Below, one piece after another: positions 1-64,000 of a stretch of 64,000 bases of DNA. The notes below the pieces were generated by a model. That model did not search any database. It was not told the DNA's origin and saw only the letters and a list, made by a program, of their open reading frames with translations. Numbering within the stretch: the first letter of the stretch is position 1; the number at the start of each line of letters is the position of its first letter. Source of the DNA: an uncultured Gammaproteobacteria bacterium. GTDB lineage: Bacteria > Patescibacteriota > Microgenomatia > JAUYPR01. Made by a program: the position numbers and the translations under genes. The DNA lies in assembly GCA_964372495.1 (NCBI GenBank), contig CAYJQU010000003.1, forward strand, positions 79,042 to 143,041, written 5' to 3'.

Positions 1-1
1 G

Positions 2-211
2 GCAGGGGTTGCGGAAGTCAAGATTTGTTTGGATAAGAAACTGCTTGACGAAAATGGCGTTCCTGAAGTGTACCTGTACGGAACCGAGCCTACCGAGCGA
101 TGCAACCCCGAACCCTCGCCCAGCCCGACGACAGAGCCGAGTCCAACTCCGGAATTCACACCTCCGCTAGAACCGTCGCCTGAGCCGACTCCCACCCCAC
201 CGACCACGTAA
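2..211 (+). CDS. 3' fragment of a gene starting upstream of the window; Pro/Thr/Glu-rich low-complexity C-terminal tail
   Basis: ORF runs in from the window edge; tail EPSPSPTTEPSPTPEFTPPLEPSPEPTPTPP is typical of a surface or linker region. Confidence 0.3.
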   Translation, partial: AGVAEVKICLDKKLLDENGVPEVYLYGTEPTERCNPEPSPSPTTEPSPTPEFTPPLEPSPEPTPTPPTT

Positions 212-253
212 GGGGTTTACACCCATATTCTTTTCCGATAGACTACCTCTGTT

Positions 254-1642
254 GTGCAACTGAAACTGTTTAATTCGCTGACGCGTCGGGTGGAAGATTT
301 TAAACCGCTGGTCGAAGGAAAGGTTGACGTGTACTGCTGCGGACCGACGGTGTACAGCTCGATTCATATTGGAAACTTTCGGACGTACACAACCGCTGAT
401 ATTCTGGTACGCATGCTGACCTACCTGGGGTATACTGTGCAGTACATTATGAATATCACTGATGTTGGACACCTAACCGGTGACAATATCGGGGATGCCG
501 ATGTAGGCGAGGACCGTTTGGAGCAGGCAGCGCGGCGAGAGCGCAAAACTGCATGGGACATCTCCAAGACGTATACAGACGCGTTTCTTGTTGACTACGA
601 GAAACTGAATCTGAAAAAACCAGAGAAGTTTACTAAAGCCACCGACTATATACCAGAGCAAATTGCGCTTGTGCAGAAGCTCGCGGAAAAAGGGTATACG
701 TATCGCATTGATGATGGGATTTACTTTGACACAAGTAAATTTCCCGAGTACGGAAAGTTATCATTTCTGGATCTCAAAAATGTTCGTGCTGCAAGTCGCA
801 TTGAGCCAAACCTCCAAAAGAAAAACACTTCGGACTTTGCGCTCTGGAAGTTCTCGAAGCTAGGCGAACAGAGGCAGATGGAGTGGGACTCACCATGGGG
901 CAAAGGATTTCCAGGCTGGCACATCGAGTGTTCTGCCATGAGCATGAAGTATTTGGGGGAGACGTTCGATATCCATATTGGTGGCGAAGACCTTGCAGCT
1001 ACACACCACCCGAATGAGATCGCCCAATCAGAGGCTGCAACCGGCAAGCCATTTGTGCGCCACTGGATGCACGGCGCGTTTCTCCTAGTTGATGGAGGAA
1101 GAATGGGCAAGTCATTGGGCAACGCATATACAGTGTCCGATGTTGAACAGCGTGGGTTTGACCCGCTTACCGTGCGATATTTGTATCTGACCGCTCATTA
1201 TCGAGACAAGCTGAATTTCACCTGGAAGAGTTTAGAAGCGGCTCAGCATGCACTGGATAACTTGCGAGACATGGTGAGAACGTGGGATGCACCTCGAATC
1301 GGCTGTGCCGAGTATGAACAGCAATTTGCTACAAGCTTAATGAATGATTTAGCAACACCGCAGGCACTGGCCACACTGTGGGATATGGTCAAGAGTGAGT
1401 ATCCCACGAGCGCAAAACACGCTTCGCTTCTTAAAATGGACGAGGTGTTCGGCCTTCGACTTAGTCAGGTGCAGAAACAACCGCTCACCCGAGACGAGCA
1501 ACGTCTACTTGCGGAACGTGAGGAAGCGCGCAAGAGGAGAGATTTTAGCACTGCCGACAGGATTCGTGCCACCTTAGAAAAAGCTGGCCTTATCATCGAA
1601 GATACTGTCCAAGGACCCAAATGGAGACGCAAACGCCGGTAA
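254..1642 (+). CDS. cysS: cysteinyl-tRNA synthetase
   Basis: GTG start; CGPTVY..HIGN (HIGH-like) and GRMGKSLGN (KMSKS) class I motifs; N-terminus MQLKLFNSLTR resembles CysS; 462 aa. Confidence 0.9.
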   Translation: MQLKLFNSLTRRVEDFKPLVEGKVDVYCCGPTVYSSIHIGNFRTYTTADILVRMLTYLGYTVQYIMNITDVGHLTGDNIGDADVGEDRLEQAARRERKTAWDISKTYTDAFLVDYEKLNLKKPEKFTKATDYIPEQIALVQKLAEKGYTYRIDDGIYFDTSKFPEYGKLSFLDLKNVRAASRIEPNLQKKNTSDFALWKFSKLGEQRQMEWDSPWGKGFPGWHIECSAMSMKYLGETFDIHIGGEDLAATHHPNEIAQSEAATGKPFVRHWMHGAFLLVDGGRMGKSLGNAYTVSDVEQRGFDPLTVRYLYLTAHYRDKLNFTWKSLEAAQHALDNLRDMVRTWDAPRIGCAEYEQQFATSLMNDLATPQALATLWDMVKSEYPTSAKHASLLKMDEVFGLRLSQVQKQPLTRDEQRLLAEREEARKRRDFSTADRIRATLEKAGLIIEDTVQGPKWRRKRR

Positions 1643-2262
1643 CTTCACTTATACCATGGAAAGCTCTCATAGTAGGCATCCTGCTGAGCGTAGTCGTTGC
1701 TGACCTCGTGGTACTCAACATACTTGTTTTGCGGAAACAGTCGGCTCCGCAGGAGGTTGTTGTATCAGGTGTTACACCGCAAACATGTCCCAGCGCATGT
1801 ATTGCCGCGATTACAGAAGCAACCGCCTCCGTCGCTCTCCCTACCATATATCCTGTCCCGTCTCCTGTCGCTACCCAGGCGCCGTCTCGGGCGGAGCCTC
1901 GGGAGTACTACATACCTTTGGGTGGTGGACTTTCGACGAGTAAGCGTGACTGGACTGACATGGTAGGCGTGGAAACGTATATAAACAGTGCTAAATATTC
2001 AGGGAGGCTAACAGTAACGTGGGATGCCACCCTCAAGATACTATCAGGGAACGGTGTTGCATACGCACGACTCGTCAACGTGACTGATAATCAAATACTC
2101 TACGAAACGGAAATTTCTGGGAGTGCAGAAAATGGTGTACGGGTGGAGTCATCGCCGTTTAAACTTGCACAGGGTAACAAATTATACCGCGTACAATTAA
2201 AAAGTAATACTGGCTACGAAGCAACGATCGCATCAGGAAGAATCAAAATTGTTATCGAGTAA
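1621..2262 (+). CDS. hypothetical membrane-anchored protein (single N-terminal TM helix)
   Basis: hydrophobic stretch LIVGILLSVVVADLVVLNILVL followed by a soluble domain; overlaps cysS by 22 nt. Confidence 0.4.
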   Translation: METQTPVTSLIPWKALIVGILLSVVVADLVVLNILVLRKQSAPQEVVVSGVTPQTCPSACIAAITEATASVALPTIYPVPSPVATQAPSRAEPREYYIPLGGGLSTSKRDWTDMVGVETYINSAKYSGRLTVTWDATLKILSGNGVAYARLVNVTDNQILYETEISGSAENGVRVESSPFKLAQGNKLYRVQLKSNTGYEATIASGRIKIVIE

Positions 2263-3403
2263 TAAAAAGATCCTTTTTTATCTCCTTGGCTGGAGAGCGT
2301 TACTATTTGGGATAGCAGCTTCCGCCCCGCTGATTCTTGGTTTTGCACCTACTTTTCCCTACAGCGAGCGGCTTCTCGCTACCGGATTACCATCTTGGAT
2401 TGTCTCCTTTGCTCATTTTGACGGCGTGCATTACCTCGGTATTGCCGAGACTGTGTATGGTGCGTATTTTACCCAGGCATTTTTTCCACTCTATCCGCTC
2501 GTTGTCTGGCTGGTGCAACATTTATTCTTTTTTCTCACCGACTCGTGGACTCGGTTGATTCTTTCTGGTTTACTTGTCTCGCACGTGGCCTTTCTGACCG
2601 CGACGTTGCTATACATCAGACTATATCGGCTAGAATTCCCTACACTTCTGGTGGGACGTCCCCTTGTAGCGATGCTCCTGTTTCCCACGGCGTTTTATTT
2701 TGGCAGCGTGTACTCCGAGTCGCTCTTCCTGGCCCTTGTACTGGGGTCTTTCCTTCTGATGCGTAAGAAACATTTTTTCTCAGCGGCTGTTCTCGTGGGA
2801 TTTGCAACAGCAACCCGTTTGGTTGGCATGGCGCTCGTGCCCGCACTTGCTATAGAGTACTTCCTTGCTCACCGGAAAGTATGGGCGAGCGTGCACACCG
2901 TGTGGCTTACTATTCTGGTAGGAATAGCGTGCACCGGTATCATTGCGTATAGTCTCTTTCTTGGACACCGATTCGGGGATCCGCTGCTCTTTGCGCATGT
3001 CCAGGGGGCGTTTGGCGCAGAACGTACTACAGGTAGTTTCGTCAGCTTACCACAAGTGTTCTACCGATACATAAAAATACTCACGACAGTTCCGCTTGCA
3101 TCCTACTCTTTTTTTGTTGCCGCGCTTGAGTTCTGCATGATGGTCCTTGGCCTTCTTGGACTCCTTGCGGCGTTTCGTCTGCGTATACGTAGCTCCTACC
3201 TGGTTTTTAGTGCGATTGCAATTTTGTTACCAACATTGACTGGCACATTCACTTCGATAGGGCGGTATCTGTTGCCGGCGTTTCCGCTCTACTGGGTCAT
3301 TGCCATGTTGCCTTTGCGTATATGGCGCGTTTGGGCGGTAGTTAGTGGGATTGCGCTTGTTTTGTTTACCGCTCTCTTTGCCTCCGGTCGCTGGATTGCA
3401 TAA
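2249..3403 (+). CDS. multi-pass integral membrane protein, GT-C-type glycosyltransferase-like (PMT/ArnT/DUF2029-like)
   Basis: 384 aa with roughly 10 hydrophobic segments; conserved-looking SFAHFDGVHYLGIAE loop; TTG start as translated in the ORF track, start uncertain. Confidence 0.4.
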   Translation: MLSSNKKILFYLLGWRALLFGIAASAPLILGFAPTFPYSERLLATGLPSWIVSFAHFDGVHYLGIAETVYGAYFTQAFFPLYPLVVWLVQHLFFFLTDSWTRLILSGLLVSHVAFLTATLLYIRLYRLEFPTLLVGRPLVAMLLFPTAFYFGSVYSESLFLALVLGSFLLMRKKHFFSAAVLVGFATATRLVGMALVPALAIEYFLAHRKVWASVHTVWLTILVGIACTGIIAYSLFLGHRFGDPLLFAHVQGAFGAERTTGSFVSLPQVFYRYIKILTTVPLASYSFFVAALEFCMMVLGLLGLLAAFRLRIRSSYLVFSAIAILLPTLTGTFTSIGRYLLPAFPLYWVIAMLPLRIWRVWAVVSGIALVLFTALFASGRWIA

Positions 3404-3431
3404 ACTCTTGTGCTGACGCTTCAGGAATTGA

Positions 3432-3457
3432 TGTTCAATATATCAGTATATTGAACA
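3432..3457. promoter_or_regulatory. perfect 26-bp palindrome TGTTCAATATA-TCAG-TATATTGAACA, candidate operator upstream of the EndoQ-like gene
   Basis: 11-bp arms are exact reverse complements; lies about 45 bp upstream of a TAGAAT -10-like hexamer at 3500-3505. Confidence 0.4.
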
Positions 3458-3513
3458 TAGAGGAGATGGTCTGTCAAACTGTCTAGCATAGTAATGCGGT
3501 AGAATGGTGTACT

Positions 3514-4854
3514 GTGCGTATGCAGCAAATGGTGACTGATCTCCATATCCATTCACACTTCTCTCGGGCAACCTCCAAACAGATGACATTGCCGGTTATG
3601 AGTAAGTGGGCGCGAAAGAAGGGTATTGATATTGTTGGTACCGGCGACTTCACACACCCTGTGTGGTTTGCAGAGCTGCAGGAATATCTGGAGGAGAGCA
3701 GCCAAGGTCTCTACCGATTGAAGGATAGGAAGGCAGACAAGACCCGATTCCTTGTCACGGGAGAGATCAACTCTATCTTTTCGCAGGAAGGTAAGGTCTA
3801 TCGCGTCCATGTGTTACTCCTTGTTCCGTCGCTTGCTGATGCTCTCGCATTGCGTAGTGCTTTTGCACGTAAAGGGATGAATTTGTCTGCTGATGGGCGA
3901 CCAATAACTGGGCTATCAACGCGATCCCTCTTTACGCTTGTGCGAGAAATTTCGCCACGTACAATGCTTATCCCGGCGCACGCGTGGACACCATGGTATG
4001 GCGTATACGGGTCGAATGGCGGCTTTAACTCTCTATCTGAGGCGTTTGGCGATCTTGCTCCCGAGATTGCCGCAGTGGAGACGGGAATGAGTAGTGACCC
4101 AGTGATGAATTGGCGTATAGCTGAGCTTGATGGGAGAGCAATGGTGTCCTTCGGAGACGCCCATAGCCCAAGTAAGCTTGGTCGAGAGGCTACTGTCGTA
4201 GCGATACCCGGAGAGATGAGTTTCAATTCTGTGGTGTCTGCTTTAAGCCAGCCGTATGTGCTCGATGAGGCAGTTCCCCAGATTGCATACACAATTGAGT
4301 TTTTTCCACAGGAGGGGAAATATCATTATACGGGCCATCGCAACTGTAATGTTATCCAGAGTCCGCAGCAGACCAAAGAAAAGGGATATACGTGTCCCGT
4401 GTGCGATAGGAAGCTCACCGTAGGGGTTATGCATCGCGTGGAGGAGTTGGCAAGCCGTACACAGGCAGAGGTGCGTGTCGCCAAAAAGCCTGTTGAAGGG
4501 ACAGCAGTTGCCGGTATATACTCGGAAACCTTTAGTCGCCGGCCGCCATATATTACCCTCGTTCCACTGGTAGAAATTTTGGCTGAATCAATAGCTGTAT
4601 CAGTTGCAAGCAAAAAAGTAGCAGACCTCTATAATCTCCTGGTTGTGCACTTTGGAACAGAATTTAATCTGCTGCTATCGGCAGGCCAGGAAGAGATCGA
4701 GCGCGTTGCTGGATCCAAAATCGCCGAAGGCGTCCAGAGGGTTCGCGAGGGAGCCATCACTGTTGATCCTGGATACGATAGCGTATATGGCAAGGTTGCC
4801 ATTTGGCCGGCAGCAAAGGCAAAGGATCGCACACCCCAGATTGCACTTTTTTAA
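3514..4854 (+). CDS. PHP-domain nuclease, endonuclease Q (EndoQ)-like with C-terminal Cys cluster
   Basis: N-terminal DLHIHSHFSRATS PHP metal-binding motif; GTGDFTHP; C-terminal CPVCDRK...C cluster (zinc-finger-like); alternative ATG starts at 3520 and 3529. Confidence 0.5.
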   Translation: MRMQQMVTDLHIHSHFSRATSKQMTLPVMSKWARKKGIDIVGTGDFTHPVWFAELQEYLEESSQGLYRLKDRKADKTRFLVTGEINSIFSQEGKVYRVHVLLLVPSLADALALRSAFARKGMNLSADGRPITGLSTRSLFTLVREISPRTMLIPAHAWTPWYGVYGSNGGFNSLSEAFGDLAPEIAAVETGMSSDPVMNWRIAELDGRAMVSFGDAHSPSKLGREATVVAIPGEMSFNSVVSALSQPYVLDEAVPQIAYTIEFFPQEGKYHYTGHRNCNVIQSPQQTKEKGYTCPVCDRKLTVGVMHRVEELASRTQAEVRVAKKPVEGTAVAGIYSETFSRRPPYITLVPLVEILAESIAVSVASKKVADLYNLLVVHFGTEFNLLLSAGQEEIERVAGSKIAEGVQRVREGAITVDPGYDSVYGKVAIWPAAKAKDRTPQIALF

Positions 4855-4908
4855 CTCATTATTGCTCTTTATGCTACAATCGGCACACCTGCGGTACAAG
4901 GTACAGGT

Positions 4909-5643
4909 ATGACGATACAGGCGATCAAGAGCGAGAAAGTGGAACCGGGACGTGGTGACTTGTCATCTCTGCTCAATAAGTACGTACCCCCACTTCCAGA
5001 GCGGTCAGTTCTGGCGGTGACCTCAAAGATCGTATCGATTTGTGAAGGGAACGTGGTCAAAATAGGGGAAGTGGACAAAGACCAGCTTATCAAGAAGGAG
5101 GCGCAAAGGTACCTCCCGCGTTCTTCAAGTAAGTACAATGTGTGCCTCACAATAACAAAAAACGCACTGGCGGCAAGCGCTGGTATTGATGAGTCGAACG
5201 GCAATGGCTATTATGTTCTGTGGCCGCAAAATCCTCAACAGAGCGCAAATCAGGTCCGCTCGTATCTTACTAAAAGATTTGGGCTAACCCATGTGGGAGT
5301 TATACTGACGGACAGTAAGACAACACCTCTACGCTGGGGGGTAACTGGCTTTGCCTTGGCGCACTCAGGATTTGAAGCTATAAAGGATTATATCGGCACG
5401 CCGGATCTCTTTGGTCGTCTCTTTGAGTACGAGAAAGTAAACGTTGCGGATAGCCTAGCTGCCTCAGCCGTGGTGGTTATGGGGGAAGGGGCCGAACAGA
5501 CACCGCTTGCGGTCATAGAAGACGTGCCGTATGTAACATTTCAAGATCGCGATCCGACACCGGATGAATTACAGACAGCTCAGATTGACATTGAAGACGA
5601 TCTGTATGCTCCGCTTTTGACAAGCGTGCGGTGGAGGAGCTAA
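4909..5643 (+). CDS. CofE-like gamma-glutamyl ligase family protein (F420-0:gamma-glutamyl ligase homologue)
   Basis: 244 aa; VLAVTSKIVSICEG and GIDESNGNG...VGVILTDS segments resemble the CofE/FolC-like gamma-glutamyl ligase fold. Confidence 0.5.
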   Translation: MTIQAIKSEKVEPGRGDLSSLLNKYVPPLPERSVLAVTSKIVSICEGNVVKIGEVDKDQLIKKEAQRYLPRSSSKYNVCLTITKNALAASAGIDESNGNGYYVLWPQNPQQSANQVRSYLTKRFGLTHVGVILTDSKTTPLRWGVTGFALAHSGFEAIKDYIGTPDLFGRLFEYEKVNVADSLAASAVVVMGEGAEQTPLAVIEDVPYVTFQDRDPTPDELQTAQIDIEDDLYAPLLTSVRWRS

Positions 5644-5782
5644 TGCCAAAATTGGTATAATTCTTTCATGAAAGTTTTTGGAGGTAGGGAAAGTAAGTGT
5701 AAAGTGAAAAGTGCAAAGTAGGTGAGGCAAAAAATACTAGTTGATTTATAAGTCATATGGTTGTATTATGATATTCATAAAC

Positions 5783-5820
5783 GCCTCAGCCAGTACCGTA
5801 AGGTCCGCTGAGGTTTTTTG
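5783..5820 (+). terminator. rho-independent terminator (GCCTCAGC...GCTGAGG stem plus T6)
   Basis: stem CCTCAGC/GCTGAGG followed by TTTTTT at 5814-5819. Confidence 0.55.
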
Positions 5821-5858
5821 TTGTCCTGCAAGACTTGCTCATTTGGTATAATTTCCTC

Positions 5859-6170
5859 ATGTCAAAAACCATACTCTTCATTGATGGTGAAAATTTTCTC
5901 CATGAAATAGAAGATGTTTTGAAGAAAGAATCCAAAGAGAAGGGATTTCCCGAAACGGTAAATTTGGACTTTAATAAATTATTTTCAGGCGCATTAAAAG
6001 GATTAAACCCTTCAAGAAAAATCTTTTACAGTGCTAAGTTACATTTTAATACAGAAACCCTTAAAAAATCCCGTGAGCTTATTAAAGCCCAAAGAAAACT
6101 CATTAATAATTTGAGGAATCAAAAATTTGAAAAGGAAAAGAGGAATAGAGGTTATCTATTTAGGTTTTGA
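5859..6170 (+). pseudogene. truncated NYN/LabA-like domain gene (likely remnant) in a low-GC islet
   Basis: MSKTILFIDGENFLHEIE matches the NYN (LabA-like) N-terminal strand; only about 104 aa; the rest of the domain is missing before ychF; local GC is far below the flanks; extended -10 TGGTATAAT is 6 nt upstream of the ATG, implying a leaderless transcript. Confidence 0.35.
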
Positions 6171-6272
6171 AATGAGCCCAAATAAAGGCTTAACTTTTAC
6201 AACCAACAGGACTATACTTCTGAGAAATTCTGAGGTTGTGGATGCTGGTAATAAAAGTGAGGAAAATGGAAA

Positions 6273-7349
6273 ATGAGTTTAAAGGTTGGGATAATCGGGC
6301 TTCCTAATGTGGGAAAGTCTACATTATTTAATGCCCTTTTGAGAAAGAGAGTGGCTTTATCTGCCAATTACCCTTTTGCCACCGTTGAGCCAAATAGAGG
6401 TATTGTGCCGGTATCGGATGAGAGGTTGCAGAAGATAGCTGAAGTAGTGAAAGAAGAAGAAAAGATGCAAGAACCACCGCCGATAATGCCGGCCGTTGTT
6501 GAGTTTGTGGACATTGCCGGCTTGGTGAAAGGCGCTCATCAGGGAGAAGGTTTGGGCAATCAGTTTTTATCTCACATTAGGGAGGTGGATGCTCTGGTGC
6601 ACGTGTTACGAGACTTCCACGATGATCAGGTGGTACAGGTAGGAGCCGAGGATCCAGTGTCGGATAGGGCAGTTGTGGAGACGGAACTGGCACTTGCTGA
6701 TCTGCCGGTGGTAGATAAGCTGATCGAGCATGCGAAAGACCAGGGGAAATTGGTACCGATTTTGGAAGATATCAAGCTGAAGCTGGAGCAGGGGAGATCG
6801 GTTAACGAATATCAAGTGGAGGATAAGAAATTAAGTAATTGGGTAAAGCAGTTACCGCTTCTTTGTATAAAGCCTGTTTTATATGTGCATAATGTAGATG
6901 AGCAGGGGTACGCGGGCAAGCTGCGAAACACATCGCCGGCCGGCGACCATACTACAGTGGTTATTTCTGCAAGACTTGAGGAAGAACTGGCTGACTTGAC
7001 TGATGAGGAGAGGACCGCATACCTGGCAGAATTAGGGATTGGCGAAACAGGGCTCGAGCGATTGATCAAGAAGGCCTATCAGATGCTCAGCCTCATTTCG
7101 TTTTTCACTGCAGGAAGGAAAGAGATACGAGCCTGGAGTATCCTCTTTGGAACGAGCGCAGCTGCAGCGAGTGGCGTGATACACTCCGACTTTGAACAGC
7201 ACTTTATTAAAGCAGAGGTGGTAGCCTTTGCAGATTTCCTCGCGTCCGGTGGCTGGAAAGGAGCCAAAGCTTTGGGAAAGATTAGTTTCCAAGGCAGAGA
7301 CTATATGATGCAGGACGGGGACGTGGTTTTGTTCCGAGTGAACGCTTAG
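6273..7349 (+). CDS. ychF: ribosome-binding ATPase YchF (Obg-family GTPase)
   Basis: GIIGLPNVGKSTLFNAL P-loop; 358 aa; C-terminal TGS-like end ...DGDVVLFRVNA. Confidence 0.9.
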   Translation: MSLKVGIIGLPNVGKSTLFNALLRKRVALSANYPFATVEPNRGIVPVSDERLQKIAEVVKEEEKMQEPPPIMPAVVEFVDIAGLVKGAHQGEGLGNQFLSHIREVDALVHVLRDFHDDQVVQVGAEDPVSDRAVVETELALADLPVVDKLIEHAKDQGKLVPILEDIKLKLEQGRSVNEYQVEDKKLSNWVKQLPLLCIKPVLYVHNVDEQGYAGKLRNTSPAGDHTTVVISARLEEELADLTDEERTAYLAELGIGETGLERLIKKAYQMLSLISFFTAGRKEIRAWSILFGTSAAAASGVIHSDFEQHFIKAEVVAFADFLASGGWKGAKALGKISFQGRDYMMQDGDVVLFRVNA

Positions 7350-7398
7350 TAGGAAAAGTTCCACTATTGCGACCTGATATGATATACTCAAAGAGAGG

Positions 7399-7710
7399 AT
7401 GATGTACGAATTAGTGGTGGTTACGGTCCCGGATTTGTCGGAAACAGAACGCGAGGGCCTGATCGATTCAATACGAAAGGCTGCGGAAAAATCTGATGGA
7501 TCTATCATGCAGACTGATGTGTGGGGAAAACGCCAGCTTGCCTATCCTATCAAGCGGTATCATGAAGGAGTATATGTGCTTTTGACCCTCACAGGCGGAG
7601 CCAAACTTTCCAAAAGTATTGTGGCGCATTTAAAGCAAGAAGAAAGAGTAATTCGTCACCTGATAGTACAGAAGGAGGAGGAGAAAGCACGCAAAAGATC
7701 GCGTGCTTGA
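7399..7710 (+). CDS. rpsF: 30S ribosomal protein S6
   Basis: MYELVVV...WGKRQLAYPI signature; first gene of the conserved rpsF-ssb-rpsR arrangement. Confidence 0.85.
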   Translation: MMYELVVVTVPDLSETEREGLIDSIRKAAEKSDGSIMQTDVWGKRQLAYPIKRYHEGVYVLLTLTGGAKLSKSIVAHLKQEERVIRHLIVQKEEEKARKRSRA

Positions 7711-7716
7711 AACTGT

Positions 7717-8274
7717 ATGGCGAGCCGTTCACTGAACCTTGTGCAGCTTATAGGGAACCTGACGCGGGATCCTGAGCTTCGATATATACCTCAGGGTACT
7801 GCTGTCTGCTCCTTTTCAATCGCGACCAATCGATCCTGGGTGCCGGCTGACGGTAGCGAGCGCCGCGAGGAAACTGAGTACCATCGCATAGTCGCATGGA
7901 ATAAGCTTGCCGAACTCTGCAGCCAGTTGTTGTCTAAAGGAAGAAAAGTGTATGTGTCAGGTAGGTTGCAAACTAGGCAGTGGGAAACACCGGATGGGCA
8001 AAACCGTGAACGCACCGAAGTAGTAATTGACGACATGATTATTTTGGACAGGCGGGTGCAAGATGCACCACGGGTTGCCGAGGCAGTTACCTCTGACGTG
8101 ACGCAGACTAGCGCTGCGCAAGCGGGAGATGATATCCAAGCTCCAGCTACAGCGACGTCTCAGACTTCTCCAAGTACATCAACTGTGTCTGATGGGGACG
8201 AGGGTAAGGGCAAGGAGACAAAAAAGGCAAATGCGGAAACCGACATCGTGGACATCGATGATATTCCGTTTTAA
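7717..8274 (+). CDS. ssb: single-stranded DNA-binding protein
   Basis: OB-fold N-terminus LNLVQLIGNLTRDPELRY; low-complexity tail ending DDIPF. Confidence 0.9.
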   Translation: MASRSLNLVQLIGNLTRDPELRYIPQGTAVCSFSIATNRSWVPADGSERREETEYHRIVAWNKLAELCSQLLSKGRKVYVSGRLQTRQWETPDGQNRERTEVVIDDMIILDRRVQDAPRVAEAVTSDVTQTSAAQAGDDIQAPATATSQTSPSTSTVSDGDEGKGKETKKANAETDIVDIDDIPF

Positions 8275-8276
8275 AG

Positions 8277-8561
8277 ATGATACGTGATTCTCAGAAATCG
8301 GATAGACCGAAAAAGCATGGTAGCCGCCCAGACTCTCGCCCAAACCGTTACTACCGGCGAAAAGTATGTGTATTTTGCACGAACGGCTGGATCCCGGATT
8401 ATAAAAATGCTGCCCTGCTTCGCAGATTCATTACAGAGCGTGGCAAAGTCATGGGTCAGGCCAAAAGCGGTACGTGTGCCCGGCACCAGCGTCAGGTCGC
8501 GCTCCAGATAAAGCGTGCTCGCCATCTGGGCCTCCTTCCGTTTACGGCTCGGGTTTTGTAG
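8277..8561 (+). CDS. rpsR: 30S ribosomal protein S18
   Basis: CVFCTN...GTCARHQRQVALQIKRARHLGLLPF matches the S18 signature. Confidence 0.9.
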   Translation: MIRDSQKSDRPKKHGSRPDSRPNRYYRRKVCVFCTNGWIPDYKNAALLRRFITERGKVMGQAKSGTCARHQRQVALQIKRARHLGLLPFTARVL

Positions 8562-8584
8562 CAACTGTAAAAGATAATCGTACG

Positions 8585-9223
8585 GTGTATTCTATACCTG
8601 CCGAACATATTGAACGATGGCTTCCTTTGATCGTCGACCGACTAACGATTGAGGACACCCTTGAAAATCGCGCTTTGTACCCCGACACCGTACCGGATTC
8701 TTTTCGAGAACTACTGATAGAGCAAGCCTGTTGTATAGAACTGGTGCGGAGGCAACATCGGTCGGCAGGAAGTACCAGTGTGCTAAACGCCCATGCATTA
8801 CTTACTGCGGTTGCCACTGACGAAATCGACTTATTGTGGCTTGCGCTTAATGGTTATGAACCTATCGGTGTTACTACCGTATATGATCACAAGCGGCAGC
8901 CAATCGGGGTGACACTCAGTATTGGGGATATCAATCGTCCGCTTTCTGTGACAGTTGATCAGGACACGACCGAGCATCTTACTATACAGATTGCGCCCAA
9001 TACGCTCTTTTTACTGCCCCCGCAACTGCTCGGTGTATCTCGCGTCCTTACTGCACATCACGAAGTTTTGGAGCAGGGGTTATCGGTTCCTGCGGAGTTA
9101 CCACTCGTTATTGATACGCGTCCCCGTCCACTGACCTTCGATTCTATACCGGCTGGCTCACGAAGCATGATAAGTTTGTGGAGGCGGTCATTGGGTTTGC
9201 CGGTGAGGGAGCGTTTACGATGA
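8585..9223 (+). CDS. hypothetical protein (start uncertain; GTG at 8585 chosen to avoid an 88-nt overlap with rpsR)
   Basis: long ORF in a coding-like frame; stop TGA overlaps the ATG of the next gene (ATGA), implying translational coupling. Confidence 0.3.
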   Translation: MYSIPAEHIERWLPLIVDRLTIEDTLENRALYPDTVPDSFRELLIEQACCIELVRRQHRSAGSTSVLNAHALLTAVATDEIDLLWLALNGYEPIGVTTVYDHKRQPIGVTLSIGDINRPLSVTVDQDTTEHLTIQIAPNTLFLLPPQLLGVSRVLTAHHEVLEQGLSVPAELPLVIDTRPRPLTFDSIPAGSRSMISLWRRSLGLPVRERLR

Positions 9224-10272
9224 GTGTACGACGGCGCATTATAAGACCTCACCAGCAAGAGCTTACTAGAACTTTCCCTCCGGGAACCGCTCTTTTCGTA
9301 CGTCAGGGACAACACGTTACCCCAGAAGAATATGTCGCCCAAACGACTGATCCTGCCGGCTTTCGGGTAGTGCCGGTCGCCAGAGCCCTAGGAGTTGATG
9401 GTCGTCACGTACCGCAGCATCTTGTTAAACCTATTGGCAGTCGTATTTATCGGGGTGAAGTGTTGGTGAAGCGCAGCTCGCTCTTTGGGCTAGCACGGTA
9501 CCAAGTATCATCGCCGTCTGATGGAGTAATCGAGTCGGTCACGGGTACGGGGGATGTGGTCATCCGTTACCCATCACGTAAATCTCGGGTAAACGCGGAA
9601 TTTTGGGGGAAAGTAACCAGCGTGTCCGGGGCCACGGTGAAACTTATGACCCAGGTGGCCACCATATCCGGCGTTGCTGGCTATGGGCACGTTCGTGGGG
9701 GCATGCTCGAGGTACTGCCAAACCCAGCACTCTTTATACTTCCGAAAGATATCGAGCCTGCCATGGGCGGACGTATCATTGTAGGTGGGAGAATCCCTTC
9801 AGATGCTACCCTGAAAAAGGCGATTGTGATGCAGGTCGCTGGGTTTGTACTAGGAGGCATACACGCGCGTTTTTGGGTGCAAAACAAGGCGCAAATGGCC
9901 TGGCAGGACAGTGGGATAGCGCTCATGCTTACTGAAGGCTTCGGACAGATTCCACTGGGGCAGGATCTCTTTAGCTTTATCAAGGCCTATAATGGCAGGT
10001 ATGCGGTGCTCAATGCGCACACGCATATACTCAGTATTCCGATACAGCCTGATGAGCAAGTTACGGAACAGTCATCTACTGCCCCTCAACTTGCCTCAGG
10101 AACACATGTGCGCATTATTGCGGGGGTGCACCTTGGAAGACAAGGTGTGGTCAGGGAATTTCCACCGACACTGACGCAGTTGCGGTCAGGGCTTACAGCG
10201 GAAACGATCGGAGTCGACGTAGATGGTACAATGGTGCGCATACCTCGTGCGAATATCGAGATATTATGGTAA
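9220..10272 (+). CDS. hypothetical protein with barrel-sandwich-like and KOW-like segments
   Basis: 351 aa; GEVLVKRSSLFGLARYQVSSPSDGVIESV resembles a lipoyl/hybrid-barrel motif; C-terminal G-x-H-V-R-I-x-x-G KOW-like stretch; coupled to the upstream ORF. Confidence 0.4.
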   Translation: MSVRRRIIRPHQQELTRTFPPGTALFVRQGQHVTPEEYVAQTTDPAGFRVVPVARALGVDGRHVPQHLVKPIGSRIYRGEVLVKRSSLFGLARYQVSSPSDGVIESVTGTGDVVIRYPSRKSRVNAEFWGKVTSVSGATVKLMTQVATISGVAGYGHVRGGMLEVLPNPALFILPKDIEPAMGGRIIVGGRIPSDATLKKAIVMQVAGFVLGGIHARFWVQNKAQMAWQDSGIALMLTEGFGQIPLGQDLFSFIKAYNGRYAVLNAHTHILSIPIQPDEQVTEQSSTAPQLASGTHVRIIAGVHLGRQGVVREFPPTLTQLRSGLTAETIGVDVDGTMVRIPRANIEILW

Positions 10273-11501
10273 TTCGACTCAAGACCGCCATTTTTTGGAT
10301 TGTGGTAGCAGGTGCATTCGCTTACGGCTTGGGGTGGCATCTTTCACGCACTGATATTTCGGTGCTATCAACTGATGTAGGACCCACGCTACGGATTACC
10401 CAGAAGGAGCCACCAGCGCATTTAAGCGATGTAAACTTGGGTCTGTTTTGGGAAGTTTGGGATCATCTCGAGAAACAATACATCGATAAAACCGCGGTCA
10501 ATCGACAAAAAATGGTTGAAGGTGCTATTTCTGGTATGGTTTCCTCCCTGGGAGATCCGTATACGACGTTTCTACCCCCTCAGCAAAATAAAACCGCAAA
10601 GGAGGAGCTGGAAGGAAGTTTTGAGGGAGTAGGCATTCAGCTGGGGTTTAAAGATAAACGGCTCGTGGTAGTTGCTGCGATTTTCGATACACCTGCAAGT
10701 AAGGCAGGAGTAAAGCCCGGCGACTTCATAGTCAAGATCGACGGCAAAGAAACGGCCATCATTACCATGCCGGACGCAGTCAGCAAAATTCGCGGTCCAC
10801 GGGGTTCTACGGTCGCGTTGACGATTATGCGAGAGTCAGAGGTCAAACCGTTGGAGTTTACACTAACACGGGACAAGATACGAATCAAAAGCGTGGATGT
10901 CTCGTTTTTTGATCATGTTGCGTACATAAAGCTGAGTCGATTTGGGGATACGACGAGCGAGGAATGGAATAATGCCGTACGAGAGGTTCTTGCAAAAAAT
11001 GCACAGGCCCTCGTACTGGATGTACGTAATAACCCCGGGGGTTATCTTGACGGAGCGGTGGTTATCGGTGGTGAATTTTTTGAGGAGGGTTCCATTGTAC
11101 AGAAGGAGCACTCTTCAGGGAAAAAGGAAATTCGTAGTGTACAAAGGCCCGGAAGGCTCGCTTCAGTTCCGGTGGTTGTGCTTATCAATAAGGGGAGCGC
11201 CTCGGCTTCTGAGATTGTTGCAGGTGCCATTGCGGACCGAAAACGGGGTATCTTGGTGGGGGAACAGTCATTCGGCAAGGGAAGTATTCAGGAGGTTATC
11301 GAGCTGCCTAAAGGTGCAGGGCTTCACATTACCACGGAGCGGTGGCTGCTTCCTTCCGGCGCGTGGGTAAACGGGAGCGGGATCACACCAGACATTGTTG
11401 TTGCATCAAGCGATAAAGAAGGGGAGGATCCACAACTTGACCGGGCACTCGCAGAAGCGCGTAAGCGTATTGCCAGTAGTGGATCTAGTTGGATAGAATA
11501 G
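10266..11501 (+). CDS. ctpA: carboxyl-terminal processing protease (S41 family) with PDZ domain
   Basis: N-terminal TM; PDZ-like GVKPGDFIVKIDG; S41 catalytic region VLDVRNNPGGYL and INKGSASASEIVAGA. Confidence 0.8.
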   Translation: MVIRLKTAIFWIVVAGAFAYGLGWHLSRTDISVLSTDVGPTLRITQKEPPAHLSDVNLGLFWEVWDHLEKQYIDKTAVNRQKMVEGAISGMVSSLGDPYTTFLPPQQNKTAKEELEGSFEGVGIQLGFKDKRLVVVAAIFDTPASKAGVKPGDFIVKIDGKETAIITMPDAVSKIRGPRGSTVALTIMRESEVKPLEFTLTRDKIRIKSVDVSFFDHVAYIKLSRFGDTTSEEWNNAVREVLAKNAQALVLDVRNNPGGYLDGAVVIGGEFFEEGSIVQKEHSSGKKEIRSVQRPGRLASVPVVVLINKGSASASEIVAGAIADRKRGILVGEQSFGKGSIQEVIELPKGAGLHITTERWLLPSGAWVNGSGITPDIVVASSDKEGEDPQLDRALAEARKRIASSGSSWIE

Positions 11502-11505
11502 AGAG

Positions 11506-12648
11506 ATGCAAGAGAGTTGGACCCAAGCTCGAGGTTGGACCAGGCGCACACTTGTCGCGGTAAGCTTGCTAGTAGTACTTTTGGTTTCACTCACTTCCGG
11601 AGCTGTGGGGTACCGCCTGCGCGAGTTATTTGGCGAAAGGTCGCCCTTAGTTGAAGCGCCGTTGCCGCAGACTCGCGAGTTAATATCCGAGGAATCGACC
11701 GTCATACGGGTAGTAAAAAAAACCTCACCGGCTGTGGTGTCTATAGCCGTGTCACGTCGGGTGGTCGATCCGTTTAGCCCGCTAGCGGACGCGCCACGTC
11801 GTGAAAGCGGTATAGGTACAGGATTTATTATTTCCTCTGAGGGACTCATTATTACTAACCGTCACGTCGTTTCTGATGGCAACCTCCGCTATATTGTCGT
11901 GACGAAAGACGATAAAAAGTACCCCGTGCAGCGTGTCTATCGTGATCCCACGCTGGATATCGCGATAGTAAAAATTGACGCGACGAACCTGCCGAAAGTT
12001 AACTTAGGCGATTCGGGAAAGCTAGAGATTGGGCAGCTGGTTATTGCGGTTGGTAACGCCTTGGGGAGGTTTAAGAACACAGTTACTACAGGAGTGGTGT
12101 CGGGGATACGCCCGGAAGGAGTGGAAGCAGGCGATCCGTTTTCAGGGTTTACGGAGCAATTGGGGGAGGTTATCCAAACGGATGCGGCAATTAATCCCGG
12201 CAATTCAGGGGGGCCGCTCCTCGATTCTTCAGGTAACGTAGTTGGAGTGAACGTTGCCGTAAGCCAGGGGGCTGAAAACATTGGTTTTGCCATTCCCGTA
12301 AATGTTGTAAAGCCCGTTATCGATGAGTTCCTTCGCACAGGTAAAATTAGTAGGCCCTACCTAGGAGTTCGCTACGAACTTGTTTCCAGAGCACGGGCGC
12401 TTGCTTTTGAGGTGCCGGAAGGGGCGTACGTGCGTGAGGTTATGGACGGAAGTCCTGCGCAGCGAGCAGGAATTAAAGTAGGAGACATCATTGTCAACAT
12501 CGACAATCAACGAGTCGATGAGAATACACCCCTTGCAAAAGCCATTCAGAGCAAGAAGGTGGGGGATTCTGTGGAGATAGTTATCAATCGAGAAGGAGGA
12601 GAGACGAAGCTCACCATCGTGTTAGGGGAGGCTCCGACTCAGTTCTGA
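11506..12648 (+). CDS. htrA: HtrA/DegP-family trypsin-like serine protease with C-terminal PDZ
   Basis: [19 protein letters not shown] (His), DIAIVKID (Asp), GNSGGPLLD (Ser) catalytic triad motifs; PDZ at the C-terminus. Confidence 0.8.
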
Positions 12649-13560
12649 AACGATTGGTCCCAGGTCCCCGTCCAGGATTTCCTCTAGATTATGCCATGAC
12701 TTCTGTAAACGGTGTTCGGTGACGCGGTTTTGCGGAAAATTGTAGGTACGTATTTTTTCCGACCGGTCACCGGTTCCTACTTGTGAACGTCTGGTCTGCC
12801 GCAGTGACTGATCACGGGCTTGTATTGCGCGTTCCCACACCTTAGCACGCAGAATCTTCATGGCATTCTCTCGGTTCTGTGCTTGCTGTCTCTCGGTCTG
12901 ACAGGTGACAGTGATACCTGTTGGGGTGTGGGTAAGACGTACCGCAGTACTTACTTTATTGACATTCTGTCCCCCATGGCCGGTGGCACGAAAGGCTTCA
13001 AATGCAATATCGTTGGGGTGAATGTGCACCTGGGTGTCTCTCAGCACTGGCAGCACCGCGACCGTGGCAGTCGAGGTGTGAATACGCCCTGCGCTTTCGG
13101 TTATGGGAACGCGCTGGACACGGTGGATTCCTGATTCATGCTTCAGTAACCCATAGGCTCCTGCACCGGAAATTTTAAGGGTAAGTTCTTTCAGGTTCCC
13201 GAGGCCACCCTCGTTGCGGTTTACCTCCTCTGTTTTCCAGCCGTTCCGTAGCGCAAATCGGGTGTACATACGTACCAGATCGGCAGCAAATAAGCCTGCC
13301 TCATCGCCTCCAGCAGCTGCCCGAACCTCCAAAATGGCATCGTGGCCGTCGGCATTTGGACTTGTTTCCTGGTTGGTCTGTGATTGTTGCTGTGTTTCGC
13401 TTGGGGGCTGCATGGCGATTTGGAGCGCAGCGCGCTCACTGGTAAGTCTTTTAAGCTCCTCTCGCGCAAGCGGAGCGAGTGCGGGGTCATCAAGGAGGCT
13501 TTTGGTCTCCTCGATTGTTTTATTGAGCTTGGTAAGCTGGCCGGATAGGATGTTGTTCAT
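12622..13560 (-). CDS. prfA: peptide chain release factor 1
   Basis: GGQ motif ([10 protein letters not shown]); PIT tripeptide in [14 protein letters not shown] (RF1 PxT type, not the RF2 SPF type); 312 aa. Confidence 0.8.
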
Positions 13561-13587
13561 GGTAGATATACCTGCGATGGAGAACTG

Positions 13588-13896
13588 TTATCCTTTGTTC
13601 TTTTGCTCAACAAGGAGCATTTCTCGCAGCGTCATGGGTTGTTCTTGCCGGCGCTGGTCCTGCTTCTTTGGTCTTTCTGTGACTCTCCGCTGTGCGGCAA
13701 GCTGTTGTCGCTCTCGGAAGCGTTCCACACGGCCGAGTGTGTCAATAAGCTTCTGTTGACCAGTAAAGAACGGGTGGCACTTGGAGCAGATGTCCACACG
13801 CAACGACGGTTTGGTTGAGCCGATGGTAAATGTATTGCCACACGCACACACAATAGTTGACTGTGGGTAATAGGCAGGATGAATATCCGGTTTCAT
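13588..13896 (-). CDS. rpmE: 50S ribosomal protein L31 with basic C-terminal extension
   Basis: [10 protein letters not shown]...CACGN...[10 protein letters not shown] core; about 35 extra basic residues at the C-terminus. Confidence 0.8.
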
Positions 13897-13934
13897 AGTA
13901 GAGGTATATTACCATATTTCGCCAGAAGTGTCTT

Positions 13935-14864
13935 TTACAACTTATGTGATTGGCGGTGGTGCAGGTGCTTATGCTTGCTGCGAAGTACCAGCGCCAAACC
14001 GGCGAGAGTGAAAAGAGCACCAAGGGCAAGTAGCGGAGTTGGGCGTTCACCAAGCAGTGGCACTGCTATGAGGATGGCTATGACCGGCGACAGATACAGA
14101 AAGACCCCCAGCCTCCCGGCCGGCATCTTGGAGAGTGCCCACTCCCAGAGCGTATATGCTACAACGGAAGAGAGAAGACTTAAATACAAAAGCCCTACAA
14201 GGCCTATCCACGTGAGATTGCCAAGCCAGGAAGGATCACGCAGGTGGGCGATGAAAGCAAGTGGTGCGGTGGTGACCATTCCTACGCCGAGGGTCAAGCC
14301 AGTCAGATGCGCGGCTTCATACCGGGTAAACATTTCTTTACTTCCTATCGTAAACAGTACCCACGCGAGTACATGCAGAAATACTAATATGTTACCAAAG
14401 AATTTCTGTCCAACGTTGGCCGTCGGCTCACCGAACGGCTGTGCAATCACGATGATTGCGCCGATAAAAGCGACAAGAAATCCTATTTTGTTAGCTTTGT
14501 TGAACCGTTCGCGTAGTAGTAAACTGGAAGCTGCCGCCTCAAGGAGCGGGGTTGTGGCTACAATGATTGCTGCATCTAGTGCCGTGGTACGTGCAATTCC
14601 TTCAAATGCAAACAGAAGCGCAGCGGTTGAGCCCAGAAACGCAAGAAGAAGGAGCTTGGGTGCATCACTGTGTTTGATTGGGCGGCGTTTCTCTGCTGTC
14701 CACAGAAACGGGAGGAATGCAAAGCCAGCAATAGATAGCCTCAGGAACACGCCGATAACAGGCGGTATTTCGGCGACAACCAGTTTGATAACAGGAGTAG
14801 CAACGCCCCAAATAAGCGCTACCACTGTCGCCGCTACATAGGCAGGCTTCACTGTACGCAGCAT
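13935..14864 (-). CDS. EamA/DMT-family transporter (10 TM)
   Basis: two EamA-like halves of hydrophobic helices; start set at the internal ATG (MLRTVKPAYV) just downstream of the hisS stop; the longer ORF-track start gives a non-hydrophobic leader. Confidence 0.6.
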   Translation of the reverse strand: MLRTVKPAYVAATVVALIWGVATPVIKLVVAEIPPVIGVFLRLSIAGFAFLPFLWTAEKRRPIKHSDAPKLLLLAFLGSTAALLFAFEGIARTTALDAAIIVATTPLLEAAASSLLLRERFNKANKIGFLVAFIGAIIVIAQPFGEPTANVGQKFFGNILVFLHVLAWVLFTIGSKEMFTRYEAAHLTGLTLGVGMVTTAPLAFIAHLRDPSWLGNLTWIGLVGLLYLSLLSSVVAYTLWEWALSKMPAGRLGVFLYLSPVIAILIAVPLLGERPTPLLALGALFTLAGLALVLRSKHKHLHHRQSHKL

Positions 14865-14871
14865 AGAGTTA

Positions 14872-16140
14872 CTAGTAGTATAGGTTCTTAAGAATAATTT
14901 CTGCAACCTCTGTTTGGTTTTCCGTCCGTTGCTCTCCGGTTTGCATATTCTTGATGGTTGCTTGCTCGCGTGGCTCCTCGTCAGGGCCGATGATGACGAC
15001 AAAAGGCACCTGTTTCTTGCTCGCATATGATAGCTGGGCCGAAAGAGGCGCTTGTGTTAGATACAATTCTGCACGCACACCTTTGTCGCGCAGAGCTTTT
15101 GCCATCAAAAGCGAGGCACGGGTGAGCGATAGGTCAAATACGGTTACCAGTACTTGGGTAGGAGTGGGTGAAAGCGATGGAACCTTATCATACTGTCGTA
15201 GCGCTTCTTCTATTATCATATCCCCGCAGGCAAAGCCAACCGCCGGGATAGGCTTACCTGAAAGTAACCCAACCAAGCTGTCATACCGGCCTCCGCCAAG
15301 GATTGCACGGAACTTGCCTTTCCGATCAAATGCCTCAAATACCGTGCCGGAGTAATACAGGAGTCCTCGTACTACTGATGGATCGTAGGTGACGTACTCA
15401 GCAAATCCGAGATCGGCGATAGTCGAAAACAATTCAGTAAGCCACTCAGATTCGTACCGATAGTCCGTATCCCGGATTAAAGCGATAATATCTGCCAGTT
15501 GCTGTGCTGAAAATCCAAGAGAAGTTGCATACTTCTCTTTCTCCGACTGTGAGAGCTTGCCCAACTGATCTATAAGGGTGAGCGCATTCGACAGCTGGCT
15601 CTTTTTTAAGCCCACCCCTTCAGTCAGTTCTTCCTCCATCAACCTTCGGTCATTGATTTTGATTTGTACCTCTTTGGGAGTAAGACCTACTGACGCGAGG
15701 AACGTGCATGCTACGGCGATGATCTCGGCGTCTGCCAACGGACTATCGATACCAAACACATCAACGTCCCATTGGTAGAATTCGCGAGCTCGGCCCTTTT
15801 GTGGTTGCTCGTACCGGAAACGGGGACCGATGTTAAACCACTTAATGGGCTTGAGAAGCTCAGGCTGCCGCTGGGCCACCATGCGAGAAACCGAGGGTGT
15901 CATCTCGGGCCGCAGCACGAGCGTGTTGCCACTGCGGTCGGTGAGGCGGAAGGTTTGCTTGTTAACCAATTCCTCGCTTGTTTTTTGGGTGTACAGCTCC
16001 AGAGGTTCTAGAATTGGCCCCTCGTATTCCTCATAACCAAAGGCCCTGGCAGCCTCGCGTTGTTTGCCAAACAACCACTGCCGGAAGACAAAATCTTCCG
16101 GATAAAAATCTCTCGTTCCCTTGACTGGTCGGATGTTCAT
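14872..16140 (-). CDS. hisS: histidyl-tRNA synthetase
   Basis: MNIRPVKGTRDFYPED class II HisS N-terminus; motifs 2 and 3; C-terminal anticodon-binding domain; 422 aa. Confidence 0.9.
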   Translation of the reverse strand: MNIRPVKGTRDFYPEDFVFRQWLFGKQREAARAFGYEEYEGPILEPLELYTQKTSEELVNKQTFRLTDRSGNTLVLRPEMTPSVSRMVAQRQPELLKPIKWFNIGPRFRYEQPQKGRAREFYQWDVDVFGIDSPLADAEIIAVACTFLASVGLTPKEVQIKINDRRLMEEELTEGVGLKKSQLSNALTLIDQLGKLSQSEKEKYATSLGFSAQQLADIIALIRDTDYRYESEWLTELFSTIADLGFAEYVTYDPSVVRGLLYYSGTVFEAFDRKGKFRAILGGGRYDSLVGLLSGKPIPAVGFACGDMIIEEALRQYDKVPSLSPTPTQVLVTVFDLSLTRASLLMAKALRDKGVRAELYLTQAPLSAQLSYASKKQVPFVVIIGPDEEPREQATIKNMQTGEQRTENQTEVAEIILKNLYY

Positions 16141-17426
16141 AGTACTCGTTCTGATTGTTTCTTAGTGTAACAGTCGGGAGTTTCTCTGTCGAGGGAATCT
16201 ACTCGAAACAGGTGCCTAAATTCACTAAATCTGTCGATTGGAATCTTACCCATGTACAAGAGGAATATAAGCATTTCGTTGTCAGTAAGTGAATTTTCGC
16301 GCTGCAAGCGTTCGATCTGGCGGTTTGCAAAAAGGTACATTCCTTGATATCCATCGACAAAGATAGAAGCCATGATCGCTTCATCAAATGCGAAATCGGT
16401 AAGCCCAGCTTTTTTGTATATCTGCATTACAGATTGTATAGTTAATCCCTTTATATGGTAGAGGTAGTCTGCCATAGCCCGGCAGATAAGCCAGACATCT
16501 CGTCGGTATCGCACGAATGTCATGTCCGCTTTGGTAACGAAAGGTACGACAATGAGGTCGGCAAGTACCTCAGCCTTTACATCGAAAATGTTAGGGGAGG
16601 AGACTCCTGCATAGCTATAAATTTGAGGCAAAATGCCTTGGCGAACTAATGTCTTGTCAAATATCGCCATTTCCAGGGCATGCCCGCAGAATTCGTGGAG
16701 GTACGCAAGTTTCAGAAGCGACATACTATACCGACGTCTCCTGTTTAGGAGAATCCTGGTTGTGAGAGTCTTAGGGTCAGTAACACAGCGCATTGAGAAC
16801 GAAGGATCGTCTACCACATCCACATCAGCAGTGAAGGCGTTGCGCATTTGGTCCCGATACGTTGCTGGAAAACGGACCACTGTTTCAATCCGGGTTCGTA
16901 CTTGTGCGATTGAGCGCCGAACGATCAGTCTTGCTTGCTCGGCACTGGTATCTTGCATCCCCAGAGCTCTTCCTATCTCTTTTAAAGATGGATCTTGGGA
17001 CAATTTATCAAAATCATCGATAATATTTGCATAGCCGAAGTCGATTCCGTAAAACCCCCGTCGTGCGTCGACAGTTTGCTGCAAAGGTCCGTCACGCAAG
17101 TTTTCTAAAATATCACATTTGATAACAGCAGTATCCACGGTCGCTTTGACCACATCAGGTAAGAAACGATCATAAACATTCACTGGTAACTGTCGGGAAA
17201 GCGAAATAAAGATTGTGTATAGCTGCCGTAAAGTAGTTAGTTTTTGCCTGATCCCTTTTGGAACCCGGTATTTCCACGCAGCACGACTATTCGGGTTGGC
17301 TTTCAGCCGTGCCAGTTCCTCCTGCCAATTAGTAGGAGTGCGCACGACAGAGTTGTAGATCCGAAAAATCTCAATGGCTTTGGTATGAATCTGATCCGCA
17401 AGGATATATCGCTTTGTTGTTTTCAT
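16137..17426 (-). CDS. hypothetical protein with HEFCGH (HExxxH) motif, possible metallohydrolase
   Basis: 429 aa; LAYLHEFCGHALEM resembles the HExCGH motif of the TldD encoded in this same window (HESCGH); stop overlaps the hisS start (ATGA-type coupling). Confidence 0.4.
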   Translation of the reverse strand: MKTTKRYILADQIHTKAIEIFRIYNSVVRTPTNWQEELARLKANPNSRAAWKYRVPKGIRQKLTTLRQLYTIFISLSRQLPVNVYDRFLPDVVKATVDTAVIKCDILENLRDGPLQQTVDARRGFYGIDFGYANIIDDFDKLSQDPSLKEIGRALGMQDTSAEQARLIVRRSIAQVRTRIETVVRFPATYRDQMRNAFTADVDVVDDPSFSMRCVTDPKTLTTRILLNRRRRYSMSLLKLAYLHEFCGHALEMAIFDKTLVRQGILPQIYSYAGVSSPNIFDVKAEVLADLIVVPFVTKADMTFVRYRRDVWLICRAMADYLYHIKGLTIQSVMQIYKKAGLTDFAFDEAIMASIFVDGYQGMYLFANRQIERLQRENSLTDNEMLIFLLYMGKIPIDRFSEFRHLFRVDSLDRETPDCYTKKQSERVL

Positions 17427-17429
17427 TAT

Positions 17430-18791
17430 TTATCTCCCCAGGGCTCCTTTTGAGCGAATTACTTGCATGGCGATAAGAGCCTCTCTTCTTAAAAGACCTT
17501 GCTTTTCCATTAGCTGAACACTCTGACGTAGAGCGCTAGCTTCTGTTTGACCCGCCGCCATTTCTTCCCCTAAAGGAGAAAGCATATCGCTTGCCAGAGC
17601 ACCAATACCAAGTTGCTCAGCTCCCTCCTTAGCAAGAGTAATAAGGGCACCTCCAATTACACCCGCAGATTCTCGTTTGCCAGTTACTTCCAAGACTGCT
17701 GCAATGCCTTTTCTGCCTTCTCTGAAATTTTTTTGAGCAAGCGCATAGGAGCCGAGCGATCTTCCTTTAAACCACTCAACTGCACCAAGTAAAAGAATGA
17801 GCGCTTGTGTGGCCCGCATTGGCGTCGTCGAGTCGAGGAAACGAATCTCAACTCGCGAAGTTCCATTTTCTTCATCAAGACGCAGACGCGTCGACATGTG
17901 GGTCGCTCCATAGGTGAGTGCAAGCGCCTGCCTCTGATCGTCTAAGACTATAAATGGAGGCATCACTGCGTTGAGCATATTCCTGTAGTGTTCCAAAACT
18001 GAATTCGCAGGTCGGGCAAGTCCACCCCGCTTTTGCTCTCCCTGTTCAAGCATTTCTTGCCGGGAACTGCCAAGTCCTGTATCAATGCCCGCCGCGTAGG
18101 GTGAGTTTCCAAACATTGCTACAAGTGGACCGGCTAACGCGATGGATATATTGTACGCTTCCAATGTTTCTTTTAGAGTGGGATATGCAACGTGCAGCTG
18201 TGTTGCCGCGCAGCGAGTCATCGCTGATAAGTTTGATGCTACGTCTACCAATACTTCTCCGGTCACAGGATTTTCAATACGCATTGCTTTTTGCGGATTT
18301 TCTGCAAGCGTCGCTTCCTCAAGGTGCTTGTAGCGCGCTCTCTTTTGCTCATCGCGTAGAACCAAATCCCTGCAGCCAGCTCCCACTAGAGGCGCCGTGC
18401 CAATAGGTACGAGGATCCCAATTCCATTGGTGATAGCAGTCACTGCTTTCTGAATTGCTGTTGTTTTACTTTGAAGCGAGGCGAGAAGGCTCCGGATACC
18501 CTCCTTACTCACTGGTGTTACCCCATTGGCATCATATTCAACAGTATAGACAGTGGTATCAGGACGAACCCCCACGTCATTGTTAAATAAGAACGATTCA
18601 ACATTAAGTGGCAGTCCAGTGAGAGCATCAATTATAAACACCTCTTGCTCTATATCGATCGTCCGTGCCCCACGGTCAAAGTAGCCACTGTCTGCAAGTT
18701 GTTGCAAGCGAGTAGCTTCGTTAAGGGCAAGTCCGCGAGTTACATGTGCACTCTCAGGGGTCCAGATCTGTTGTCCTATTTCTTTACCCAT
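17430..18791 (-). CDS. GCS2/YbdK-family carboxylate-amine ligase (glutamate-cysteine ligase family 2)
   Basis: IDIEQEVFIID matches YbdK IELEMQVV; LAGPLVAMFGNSPYAAGIDTGLGSSRQ matches YbdK LSAASPYMQGTDTRFASSR; EIRFLDSTTPM matches EVRVMDTPL; ATG at 18791 preceded by AAGGAG; the alternative TTG at 18812 would overlap the upstream gene. Confidence 0.6.
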   Translation of the reverse strand: MGKEIGQQIWTPESAHVTRGLALNEATRLQQLADSGYFDRGARTIDIEQEVFIIDALTGLPLNVESFLFNNDVGVRPDTTVYTVEYDANGVTPVSKEGIRSLLASLQSKTTAIQKAVTAITNGIGILVPIGTAPLVGAGCRDLVLRDEQKRARYKHLEEATLAENPQKAMRIENPVTGEVLVDVASNLSAMTRCAATQLHVAYPTLKETLEAYNISIALAGPLVAMFGNSPYAAGIDTGLGSSRQEMLEQGEQKRGGLARPANSVLEHYRNMLNAVMPPFIVLDDQRQALALTYGATHMSTRLRLDEENGTSRVEIRFLDSTTPMRATQALILLLGAVEWFKGRSLGSYALAQKNFREGRKGIAAVLEVTGKRESAGVIGGALITLAKEGAEQLGIGALASDMLSPLGEEMAAGQTEASALRQSVQLMEKQGLLRREALIAMQVIRSKGALGR

Positions 18792-21633
18792 TGCTATTCT
18801 TTCTCCTTGCAAAAGCCATCATTTTGAGTTCAAACTTGGGGAGTAGTGTGCCTTCGTTATCAACGACTAAAGAAAGGACATTTGGCTGTACAATCACTCC
18901 CTTAACGCCCTTCAAGGCAAGTTCACGTAATTTCTTCCCAATAAAAGCTCTACGCATCTCTAGGCTGCTCAACACGCTTGCAGGTATTGAGTACGCAGAA
19001 ATGACCTCACCTGCCACACCTTCCCGACCTGGAATTTTGTCAGTAGTCTTGAGTACGGCACCCAAGAATGCTATCTCCGGGTATCGCCTCTTATTCTGTT
19101 CCATAAACTGCACAATTTCGTCGCTTGCGCCTTTAAGGCTGCAGCTTGCGAGATCCAGATCGAGGTATGGCATAACCTCGACACCCAGTGGTGCAAGTTT
19201 TGCCGTTAGAGCTGCAAGAATCGGCGAGTTGATACGTTTATCGGATGCAACAAGCCGTGAAGCATTGCTAGGTTCCATCACGACGCCATGCGGAAGGGTT
19301 ACTAACACGTCACCTCTGCATCCTATACAGCGCCCTTCTCCCAAGAACGTGAAGCGTTTTACAATGAGGTCAGGCGCGATAACGTCACCTTTCAACGTTG
19401 GGACGGTAAGTTTCCCACCAGTTCTCCCGCTTACTTCCAGGCACTGCTCTAGGATCTCCATAGTTGTTATACCAACTGCTTCAATGCCGGGAACACGGAA
19501 CAGAGCATCTTCAAGTATTGTGTATTCAACGTTCATAAGTGTTAGATCTGCTTCCCGCGGCACGATAAGCACGGTTTTTGGTAACCGACCAGTTTTCGTT
19601 TCATATGAGGCCAAAAGCGCGGAGATGTACGCGTCCACATGGCCGGAAGACTTCCCCAGTAACTTCTGTGAGAGCATTTCGCTGATTCCCACTCCTCCAG
19701 CACCTCCAGATATATCAAAGATTGTCAGGCGGAGCTTTCCTTCCCGGGTTAGAGAAGCCAACGGTGGCTCAAGTCCCTCAAGATTTCCTTGCGCCATGAA
19801 GGTTTCAAGAATCTGTCTTCGTGTCTCAGGGGGATAGAGTAAGAAGTAATCCATCTGGAGTAACTCTCTCCCTGGGGTCATTTCTGTGGGTGGTGCATTC
19901 AGTAGACTACTCAAATGTGCGCGTGCTACTGCCGTTATTTCCTCGACTGGCACGCGCACTTTATTAGTAGGAGCGAGCATCCTACAGAGGTTCCCAGATA
20001 CAGTGTCGACTGCATCGGCAACTAGTTGTGTTGCTGCGACCAAACCTTCTGCGTATGGTTGACCGACGCATGCACGCAAGGGTGAAAGACGCACAGTATT
20101 TTGTATCAACCGCGCGCCATACCGGGATTGTAGTGTGAGGTTTGTATCTAGCTCAGGAGTGACCGTTCCAGTAAGTCCTTGTATATCATCTCTTAGCTCA
20201 AACAGTGGCGTGCCAGCAAGCTTGCTCCCAGCACCACGTCCTACCATTGAGAACAACATCTCCGTTTTCCGCTCGGGGGTGTAGAATGTGATTGGTTGTT
20301 CAACAACCCCGTCGGCCGTGTCGATAGATGTCGTAAAGTAGCCATTAAATTCCGGTGAACCTGCGACGAGCTCATTGATTCGTGAAGCCAGCTCGTCTCT
20401 TGTTGCAGCCAGTGATACCGTTGTACCGAATCGCAGTAGATTTTCTGGAGATACCAGCTGGCTTTTTCCAATTGTGACCTGGGGAACGACAAACTGGTAA
20501 GCTTTTGGTCGCGATCCAGGTTCAAGCTGCACGACCTCTGTGCCTGTCTTGGGAGAATCGTCGGATGCCATAAGCCGACAAGCGCTTTCTATGAGCTTTA
20601 TTTGTATCGTGGGTAGCTCAGAAAGCTTTGCTACATCAGTAAGTGTTGTGCGCTGTGCCTCGAGTAATGCTGTATCAATCGCGGCTCGTGCACGCTCTTC
20701 GGTCAATTCTTGAATAGTGCGCTGGGCAAAAAGCTCGAGTAACTCATCCCCGGTAACCGCATCTTTGAGTCGTTTCCTGAGGAGTTCTTTCCCGCGAGTA
20801 AGGACGGCCTTCCTAAGAGAAACTCCTTCTGCGAGATTATGTACATCTATTGTGCTAGCTACATTCTCTTGTTCGATAATTTCGTTTACTGCGAGTTCAA
20901 ACCGAGAGTATTCTCGTGCTCCGCCTGCGGCTACGGCCTCTCGCCTCATAACCATAAGCTTTCGTTCGACGATAATGTTACGTAGTTTTGTAAGGACTAG
21001 TGAATCGCCTGCTAGTAGCTGGGGAAAACGTATTGCCGCAAGCCCTCGTGCCTCCTGGGCAATCTGGTTTTGGAGCAAAGTATCGCTACGTGCACGCTCG
21101 AGCACTTGTTCATCAAGCACTGCAAGCACGCCGCGTGCCTTTTCAGCGTTAGTAGCTACGTTTGTATCTGGTACAATCGAGAGTCCTTGAAGATATTCAT
21201 GAGAAAGTTTTCTGAGCTTAATAAATCCTGCCCTAGTCTGTGGAAGCGTTACGGGAAGCAGCTCTCTCAAGCGGGATGCTGTGCTAAATGAACTTATATC
21301 TCTTGCTACTTGCATAAGTCGCTCAATGCGGTCGCTGGTGTCGAGTACCAAACTAAGCGGTAACGAGCCAACACGCTCTTGGAGGAGCGCGCTATTCGGG
21401 CCCCTGCTGTTCGAATCACGTATGTCTCCGTCTACCAGGAAATCAAGGGCGGGACTGTTCTGCATAAGCACTTTAGTGACCACATCGCATGCGCTTTGGT
21501 CGCTGCTTTCCTCGCGCCGCATGAACTGCCGAACACAATTCACCCCGCGCCTAAGCCGCAGTCGAGGTACGGTACTCTCAGTATCGATCCGCTGCTCCAA
21601 TATTCTTATTAATTCTGTTCTTTCAACCTGCAT
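18784..21633 (-). CDS. large (949 aa) protein of unknown function; N-terminal half helical and charged, C-terminal half with a glycine-rich DISGGAGGVGIS loop
   Basis: uninterrupted 956-codon ORF; the Gly-rich loop resembles the phosphate-2 motif of actin-like (ASKHA) ATPases (DIGGGTT); no confident family assignment is possible by eye. Confidence 0.45.
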   Translation of the reverse strand: MQVERTELIRILEQRIDTESTVPRLRLRRGVNCVRQFMRREESSDQSACDVVTKVLMQNSPALDFLVDGDIRDSNSRGPNSALLQERVGSLPLSLVLDTSDRIERLMQVARDISSFSTASRLRELLPVTLPQTRAGFIKLRKLSHEYLQGLSIVPDTNVATNAEKARGVLAVLDEQVLERARSDTLLQNQIAQEARGLAAIRFPQLLAGDSLVLTKLRNIIVERKLMVMRREAVAAGGAREYSRFELAVNEIIEQENVASTIDVHNLAEGVSLRKAVLTRGKELLRKRLKDAVTGDELLELFAQRTIQELTEERARAAIDTALLEAQRTTLTDVAKLSELPTIQIKLIESACRLMASDDSPKTGTEVVQLEPGSRPKAYQFVVPQVTIGKSQLVSPENLLRFGTTVSLAATRDELASRINELVAGSPEFNGYFTTSIDTADGVVEQPITFYTPERKTEMLFSMVGRGAGSKLAGTPLFELRDDIQGLTGTVTPELDTNLTLQSRYGARLIQNTVRLSPLRACVGQPYAEGLVAATQLVADAVDTVSGNLCRMLAPTNKVRVPVEEITAVARAHLSSLLNAPPTEMTPGRELLQMDYFLLYPPETRRQILETFMAQGNLEGLEPPLASLTREGKLRLTIFDISGGAGGVGISEMLSQKLLGKSSGHVDAYISALLASYETKTGRLPKTVLIVPREADLTLMNVEYTILEDALFRVPGIEAVGITTMEILEQCLEVSGRTGGKLTVPTLKGDVIAPDLIVKRFTFLGEGRCIGCRGDVLVTLPHGVVMEPSNASRLVASDKRINSPILAALTAKLAPLGVEVMPYLDLDLASCSLKGASDEIVQFMEQNKRRYPEIAFLGAVLKTTDKIPGREGVAGEVISAYSIPASVLSSLEMRRAFIGKKLRELALKGVKGVIVQPNVLSLVVDNEGTLLPKFELKMMAFARRKNSNG

Positions 21634-21651
21634 ATAATCTCTTTTTGCCCA

Positions 21652-21680
21652 CAAAAAAACCTCCCGGCGGGGAGGTTTGT
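21652..21680 (-). terminator. candidate intrinsic terminator on the minus strand (CCTCCCCGCCGGGAGG hairpin plus T7) downstream of the secreted-protein gene
   Basis: plus strand reads AAAAAAACCTCCCGGCGGGGAGG; it sits immediately 5' of the 949-aa gene start. Confidence 0.4.
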
Positions 21681-21830
21681 CCTGTTTTGCTTACGTTATT
21701 TCGTTATGATTCAAGCACGACAGCAACACCCTCCCCAGTGAGAGGATAGAAATGGAACCAATAGTTGTTGCTTATGCTACTTCTCATAGCTTCCTACTAC
21801 TATACCATAGTTCGTCAAGCTGGTGGCATT

Positions 21831-22832
21831 TTAGAATCTCTTGAGGGGCTCAACGAGGACCATTGACTTGCCAGTTGCGTCGGTGTGCATTTCGTACTTG
21901 TCGTTATCGAGCGAAAATACGATCTTATAGCCGGGAGTGATCACTTGCGCGTAGACCTTTCCTGCCTCTTTGACCCCCAGGCTCGTATCAACCCAGGTAA
22001 CGCTCTCTTTTGACACAACTTTGAGCTTACCTGACGGTACATTTAGGTGGCCTGCAAGTTTTTGCTGAGCCAGAAGCACAACTCTTTCCATTGCCGCAGC
22101 TTGAGTGCTCAGTTTTTCGCTTTTCTCCTTTGGAGTTGGACTTGGACTGGAAAGTGTTGTCGTACCAGTGACATGTATCCGGAGCGCCAGCTTTTCTCCT
22201 CCGTCATCTTCTGTAATGATGACTACTTTTGCGCCGCGGGTTACCTTAGAAAAGTCCGCGGTCTTTTGTCCCTTGACTGATACTTCAGTGTTGTTGTCAA
22301 GCACGAACTCCTCGACTTTGGAAGCTTTTAGATCCTGAATAGTTAGTGATTTAGTGGCGGCTTCGGTTACCATGCCAAAGTATATCGTTTTAGCGCGTTG
22401 GGGTTTGTCTGGAAGGGTGTAGACGCGCAGGGCAAGCGCACCGCCTTCCCTGCCAGATGCTACAACGACGACACGCTGGTCGGGCTTAAGGTCAGCTACC
22501 GTACCTCGTGATTTTCCTTTGATAACAGTTGCTTGTGTAAGCCCCAGCGTTTTGCTGCCAGATTTTGTTTTGATGGTGAGATTCTTTTTGTCGATGGTCG
22601 CAATGGTACCTGAGGAAACCGACTTTCTGATCGTTTCAGCAGTCGCTGTAGCAATTTTCTCCTTTAGGTCATCGGTCAACTGCGCGGCCCGTGTGGCGAG
22701 CTTGGATTTCAGTGCCTCTATGGCGCTCGGCGTTGGTCCGGCGGTTGGCGGAGGGGTAGCTGTTTGGGCTGCAACGAGGGAAGGGAGGATTAGTAGCATT
22801 AGGCTCCCTATAATGACAAGGGGCAGTCTCAT
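21831..22832 (-). CDS. secreted hypothetical protein (signal peptide, repetitive Lys/Thr-rich beta-like segments)
   Basis: N-terminal MRLPLVIIGSLMLLILPSLVAAQ signal; 333 aa; no catalytic motifs recognised. Confidence 0.4.
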   Translation of the reverse strand: MRLPLVIIGSLMLLILPSLVAAQTATPPPTAGPTPSAIEALKSKLATRAAQLTDDLKEKIATATAETIRKSVSSGTIATIDKKNLTIKTKSGSKTLGLTQATVIKGKSRGTVADLKPDQRVVVVASGREGGALALRVYTLPDKPQRAKTIYFGMVTEAATKSLTIQDLKASKVEEFVLDNNTEVSVKGQKTADFSKVTRGAKVVIITEDDGGEKLALRIHVTGTTTLSSPSPTPKEKSEKLSTQAAAMERVVLLAQQKLAGHLNVPSGKLKVVSKESVTWVDTSLGVKEAGKVYAQVITPGYKIVFSLDNDKYEMHTDATGKSMVLVEPLKRF

Positions 22833-23254
22833 TGGGTCTCCTCTGATTCGTAGATGATGGTCCGTTGCACCGTTGACTGGGTTCCATCCTCGCTGACAGC
22901 AGTGATTGTGAGCTCGTTTGTGCCTTCCACCAGTGTCACTTCTGAAGAAAATGTCCCGGACTGGTCGGCCTCAAAAACGTGATCTTTTCTGCCACCGGTG
23001 ATGACGACCGTAGAGCCTGGGCGGGATTTGCCTGAAACTCGGGTAGTACTGCTTGTCGTGTAGGCATCATCTGCAGGAGCGGAGAGGATGAGGGCGGCAG
23101 CAGGCTTGGGTGTGGGCGTTGTCGATGTGGTAGTTGCTGCCGGTGTGGAAGGCGCGGAAATAGATGGAGCGATGCTGCGCACATACAGCGTTGCAGCAAG
23201 AAGCACAATAATGACAATTCCAAAGAGGCTGCTCCAAAAAAGTTTTGAACCCAT
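22829..23254 (-). CDS. membrane-anchored hypothetical protein with Thr/Pro-rich linker and Ig-like C-terminal domain
   Basis: TM helix LFWSSLFGIVIIVLLAATLYV; TTTSTTPTPKP linker; start taken at MGSKLFW; stop overlaps the downstream gene start by 4 nt. Confidence 0.35.
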   Translation of the reverse strand: MGSKLFWSSLFGIVIIVLLAATLYVRSIAPSISAPSTPAATTTSTTPTPKPAAALILSAPADDAYTTSSTTRVSGKSRPGSTVVITGGRKDHVFEADQSGTFSSEVTLVEGTNELTITAVSEDGTQSTVQRTIIYESEETQ

Positions 23255-23364
23255 GATGTATGTAGTGGGGCAGGTATGTTTAGTAACAGGCATGGTATCA
23301 TTGGGCCAAACTCCTTGTCAAGCACAAAGAGCGGTGCTAATATGCCACAAAGGGAGGGTGCTAC

Positions 23365-24003
23365 ATGGACATTACTTGGTTAGGGCAATCCTGTTTCAGG
23401 CTAAAGGGTAAGCAGACAACGGTAGTTACAGATCCATTCGATCCTCAATTTACTGGTCTTAAGCTCCCTACATTAAGCGCAGATATCGTAACCGTTAGCC
23501 ATTCTCATGATGATCATAGTTATGTCCAGGCAGTCAGCGATAACCCTTTTGTGATCCAGGGGCCTGGAGAGTATGAAGTAAAAGGCGTATATATAGTGGG
23601 TGTTTCCTCTTGGCACGATGCAAACGAAGGACGAGACCGCGGGCGCAACGTCATCTATACGATCTCGATTGATGGCGTTACGGTATGCCATACAGGTGAT
23701 CTGGGGCAGAAGCTGACTCCTGCGCAGCTAGAGAGTATTAGCGGCGTAGATGTCCTCTTAATTCCGGTGGGCGGCGTGTACACGATCGACGCCGAGCGAG
23801 CAACCGAGGTCATCGCGCAAATTGAGCCGTGCATTGTGATACCAATGCACTATAAAGTGCCGGAACTGAAATTTGACCTTGCGCCGCTTGAGGTATTCTT
23901 ACATGAGATGGGCAAGGAAGACATCCAGCCAGTTGGCAAATTGGCCGTGACAAAAGAAAAATTGCCCACCGAAATGCAGGTAGTAGTGCTAGAGAAACAG
24001 TAA
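23365..24003 (+). CDS. MBL-fold metal-dependent hydrolase (UPF0173-like)
   Basis: HSHDDH zinc-binding motif (TVSHSHDDHS); 212 aa; downstream HTGD and MHY ligands. Confidence 0.7.
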   Translation: MDITWLGQSCFRLKGKQTTVVTDPFDPQFTGLKLPTLSADIVTVSHSHDDHSYVQAVSDNPFVIQGPGEYEVKGVYIVGVSSWHDANEGRDRGRNVIYTISIDGVTVCHTGDLGQKLTPAQLESISGVDVLLIPVGGVYTIDAERATEVIAQIEPCIVIPMHYKVPELKFDLAPLEVFLHEMGKEDIQPVGKLAVTKEKLPTEMQVVVLEKQ

Positions 24004-24006
24004 CCA

Positions 24007-25332
24007 GTGGCTGACAGGATTCCTCCACAAAACATTGAAGCTGAGCAGAGCGTATTGGGCGCACTGCTTATTGATAAGGACGCCATTGTACAGGTGGCAG
24101 AGTTTTTACGTCCTGAGCACTTTTATCGTGAGAGTTCCCATGGAGAGATATACCGCGCAATGCTTTCTTTGTATGAAAAGCGTGAACCGATAGATCTTGT
24201 GACGCTTACTGCTGAATTAAAAAAGAAAGGGAAGTATGAAGTTGCCGGGGGCGCCTCCTATCTTGCAACGCTTGCCGAGGTAGTTCCCACTGCAGCGCAC
24301 GTTGAGCACTACGGATCTATCGTTAAGGAGCATGCCACCCGTCGCTCGCTTATTTCGTCGGCGGTAAAAATCACTGAGCGTGCATTTGAGGAGAAAAGTG
24401 ACGTTCAGGAAGTACTTGATGAGGCGGAGCACGTCATCTATAGCATTTCCCAGGAGCACATAAAACGAGACTTTGTATCTATAAAGGACGTGCTTCATGT
24501 AAGCTTTGACAAGATCGATGAGCTTTTCCGAAACAAAGGGACTCTCCGCGGGGTACGGACAGGATTTCGCGATTTAGACAATAAGCTGGCGGGGATGCAG
24601 GATTCAAACCTTATTATCTTGGCTGCGCGTCCTGGGATAGGGAAAACCAGCTTTGCGATAAATATTGCCCATTTTACAGCCGTGCACGAGAAAGTACCGG
24701 TTGGTATATTTTCGCTTGAGATGTCGCAGGAGGAGCTGGTCGACCGTCTGCTCGTGAATGAGGCGGATGTGGATGCCTGGCGTTTAAAAACGGGGCGGCT
24801 GGAGGAGGATGATTTTGACAGAATCTCCCAAGCTATGGGAGAACTTGCTGAGGCACCGCTATATATTGATGATACCCCTGGGATGACCGTTATGGAGATG
24901 CGGACGAAAGCACGGCGATTGCAAGCAAGTAAGGGCTTGAAACTCTTAATAGTTGACTATTTGCAGCTCATAAAGGGCAGGAATCTTGAAAATCGGGTGC
25001 AGGAAGTATCTGAGATTTCTCAGTCGTTGAAAAATTTGGCACGCGATCTTAAAATTCCGATCCTGGCTATCTCACAGCTTTCGCGGGCAGTTGAGTCACG
25101 GGGGACTCGCGTACCCCAGCTTGCGGATCTGCGGGAGTCTGGGGCGATCGAGCAGGACGCGGACGTGGTAATGTTTCTGTATAGAGAAGACCCGGAAAAA
25201 CTTGAGCATATAAAGCTCCTTGTGGCCAAGCACCGCAACGGTCCAGTGGGGGAGATCGAGCTTATGTTTAAGGGAGACCGGGTACGCTTCTATGGTATGG
25301 AGCGCCATCGCACTCGCGCGGCAGCAGCGTAA
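24007..25332 (+). CDS. dnaB: replicative DNA helicase
   Basis: N-terminal PQNIEAEQSVLGALL; Walker A GIGKTSFAINIA; RecA-like C-terminal domain; 441 aa. Confidence 0.9.
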   Translation: MADRIPPQNIEAEQSVLGALLIDKDAIVQVAEFLRPEHFYRESSHGEIYRAMLSLYEKREPIDLVTLTAELKKKGKYEVAGGASYLATLAEVVPTAAHVEHYGSIVKEHATRRSLISSAVKITERAFEEKSDVQEVLDEAEHVIYSISQEHIKRDFVSIKDVLHVSFDKIDELFRNKGTLRGVRTGFRDLDNKLAGMQDSNLIILAARPGIGKTSFAINIAHFTAVHEKVPVGIFSLEMSQEELVDRLLVNEADVDAWRLKTGRLEEDDFDRISQAMGELAEAPLYIDDTPGMTVMEMRTKARRLQASKGLKLLIVDYLQLIKGRNLENRVQEVSEISQSLKNLARDLKIPILAISQLSRAVESRGTRVPQLADLRESGAIEQDADVVMFLYREDPEKLEHIKLLVAKHRNGPVGEIELMFKGDRVRFYGMERHRTRAAAA

Positions 25333-25344
25333 CTAGATTTCCTC

Positions 25345-25758
25345 TTAGGGCATTGGAATGCGACTTCGGTGGCGGCGTTTGACTACGAGTTTGGCGGTGG
25401 CCCGCTCGATGAGTGCCAGGGTGGCGGCAATTTCCTCATCTGAACGAAGTTCTTGGAGCGCTACTTGTGCACGTCGCCGCGCTTCCTGTTCAGCCCGCTC
25501 ATCAATTTCCTCAGCTCGCAGCGCCTCATCGGTAAGCACAGAAACCGTATTGCTTACTATGTGGGCAATACCACTTCCGGTTGCTAGGTAGTCAGTGTAA
25601 TTGCCAGTTCGTGCAAGCAGGGTACCAGGAGAAACGGCCGTAATGAGCGGTGCATGGTTCGGTAGTATCCCAATTTGGCCCTGCGGTGTGGGTATGCGTA
25701 CTTCATCTACCTCTTTTTCTATCGCAACTGTTGCTGGGGTAATGACTTGTAGCCGCAT
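25345..25758 (-). CDS. atpC: F0F1 ATP synthase epsilon subunit
   Basis: MRLQVITP...ILPNHAPLIT signature; last gene of the atp operon. Confidence 0.85.
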   Translation of the reverse strand: MRLQVITPATVAIEKEVDEVRIPTPQGQIGILPNHAPLITAVSPGTLLARTGNYTDYLATGSGIAHIVSNTVSVLTDEALRAEEIDERAEQEARRRAQVALQELRSDEEIAATLALIERATAKLVVKRRHRSRIPMP

Positions 25759-25762
25759 AGGA

Positions 25763-28028
<2,266 letters not shown>

Positions 28029-28032
<4 letters not shown>

Positions 28033-29543
28033 GTTACATCATCCTCGCCAGTAAATTCTTTTTTAACGATTTCAACAACCTCAGTCAGCTCGGTTATGCT
28101 AGCATCTGAAAGTTCCTCGGTCTCGTCTATTGTCTCCAGGAGTTTCCCCTTTTGGGTAGCGAGATAGTCTCGGAACGCATGCTCGAATGGGGCAACATTT
28201 TCAGAAGTAATGGCGTTTAGCTGTCCTGACGTTACCGCCCAGAGGAGTGCTGCTTGCTGTACTACTGGCACGGGTTGATATGGTGGTTGCTTGAGCACCT
28301 CAACGATTCGCTTGCCTAGTTCCAGACGCCCCCTTGTTGTTGGATCGAGGTCAGCGCCGAATTGCGCAAATGCCGCGAGCTCCCGGTATTGAGCCAGGTC
28401 AAGTCTGAGTTTGCCGGCTACTTGTTTCATCGCTTTGATTTGCGCCACACTCCCCACTCGGGAGACCGAGAGTCCTGCATTCACCGCGGGGCGAATACCT
28501 GCATGGAAGAGCTCAGACTCAAGGTAAATCTGTCCGTCGGTAATGGAAATGACGTTGGTGGGAATATATGCGGAAACATCACCTGCCTGGGTCTCGATGA
28601 TGGGAAGCGCCGTAAGTGAGCCACCCCCGTTTTCCTTGTTTAATTTTGCGGATCGTTCGAGTAGTCGGGAATGGAGATAAAAGACGTCTCCCGGGTATGC
28701 TTCGCGTCCTGATGGGCGTCGGAGAAGTAATGAAAGTTGCCGATAAGCCCACGCGTGTTTGCTTAAGTCGTCGTAAATGATGAGCACGTCTTTTCCTTGA
28801 TCCATAAAGTATTCACCCAGCGCGGTAGCACTGTAGGGGGCTAGGTATTGAGTAGTTGCGCTCATTGCCGATGATGCCGAGACAATAATGCTATGATCAA
28901 GCGCCTCGTACCGCGCCAGCGTTGCTGTAATCGATGCAATAGTGCTCATTTTTTGCCCGATTGCCGTGTAGATGCAGATAACATCTTTTTGATTTAAGAT
29001 GGTATCTATGGCGATCGTTGTTTTGCCAGTCCCGCGATCTCCAATAATTAGCTCCCGTTGGCCGCGTCCGATGGGGATCATGCTATCAATAGCCTTCAAT
29101 CCAGTTTGTAAGGGTGTTTTCACGCTCTCCCTGACGATGACCCCGGGGGCAGGCCGCTCGACCGGATAGCTCTTTTTTGCACTAATCGCGCCCTTTCCGT
29201 CCAATGGTTGTCCCAACGGATCGATGACCCTCCCAATAAACTCTTCTCCTACGGGCACTTCAAGTATCCTCCCAGTGGTACGTACCTCGCCTCCCTCTTT
29301 GAGGTGTTCAAAGCTACCCACAATGACGGCACCCACAGATGTTTCTTCGATATTGAAGGCGATACCGTACGTATCTCCGCCGAAAGATAACAGTTCCGAG
29401 GCCATTGCTTCTGACAAACCGCTGATTCTGGCGATACCGTCACCAATTTCCAAAATAGCGCCGACGTTTGATTTGAGGGCGCCTTGCGTGATCGTTTGTA
29501 TTTGATTTTCCAGCAATTTTAAAATGGTTGCCTTTTCGTCCAT
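28029..29543 (-). CDS. atpA: F0F1 ATP synthase alpha subunit
   Basis: GDRGTGKT P-loop; start set at the internal ATG (MDEKATILK) abutting the atpH stop. Confidence 0.95.
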
Positions 29544-29545
29544 GG

Positions 29546-29941
29546 TTAGCGTCCTAGCTGTTGTACACGAGTCTTTAAACTGCCATCCCAAATACTGTCA
29601 CCAATGCGCACCGTGATGCCGCCGAGTATGCTTTTGTCTTCCTGCGCGAGGAGTGAATGCACTGATGGAAAGCGATCGCGGATGCGGTCAAGTAACTCGT
29701 GTTGCTCCTGCGCGCTCAAGGGCCACGCTGCTTTCACAAGCGCGGTTTCTTTGGCGATTTGGTTAGCAATAAGGAAGCGATATGTTCGCAGGAGTATGAG
29801 TGCCTCATGTGGCTTTCTTGCCGCAAAAAGTATTGCCCAAGAGGCAACTTTTTTATTATCTAACTGCCCCTCAGTACTGCTTTCACGAAATGCCAAGCGG
29901 ATGAGTTGTTGATGCAGGCGAGAGGTCCGTGTGGCTTTCAT
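29546..29941 (-). CDS. atpH: F0F1 ATP synthase delta subunit (short, 131 aa)
   Basis: position between atpF and atpA; OSCP-like helical content. Confidence 0.6.
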
Positions 29942-30438
29942 CAGTGTGACACCTCTTCTATTGTTTGCGCAACAAGACGCTTCTGGTCAGATGGTGAGAT
30001 GATTCGTCTCAGCACCTTTTCGACAGTGAGCATAACCAGGCGCGCCAGTTCTTGCCTGAGCTCTGTGTGCATAAGGAGTCGATCCTGCGCGATCTCTTTT
30101 TTTGCATCAGCAATGATGGCTTTCGCTTTGCCTTCTGCTTCTGCTTGCGCTTTGGCGATAAGATCGGTAGCCGACTGCTTTGCGGAGCCAACGATCTCGG
30201 AAGCTTCTAATCGAGCTTGCGCGATGAGACGCTCCTGCTCCTGCCTGACGCTTGCAAGACGCTCTTCAATCTCTTGTGCCTGGTTGATGCTCTGCGCTAT
30301 ACGACGCTTTCGTTCCTCAAGCATGGTTACTACTGGCTTATAGAGAAAGCGACGCAGGAGCAGCACAAGGATGAGGAAATTAATCACTTGCGCCAAAAGT
30401 AGAATCGGTTGTACGCCAAACTCGCGAGCGGTTTCCAA
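29941..30438 (-). CDS. atpF: F0F1 ATP synthase B subunit
   Basis: N-terminal TM followed by a long charged coiled-coil (EERKRRIAQSINQAQE...); operon position. Confidence 0.65.
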   Translation of the reverse strand: METAREFGVQPILLLAQVINFLILVLLLRRFLYKPVVTMLEERKRRIAQSINQAQEIEERLASVRQEQERLIAQARLEASEIVGSAKQSATDLIAKAQAEAEGKAKAIIADAKKEIAQDRLLMHTELRQELARLVMLTVEKVLRRIISPSDQKRLVAQTIEEVSH

Positions 30439-30476
30439 AAAGCGTTAGCCTCCTTTCTTCAAACTATCATACTGCC

Positions 30477-31450
<974 letters not shown>

Positions 31451-31601
31451 ACTGCATCACTACAAACAAAGCCCTCACTCAGGGCTTGCCTCTGGTCTGT
31501 AGGTATGCCGATTGTACCAGATGCTCATATCACGTCAACAACAATAATACAACGCTTTTTACCCATGAAGTCATTATACAGGCTTTTCTATAGAGTAGCG
31601 G

Positions 31602-31686
31602 TGCCGGGGGAGGGAGTTGAACCCACACGATCTTTTGGATCACGCGCTCTTGAGGCGCGCGCGTCTGCCAATTCCGCCACCCCGGC
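31602..31686 (-). tRNA. tRNA-Leu (anticodon CAA), class II with long variable arm
   Basis: reverse complement folds as GCCGGGG acceptor stem, D-arm, CGCGC-CTCAAGA-GCGCG anticodon arm (CAA), GATCCAAAAGATCG variable arm, GGTTCAACTCC T-arm, discriminator A. Confidence 0.8.
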
Positions 31687-31737
31687 ATCAGCCTTGGCTT
31701 GTACAAACTATTCTACCAGAATATACTATCAGTTACA

Positions 31738-33195
31738 ATGAAAGAACTGATTAAAGAAGCGCTGGACTGTATTGAGGTAGCGAAGGCCGAGTATGGCGAT
31801 GTTCGCCTCGTTGCACGGCGAGTAGAGAATATAGCTACCAAGGATGGTGTTGTTGAGGCGCTTGAGCAATACGAAACCCAAGGAGTCGGAGTCCGTGTTC
31901 TAGTGAATGGAGCATGGGGTTTTGCTGCAACGTCAGTGCTGGCCAAAGCAGAGATAAAAAAAGCAGTTCGGGGTGCAGTTACGCTAGCTTGCGCCGCAGG
32001 TCGGGTAAATACCCAGAAAGTGATCCTTACCAAAGTTAATCCTGCAAAAGCAACCTACCGAACGCCGTATGAAATTGATCCATTCACCGTGCCACTCTCC
32101 GATAAGATCACCCTTCTTTTGCAAGCTGACGCCGCGCTGAGAGCCGATAAGCTAGTCAGGATATCACAAGCATGTATGCGCGCGTGGCGGGAGCAAAAAA
32201 CCTTCGCTTCGACCGAGGGTGCGTGGATTGAGCAGAAACTAACCGAGTGCGGTGCGGGAATCGAAGCCACAGGTGTTGAGGGCGACGAGGTGCAGAACCG
32301 GAGCTTCCCAAACTCATTCCGTGGCCAGTCTCAGACCAGAGGCTACGAGCTGATTCGTGAACTTGACTTAGTCGGAAATGCTCCCCGGGTAGGTACCGAG
32401 GCAGCACAATTGGTGCGTGCGCCGCAATGCCCGGCAGGAGAATTCGATATTATTCTTGATGGCAATCAAGTAGCTTTACAGGTGCATGAGAGCTGTGGGC
32501 ATCCTACAGAATTGGATCGTGTGTTTGGGATGGAGGCGAGCTATGCAGGCACCAGCTTCCTAACACCTGAGAAACTAAGGGTTTTTCGGTACGGTTCACC
32601 ACACGTCACGATCTCTGCGGACGCTACGTTGCCTGGGGGTCTTGGATCGTTTGGCTATGACGATGAGGGAGTGGCGGCACAGCGCCTACTGCTGGTGGAC
32701 AAAGGGACGTTCGTTGGGTACCTCACCTCTCGCGAGACTGCTGGTCGCGTTGGGATGCAAGCAAATGGCGCCATGCGTGCTGATGGGTGGTCGCGCCTTC
32801 CGCTTATCCGTATGACCAATATTAATCTTGAACCGGGAAGCTGGGATCTGCAGCATCTCGTTGCAGATACGAAGGACGGACTTTTCCTCTCCACAAATCG
32901 CAGCTGGAGCATCGACGATAGGAGGCTTAACTTTCAGTTCGGCACTGAAGCTGCTTGGGAAATTAAAAACGGTAAGCTGGGAAGGATGTATAAAAACCCG
33001 GTATACACCGGGATTACTCCCCAGTTTTGGGGCTCCTGTGACGCGGTATGCGGGAGCAACCATTGGGTCATTTGGGGCACTCCTAACTGTGGCAAGGGAG
33101 AGCCCTCACAAGTTGCCCATGTAGGGCATGGTGCCGCCCCTGCGCGATTTCGCAAGGTCAGGGTAGGTGCTGGGAAATGGGGGAGTGGGAAGTGA
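31738..33195 (+). CDS. tldD: TldD metalloprotease (peptidase U62)
   Basis: HESCGHPTELDR HExxxH motif; GxC glycine-rich C-terminus; start set at MKELIKEAL downstream of the tRNA. Confidence 0.8.
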   Translation: MKELIKEALDCIEVAKAEYGDVRLVARRVENIATKDGVVEALEQYETQGVGVRVLVNGAWGFAATSVLAKAEIKKAVRGAVTLACAAGRVNTQKVILTKVNPAKATYRTPYEIDPFTVPLSDKITLLLQADAALRADKLVRISQACMRAWREQKTFASTEGAWIEQKLTECGAGIEATGVEGDEVQNRSFPNSFRGQSQTRGYELIRELDLVGNAPRVGTEAAQLVRAPQCPAGEFDIILDGNQVALQVHESCGHPTELDRVFGMEASYAGTSFLTPEKLRVFRYGSPHVTISADATLPGGLGSFGYDDEGVAAQRLLLVDKGTFVGYLTSRETAGRVGMQANGAMRADGWSRLPLIRMTNINLEPGSWDLQHLVADTKDGLFLSTNRSWSIDDRRLNFQFGTEAAWEIKNGKLGRMYKNPVYTGITPQFWGSCDAVCGSNHWVIWGTPNCGKGEPSQVAHVGHGAAPARFRKVRVGAGKWGSGK

Positions 33196-33200
33196 GTAGA

Positions 33201-34550
33201 ATGCAGACGCCAGTAAACGAAGCAAAGCTCTACAAATTAGCCCAAGAAGCACTCGCCAGTTCCAAGGCAGACCAGACGGAGATTCTGTTCTCGGTGACGC
33301 AGCACGCATTGACGCGGTTTGCCAACTCTCAGATACATCAGAATACCCAATACGCCGACACGAGCATTTCGGTGCGGGCGGTAATCGGCAAAAAAATAGG
33401 AGTGTCCTCCACCAACCAGTTGACGAGCAAGGCAATCAAGGAAGCGGTTGAACGCGCGGTGGCACTTGCAAGACTACAGAAAGAAGATCAACATTTCATA
33501 TCGCTTCCTGGACCACTTCGTCCAACACCGGCGCCTCACGGATATCGGGAGCGCACTGCTTCTCACTCAGCGCGTCAGAAAGCGGATGCGGTACGAGAAA
33601 TTATAGTGGTGGGCCGAAGAGAGAAGCTAAAACTTTCTGGAGCATTTGAGACAAGTACTTCGCAAATTGCCGTTGCTAACTCCTTGGGGGTTTGGGTGTA
33701 TCACCCTGGGACTTCTGCTTCTTTATCTATAACGGCAACAGGAGCAACAGGCAGCGGCTATGCGAGTGCGCTGGATGCGGATGTAGGCGCGATTGATTCT
33801 CACCGTGTAGGCAGGACAGCTATAGATAAAGCGCAGCGAGCGCAAAATCCCACCGATATTGAACCAGGGGACTATGAAGTGATATTAGAGCCGACTGCGG
33901 TAAATGATCTCCTTGGCTATTTTTCCTGGCTGGGCCCAAATGCACGTATTTATCATGAGGATGTCAGCTTCATGAAAGATAAGTTAGGCCAGAAGATTTT
34001 GTCTGAGCACATAACGATTCACGAGGACGCCCTGCATCCAAAGATCATACCGCTGCCGTTTGATTTTGAGGGAGTGCCGAAACAGCGAGTAACACTGTTT
34101 GAAAAAGGTGTTGCAAAGGGGATTGTCTACGACTCGTATCATGCGCATCGGTACAAAGCGGAGAATACCGGCCATGCGCTCCCCGCGCCGAATACCGAGG
34201 GTGCCATTGCCGGACACCTGGTATTTGAGCCAGGAAAGCACACCATTCAGGAGATGATGGCCTCGGTTAAAAGAGGGCTTCTTGTTACCCGTTTTTGGTA
34301 TGTCAACGCGCTGCATTATAAGCGACTGATGCTGACCGGTATGACGCGGGATGGCACCTTCTTGATCGAAAATGGTACTATCGTGGGTCCGGTGAAGAAC
34401 TTACGATTCACCCAAAGTGTGATAGATGCGCTTGCCTCGGTGGAGATGGTTGGTGATACAGTGACCGCGCAGGGTAGTTGGCTGGGCACTAATTTGGTAC
34501 CGACTTTGAAGATCACGCCGTTTCATTTTTCAGGGAGCACTGAGCACTGA
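33201..34550 (+). CDS. pmbA: PmbA/TldE (TldD/PmbA family partner protein)
   Basis: family-typical N-terminus and position immediately after tldD; start at MQTPVNE. Confidence 0.7.
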   Translation: MQTPVNEAKLYKLAQEALASSKADQTEILFSVTQHALTRFANSQIHQNTQYADTSISVRAVIGKKIGVSSTNQLTSKAIKEAVERAVALARLQKEDQHFISLPGPLRPTPAPHGYRERTASHSARQKADAVREIIVVGRREKLKLSGAFETSTSQIAVANSLGVWVYHPGTSASLSITATGATGSGYASALDADVGAIDSHRVGRTAIDKAQRAQNPTDIEPGDYEVILEPTAVNDLLGYFSWLGPNARIYHEDVSFMKDKLGQKILSEHITIHEDALHPKIIPLPFDFEGVPKQRVTLFEKGVAKGIVYDSYHAHRYKAENTGHALPAPNTEGAIAGHLVFEPGKHTIQEMMASVKRGLLVTRFWYVNALHYKRLMLTGMTRDGTFLIENGTIVGPVKNLRFTQSVIDALASVEMVGDTVTAQGSWLGTNLVPTLKITPFHFSGSTEH

Positions 34551-35113
34551 TGATAAACGTCACAGAACTTCGCAGTGGCGCCGTGTTCACTATGGAGGGC
34601 CAGTTATGGCAGGTGCTGGCTTACGAGCACATCAAGATGGGGCGGGGGAGCGCCAACATCAAAGTGAAAGTGCGCAATGTTCGCACCGGTACCACAACCG
34701 AGAAGTCTTTTATATCTGGCGCTCGGGTGCAGGAGGCAGTGCTTCAGAAACGACCGACCCAGTATCTTTACAAAGATCGTGACGAGTATGTGTTTATGGA
34801 GACTGACACCTATTCGGAGATTCGGCTGCCTCAGGTGAGTGTCGGCGATCAAGGAAAGTTCTTGCTTGAGGGCTCGATCGTAACTTTACTCATGCATGAG
34901 GGTGAGCCAGTTGCTCTCGATTTACCCAAACAACTTGAGTATGCGGTGACAGAGACCGCTCCAGGAGTGAAAGGCGATACTGTCTCGAATGTCTATAAGC
35001 CTGCCACGCTCGAGAACGGCATCCAAGTACAAGTACCCATGTTTGTCAAGGTCGGCAACCGGGTCAAAGTCGATACTAAAACCGGCCAGTACGTGGAGCG
35101 GGTGGGAAAGTAG
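34550..35113 (+). CDS. efp: elongation factor P
   Basis: MINVTELRSGAVFTMEGQLWQVL...KMGRGSANIKVKVRN with the conserved KPG-type loop; 187 aa. Confidence 0.9.
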   Translation: MINVTELRSGAVFTMEGQLWQVLAYEHIKMGRGSANIKVKVRNVRTGTTTEKSFISGARVQEAVLQKRPTQYLYKDRDEYVFMETDTYSEIRLPQVSVGDQGKFLLEGSIVTLLMHEGEPVALDLPKQLEYAVTETAPGVKGDTVSNVYKPATLENGIQVQVPMFVKVGNRVKVDTKTGQYVERVGK

Positions 35114-35114
35114 T

Positions 35115-35630
35115 TTACAGCGACCACCAGAGGGCGACGGCGATGACGGCAAGCTGGGTGCTTATTCCTAAAAGTTTCGTAGTGCGCCACTGTAAACGAG
35201 ATTGCACCTGATAAAAGTATTTCCAGGGCGCGCCTTTGAGTCCCAAGAACAAATAAGGCGCCTCAAGCCAGTCTGGAAGTTGAGCCATAAACATCATGCC
35301 ATAGAGGTAGAGTGGATCTACACGGCTGCCGAACAATACACTCACCAATGCGATGCCGGTGAGCACATCGACGATGGACTCCGCCCAGCGCCTGCGGGTC
35401 GACTTTTCCTTCCAGTTGATGCCTTGGTCCCAGTGGGGAGTAAGGTCAAGTGCAAAGTGGGATAGAATAGCTAGCGGGATTGCAAGATACGGGTTGGGAA
35501 TACGAGCAGCTATGCTTGCCCCGACAATAGCATGGGTTGTGGCAACCATTAAATGTCCAGTATAGCAGGCGCTCGCAAGCCCCAGCAAATATGGTAGGAT
35601 AAAATAGATGTATCCTATCTTGTTCTCCAT
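35115..35630 (-). CDS. small polytopic membrane protein (His/Asp-rich, possible membrane-bound metal-dependent hydrolase-like)
   Basis: C-terminal 172 aa of a longer ORF; start placed at MENKIGYIYF; HAIVGASIAARIPNPYLAIPLAILSHFALDLTPHWDQ; the N-terminal part of the long ORF is antisense to lgt and is rejected. Confidence 0.35.
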   Translation of the reverse strand: MENKIGYIYFILPYLLGLASACYTGHLMVATTHAIVGASIAARIPNPYLAIPLAILSHFALDLTPHWDQGINWKEKSTRRRWAESIVDVLTGIALVSVLFGSRVDPLYLYGMMFMAQLPDWLEAPYLFLGLKGAPWKYFYQVQSRLQWRTTKLLGISTQLAVIAVALWWSL

Positions 35631-36531
35631 TGGACCGGTCACCGTGTATACGTTCGGTTTTTTTGCTTCGCTCGGCTTCTTGATGGCGACCTTTGTCATC
35701 TGGCGAATAGCCCGAGAACACGAGTGGAATATGGAACCGGTGTTCGACACAATCCTGCTGAGCACACTGGCCGGTATCATAGGTGCGCGGGCGTTGTATG
35801 TTTTTTTGCACCCGTACGAATTTGAGGGAAATCTGGCTAAAATGGTGTTGATCCTCAAATACCCTGGCTTGTCATTTCTGGGGGGACTGATACTGGGCAG
35901 TTTGGTATGCTGGCTGTGGCTGCGCCGGCACCGGCTGCCTATACGCGCAGTTGCCGATGCATTAAGCTTTGGTGTGCTGGTTGCGCATCTTTCCGGGTCG
36001 CTGGGGTGCTTTTTCAATGCGTGCATGTATGGGTCAATTACCTATCTACCGTGGGGCGTGGTGGTGCCGGGACTTTTAGGCAGGCGGCATCCGGTCGCGT
36101 TGTATTTTGTGTTGCTTGACCTGCTAATTCTCTTTTGGTTATGGCGACTCAGCACGCAGCATATAAAGCCAGGAGTCTCGACATCCTGGTTTTTTGTGTT
36201 GCTTCTCGGAAGCGTCGCACTAGTGGAACTGTGGCGTGGGGACAGTGTGTACTGGTTCTCGTTGCCGGCACAGGGACTGATTGCGGTTGCACTTGGCGTG
36301 GTCGCGACGGTTGTGTTATATAAAGCAACGGGACACACGGTACGCGGCGACTGGCATATACTCGTGCATAGGGCTCAGGCGATGGCAAGAGGCGAGCTGC
36401 GGCTGAATCTTTCCCCCGGCGCGTTTGCGGGCCTGGTAGTAAAGCCGTGGCGGGAGTGTACGATTGTGTTTCGTCAATGGCAACTGCGCAGTAGGTGGCG
36501 CAGAAAAAGGAGAAGGGAACATACTCTATGA
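35608..36531 (+). CDS. lgt: prolipoprotein diacylglyceryl transferase
   Basis: MYPILFSIGPVTVYTFG...; Lgt signature GSLGCFFNACMYG; 7 TM. Confidence 0.75.
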   Translation: MYPILFSIGPVTVYTFGFFASLGFLMATFVIWRIAREHEWNMEPVFDTILLSTLAGIIGARALYVFLHPYEFEGNLAKMVLILKYPGLSFLGGLILGSLVCWLWLRRHRLPIRAVADALSFGVLVAHLSGSLGCFFNACMYGSITYLPWGVVVPGLLGRRHPVALYFVLLDLLILFWLWRLSTQHIKPGVSTSWFFVLLLGSVALVELWRGDSVYWFSLPAQGLIAVALGVVATVVLYKATGHTVRGDWHILVHRAQAMARGELRLNLSPGAFAGLVVKPWRECTIVFRQWQLRSRWRRKRRREHTL

Positions 36532-36893
36532 CAAAAAAGTCGACTGATTCTGTGCTTTCTCGCATACAGAAGCAGCTGGAGAACGAAAAAGAGGCGGTAG
36601 ATGGACGGATTAAGACTCTGATACAAGAAGACCCATTCTTGCAGGAGGACCGTAACTATAGTCATGAACTTGCCCAGGACGCGACCGATACAGCAGGACA
36701 CGACCGCGTTATCGCGCTCAAAGCAGAGCTGTTGAAATATCGCCAAACTATCCTGGCGGCACTAAATAAGATTCGAATTGGTACCTATGGGAAATGTGAA
36801 GCTTGTAAGAAACCGATTGACGAGAATCGCCTGGCAGCTATGCCAATGGCTACGCTCTGCCTAACGTGCGAGGCTCGTAACGAACGTACGTAG
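36495..36893 (+). CDS. DksA/TraR-family C4 zinc-finger protein
   Basis: C-terminal CEACKKPIDENRL...CLTCEAR four-Cys finger preceded by a coiled-coil; possible alternative start at MTKKS (36528). Confidence 0.6.
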   Translation: MAQKKEKGTYSMTKKSTDSVLSRIQKQLENEKEAVDGRIKTLIQEDPFLQEDRNYSHELAQDATDTAGHDRVIALKAELLKYRQTILAALNKIRIGTYGKCEACKKPIDENRLAAMPMATLCLTCEARNERT

Positions 36894-36909
36894 CGCCGAG
36901 GGCCATCGC

Positions 36910-37677
36910 ATGCAAGATAGCGGTGTACCACGAGCGGTGTTCAGAGACGAAAAGCTGCTGGTTATCGATAAACCTCCAAAATATGTAGTCAACCGGGCAG
37001 AAACTCAAAAAGGACGTACGCTGGAGGATTGGATTCTGGAAACTGAGCCAGCGCTCGCGGCGGTTCCTCGTGCAGGGATTGTGCACCGTCTTGATAAGGA
37101 GACTTCAGGTCTTTTGGTAGTCGCGCGAGACGAGGAGACACAGTTACGTCTCATGGAGCAGTTTAAAGAACGACACGTGGAGAAGCGATATCTGACGCTT
37201 TTGCATGGGAATCTTTTTGAGGAAACAGCTGTGTCGCTTCCTGTGGGAAGAAATCCTCGTAACCGAGAGCGATTTGCGGTTCTGCCTACAGGAAAGGAAG
37301 CGTATACCCGTTTTGTACCGCAGGAGTGGTATACAATGGACCCTCAGTATCTTACGTCATTGGGTATCAAGTTAAAACAGCCCTTTCTGAATGCCTACAG
37401 TATCTTTACGTACTGTGAGGTTTTTCCTAGAACGGGACGAACACATCAAATTCGCGTGCATGCCAAGCACTTAGGGCAGCCAGTGGTGAGTGATGATACC
37501 TATGGCGGCCGCAACATGTCAAGAATTGACCGCAACTGGTGCCCTCGGCTCTTTCTACATGCAACATTCCTATCACTGACCCACCCGCACTCAGGAATAC
37601 AACTCTATTTCGAAAGCCCATTGCCGCCTGATTTACAGAGTGCGCTTGCTGTCCTTACGAAACGGTTGACCACGTAA
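36910..37677 (+). CDS. RluA-family pseudouridine synthase
   Basis: catalytic HRLDKETSGLLVVA motif; GRTHQIRVH motif. Confidence 0.8.
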   Translation: MQDSGVPRAVFRDEKLLVIDKPPKYVVNRAETQKGRTLEDWILETEPALAAVPRAGIVHRLDKETSGLLVVARDEETQLRLMEQFKERHVEKRYLTLLHGNLFEETAVSLPVGRNPRNRERFAVLPTGKEAYTRFVPQEWYTMDPQYLTSLGIKLKQPFLNAYSIFTYCEVFPRTGRTHQIRVHAKHLGQPVVSDDTYGGRNMSRIDRNWCPRLFLHATFLSLTHPHSGIQLYFESPLPPDLQSALAVLTKRLTT

Positions 37678-37744
37678 AGTCCGGTGCACATCGGACCGCG
37701 TGGTTGAATTTCGGGGCGGGGTAGTTCACAATAAAGAAAATTCT

Positions 37745-39457
37745 GCCATGCAAGATCTCATTGTTCAGTTCAGTTTGGTAGTGGGCTTGGCGACGGCGGT
37801 AGGGGTGCTCCTTCGGTTTTTGCGTCAGCCTCTCATTATTGCGTATCTGACAGCAGGACTGACTCTGTCGGCCTTTCGGCTGGTGGATCCAAGTCTTGCC
37901 GAAACGCTCAAGTTCTTGCCTGAAATCGGCATTGCGTTTCTGCTTTTCCTGGTAGGGATCGAGATGGACTTTCGCGAGCTCAAGCAAGTTGGTAGGGCTA
38001 TTTTTATTGCGAGCGTCGGCCAGATCCTCATTACCTTTGTAATTGGGATGCTCTTGTTACTGGGCATTGGCTTTCAAATCAAAGAATCGTTGTATCTTGC
38101 GGTAGGCCTATCTTTTTCTAGTACCATTTTGGTGGTAAAGTTTCTAACCGAACGCAAAGAGATTCTTTCTTTGCATGGGAAGTTGGCGGTGGGAATTCTT
38201 TTAGTTGAGGATTTGGTTGCCATTATTGCTCTTATGCTCTTGTCCATCTACAATACCACGGGTTCCTTGACAACCAATTTTCAACTATGGCCGCTTCTGT
38301 TTATTGTGTTAAAGGGACTGGCGCTCTTTTATGTATTGTTGTTTCTTGCAAAACGCGTGCTTCCTCATTTTTTTAGATTTGTTGCAGTAAGTCAGGAGCT
38401 GCTCTTTCTTTCGACTATCTCGTGGTGTCTGCTGTTTGTTGCGGTTACCATCCTCCTGGGTTTCTCGCTCGGGATCGGTGCGTTCCTTGCAGGTCTTGCA
38501 CTGGCCACGAGCCCTTACCGCTACGAGATAGCAGGGAAGCTCAAGCCGCTGCGGGACTTCTTTATCGCTCTGTTCTTTATTGATTTGGGAGCAACGGTAA
38601 GCTTTCTTCACATTGAGCGCTTGGTGAGTCCTGTGCTTTTTCTGTCGCTCTTTGTTCTCGTCTCAAAGCCTCTCATGTTTATGGCGATGTTGGGAAGACT
38701 TGGCTACAGCCGCCACACCATAACGCTTACTGCATCTTCCCTTACGCATATTTCAGAGTTCTCTCTTATTCTTGTAGCAGCTGGTGCACGGGTGGGCCAT
38801 GTGGGTGAAGTGGGGGTAGCTACTGCGGCGTTTGTAGGCATCGTGACAATGACTTTTTCCTCGCTCCTGATGGCTCAGCGGAAACAGTGGTATCCGGTAT
38901 GCGCCAAGGTGGCCGCTCTGTTTGAGCGTTCAGACGTGCGGCATCCGACAGCGGCGGTGTACCGTGAGCTTGAGCATCATGTGGTGCTCATAGGCTGTCA
39001 TCGCATCGGCAGCAGTATCTTGTCGTTTTTAAAAAGGCAGGAGAAACCGCTTATTGTGTTGGATTTCGATCCGAAAGTGATCGAGAAGCTATCAAGCGAA
39101 GGAGTAACCGCCTTGTTTGGGAGCATTTCAGATCCAGAGATTTTGGATCAGCTCCATCTGGCCAAGGCGGACCTTATCATCTCCACAGTGACTGATTTGG
39201 AGGACAATTTGGCGCTCCTTTCCGAGTTGCGCTCAGTGCATTCGCGTGCAAAAATACTCATGGCAGCCCAGTACCCTGATGATGCGTATGAACTCTATCG
39301 CAACGGCGCGCATTTTGTTATTTTGCCCTATGCAGAAGCGGGAGATCACATGTCACACCTGCTGGCAGAACACATTCACGACCTGTCATATTTTGAGAAG
39401 CATATTGATGAACGAATGCGTCAGGTACTTCAGGACATTAAACTACCGAGCAGATGA
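37745..39457 (+). CDS. CPA2-family cation/proton antiporter (KefB-like) with C-terminal RCK/TrkA-N domain
   Basis: about 12 TM N-terminal domain; C-terminal Rossmann VVLIGCHRIGSSILSFLK; start taken at MQDLIVQ. Confidence 0.75.
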   Translation, partial: AMQDLIVQFSLVVGLATAVGVLLRFLRQPLIIAYLTAGLTLSAFRLVDPSLAETLKFLPEIGIAFLLFLVGIEMDFRELKQVGRAIFIASVGQILITFVIGMLLLLGIGFQIKESLYLAVGLSFSSTILVVKFLTERKEILSLHGKLAVGILLVEDLVAIIALMLLSIYNTTGSLTTNFQLWPLLFIVLKGLALFYVLLFLAKRVLPHFFRFVAVSQELLFLSTISWCLLFVAVTILLGFSLGIGAFLAGLALATSPYRYEIAGKLKPLRDFFIALFFIDLGATVSFLHIERLVSPVLFLSLFVLVSKPLMFMAMLGRLGYSRHTITLTASSLTHISEFSLILVAAGARVGHVGEVGVATAAFVGIVTMTFSSLLMAQRKQWYPVCAKVAALFERSDVRHPTAAVYRELEHHVVLIGCHRIGSSILSFLKRQEKPLIVLDFDPKVIEKLSSEGVTALFGSISDPEILDQLHLAKADLIISTVTDLEDNLALLSELRSVHSRAKILMAAQYPDDAYELYRNGAHFVILPYAEAGDHMSHLLAEHIHDLSYFEKHIDERMRQVLQDIKLPSR

Positions 39458-39473
39458 TCAGATGTAACCCCAT

Positions 39474-40349
39474 ATGAAGTCTGCGCTACCCATTATGCTT
39501 ATTCTACCACTCGCAGTGACTATGGGTATGATAGGGTGGCAGCTGTTGGTGCCAGTTTACGCGCAACGCGATGTGTTTGTACTTCCCGCACCGGTGTATA
39601 CTTTTCTGTTTTCCCGCAAGGAAACGAGTCTTTACCTGTTTGCGCGTAATGACCGAGTGCTACTCCAGTTGATCACCGAAGGTACGGCCAACGTGCAGGG
39701 GGAGGTTGCGGTCGTGGTGCATAATCTTACCACTGGACAGTACGCGGCTTTAGGTGAACACGTGCAGATGCCCGCCGCTTCTCTCTATAAAGTGCCGGTT
39801 ATGATTGCATGGATGGCCCGTGCTGAGGAAGGAGGTCGGCCGCTTGATGAATATACAAAAGCGCAAATATATCGGATGATTACGGTATCCAGCAATCCTG
39901 ACGGACAGGAACTGGGAGCACGAATTGGCTGGGACACCGTGAGTGTGCTGATGAAGAATCTGGGGTTTAGAGACACGGCATTAACTGATCCTCCGGTGAC
40001 ATCAGCATCGGACATGGCGCAGATGTTTGCTGCATTGTATAATCGAGAGCTGGTCTCGCCGCGGTATTCCGAGGAGATGATACGGATACTTGCTGATCAA
40101 CAGATAAATGACCGAATTCCTCGCTCGCTGCCGCAAGGAACCGTCGTTGCCCATAAAACAGGTGAAATTGATCGATTTAGGCATGACGTCGGGGTGATTG
40201 AGGCGCCACACTCGGTATATGTGTTGGCTGTGTTGGGAGGCAACCTTTCCGATCCAGAACAAGCAACGGAAGCGATAGCAGATCTTTCTCGCAGTGTCTA
40301 CGACTACTTTGAGCAGCAGTTTACGAGGCCAGCGGCTCAGGTCTTGTGA
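39474..40349 (+). CDS. beta-lactamase-like serine hydrolase (class A beta-lactamase / LMW PBP-like)
   Basis: SxxK (ASLYK), SxN (VSSNPD) and KTG (HKTGE) motifs in the correct order and spacing; N-terminal signal/TM. Confidence 0.55.
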   Translation: MKSALPIMLILPLAVTMGMIGWQLLVPVYAQRDVFVLPAPVYTFLFSRKETSLYLFARNDRVLLQLITEGTANVQGEVAVVVHNLTTGQYAALGEHVQMPAASLYKVPVMIAWMARAEEGGRPLDEYTKAQIYRMITVSSNPDGQELGARIGWDTVSVLMKNLGFRDTALTDPPVTSASDMAQMFAALYNRELVSPRYSEEMIRILADQQINDRIPRSLPQGTVVAHKTGEIDRFRHDVGVIEAPHSVYVLAVLGGNLSDPEQATEAIADLSRSVYDYFEQQFTRPAAQVL

Positions 40350-40390
40350 GCCGCGTGAAAAGCTGATAGCATAAACTTCAAGACCTGCCC

Positions 40391-41401
40391 ATGCGTACTC
40401 GTAAGCTTACTCACCAGGCCGTGCGCCGGAAACGGCGTCATGCGTTTATAGTGGCACTCGTGCTGTTTCTATTGGCAGCACTGGGTGTGTCCCATACAGT
40501 CAAATGGTTTCGCAATAACTTACAGGCAACTGAAAAGGCGGTCTTTGACACGTATGCGTGGGATGGGCGTGGGCAAATCAACCTGCTAATTATCGGCAAT
40601 CCGTACATACTGATGGTGCTGCGCCCGGAAAGTGGATACCTTAAGCTGCTTACTATTCCTGAAGATACTCGTCTTACCGTTGCAGGCGGGTTTGGCGAGT
40701 ATCGGATACGTGCCATTTACGAACTTGGTGAACTGGAAGGCAAACGGCAGGGCGCCGCGTTCGTCACATCCTCAGTAAGTCGGTATTTCGGCGTCCCGAT
40801 AGACGGTTACGTGCTGCACCATGACTTCATGAGGGAGCAGGTGATTGAATACTTACGTGCTAAGGGTAAAGATCCACTGTGGTGGGTGCGAGAGGGGCCT
40901 GTATGGTTTCTACGACTTGAGTCTAATCTTTCCCGCTATGATCTCGGGCGAGTTGTGTGGGCGCTTACCTGGGCACGATTTGACAAAGTCCGAGCCATTG
41001 AGTTGCGCCCTGGAAGTGAGCTTATGGTACTAACCCGGAAAGATGATACTATTGAGCTGATACCAAATGAGTTGGCAGTAGATCGAGTGGTGCAGGCCCA
41101 TTTGCAGGACGAGACTGTGGTGCGCGAGAGGCAGCGCGTGGTGATAAAAAATGCAACGCTGCATCCGGGACTTGGTGCACAAGTCGCGAGGCGTTTGAGA
41201 AATTTGGGTGCTGACGTGGTAGCTGTGGAGAATGCACAAATGTTTTCTGCACAGACGAAGGTGTACGGATTGCCTTCATACACACTCAAACGAGTGCATC
41301 AACTGGTCGTTTCGTCGTATAATACAACCCAGTCTTCATCAGCTGACCCTCGGGCAGATATCACGGTAGAGGTGGGTGAGGACGAATGGCTGCACCGGTA
41401 A
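40391..41401 (+). CDS. LytR-CpsA-Psr (LCP) family protein
   Basis: N-terminal TM; INLLIIGNPY...LRPESGYLKLLTIPEDTRL resembles the LCP core; C-terminal LytR_C-like region. Confidence 0.5.
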   Translation: MRTRKLTHQAVRRKRRHAFIVALVLFLLAALGVSHTVKWFRNNLQATEKAVFDTYAWDGRGQINLLIIGNPYILMVLRPESGYLKLLTIPEDTRLTVAGGFGEYRIRAIYELGELEGKRQGAAFVTSSVSRYFGVPIDGYVLHHDFMREQVIEYLRAKGKDPLWWVREGPVWFLRLESNLSRYDLGRVVWALTWARFDKVRAIELRPGSELMVLTRKDDTIELIPNELAVDRVVQAHLQDETVVRERQRVVIKNATLHPGLGAQVARRLRNLGADVVAVENAQMFSAQTKVYGLPSYTLKRVHQLVVSSYNTTQSSSADPRADITVEVGEDEWLHR

Positions 41402-41425
41402 AAACGAACTCCCTGCCAGCAATGC

Positions 41426-42202
41426 ATGCTTGTATATATTCTTATTGCGATTGCCATACTGGCCATCTCTTTTTGGCTATCTCTCCGTTCGCTTTCCAAA
41501 GAGCGTCTGCTTCCTGGCTCAGAAATTTTTACCACCGTTGAAATTCAGGATCCCTTCGTAAGCCATCAGTTTCTTGCAGAACTCGGTTCTGCTCTTGTCA
41601 AAAAACACTCGGCGGCTACGGTGAGTATACTCGTTATGGTACGGGGTGGTTTAACTTCTCTGTATCTTCGGTTTCCCCAGTCTGAGACTGCGGTAGTATT
41701 GGCTCACGCCAGTGTGCGCGCGGCGAAAAGCTTTGTGCAGCTGGTCTCAGTGCGGCAGGCACAGGATGTGGTAGCGCTTGTCCCGAAAGATCCTTTGGCA
41801 CGGTTTTCCTTTGCAGATGATATGAGGGAGTTGGCTGCCACGGTTTACCCTCAAGACTGGCTTGCTGTGATGATGCATCTACGGGCTATTGCGGGAGAGA
41901 AAGCACGACTAGGTGGGTTTGAATCGTCTGTGCTTTTAGCGGTTGGTGGAGAAGGTGGTGAGTCTAAACTTAAAACGGTACGCGATATTCTTGCTCGTCT
42001 CACCGTCGGTAATAAACTCACTATGCATGAAGGTAGCCGGGATGACTTGATCCGCATGTGGGAGGATGCGCGGGTGCCCCTAGTGAACAAAGGTGGCTTT
42101 GTCCTGCGAGCCGCTGACGTTTCTGGGCTTACTCGGTGGGGAAGTCCGGAAAAAGGCGAGCACGTCAAGCTCTGGGGAGAAATTGTCTTACCCAATCGAT
42201 GA
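41426..42202 (+). CDS. hypothetical membrane-anchored protein
   Basis: N-terminal TM (LVYILIAIAILAISFWLSL); 258 aa. Confidence 0.3.
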   Translation: MLVYILIAIAILAISFWLSLRSLSKERLLPGSEIFTTVEIQDPFVSHQFLAELGSALVKKHSAATVSILVMVRGGLTSLYLRFPQSETAVVLAHASVRAAKSFVQLVSVRQAQDVVALVPKDPLARFSFADDMRELAATVYPQDWLAVMMHLRAIAGEKARLGGFESSVLLAVGGEGGESKLKTVRDILARLTVGNKLTMHEGSRDDLIRMWEDARVPLVNKGGFVLRAADVSGLTRWGSPEKGEHVKLWGEIVLPNR

Positions 42203-42212
42203 CGTACATATG

Positions 42213-42917
42213 CTAAAGGAATTCGTCGTGCTCGTGCCGCACGTCTTGTTCTTCTAGGTCATCGACCTCTTGTGTACTCGTGCTTTCATAGGCTGCTGAG
42301 GTTGGGGAATTGGCAAGTGACAGAAATGCAGGCTGCGTGCGGTAGCGACCTACCCTGCGGGTTTCGCGTAAAAAAATGCCGATGTCTTTGAGGCGAATAC
42401 TGTTCACATATGCCTCATAGTGGTTGCCTGCGGCAATGCGTGGCGCCAGTTGTCTAGCAAGTTCGTCAGGAAGTATGCCTAGATAAACACCGTCTTTGGT
42501 TGTTACCACCAGGGAGCGATGCTTGAAGCTCAGCGCAACAGGCAGGCCCACACACATTTTGGAGAGCACGCGGGGAGATCCTGGCCGCAGCAAACGTACG
42601 AGCTTGGTTACCCCTGGTTCTTCGATAAAAAGGCTAGGGTGTATGCTGGCAGTTGCGGATCCAGTAGCCGCAGCAGTTTTCATTTTTTTGAGCGCACGGG
42701 ACGCGATCGGATTATAGCGATCAATTTTCAGTACGCGTCGATAAACTCGTCGTGCCTCGTCGGTGTTGCCGAGCTCATATGACGCGTGGGCAAGGCGATT
42801 GAGGGCATCAATATCTTGGGGGTTACTCTGGGCAATCTCCTCGTTGAGAGTTACCGCCTGCTTCCAATCTCCGCGGAGAGCAGCCTGTATCGCGTGGAGG
42901 GCAAGCGTTTCATTCAT
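42213..42917 (-). CDS. TPR-repeat protein
   Basis: N-terminal TPR-like helices (ALRGDWKQAVTLNEEIAQSNPQDIDALNRLAHASYELGNTDEARRVYRRVLKID). Confidence 0.4.
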   Translation of the reverse strand: MNETLALHAIQAALRGDWKQAVTLNEEIAQSNPQDIDALNRLAHASYELGNTDEARRVYRRVLKIDRYNPIASRALKKMKTAAATGSATASIHPSLFIEEPGVTKLVRLLRPGSPRVLSKMCVGLPVALSFKHRSLVVTTKDGVYLGILPDELARQLAPRIAAGNHYEAYVNSIRLKDIGIFLRETRRVGRYRTQPAFLSLANSPTSAAYESTSTQEVDDLEEQDVRHEHDEFL

Positions 42918-42987
42918 TCTCTACCGACCATTGTAGAGAAATTAGCTTGGTTGTCAATGTGAAGATATTACCTTACAATACCAGGAA

Positions 42988-43749
42988 ATGTCAGGGCATT
43001 CAAAGTGGGCACAAATAAAGCGTCAAAAGGGCACTGCTGATGTCAAGCGTGGCCAGCTGTTTACCAAACTGGGTAACGCCCTCACGGTGGCTACACGGCA
43101 GGGTGGGGGTGACCCTGAGTCAAATATTCGGTTGCGCCTGGCCATAGAGCAGGCGCGTGCTGCCAATATGCCAAAGCAGAATATGCAGCGTGCTATTGAA
43201 CGCGGCCTTGGAAAACTCGCTTCTGACCGACCGCTGGAGGAAGTAACCTACGAAGGTTATGGGCCAGGAGGGATCGGACTTGTTGTACAAGGGGCGACTG
43301 ATAACAAGCAACGTACCGTGGCTGCCGTCAAGAATATACTTGAGCGGCAGGGCGGTTCTCTTGCAACGCCCGGGTCTGTTTCCTGGATGTTTAAACGACA
43401 GGTGGTGCTGAGCATTCGTCCTCGTGGCCTGTCGCTAGAGGAGCTGCAGCTTCGTGCCATCGATGCAGGGGTCGATGACGTGGAGCTTGCAGGAGACGTG
43501 ATTCTCGCATACGTGGCTCCTGAAAGGCTTGAGGAGGTACGCCGTGCGCTAGAGACGGAGCACGCAGTCGTCGAGTCAACTGAATTAACCCTTCGGCCGA
43601 GCACCACCGTTCCCGTTGTAGACAAGGAGCGTGCTGCCCGCATTCTGGGTTTGACAGAACGGTTGGAGGATGAGGAGGACGTGCTTGCAGTTTTTTCAAA
43701 TTTCGACATACCGGAGGATATACTCATGCAAGTTGCAAGCGGAAGTTAA
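42988..43749 (+). CDS. yebC: YebC/PmpR-family DNA-binding regulator
   Basis: MSGHSKWAQIKRQKGTADVKRGQLFTKL signature N-terminus. Confidence 0.85.
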   Translation: MSGHSKWAQIKRQKGTADVKRGQLFTKLGNALTVATRQGGGDPESNIRLRLAIEQARAANMPKQNMQRAIERGLGKLASDRPLEEVTYEGYGPGGIGLVVQGATDNKQRTVAAVKNILERQGGSLATPGSVSWMFKRQVVLSIRPRGLSLEELQLRAIDAGVDDVELAGDVILAYVAPERLEEVRRALETEHAVVESTELTLRPSTTVPVVDKERAARILGLTERLEDEEDVLAVFSNFDIPEDILMQVASGS

Positions 43750-44270
43750 TGAGCATAAATACTGGACGCCTGCGAATTTTGGGGATTGATCCTGGTACTG
43801 GGAGAACTGGCTGGGGAGTGATCGACGTACCCCTGCCTACTGTTGCTCAAAAGATTACTGCAGTAGGGTATGGATGTTTTGCAACTCCGAAGGAGTCCCC
43901 GATGGGGGATCGCCTCGTGTTGCTACAGGATTTACTCATCGGTGTTGTCAACCGTTTTAAGCCCGATCATATTGTGGTTGAGCAACTCTTTTTTGGCGCA
44001 AATTCCCTCACGGCGATGAGTGTCGGGCAAGCAAGGGGTGTAGTGCTGCTGACCGCTGCACGACATAAGCTTACCTTTTTTGAGTATCAGGGTCTCTCTG
44101 TCAAGCGGGAGTTGACGGGCAATGGCCGTGCAGACAAGCGGCAAGTGCAGGAGAAAATGCGTGATTTCCTAGTGTTATCGGAGTTACCCAGACCTGATGA
44201 TGCTGCCGACGCACTGGCAGTTGCAGTGTGTCATGCGATAAAAAAGGGCCTACTTTCAAAACAGGTTTGA
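43749..44270 (+). CDS. ruvC: crossover junction endodeoxyribonuclease RuvC
   Basis: ILGIDPGTGRTGWGVI (catalytic Asp) ...DAADALAVAVCH; 173 aa; directly follows yebC as in many genomes. Confidence 0.85.
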   Translation: MSINTGRLRILGIDPGTGRTGWGVIDVPLPTVAQKITAVGYGCFATPKESPMGDRLVLLQDLLIGVVNRFKPDHIVVEQLFFGANSLTAMSVGQARGVVLLTAARHKLTFFEYQGLSVKRELTGNGRADKRQVQEKMRDFLVLSELPRPDDAADALAVAVCHAIKKGLLSKQV

Positions 44271-44273
44271 GCT

Positions 44274-45053
44274 ATGGGATGGTCAATAAGTAAGCGAGAA
44301 AAGTTCGTTTTGGCCAGTGTGGTCGTAACTACCATGTTCCTACTCGAACAGCTCATCGGTCCTGGAGAACGAGTCAATCACTGGTACATTCTTTCCCTTG
44401 TGTCAGTTGCGGCAGTTGTGTGGTCACTGTGGGGCAATTGGGAGGGGATTAAAATGCTTCCTCTGCTGGTGCTCCCGTTGGCGTTCCCTCTGGGGATGCT
44501 TTTTATTTCAACGCTGCTTACCAATAATTGGCTTACCGCAGTACACGTTGCCATCTTCGGAATCAGTTATTATATCTTGCTCCTTATAGAGAATATTTAT
44601 GCTGTCTCCGCGATTCGGACAATCCCGCTGATTCGCGCTGCACATACGATCGGTTTCTTATTCACCCTGGTGACGATATGGCTTATACTGCACACGATTA
44701 GCTCGTTTCACTTATCGGTATGGCTGAATGGGGGACTGGCATTTCTGGTGGCGTTTCCCTTGAGTATGCAGTCCCTCTGGGCGGTGAAGTTGGAGGAGAG
44801 TATATCAGATGCTATTCTGATTCGTGCGTTTGTCTGCTCGGTAATCATAGGGGAGATCGCTTGGACGCTTTCATTCTGGCCAGCTGCTTCTGGCATGAAG
44901 GCGTTGGTGTTGACTACCGCGATGTATACGCTTCTGGGAGTATTCCATCACGAGATTCAAGATAAGTGGAGGACACGCTACGCGACCGAGTATGTACTCC
45001 TAGCATCCGCAGTGCTTGCCCTATTTTTGTTCACAACGAGTTGGCGAGGGTAG
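44274..45053 (+). CDS. hypothetical polytopic membrane protein
   Basis: about 7 hydrophobic segments; no motifs recognised. Confidence 0.35.
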   Translation: MGWSISKREKFVLASVVVTTMFLLEQLIGPGERVNHWYILSLVSVAAVVWSLWGNWEGIKMLPLLVLPLAFPLGMLFISTLLTNNWLTAVHVAIFGISYYILLLIENIYAVSAIRTIPLIRAAHTIGFLFTLVTIWLILHTISSFHLSVWLNGGLAFLVAFPLSMQSLWAVKLEESISDAILIRAFVCSVIIGEIAWTLSFWPAASGMKALVLTTAMYTLLGVFHHEIQDKWRTRYATEYVLLASAVLALFLFTTSWRG

Positions 45054-45542
45054 GGAAGCCTCAAATAACCCGAATATTGTGAAAATTCGTGAAAAGTGAT
45101 ATGGTTTGATCACATAGCTATAGGACTAAAGGCTCGCTATGTGGATATCTTTGGTGCGAACGTTTTGATGCATCCGATGCAACCGTACTGTCGCAGACTT
45201 CTATATTCCATACTCTCGAGTAAAACGGCAGCTCACTTCTTTACTGGATGTTCTCCCTAATATAGACAAAAAGTGCCCCACAACCTATGATGTCGCACAA
45301 TATATTTTGTAATGCGCCGAGGGAAGCGACGTCGCCAAAGCTATTGTGCGTTTATGTTTTACGAAAACAAGCCCAGACGACGCAGCGAACGCTGTTATTC
45401 CTTAGTGACTTTGGTGTCTGAGCGTCCATATCATGTGCTATATACTGGTGAATTTAGAAAAGGTTGCTACAGTGCTATAATGCTCTTATTTCCCTAATTT
45501 TTACCACAAGTCACCTCCCCTGCTTCACAAAAGTGCCGCGTG

Positions 45543-45572
45543 TTGACAGAGAATCGACTAATGCTCTAGAAT
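45543..45572 (+). promoter_or_regulatory. sigma70-like promoter (TTGACA-18 bp-TAGAAT) upstream of the recombinase gene
   Basis: consensus -35 at 45543-45548 and -10 at 45567-45572, about 36 bp before the ATG at 45609. Confidence 0.4.
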
Positions 45573-45608
45573 ATTCTTCGTAAATGATACATTTAACGAC
45601 ATAATATA

Positions 45609-47287
<1,679 letters not shown>

Positions 47288-47331
47288 TTAGTATAGACAG
47301 TCACCTTCGCCTTTGCAAGCATCACGATCCT

Positions 47332-47847
47332 TTGTTAGGATGTGCAGGAGGCCAAAGTCGTATGAGGATTGACGAAAAGATTTGTACGCTAGACACCCTG
47401 CCTACAAAACGGTGGAAAGATGGAGGAGGAGTGCTAGTTACCGGCGTATTTGATATTCTACATCCTGGCCATTTGATTTTTCTTGAGAAGGCGAAAGCTG
47501 CCGGTAGCATGCTCGTGGTAGGAGTAGAATCAGATAAAAAGGTGCAAGAGATGAAAGGAAGTGAGCGGCCGCTGCATTTGCAGGAGGAGCGCGTATTTCT
47601 GGTTGCTGCTCTTGGGCCGGTGGACTACGCCTTTCCCCTCCCCTACATCCCTCAGGATGAGTACGAAGACGTGTGTAGGGTCACCTCCTGTCAGATCTTG
47701 GCAGTGACGAAAGGAGACCCATTCCTTGCCCGGAAGCAAGCGGTTATGAAGAACGTCGGCGGCTCGGTCGCGCAGGTATCGCAGCGCGTGCCACTACACT
47801 CTACAACGCGGATTCTCAGGGGCCTTTATGCTCAAAACAACAGTTGA
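47332..47847 (+). CDS. cytidylyltransferase-like nucleotidyltransferase (RfaE domain II / FAD synthetase N-terminal-like)
   Basis: GVFDILHPGH (HxGH) motif; about 165 aa; alternative start at MRIDEK (47362). Confidence 0.5.
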   Translation: MLGCAGGQSRMRIDEKICTLDTLPTKRWKDGGGVLVTGVFDILHPGHLIFLEKAKAAGSMLVVGVESDKKVQEMKGSERPLHLQEERVFLVAALGPVDYAFPLPYIPQDEYEDVCRVTSCQILAVTKGDPFLARKQAVMKNVGGSVAQVSQRVPLHSTTRILRGLYAQNNS

Positions 47848-48679
47848 CCGATTTCTTACCCATCTACGTAGGACAAAAAGTTCCCCGCTCACCGTTGCGA
47901 ACTACCAACGCTATCTTGCTCGATTTGTGAACTTTGCCGATGACAGTTCTCTTGACGCAATTACTCCCGAGTTACTTTCTGCATACAGCGAACACCTTGC
48001 CGGTGAGTCTCTCAAAAAGGTGAGTATTAACTATCACAAGATAGCATTGCGCAGATTCCTGAAATATCTTGGAGAAAGCGGACTTTCTGGGATTGACTGG
48101 CGCAGCATTGCGCTGGCAAAGCAGGCTTATCGTCCACCCACCCCTTTGGAGATTTTGGATGTTGACAAGCTGTTAAAACTGCCTGACGTGCGAAAAACGT
48201 CTGGACTGCGCGACCGTGCCATACTCGAGCTGCTGTATTCCACAGGAGTTCTAGTGTCGGAACTGATACGACTCGACCGTGGCGATGTAAAAGTCAAGCG
48301 ACTCGCACTGAGAATCATTGGAAAGCACGGCGGTGAAAGGCAGATTGAGTTGTCCGACCGCGCTGCATATTGGCTTGAGCAGTATCTGCGGACGCGAGAT
48401 GATGTGTTCCAGCCGCTGTTTATTCGCTATCAGGGCATCATGGACCTGACTGATGAGGGAGCATATATGCGACTTACCAGTCGTTCAGTTGAGCGGATCG
48501 TGGCCAAGTATGCCCGGCAGGCGGGGCTCGCTTCCCGAGTTACTCCTCACGTACTGCGGCATACGCGGGCGAAAGCACTGTTGGCAGCGGGAGCAAATTG
48601 GGAAAGGGTGCGCCAGGCGCTTGATCACAGAAGCGTTGTCACGACGAGGTTGTTATATGAGGAAACCAAGAAAACTTGA
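47828..48679 (+). CDS. divergent tyrosine recombinase/integrase (Xer-like)
   Basis: LRDRAILELLYSTG; HVLRHTRAKALLAAGANWERVRQALDHRSVVTT..LLY catalytic region; 283 aa. Confidence 0.6.
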   Translation: MLKTTVDRFLTHLRRTKSSPLTVANYQRYLARFVNFADDSSLDAITPELLSAYSEHLAGESLKKVSINYHKIALRRFLKYLGESGLSGIDWRSIALAKQAYRPPTPLEILDVDKLLKLPDVRKTSGLRDRAILELLYSTGVLVSELIRLDRGDVKVKRLALRIIGKHGGERQIELSDRAAYWLEQYLRTRDDVFQPLFIRYQGIMDLTDEGAYMRLTSRSVERIVAKYARQAGLASRVTPHVLRHTRAKALLAAGANWERVRQALDHRSVVTTRLLYEETKKT

Positions 48680-48703
48680 CAGGGATCATTTTAGGGTGAT
48701 AGC

Positions 48704-49426
48704 GTGGGATACATAAGTATACGTTCGCAGCGACTCCGAGGATTTACCCTTATTGAGTTACTTGTTGCGGTTGGAATTATTGCTATATTGAGCGTAGTAG
48801 CAGTCGCCTTTTTTGGTAGTGCTTCTACCAAAGCCCGCGATGCAAAACGACGCTCAGATGTGGATGCGATCGCTAAAGCGTATGAGCTGGTTTATGATGG
48901 TAATGAGTATCGTGCGTTGGCCGCGCCCGACTTCACTACTGTAGGCGGTGTTCCAAAAGATCCAAAAACTAGCGCCGAGTATGGTGGTGCTTCGCGCGGA
49001 CTTGCGGCCGACAGGAAAAGCTTTCGCGTATGCGCTGATTTAGAAACTGTGCCGGGGGCTGATGATTACTGCAAGGCTTCCTCTTTAAGCAGCGTGGCAG
49101 TTGTGCCTCCGTGTCAGCAATTTAATAACACCAACGAGCAGAGCTGCTTAGTATGGGTAAGAAGCGGTACTGCGCCTTCTGGTTCAACCAAATACATAAA
49201 GTGCGCAGATATTGTCACTGCGTATACTGCGTATGGCGGCGGCGTAGTTGATTGCAATCGCGCTCCCGGAATTTGTCAATATAATCCGTATGGTCCGTCT
49301 ACCGGTGGCGTTAACTACTATGATGATGCTACTTCAGTAAGTCTTGCGGGCCAGTTTGCTTTTTTGACCCAGGAATGTGCAGCGTATTCGTATTATTCAC
49401 GAATCACGGTTAGAATTCGCGAGTAG
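48704..49426 (+). CDS. type IV pilin-like protein (prepilin N-terminal methylation motif), Cys-rich
   Basis: RGFTLIELLVAVGIIAILSVVA prepilin motif; many Cys; C-terminal CADLE-like D-region; 240 aa. Confidence 0.7.
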   Translation: MGYISIRSQRLRGFTLIELLVAVGIIAILSVVAVAFFGSASTKARDAKRRSDVDAIAKAYELVYDGNEYRALAAPDFTTVGGVPKDPKTSAEYGGASRGLAADRKSFRVCADLETVPGADDYCKASSLSSVAVVPPCQQFNNTNEQSCLVWVRSGTAPSGSTKYIKCADIVTAYTAYGGGVVDCNRAPGICQYNPYGPSTGGVNYYDDATSVSLAGQFAFLTQECAAYSYYSRITVRIRE

Positions 49427-50240
49427 TGGCCCCAGTGACATTGAGGAGGAGCGATGCTACTGTTACCGGCCCGACTCCCCCGGGGACTGGGGTATAAAAA
49501 GAGGCAATTTCACAAACTGCTGGGTCCACATCCCCGCTTAGCTCCTGTCCTTGCTTTGTAATCCCGATATTAAGTACTATGGCTCCAGGACTTACCATCT
49601 CTTTCGTAATGAGACCTACCTGTCCTGCAGCAACGACTAGAATGTCAGCCATACGCGTGTAAGAGGAAAGATTGACCGTTTTGCTATGCGCGATGGTGAC
49701 GGTGGCGTTTTTCCTGAGGAGCACATTGGCAATGGGGAGACCCACCAACCTACTCCTCCCCACCACGACCGCATATTTTCCTTCGGTTTGAATGCGCTCG
49801 TGTTCGAGGATAAGCTCTATTGCTCGCGCTGTTGCGGGGGTAAAGGGCGAGCCGGGTGTTATACCGTCCACATCCTTTTTCGGGTCAAGCCACTCCCCTA
49901 TCTTCCCACTTGTCAAGTGGGAAGGAAGCGGCAGCTGCACGATGATGCCGGTTACTGAGTGATCCTGGTTAAGTTCCTCGATGGTCTGGTGCAATATAGA
50001 CTCTGGTGTACTTTCTGGTAGGTGCCGAAACTCGATGTCGATACCAACTTCCTGGGCAGCTTCCCGTTTGCGTGCTATATAGAGTAAGCTGGCCGGATTC
50101 TCGCCTACGAGGACAATGCCTAGTTTGGGAGCCTTCTTGGCTTTAGCAACGTCCTCTTTCAGTCCAGCAAGGAGGTGGGCCGCAAGCCTTTTGCCGTCAA
50201 AGATTTTGGGTGCCACTAACAAGCGTCTCGTCCTTTCCAA
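49410..50240 (-). CDS. folD: bifunctional methylenetetrahydrofolate dehydrogenase/cyclohydrolase
   Basis: [22 protein letters not shown]..., [25 protein letters not shown] motifs; 276 aa. Confidence 0.85.
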
Positions 50241-52694
50241 AGCAGGTAGCTGAAGCGACGCGGTCGGTTGCTGGAAGTCGCATGAGGATGACGCCCTGCG
50301 TTTGGCGTCTGAGTCTCGGCACTGCTTTGAGCGGTAGCTTAATAACTTGTCCTTTGATAGAAGTCAGAATAAGCTGTTCGTCCGAGGAGCCAATGAGCTT
50401 TGCGCTCACGATTTCCCCTGTCTTTCTGGTTACTTGGGCAGCTTTGACGCCTTGGCCTCCCCTCCCCTGCTGCGTCCAGCTAGATACCTTCGTACGTTTG
50501 CCAAGCCCTCGTTCCATGACCACCAAGAGATCAGCATCGTCAGTATCAAATATCTCCATCCCGATAACCTCATCGTTACCAGACAGTTTTATCCCTCGTA
50601 CGCCGATCGTATCCCGCGCGGTTGCACGCACATCTTTTTCCGAGAACCGAATCGATTGTCCTTTGCGGGTAACCAAGATGAGATCGCTTGACCCGGTAGT
50701 GAGGCGAGCCCAGCGTAGCTCATCATCTTTCTCAAGCTTGATGGCAAGCATGCCGCTGCGCCGTATCGTTGCGTATTGGGACAAGTGGGTCTTCTTGACG
50801 GTGCCCCGCTTCGTCACCATTACCGCGTGTGTTTTATCACTTGCCTTTGGTACCACCAGAAGAGAGGTTACTTTTTCTCCTTGATCAATGGCGATAAGAT
50901 TGATGACTGCTTGTCCTTTGGCAGTGCGGCTTCCTTCGGCGATCTCGTACGCCTTGATTTGGAATACACGGCCGTGATCGGTAAAGAAGAGGATATTATC
51001 GTGAGTGGCAGCGGAGAGAATATGGAGCACCCCATCTTCCTCTTTTGTTGTCATGCCGGTAACTCCCTTGCCACCGCGATGTTGAGTGCGGAAACTGTCT
51101 AACCCCTGGCGTTTGATATACCCGCTGCGAGTGAAGGCAATAATAGTAGGTTCGTTCGGAACGAGATCTTCCTCGGAGAACTCGCCTACTTTGCCTTTGA
51201 TAACACGCGTGCGCCGCTCGTCCCCATAGGTTTCCTTGAGCGTTTTAAGCTCCTTCTCAATCACGGCAAAAATCTTGTCAGGGTGCGCCAATAAATCTTC
51301 TAGATGCACGATCGTTTTCATTACTGCGGCGTACTCGTCTTCAATTTTTTGTCGCTCAAGCGCTGCCAGGCGCCGAAGCTGCATGTCCAGGATGGCTGTG
51401 GCCTGAATCTCGCTTAACGTAAACTTCACCATAAGGTTCTTTCGGGCGGTGTCAGCGTCACGACTACGGCGTATGGTTTCAATGACCGCATCGAGGCTAT
51501 CTAGCGCGATGGTGAGCCCTTCTAGGATATGTGCGCGGGCTTGTGCTTGGGCAAGTTCGTACTGGCTACGCTTAGTGATAACGACATGGCGATGCTGAAT
51601 GAATGTTTCCAGCAAGAGCTTTAGGGTCGTAAGCTGGGGGGTGCCGGCGATAAGCGCTACCATGTTGGCGTTAAACACCGATTGCATCGCAGTGTGCCGA
51701 TAGAGGTTATTCTGCACTGCCTGCGGATTTGCATCGCGCTTGAGCTCCACTACGATGCGCATCCCACGCCTATCGGATTCGTCTCGCAGATCTGAAACGC
51801 CCTCAATCTTTTTTTCGCGGACTAAATCTGCAATGCGTGCCACAAGGAGCGCCTTATTTACTTGATACGGAAGCTCGGTGACTATTATTGCAGCTTTGCC
51901 TGTGCGGGTTTCCTCTACCTCGGTTTTTGCACGCATGAGGATGCGTCCACGGCCAGTGGCGTAGGAGTTGGTTATTTCTACCTGGTCATAGATAACGCCA
52001 CCTGTCGGGAAGTCAGGGCCTTTGATGACCTTTATGAGCTCCTCAGTGGTTGTTGTTGAAGCAAAAGTGGGCTGGTTGGGCACGCGGTGCTCCATAAGGA
52101 GCAGTAACCCATCCACTATCTCACCAAGGTTGTGCGGGGGGATGTTGGTGGCCATACCCACTGCAATCCCTGAAGCGCCGTTTAAGAGCAGGTTCGGCAG
52201 CATCGTGGGCAGTACCTGCGGCTCAGTGAGCGAATCGTCAAAATTGGGTGTAAACTTAACCGTTTGCTTGTCTATATCAGCCAGCAATTCCTGGGCGATG
52301 GGAGCAAGGCGCACCTCGGTGTAGCGCATTGCTGCCGCAGCGTCCCCGTCGACCGAACCAAAATTTCCCTGTCCGTCGATGTGGGGATATCGCAGGGAGA
52401 ACTCTTGCGCCATGCGTACGAGCGCCTCGTATACCGACATGTCGCCATGCGGGTGGTATTTTCCCAGTACCTCCCCCACTACTTTGGCAGATTTGCTGTA
52501 CCGTGCGTGTGATGTAAGTCCCATCTGGTGCATCGCGTAAATAATCCGCCGCTGCACTGGCTTTAGGCCGTCTCGGGCATCGGGGAGCGCACGCGAGACA
52601 ATGACGCTCATCGCGTAATCCAGGTAACTTTTTTGCATTTCCTCAACGATACTTACTGGAAGAACCGTGCCGATAGATTCCGTTTCTGCCATGC

Positions 52695-52698
<4 letters not shown>
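50197..52698 (-). CDS. gyrA: DNA gyrase subunit A
   Basis: [21 protein letters not shown]...GLKPVQRRI; active-site region YHPHGD; C-terminal beta-pinwheel repeats; 833 aa. Confidence 0.95.
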
Positions 52699-55830
<3,132 letters not shown>

Positions 55831-55832
<2 letters not shown>

Positions 55833-57528
55833 GAAAGTCGAATCAAGCAAAGGTATAGAAGATGCTCTCTTTAAAGAGAAGCTGCTCACTCCCGAGCAGT
55901 TGTCAAGTCTGAAACTCGAGAGTGCAAACACCGGTAAATCGGTTGATGAACTACTGTTAACCCACAAATACGTAACCGAGGATCAACTTATCCAGGCCCG
56001 CGCTTCGCTACTAGATATACCCTCTGTCAAACTGGTGGGCAAGGCAATCCCGATTGATGTGCTTAACTTAGTTCCTGAGCCGGTGGCAAGACGGTACACC
56101 TTGATCCCGTTTGAACGGTCGGGAGACACGCTGTCGGTTGCGATGGCCGACCCACTTGATTTGCAAGTTATCGAATTTGTTGAACGCAAAACAAAGCTTG
56201 AGGTAAAACCAGTACTTGCCGCGGGCAGTGATATCCAAAAAGCCATAGATGAACAGTATGCCCAAAGCCTGTCGACCGATGTGTCAGCAGCGCTAAAGGA
56301 AACCACATCAGCTAAAGAGAAAGAGCTTCCTGCTGAAAATGTTGGCGAGGTTATTCGTGAGGCACCAGTTGCCAAGATTGTCAGTACGCTGCTTGAGTTT
56401 GGCATCAAGACAAAGGCGTCCGATATTCACATTGAGCCGCAGGAGGATAAAACGAGAATTCGGTATCGAATCGACGGTATTTTGCACGAGAAGTTGGTAT
56501 TGCCAAAGAAAGTGCATGACGCGGTTGTGTCGCGCATCAAGATACTCGCTCAGCTCAAGATTGATGAGAAGCGACTTCCGCAGGATGGACGCTTTAACTT
56601 CAAGATGGGAGGCGAGGACATCGATTTGCGTATCTCTACGCTGCCTACTGTGGAAGGCGAAAAGATCGTGATGCGACTGCTGAAAAAAACAGGAGCCGCA
56701 CCGCAGCTACCTGAGCTGGGGTTGCGCGGCAGTGCTCTCAAAAATCTTGAGGCGAATATCCTACGTCCCCACGGGATCGTACTGATCACTGGTCCGACCG
56801 GCTCAGGAAAGACCACTACCCTGTATGCTATTTTAAGCAAAATCAATTCACCGAAAGTAAATATCATTACGCTTGAGGATCCGGTGGAATATCAAATCCC
56901 CGGCGTAAATCAGGTACAGATTAACCCGCAGGCAGGCCTGACTTTTGCATCTGGGCTGCGGTCGTTTTTGCGCCAAGATCCCAACATCATTATGGTCGGC
57001 GAGATTCGTGATACCGAAACCGCCGCGCTTGCGATACAGGCCTCGCTCACTGGACACCTGGTGTTTTCTACGCTGCACACCAATGATGCTTCCGGGGCAC
57101 TCCCGCGGCTTCTTGAAATGAAAGCGGAGCCATTCCTCCTTGCATCCACGATGAACTGCGTGGTGGCCCAGCGGGTGGTGCGTAAGATTTGCGATTACTG
57201 TAAAGAGGTGGTCTTGGCGCCAGCGGAACTTTCGCAAGCGATTAAAGCGGTGCTTGGTAAGCTCCTACCCGACAAAGAAATGCAACTCTATCGGGGCAAG
57301 GGATGTCCACACTGCGGTGATAGCGGATATACGGGGCGCATTGGTATCTTTGAGGTGCTGCCTGTGACCGAAAAAATTGGGAGGCATATACTTGAACGAG
57401 CACCCTCAGGCGAGATCGCCAAAGCTGCCACCGAGGAAGGCATGATTACGCTCAAGCAGGATGGTTTCTTGAAAGCACTCGCGGGCATCACGTCAATAGA
57501 GGAAATACTGCGCGTGGCAGAGGAATAA
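55831..57528 (+). CDS. pilB: type IV pilus assembly ATPase PilB (GspE family)
   Basis: N-terminal GSPII domain; Walker A GPTGSGKTTTLYA; Asp box; His box; C-terminal CxxC...CxxC (CDYC...CPHC) zinc motif. Confidence 0.85.
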
Positions 57529-57532
57529 TAAG

Positions 57533-58606
57533 ATGGTTGTTGGCATAGAGAAACTACTGGAGTTTGTGGTTGCAAAGGAAGCCTCCGACCTCCATCTGCT
57601 TGTCGGCTCTCATCCCTATGTGCGGCTGGATGGGGCATTAAAGCCAATCACTGACGTGCCAGTGCTGGGACCGCAAGAGCTCGAAAAGCTTGTATTTGAG
57701 ATCGTAACTGCCGAGCAGAAGGATTTGCTGCTTGCCAATAAGGAAATTGACTTTTCCTTCTCCTGGGGCGAGCATGCGCGCTTTCGGGTAAATGCGTACT
57801 ATCAGCGGGGGTACTTGGCTGCGGCGTTGCGTTTGATACCGCGCCGTATCCGCACGATTGAGGAACTGGGAATTTCTTCGGCACTGCACGCGCTTACCCA
57901 GCTCAAGCAAGGATTTGTCTTGGTCACTGGTCCCACTGGCCATGGCAAATCGACCACCCTTGCCGCGATGATTCAAGAAATTAATGCGCACCGCGCTGAG
58001 CATATTCTGACCATTGAAGATCCGGTCGAATACATATATCCACCCGGCAAGTCCATCATTTCCCAGCGAGAGATGCATCTGGACACTCACTCTTGGGATA
58101 TAGCACTTCGGTCTGCGTTGCGCGAGGATCCAAACGTGGTTTTGGTGGGAGAGATGCGAGATTATGAAACCATAAGCAGCGCTATTACTATTGCCGAGAC
58201 CGGTCATCTGACCTTTGCCACCCTCCATACTAATAGTGCGGCGCAGACCATCGACCGCGTCATCGATGTATTTCCTGAGCACCAGCAGGCGCAAATTCGC
58301 ATGCAACTCTCAAACGCCCTCGAGGCAGTTATCTCGCAACGGTTACTGCCGGCGGTCAACGGCGGGCGCGTGGCGATACTGGAGCTTCTCATCGCAACGC
58401 CGGCAGTTCGCACGGTCATTCGCGAAGGAAAGACACATCTGATCGACAATATTATCCAAACGTCCATGGAGATGGGTATGACATCTCTGGAGATGTCGCT
58501 GGCGCGCGCGGTACATGAGGGTAAGCTTTCTGAGGAGATTGCCATGCAGTACGCGATAAAGCCAGAAGAGCTATCACGCCAGCTCGGCCATCGGTCCAAG
58601 GCATGA
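57533..58606 (+). CDS. pilT: twitching motility ATPase PilT
   Basis: ASDLHL; GPTGHGKSTTLAAMI Walker A; 357 aa. Confidence 0.85.
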   Translation: MVVGIEKLLEFVVAKEASDLHLLVGSHPYVRLDGALKPITDVPVLGPQELEKLVFEIVTAEQKDLLLANKEIDFSFSWGEHARFRVNAYYQRGYLAAALRLIPRRIRTIEELGISSALHALTQLKQGFVLVTGPTGHGKSTTLAAMIQEINAHRAEHILTIEDPVEYIYPPGKSIISQREMHLDTHSWDIALRSALREDPNVVLVGEMRDYETISSAITIAETGHLTFATLHTNSAAQTIDRVIDVFPEHQQAQIRMQLSNALEAVISQRLLPAVNGGRVAILELLIATPAVRTVIREGKTHLIDNIIQTSMEMGMTSLEMSLARAVHEGKLSEEIAMQYAIKPEELSRQLGHRSKA

Positions 58607-59811
58607 ACATATACCAGTACTTCGCACGCGATGAACAGGGGCGTCCACGCAAGGGTGAGATAGAATCTCCAGATGAGCACGGTGTCATTTTGACGCTACG
58701 CGCTAATGGCCTGTACCCCATTCGCATTAGAGAAAAAGGACCAGAAAATGTCTTCCTTGCCCGCCTTAAGTCATTTCAATTATTCGGCGGCAACGATGTG
58801 GTGGTATTCACACGCCAGCTTTCCACGATGGTTGCCGCAGGACTCTCGCTGACCTCAGCACTCGACATTTTACGGGAGCAGATACCGGGCTCGATCCTGA
58901 AGGAGGCACTGACAGGGATTGTACGGGACATTGAGGGAGGTACCAGCTTCGCGGCTGCTTTGGAGCGGCATCCGCGCACGTTTAGCAGCGTATACGTGTC
59001 GCTTGTGCGGGCTGGAGAGGCAGCAGGGGTACTGGATAATGTGCTTTTGCGACTTGCCGACAACCTTGAAAAAGATCGGGAATTTAAGGCGAAGACGCGC
59101 GGCGCTTTGGTGTATCCGACCATTATCATCATTACGATGATTATTGTGGTCACGATTATGATGTTATTTGTCGTACCACGACTTACTGGGCTCTATCGAG
59201 AGCTTGGCACAGACTTGCCACTACCCACCAGGATCATGATCGGGGTCTCGGATTTTGCGGTCCACTGGTGGTGGCTGGTCATTATCTTGGCTATCGGGGG
59301 TGCCATTATGCTGAGGCGATGGTCTCTTACACCTGCTGGCAACCGCATTGTTGATCGTATAGTTCTCAAAATCCCGGTGTGGGGTTCTATTCAACGACAC
59401 GTGATCCTCTCGGAGATCATTCGCACGCTGTCGCTTCTTATTGGGGCTGGCATTCCCATTATTGAAGCGCTGCAGATTGTGGCTAGAGCCTCTGGCAATA
59501 CACTCTTTTCTGACTCCATTCTTGCAGCGGCACAGCAAGTAGAGCGTGGCTATTCTTTGTCACAGCCTTTGGCAAGCGATCCAGTGTTCCCGCCAATCGT
59601 GCACCAGATGGTGCGTACTGGCGAGTCGACCGGTAAGCTGGATGAGATTTTGATGAAGCTTGCAGGGTACTTTGAGGGAGAAGCAGAACACGAGATTAAG
59701 GGGTTGACAGTCGCTATAGAGCCGATTATCATGATAATATTGGGGGTGGGCGTGGCGTTCTTAGTAATGTCCATTATACTCCCGATTTATAAGTTAACTA
59801 GTTCGTTCTAA
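58603..59811 (+). CDS. pilC: type IV pilus inner-membrane platform protein PilC (GspF family)
   Basis: two T2SS-F repeats; 402 aa; 4-nt overlap with pilT. Confidence 0.8.
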   Translation: MNIYQYFARDEQGRPRKGEIESPDEHGVILTLRANGLYPIRIREKGPENVFLARLKSFQLFGGNDVVVFTRQLSTMVAAGLSLTSALDILREQIPGSILKEALTGIVRDIEGGTSFAAALERHPRTFSSVYVSLVRAGEAAGVLDNVLLRLADNLEKDREFKAKTRGALVYPTIIIITMIIVVTIMMLFVVPRLTGLYRELGTDLPLPTRIMIGVSDFAVHWWWLVIILAIGGAIMLRRWSLTPAGNRIVDRIVLKIPVWGSIQRHVILSEIIRTLSLLIGAGIPIIEALQIVARASGNTLFSDSILAAAQQVERGYSLSQPLASDPVFPPIVHQMVRTGESTGKLDEILMKLAGYFEGEAEHEIKGLTVAIEPIIMIILGVGVAFLVMSIILPIYKLTSSF

Positions 59812-59908
59812 ATGTATTTACCTGCCCGTTCTTCAAACACTGTCGTACCACACCCTCTTTCTTCAGGGTATCTTTGCCTGCATATATACGATTTTCTGGA
59901 GGAAGGGG

Positions 59909-60406
59909 GTGATAAGAACGGTTATGTACAAGCAAAAGGGGTTTACCTTAGTTGAACTCCTGGTCGTGGTTGCCATTATCGCGATACTTGCTGCGGTTGT
60001 AGCTATTGCCGTCAACCCGTTTGAGATTGCCAAGAAAACAAGAGATACCACGCGTCTAAAGGATCTCAGTACGGTTCGAGACGCGATCAATCTGCTCGTC
60101 GCACAATCGGCAACTCGCTCGGCGGACACGATCTTCAAGGATTCCATTGCTCACGATTCTAAGACTGGTGCCACTTCGTGTGACGGGACAGGATGGGTAG
60201 TGGTTGATTTGTGCCAGAATTTGGCAGCGCTCCCGCGTGATCCGATCAATGACGACACCTATAAGTATGAGTTTAGGCACGACAATGGTCAGTTTGAGGT
60301 GCGTGCCAAACTGGAGAGTGACGAGATGCGCTCGCAGCGATACACCGCGGATGGTGGAGATGACCAGGAGCATTACGAGGTGGGAACGAGGTTGACGATT
60401 CTGTAG
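59909..60406 (+). CDS. type IV pilin-like protein
   Basis: KGFTLVELLVVVAIIAILAAVVAIA prepilin motif (probable start at MYKQKG, 59924); paralogue of 61303-61842 (GDDQEHYEVGTRLTIL vs GDDPEHFELGNNLTLL). Confidence 0.65.
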   Translation: MIRTVMYKQKGFTLVELLVVVAIIAILAAVVAIAVNPFEIAKKTRDTTRLKDLSTVRDAINLLVAQSATRSADTIFKDSIAHDSKTGATSCDGTGWVVVDLCQNLAALPRDPINDDTYKYEFRHDNGQFEVRAKLESDEMRSQRYTADGGDDQEHYEVGTRLTIL

Positions 60407-60413
60407 GGTATGT

Positions 60414-61292
60414 ATGGTGCTGGTATTGGTTGGGTTGTTCGTCTTAGGCTTGGTGATGGGAAGTTTTGCAAGCGTGCTAGCTGCGCGCTTGCCCGAAGGA
60501 AAGTCTTGGCGAGTGACAAGGTCGGCATGCCCACAGTGCGGTCGTACACTTGCGGCAGCTGACCTTGTTCCTATCGTAAGCTTTGCACTTTTACAAGGGA
60601 AGTGTCGCTACTGTAAAAAGGCGATTAGTTTGCAGTACCCGCTCCTAGAACTGGGTATGGCGGCAGCGTTTGTGGGGATTGGTTTCCTACTATGGCCATC
60701 ACTGCATATGGGCGCATGGCTTTCAGCCCTGGCTCTTGTTTGGGTGCTGGTACTTGTTTTTATCACCATAGTTCTTGTGGTTACCGATCTTAGCCACTCT
60801 CTGCTGCCTGACGGACTGATATTTGCCGGTATTTGGGCTACGTTGCTGTATAAAGTAGTCACTATTGTTGGCAGCCACACAGCACTGCGAGCACAGCTCC
60901 ATGGAGAGATTTCAGGGTTCGGCGCTGCGCTTTTCGAGAGTGGTTTTCTGCAAGGTCGTCTTAATAGTCAGATTGCAGAAAATTCGTGGGCCGTGGTTGG
61001 TGCACTCCTGGCTGCACTGGTTTTTTGTATCCTCATTGCAGTAACTCGCGGCAAAGGTATGGGCCTTGGAGACGTGAAGCTCGTATTCCTCATTGGAATT
61101 GTCGTTGGATGGCCGCAGCTACTAATAGCCCTGTTTATTGCATTTGTAACCGGTGCCGCGGTGGCGATCGTACTGGTAGTAAGTCACGTTCGCACCTTTG
61201 GTCAGACAATACCATTTGGACCTTTCTTGCTTGCCGGAGGCGTCATTTCCTTTGTATATGGGAGCCAACTGCTAGAGATCATTGGTTACTAA
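60414..61292 (+). CDS. pilD: prepilin peptidase (A24 family)
   Basis: N-terminal CPQCG...CRYCKK zinc-binding; 8 TM; conserved Asp-containing loops (GMGLGDVKL). Confidence 0.8.
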   Translation: MVLVLVGLFVLGLVMGSFASVLAARLPEGKSWRVTRSACPQCGRTLAAADLVPIVSFALLQGKCRYCKKAISLQYPLLELGMAAAFVGIGFLLWPSLHMGAWLSALALVWVLVLVFITIVLVVTDLSHSLLPDGLIFAGIWATLLYKVVTIVGSHTALRAQLHGEISGFGAALFESGFLQGRLNSQIAENSWAVVGALLAALVFCILIAVTRGKGMGLGDVKLVFLIGIVVGWPQLLIALFIAFVTGAAVAIVLVVSHVRTFGQTIPFGPFLLAGGVISFVYGSQLLEIIGY

Positions 61293-61302
61293 AGAGATAT
61301 AT

Positions 61303-61842
61303 ATGAAAGATCAGCCAACATTGAAAGGGCATGCCCCTAGCGGAGCCATGACGTCACGTCGGGGCGAGGTGGGGTTCACTTTAATTGAGCTGCTTATAGT
61401 GCTTCTCATTCTGGCATCTCTTGCAGTGCTTGTGGCACTTGCGATTAATCCAGCGGAGGCTATCAAGCGCACTAGAGATGCCAAACGTATACAGGAGCTG
61501 TCCAATTTGCGCAGCTCTATTGAGATTGCACTGAGCTCAACCCAGAAGCCGGCGGAGGAACTTTTTTTGGGCGCGTATGGGAGCTCAACGGACGAAGGGG
61601 CTCAGAGCACCGACGGCACCGGGTGGGTGAAAATTGATCTTTCCCGCAATCTACCGGCGCTCCCTATCGATCAAGTGCAAACCGGTGATCCGTCGTACCG
61701 ATTTGAGTTTAAACAATCGGGTGGCAAGTATGAAATCCGCGTGCGGCTAGAGAGCGCCGAAAAACGTGAGCAGACAGGCGAAATCGATGGCGGCGATGAT
61801 CCGGAGCATTTTGAGCTGGGCAATAACCTAACGCTCCTATGA
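61303..61842 (+). CDS. type IV pilin-like protein
   Basis: GFTLIELLIVLLILASLAVLVALA prepilin motif; paralogue of 59909-60406. Confidence 0.65.
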   Translation: MKDQPTLKGHAPSGAMTSRRGEVGFTLIELLIVLLILASLAVLVALAINPAEAIKRTRDAKRIQELSNLRSSIEIALSSTQKPAEELFLGAYGSSTDEGAQSTDGTGWVKIDLSRNLPALPIDQVQTGDPSYRFEFKQSGGKYEIRVRLESAEKREQTGEIDGGDDPEHFELGNNLTLL

Positions 61843-62282
61843 GGAGCGGCTTTTCGCTCGTTGAGCTCCTGGTCGTGATAGCTATCATTGCAATACTTTC
61901 AGGAGCCGCGGTGATGATTTTTACCTCTGCGTTACCCCGTGCGAGAGATAGTCAGCGACGCTCGGACATAGATGCGATTGCCAAAGCGATCGAGAGTAGT
62001 ACGTATGAGAGTATCACTGGGACGTACGCCGCGACGACAGCATCCCCCAGTGCGAGTTGGTTTGCTGGCGGTAGGATGCCTCGACAGAGCGATGGGAATA
62101 ACTATACGATTGTGTGGATGAGTGCTGCCGGCAGCCCGGTGGCTGCAGGTGTTGGGGTAACTGCAGCCAAGTGGCGAGTCTGTGCACAACTTGAAACGGG
62201 TTCCGGCAACGCGGCCGACGCAAATGGGACACCGGCTGCTGGAAACAACGGGCTGTATCACTGTGGGTACAGCGCTCAGTAG
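61839..62282 (+). CDS. type IV pilin-like protein
   Basis: MRSGFSLVELLVVIAIIAILSGAAV; C-terminal CAQLE...C D-region. Confidence 0.65.
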   Translation: MRSGFSLVELLVVIAIIAILSGAAVMIFTSALPRARDSQRRSDIDAIAKAIESSTYESITGTYAATTASPSASWFAGGRMPRQSDGNNYTIVWMSAAGSPVAAGVGVTAAKWRVCAQLETGSGNAADANGTPAAGNNGLYHCGYSAQ

Positions 62283-62285
62283 AAT

Positions 62286-62687
62286 ATGAAAAAAGAGCGT
62301 GGGTTTACACTCATAGAATTATTGGCGGTTATTTTGATCATCGCCCTACTTTCTGCAATCGGGATGGCCGTATATGCCGGGGCGCAAAAGAGAGCGCGCG
62401 ATGCCCGCCGCCGGGCCGATATCCAGGCTATTGCCGACGCCTTTGAACAGTACAATATCAACACGGGCGAATATCCTGTATCGGTTTCAACCCCGACGCA
62501 GTATTATGTCAATGCTCAAGTACCAAAAGACCCGAAATCGACAGTAGGCGGTGCGTGTCCTGCAACTGCACCGTTTTATTGCTACGCTTGCAATCAAAAT
62601 GGGAGCTCGTGCACGACATCTGGGTTCACTCTATGTGCAGTGCTTGAGCAGGACGGTTCAACCTTTTGCAAAGGGAATCGTCAGTAA
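62286..62687 (+). CDS. type IV pilin-like protein
   Basis: MKKERGFTLIELLAVILIIALLSAIG; C-terminal CxxC...CAVLEQ. Confidence 0.65.
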   Translation: MKKERGFTLIELLAVILIIALLSAIGMAVYAGAQKRARDARRRADIQAIADAFEQYNINTGEYPVSVSTPTQYYVNAQVPKDPKSTVGGACPATAPFYCYACNQNGSSCTTSGFTLCAVLEQDGSTFCKGNRQ

Positions 62688-62696
62688 GAAAGGGAG

Positions 62697-63185
62697 GTGA
62701 ATATGAAAAGAAAAAGGCTTGCCCTGAGCGCGGTTGAAGGATTTACCCTTATTGAGTTGATGATTGCGATTGCCATTATTGCGGTCTTGGTTGTCATTGG
62801 TATGGCAGTATATGCAGAAGTACAGAAGAAGAGTCGAGATGCACGGCGGGTTGCGGATGTTCGTGCTATCCAAAATGCTGCTGAGGCGTATTATAGCGAG
62901 AAAGGATATTATCCGGCAGCAAAGGATAATGTAAAGACCTATCTTGAGTCCCGTCTTTTTCCCACTGATCCCAAAACTGGCAACGAGGAGTACCAATACT
63001 CAGCAACAGATGGTACCTTACAGGATGACGGCACCTGCAGTGGAGTCCCCGCTGCGGTTACTAATGCCAAATGTTACGTAGCGTGCGCAAAACTTGAACA
63101 AGTTGATAAAGGCAATTCATCAACTAATAATGGCACTGCTGCTACAATAAACAGGACACATTTCTGTGGCCGTGCACGCCAGTGA
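62697..63185 (+). CDS. type IV pilin-like protein
   Basis: EGFTLIELMIAIAIIAVLVVIG; C-terminal CYVACAKLEQ. Confidence 0.65.
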   Translation: MNMKRKRLALSAVEGFTLIELMIAIAIIAVLVVIGMAVYAEVQKKSRDARRVADVRAIQNAAEAYYSEKGYYPAAKDNVKTYLESRLFPTDPKTGNEEYQYSATDGTLQDDGTCSGVPAAVTNAKCYVACAKLEQVDKGNSSTNNGTAATINRTHFCGRARQ

Positions 63186-63688
63186 AAGCAATAAGAAATG
63201 GCTTTACCCTTATTGAACTGCTAGTTGTGGTGACGATTATTGCGGTGCTGGCAGCTATCGGACTTGCGACCTATACGCAGGCGCAGAAAATCGCGCGTGA
63301 CAGCCGTCGTATGGCGGATATTAAGGCGGTTCAGAGTGCTGCAGAAATTTACAAAACGCAAATAGGCAGTTATCCGAAAGATGCTGCGGTGCTTGCGGGG
63401 CGAATGGAAGGAGGAGTTTTTCCAACCGACCCTAAATCGGGCTCTGCATATGACTATCGGGCAAACAAGTACACATTAAACTCCCGCCAAGCATGTCTCC
63501 CTGAAGGTAGAATCACCTATACAATCGATGCAGGATACGGTTGCGAAACTGACGGCCTCTGTACGTGTTATACGGTTTGTGCGGTACTTGAGCAACAAGG
63601 GAAGGGTAACGCAATTACAACATATGGATCGACACCTGGGGATAGCGGCGTTTCACCTAACCTGTACTGTGCAGGAGCCAAACAGTAA
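63182..63688 (+). CDS. type IV pilin-like protein
   Basis: NGFTLIELLVVVTIIAVLAAIG; C-terminal CTCYTVCAVLEQ. Confidence 0.65.
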   Translation: MKAIRNGFTLIELLVVVTIIAVLAAIGLATYTQAQKIARDSRRMADIKAVQSAAEIYKTQIGSYPKDAAVLAGRMEGGVFPTDPKSGSAYDYRANKYTLNSRQACLPEGRITYTIDAGYGCETDGLCTCYTVCAVLEQQGKGNAITTYGSTPGDSGVSPNLYCAGAKQ

Positions 63689-63691
63689 CGT

Positions 63692-64000
63692 ATGCGAGGG
63701 TACACGCTTATAGAACTCCTTGTTGTCATCACGATCATAGCTATCGTGGTGGCGATTGGCGTGGCGACCTTTAGCTATGCCCAGAAAGTAAGCCGGGACG
63801 GGCGGCGCATTGCTGATGTACGTAGCATCGAAGCAGCGTTAGAACTCTACTACACAAAAAATAGAATATATCCTACTGCTATTGCTACTGGCTGGACTAA
63901 CTCCTCAGCACAGCCGGGAACCTGGATTAACCAAGCACTCACAGGATACGAGGCATTTACTCCCACATACATGCGTGCTGTCCCGAATGATCCGGTTAAT
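63692..64000 (+). CDS. type IV pilin-like protein, 5' part only (runs off the window end)
   Basis: ATG at 63692; MRGYTLIELLVVITIIAIVVAIG prepilin motif; open to position 64000. Confidence 0.6.
   Translation, partial: MRGYTLIELLVVITIIAIVVAIGVATFSYAQKVSRDGRRIADVRSIEAALELYYTKNRIYPTAIATGWTNSSAQPGTWINQALTGYEAFTPTYMRAVPNDPVN

Follow-up and report, generated by a model that had tools for sequence, protein, structure and literature searches.

A type IV pilus operon with an expanded set of pilin genes in a Microgenomates-group CPR bacterium

The stretch of DNA analysed here (64,000 nucleotides, hereafter the window) contains an operon that, with a probability of about 85%, encodes the retractile type IV pilus (T4P) of a Microgenomates-group CPR bacterium, the pilin set of which has grown by old tandem duplications. 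This reading rests on gene content, signal motifs, pilin folds, paralogue relationships and conserved synteny. On the forward strand, pilB, pilT and pilC are followed by a first pilin gene (p1), by pilD, and by 15 further co-directional genes. Pfam and TIGR profile searches matched every machinery gene and the seven array pilins of the window to the families expected. They bear out the preliminary description of a pilB-pilT-pilC-pilD operon containing type IV pilin paralogues, and the coordinates agree with p1 lying between pilC and pilD and with six pilins (p2-p7) following pilD, the last being cut by the window end (Table 1).

Table 1. Pilus-related genes of the window (a slash marks the predicted cleavage after Gly-1)
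Gene	Position	Strand	Features
p0, orphan group-B-like pilin, 240 aa	48704..49426	+	PF07963 E 2.4e-7; class III regular-expression match
pilB, assembly ATPase	55831..57528	+	ORF listed from 55744; probable start ATG at about 55831
pilT, retraction ATPase	57533..58606	+	TIGR01420 PilT/PilU family; PF00437
pilC, platform protein	58603..59811	+	PF00482 T2SSF, two copies, E 3.9e-64
p1, group A pilin	59909..60406	+	Leader MIRTVMYKQKG/FTLVE; conserved pilin between pilC and pilD
pilD, prepilin peptidase/N-methyltransferase	60414..61292	+	PF06750 E 3.5e-27; PF01478 E 8.2e-11
p2, group A pilin	61303..61842	+	p1 paralogue, 43% identical in globular part; alternative TTG start 61282
p3, GspG-like group B pilin	61839..62282	+	PF07963 E 2.3e-7; 4-residue leader MRSG/FSLVE
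p4, GspG-like group B pilin	62286..62687	+	PF07963 E 5.9e-8; C-terminal CAVLEQ...C block
p5, GspG-like group B pilin	62703..63185	+	PF07963 E 3.2e-6; alternative GTG start 62697
p6, GspG-like group B pilin	63182..63688	+	PF07963 E 8e-8
p7, GspG-like pilin	63692..64000, runs off window	+	PF07963 E 2e-6

The operon and its host lineage

No PilM, PilN or PilO was found by Pfam among the window ORFs, which leaves the visible machinery incomplete; the three genes may sit elsewhere on the 152-kb contig. Nor was a secretin seen in the window, which fits the CPR envelope; these bacteria are not expected to have an outer membrane. Promoter and terminator scans stayed at background level.

The best named matches of GyrB are found in Ca. 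Curtissbacteria, Daviesbacteria and Patescibacteria (67-70%), while the closest PilC loci, 47-52% identical, belong to Microgenomates-type MAGs, some of them labelled Ca. Daviesbacteria. The CPR host proposed from the start is in agreement with these homologues. Judged from its GyrB, PilC and p1 homologues, the organism is a member of the CPR/Microgenomates close to Curtissbacteria and Daviesbacteria.

The same gene order recurs in about 30 related operons: pilC is followed by a group A pilin, by pilD, by group B pilins and by the minor block. In the relative whose PilC is 75% identical (L074), orthologues of p1, p2 and p3 are found at 70, 57 and 63% identity, in corresponding positions and unchanged order. 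The related Microgenomates operons count 4-10 pilins, as compared to 15 signal-bearing pilins plus one PilX/GspK-like protein here, and the group A pilin, otherwise single in relatives, is represented by three paralogues. The pilin set is expanded roughly two-fold, a number unusually high for the lineage.

Extent and composition of the pilin array

The public contig L001 matches window positions 57856-64000 near-identically (1 mismatch in 6,145 nt) and prolongs the window by 9.7 kb. With it, the "at least seven" pilins first counted become an array of 16 co-directional genes (p1-p16), mostly translationally coupled, seven in the window and the remainder on L001. Junctions measure -4 to +15 nt, in line with the short gaps and 4-nt overlaps noted before. 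The class III signal is indeed present in all seven window members (PF07963 N_methyl or TIGR02532, E 1.6e-10 to 1.7e-3), and a regular expression for it finds 8 sites in the 64 kb, 7 of which fall within a 4.1-kb run on one strand. Among the nine genes beyond the window, eight carry a G/FxxxE-type signal, hence 14 of the 15 genes after pilD: the exception is the PilX/GspK-like p13, with a PilX_N-like hydrophobic N-terminus that retains Gly-1 and lacks Glu5. The eighth regular-expression site is that of p0, a seventeenth pilin. This orphan lies outside the array, 6.3 kb upstream of the pilB ORF, and bears a Cys-rich C-terminal extension of about 110 residues.

Three classes are distinguished in the array: group A pilins (p1, p2 and p9), nine GspG-like pilins (p3-p8 and p14-p16), and a GspH-, GspI/PilV-, GspJ/PilW- and GspK/PilX-like block (p10-p13). 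Within the locus, best matches pair p1 with p2 (43%), p5 with p6 (36% over 135 residues) and p7 with p8 (38%), identities that identify these pairs as old tandem duplicates. The p2 leader is long and ends in ...RRGEVG/FTLIE; p2 scores 21.8 bits on TIGR02532 (cut-off 16.3) and is below the Pfam cut-off. The C-A-x-LEQ...C block ascribed to four pilins is present in p4-p6 and, in looser form, in p3, where the C-terminal Cys pair occupies mature positions 111 and 138. The segment 62286-63688 holds three complete genes and not four, and full-length p7 (169 residues, L001 5837-6346) is devoid of the block. The block is common to a whole CPR family of GspG-like pilins and is not specific to the locus. 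The AF2 model of p6 (pLDDT 86.1) associates a long N-terminal helix and a β-sheet; its best Foldseek matches, a T4b pilin and EpsG, are weak, and the family profile matches GspG globular domains of the PDB (E about 1e-6).

The p10-p13 block follows the canonical H-I-J-K order. The best profile match of p10 is GspH (E 1.9e-9), p11 matches PilV/XpsI/GspI (E 1.2e-5 to 6e-4) and p13 matches PilX_N (E 1e-3); these assignments combine HMM scores under the curated cut-offs with gene order. Homologues of p13, 32-37% identical along the whole protein, occur in 19 related loci; in those for which pilin coordinates are listed, they likewise lie in the downstream portion of the pilin cluster. These four proteins look like core minor pilins. 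The preliminary description had envisaged that the paralogues might prove to be minor pseudopilins of a competence system: this agrees in part with p10-p13, beyond the window, and does not fit the seven window pilins, which are GspG-like and of the major type, not classical minor pilins.

Genes of such GspG-H-I-J-K-like character could also make a short T2SS or Com-like pseudopilus dedicated to protein export or DNA uptake. GspG is the best NCBIfam match for most paralogues, p9-p13 stand in G-H-I-J-K order, and PilB scores equally well as a type IV-A PilB (TIGR02538, E 4.2e-177) and as GspE (E 1.5e-177), both just under the equivalog cut-offs. DNA uptake has been proposed for CPR type IV pilus systems (PMC6744442), and natural competence is reported for Saccharibacteria (PMC10187176). 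However, the GspG, ComG and GspH-J scores stay far under their equivalog cut-offs, GspG reaching at most 47 bits instead of 88.85; the p4 match to TIGR01710 GspG (E 4.5e-12) is among those under the cut-off. The operon also encodes a PilT retraction ATPase scoring 442.9 bits on TIGR01420, above its cut-off of 319.1. Genes for GspC, D, L, M and ComEA/EC were not seen in the window, and cultivated CPR cells have been imaged with type IV-like pili (PMC11623550). A pseudopilus is therefore unlikely; DNA uptake by means of a retractile pilus would agree with the T4P reading.

The working of this T4P can be sketched from established type IV pilus biology. PilD would cut each prepilin after Gly-1 and methylate residue +1; p10-p13 would build a priming or tip complex, beneath which PilB and PilC would polymerise the major pilin, and PilT would pull the fibre back. 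The foremost candidate for the major pilin is p1, by its conservation, its Shine-Dalgarno (SD) site and its position between pilC and pilD. Its family counts 1119 full-length homologues with 26 invariant columns, among them those of an N-P-x-E helix break, and its identities in relatives resemble those of PilC (83% versus 80%; 70% versus 75%), which indicates a similarly slow evolution of the two proteins. An alternative candidate is p3, by composition (Gly+Ala+Ser+Thr content of 47%, the highest, versus a low 29% in p1) and by its 4-residue leader. Most simply, the extra GspG-like paralogues would be low-abundance or conditional subunits that diversify the fibre in its surface or adhesive properties; the fibre, we infer, may be tied to host attachment or DNA uptake.

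It is also possible, if rather doubtful, that several GspG-like or group A paralogues co-polymerise as major subunits, or form alternative fibres per condition or host through one machinery. Apart from p10-p12, the array genes (13 of 16) are GspG-like and of the major-pilin type, their alpha1-N segments being very similar, and the otherwise single group A pilin is tripled. Strong SD sites occur only before p1, p5 (GGGAGG) and p16, a hint of separate translation units; yet most array genes are coupled translationally and have no SD of their own, which would point to a low and uneven output, and the window holds a single PilB/PilC set. Known heteropolymer subunits are close paralogues, PilE1 and PilE2 of S. 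sanguinis being about 78% identical, whereas the closest array pairs reach only 36-43%. Precedents, from PDB matches and published work, are the heteropolymeric S. sanguinis pilus (PDB ID 8pfb), the wide and narrow Thermus pili of PilA4 and PilA5 (PDB IDs 6xxd, 6xxe and 8qqj) and TM7x with its two pili (PMC11623550).

Sequence variation among the paralogues

Repeated identities of about 20 bp in the 5' regions had suggested recombination or variation among the paralogues. Antigenic or adhesive variation could then arise by gene conversion, by rearrangement at the conserved 5' blocks or through a shufflon-like site-specific system. A degenerate 5' block does recur (4 sites at no more than 3 mismatches, 0.03 being expected by chance), but the pilin 5' blocks are only 61-76% identical over 51 nt, and the identities of about 20 bp are absent: no two array genes share an exact stretch of more than 14 nt. 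Efficient RecA-dependent exchange needs roughly 20-30 nt of identity, and the in-array maximum thus counts against it. An exact match of 21 nt occurs once, between p5 and p0, 14 kb upstream. A tyrosine recombinase gene directly precedes p0; however, the two recombinases resemble an ordinary XerC/XerD pair, and no inverted repeats were found around p0 or inside the array. Neither were simple-sequence or slippage tracts found in the array, where homopolymers do not exceed 8 nt. All copies are full length with their own start codon and signal peptide, without a single truncated silent cassette, the globular parts are 36-43% identical even in the closest pairs, and the order and orthology of p1-p3 are retained in L074. 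Compared with the window, two other samples display one difference over 6,145 nt and none over 978 nt. This sole SNP, at 63876 in p7 (C in the window, T in L001), is non-synonymous (Thr62 to Ile). The recombination idea fails, and such variation is highly improbable.

Comparison with known systems

The GspG-H-I-J-K families (TIGR01710, TIGR01708, TIGR01707 and TIGR01711) share with the array the pattern RDxxRxxD ... P-x-DP ... LE ... DGG. EpsG, XcpT and PulG are T2SS pseudopilins with whose globular domains the group B profile can be aligned, and the last member of the G-H-I-J-K run has no Glu5. The group B C-terminal Cys pair and PilT set the locus apart from a T2SS, other components of which were not found.

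Neisseria pilE/pilS and the R64 shufflon (Rci, sfx repeats) likewise display clustered pilin-related sequences, and a tyrosine recombinase gene lies near p0. In contrast to these systems, promoterless 5'-truncated cassettes, long conserved blocks for recombination (14 nt at most, 21 with p0) and inverted sfx-like repeats are absent here. The array neither functions like these systems nor belongs to them. Several major-type paralogues served by one or few machineries are also found in the multi-pilin T4P of S. sanguinis (PilE1/PilE2, 8pfb), C. difficile (PilA1/PilJ/PilW, 6t8s, 4ixj and 8dx4) and Thermus (PilA4/PilA5, 6xxd and 6xxe); it is among the pilins of these systems that the p1 and p6 models find their best structural matches.

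CPR bacteria are enriched in type IV pilus genes and in a pilin family, and lack PilQ (PMC6744442), one Microgenomates genome holds major and minor pilins in a single locus (PMC7143001), and in the Saccharibacteria strain TM7x, which has 12 pilins, two pili serve host binding and twitching (PMC11623550). The closest known systems are the single locus of Microgenomates bacterium Ch65 (PMC7143001), the T4P-1 locus of Nanosynbacter lyticus TM7x (PMC11623550) and the CPR-enriched pilin family fam000005 (PMC6744442). As here, pilB, pilT, pilC, pilD and several prepilin genes stand together without a PilQ secretin, the pilins diverge outside the N-terminal helix, and a GspK/PilX-like member lacks the canonical prepilin signal. 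The present locus differs by its unbroken run of 16 pilin-type genes, as compared to five in TM7x locus one, by three GspG-like pilins after the PilX-like gene, and by pilM, pilN and pilO not being adjacent. It is an ordinary, T4a-like T4P operon with a lineage-specific pilin expansion.

The pilus operon and its extension beyond the window

Family models identify a type IVa pilus core comprising the PilB assembly ATPase, the PilC platform, the PilD peptidase and the PilT retraction ATPase. The preliminary description proposed at least seven pilin paralogues in tandem downstream of pilB-pilT-pilC on one strand, and this is borne out by the ORFs, their translations and Pfam/NCBIfam searches. The N-terminal methylation domain is matched by all seven array pilins that start in the window (p1-p7; PF07963 or TIGR02532), and the junctions between pilin genes range from -4 to +15 nt. 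A strict regular expression combining the class III signal with a hydrophobic helix has eight matches in the 64-kb window, seven of which fall in a single one-strand run of 4.1 kb, the eighth being the orphan pilin p0 located upstream of pilB. This clustering is far beyond chance.

PilB scores 590 bits against an NCBIfam equivalog cut-off of 675. Its family alignment begins at residue 38, which places the likely start at the ATG near 55831 rather than at the TTG of the longest ORF. To note, this longest ORF (TTG 55744, +) overlaps by ~220 nt a divergent ORF resembling holB (DNA polymerase III delta', 55179-55967, -). Each of these mechanically called ORFs probably reaches too far at its 5' end, and the true divergent intergenic and promoter region between pilB and the holB-like gene would thus be short.

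The end of the array was reached on a 15,984-nt Logan contig (L001) from sample ERR3478686, retrieved by exact-protein look-up of p6. It matches window positions 57856-64000 with a single mismatch over 6,145 nt and runs 9.7 kb further (window coordinate = L001 + 57855), which brings the extended sequence to 73.7 kb. On this contig the pilin run continues without strand switch from p7 to p16 and ends at window-equivalent 69514, so that the array forms an uninterrupted series of 16 pilin-type genes over 9.6 kb, and the operon encodes 15 prepilins and one PilX/GspK-like protein, p13. The class III signal (basic leader, Gly-1, hydrophobic +1, Glu+5 and about 20 hydrophobic residues) is present in p1-p12, p14-p16 and p0, the +1 residue being Tyr in p7, Thr in p9 and Gln in p11. 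As in GspK/PilX, p13 retains Gly-1 and the hydrophobic segment and lacks Glu5.

Genes of the pilus operon and the orphan pilin p0 (window positions; p8-p16 lie on the Logan contig)
Gene	Position	Strand	Length (aa)	Assignment
p0	48704-49426	+	240	orphan group-B-like pilin; Cys-rich C-terminal extension of ~110 aa
pilB	ORF 55744-57528, likely start ATG ~55831	+		just under PilB and GspE equivalog cut-offs
pilT	57533-58606	+		TIGR01420, 442.9 bits (cut-off 319.1)
pilC	58603-59811	+		PF00482 (T2SSF), two copies
p1	59909-60406	+		pilin, prepilin N-terminal methylation domain
pilD	60414-61292	+		PF06750 (A24_N_bact) and PF01478 (Peptidase_A24)
p2	61303(61282)-61842	+		pilin, N-terminal methylation domain
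p3	61839-62282	+		pilin, N-terminal methylation domain
p4	62286-62687	+		pilin, N-terminal methylation domain
p5	62703(62697)-63185	+		pilin, N-terminal methylation domain
p6	63182-63688	+		pilin, N-terminal methylation domain
p7	63692 to beyond window end	+	169	pilin, N-terminal methylation domain; prepilin signal
p8	L001		173	prepilin signal
p9	L001		174	prepilin signal
p10	L001		215	prepilin signal
p11	L001		181	prepilin signal
p12	L001		247	prepilin signal
p13	L001		280	...SKG/QVVVM..., without Glu5
p14	L001		216	prepilin signal
p15	L001		163	prepilin signal
p16	L001		173	prepilin signal

Directly after the array lies a convergent gene for a 599-aa polytopic membrane protein (L001 11682-13481, -) with a weak Dpy19-like match (E 2.5e-3), followed by a PMT-family (GT39, GT-C) glycosyltransferase (L001 13480-14748, +; E 1e-27); the pair occupies window-equivalent ~69537-72603. 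Both are candidate glycosylation genes, for pilins or for the envelope. A specific link to pilin glycosylation was dropped, the pairing not being found beside the arrays of relatives.

No Pfam match to PilM, PilN or PilO is found among the ~50 ORFs of the window and the L001 flank, several of which match no Pfam family; these genes may be encoded on another part of the 152-kb source contig. Sizeable ORFs without a significant Pfam match (E 0.05) are located at 18784-21654 (-), 1621-4854 (+), 8474-10272 (+), 16137-17426 (-) and 21831-22832 (-), and include one of 956 aa, a run of three (213, 384 and 446 aa) and a pair (249 and 364 aa). Some of them could encode diverged relatives of PilM/N/O or further envelope proteins. 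No secretin is seen in the window, in line with reports on CPR bacteria generally (PMC6744442, PMC7143001). Elsewhere in the window, a CofE-family protein (F420-0:gamma-glutamyl ligase; 4909-5643, +; E 3.9e-35) is unexpected in a reduced CPR genome, and no other F420 genes were noticed there. An F1Fo ATP synthase operon (25763-31450, -; beta, gamma, alpha, b and a subunits) adjoins tRNA-Leu(CAA) (31600-31686); it is ordinary and provides useful context for the energy metabolism of the organism.

Pilin classes and the major subunit

Alignments and BLASTP comparisons of the globular parts separate the pilins into three classes: group A (p1, p2 and p9), the GspG-like group B (p3-p8 and p14-p16) and the p10-p13 block. 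Group A pilins share the pattern '...NP-x-E...DGTGW...LP-x-D...LES...DGGD...YE-x-G..LT-x-L'. The p1 family counts 1119 homologues, essentially full-length, with 26 invariant columns in 43 sampled sequences, and its named members are labelled Ca. Daviesbacteria. In the confident AF2 model of p1 (pLDDT 90.3), the long N-terminal helix has a kink where the invariant Asn-Pro lies. The lollipop fold that characterizes type IV pilins, an N-terminal alpha-helix packed on an antiparallel beta-sheet, is found.

In the broad sense, group B also includes p0 and displays the motif 'ARD-xx-R-xx-D ... YP ... P-x-DPK ... Y-x-Y ... CA-x-LE ... C'. In the PDB, a profile built from p6 and homologous sequences aligns with EpsG, XcpT and PulG over their globular domains (E ~1e-6); the p6 model is pilin-shaped (pLDDT 86.1) and returns T4b pilin and EpsG as weak Foldseek matches. 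The C-terminal disulfide block first noted in this group is real in p3-p6, as judged from the Cys positions, and absent from full-length p7; since it recurs in many homologues of other genomes, it is a family motif.

The p10-p13 block follows the canonical gene order of the core minor pilins (GspH/FimU, GspI/PilV, GspJ/PilW, GspK/PilX). The best matches of p10 are GspH/ComGD (GspH E 1.9e-9, 37.8 vs 80 bits), p11 matches PilV/XpsI/GspI (PilV E 1.2e-5, 25.8 vs 52.2 bits), p12 matches ComGD only (E 3e-4), and the Glu5-less p13 matches PilX_N (E 1e-3, 19.5 vs 25.5 bits). All these matches stay under curated cut-offs; the order and sizes fit H-I-J-K. The block is conserved in relatives: in 19 related loci p13 can be aligned from end to end at 32-37% identity, and among the related loci with listed pilin coordinates a p13-like gene likewise sits in the downstream portion of the cluster. 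Together with the weak profile matches, the order and sizes of the four genes and the absence of Glu5 from the last one suggest that p10-p13 form a priming or tip complex.

Two pilins compete for the role of major subunit. Several features point to p1: it is conserved throughout its family, lies between pilC and pilD in every relative, has a conserved helix-breaking Pro, and is preceded by the only long upstream gap (97 nt) together with a strong GGAGGA ribosome-binding site at 59898-59903. The best sigma-70-like match of the region (TTGACA-17-TATCAT, 11/12) is located at 59704-59732, inside the 3' end of pilC and ~175 nt upstream of p1; as promoter and terminator scans yield counts at shuffle background, this site offers no more than a hint of a separate p1 transcript. 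In favor of p3, its leader is the shortest, with 4 residues, and its Gly+Ala+Ser+Thr content is the highest, 47% as compared to 29% for p1 and 27-28% for PilB/T/C. This content served to flag shed pilins in TM7x (PMC11623550); favoring p3 and not p1, it does not decide which is the major pilin.

Repeats, recombination and descent of the paralogues

The preliminary description also suggested that identical blocks of ~20 bp at the 5' ends of the pilin genes could drive recombination among paralogues. These blocks are 61-76% identical over 51 nt, and their degenerate consensus is exact in two genes, with one mismatch in p0 and three mismatches in another. Direct-repeat, pattern and all-pairs exact-match searches gave 14 nt as the longest exact identity between array genes, which does not support recombination among them; the only 21-nt exact identity links p5 to p0, 14 kb apart. 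Every copy in the array is full length, with no truncated or promoterless silent copies. Inverted repeats are absent from the array, the longest homopolymer is 8 nt, and no tandem repeat scores above 37. Three independent samples, including 978 bases from ERR4904390 identical to the window, differ by one base: 63876 is C in the window and T in the Logan contig (Thr62Ile in p7). A pilin antigenic or phase variation system thus fails on cassettes, long identical blocks, inverted sites and repeat tracts, and no support was found for a variation mechanism at the array.

The orphan p0 lies directly downstream of a tyrosine recombinase gene (47828-48679, +; PF00589 and SAM-like N-domain), and a second Xer-like recombinase is encoded 1.3 kb further upstream (45609-46568, +). 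This neighborhood raised the question of an invertible or shufflon element. Both recombinases carry the ordinary XerC/D domain pair and look like XerC/XerD, and no convincing inverted repeats surround p0; hence there is no evidence for such an element.

Descent was followed through relatives. The best named GyrB relatives (67-70% identity) are Ca. Curtissbacteria, Ca. Daviesbacteria and 'Patescibacteria group', with one other relative at 79%, while PilC scans of genome and metagenome collections return nothing above ~52% identity. The best PilC matches with a CPR lineage label are Ca. Daviesbacteria, and several others are labelled 'uncultured Gammaproteobacteria', evidently an unreliable automated label. 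These matches support the CPR assignment and indicate a sparsely sampled lineage. About 30 related loci with enough flank exhibit pilC, one conserved group A pilin, pilD and GspG-like pilins, then minor genes in the order GspH-like, 'GQSLVE' PilV-like, PilW-like and p13-like. They contain 4-10 prepilin genes each, as compared to 1-3 downstream of pilC in Saccharibacteria-type loci; the present operon is therefore expanded about two-fold. Reciprocal best-match pairs among the globular parts (BLASTP; p1/p2 43%, p5/p6 36%, p7/p8 38%) mark the expansion, which also comprises p9 and p14-p16, as the product of old tandem duplications.

Exact-protein look-ups yielded two Logan contigs of the same strain, a long one and a short one, as well as two short contigs from closer relatives. 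In the first relative, PilC, p1 and PilD are 80%, 83% and 54% identical; in the second, the values are 75%, 70% and 48%, and pilD is followed in the same order by orthologues of p2 (57%) and p3 (63%). The paralogues are thus stable and vertically inherited. Their orthologues have diverged no more than those of PilD, a pattern that fits purifying selection.

Proposed working and comparison with known pilus systems

Among the organelles by which CPR bacteria contact their hosts, type IV pili have the best support, and to our knowledge shaft, tip and specificity pilins are known in one cultivated Saccharibacterium only. If the operon works as is established for other type IV pili, PilD would process each of the 15 prepilins and perhaps also cleave p13 at its Gly-Gln site, p10-p13 would prime assembly and cap the fiber, PilB and PilC would polymerize a major pilin, and PilT would retract the fiber. 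Most simply, the remaining GspG-like paralogues would be minor or conditional subunits modifying the fiber surface; a heteropolymer or alternative fibers are less likely. Cultivated Saccharibacteria suggest that the pilus may serve in host attachment, twitching and DNA uptake (PMC11623550, PMC9894109). In Ca. Mycosynbacter, sheared filaments have been examined by cryo-EM and mass spectrometry (bioRxiv 10.64898/2026.03.03.709456).

A bolder and, in our estimation, unlikely reading is that of a combinatorial "subunit toolkit": a single motor would assemble several fibers of distinct composition, or tip and shaft decorations, each tuned to a host surface or to a function such as attachment, twitching or DNA uptake. 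It draws on the doubled repertoire, three copies of the conserved pilin and nine GspG-like paralogues served by one PilB/PilC/PilT machinery. If true, a tiny-genome episymbiont would gain a wider host range without recombination-based variation. With 16 pilin-type genes served by a single motor, in a Microgenomates lineage of which few members have been sampled, the locus is a compact and extreme case, and would be a useful test case for pilin repertoire expansion and division of labor.

Among known systems, the T2SS major pseudopilin GspG (TIGR01710) gives best scores of 30-47 bits against 88.85, and no GspC, D, L or M is seen in the window; the ComGC-GG competence pilus gives ComG matches of 16-32 bits against cut-offs of 49-80. 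Since these scores are far under the cut-offs and PilT is present, the array is not a GspG or ComG equivalog member, and the likeness to GspG is at the level of fold and motif only. The array also differs from the pilin variation systems (pilE/pilS gene conversion, shufflon, slipped-strand), being devoid of every feature that defines them; a recombining variable pilin array, the idea that would be remarkable, is not supported. All components belong to known families, and the locus type has already been described for CPR bacteria including Microgenomates (PMC7143001, PMC6744442). No new mechanism is revealed: in architecture, protein families and context the locus conforms to what is already known of CPR type IV pili. 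Compared with these described loci, the present one gathers 16 pilin-type genes in one 9.6-kb run, triplicates the conserved pilin and adds GspG-like genes after the PilX-like gene, differences that are quantitative.
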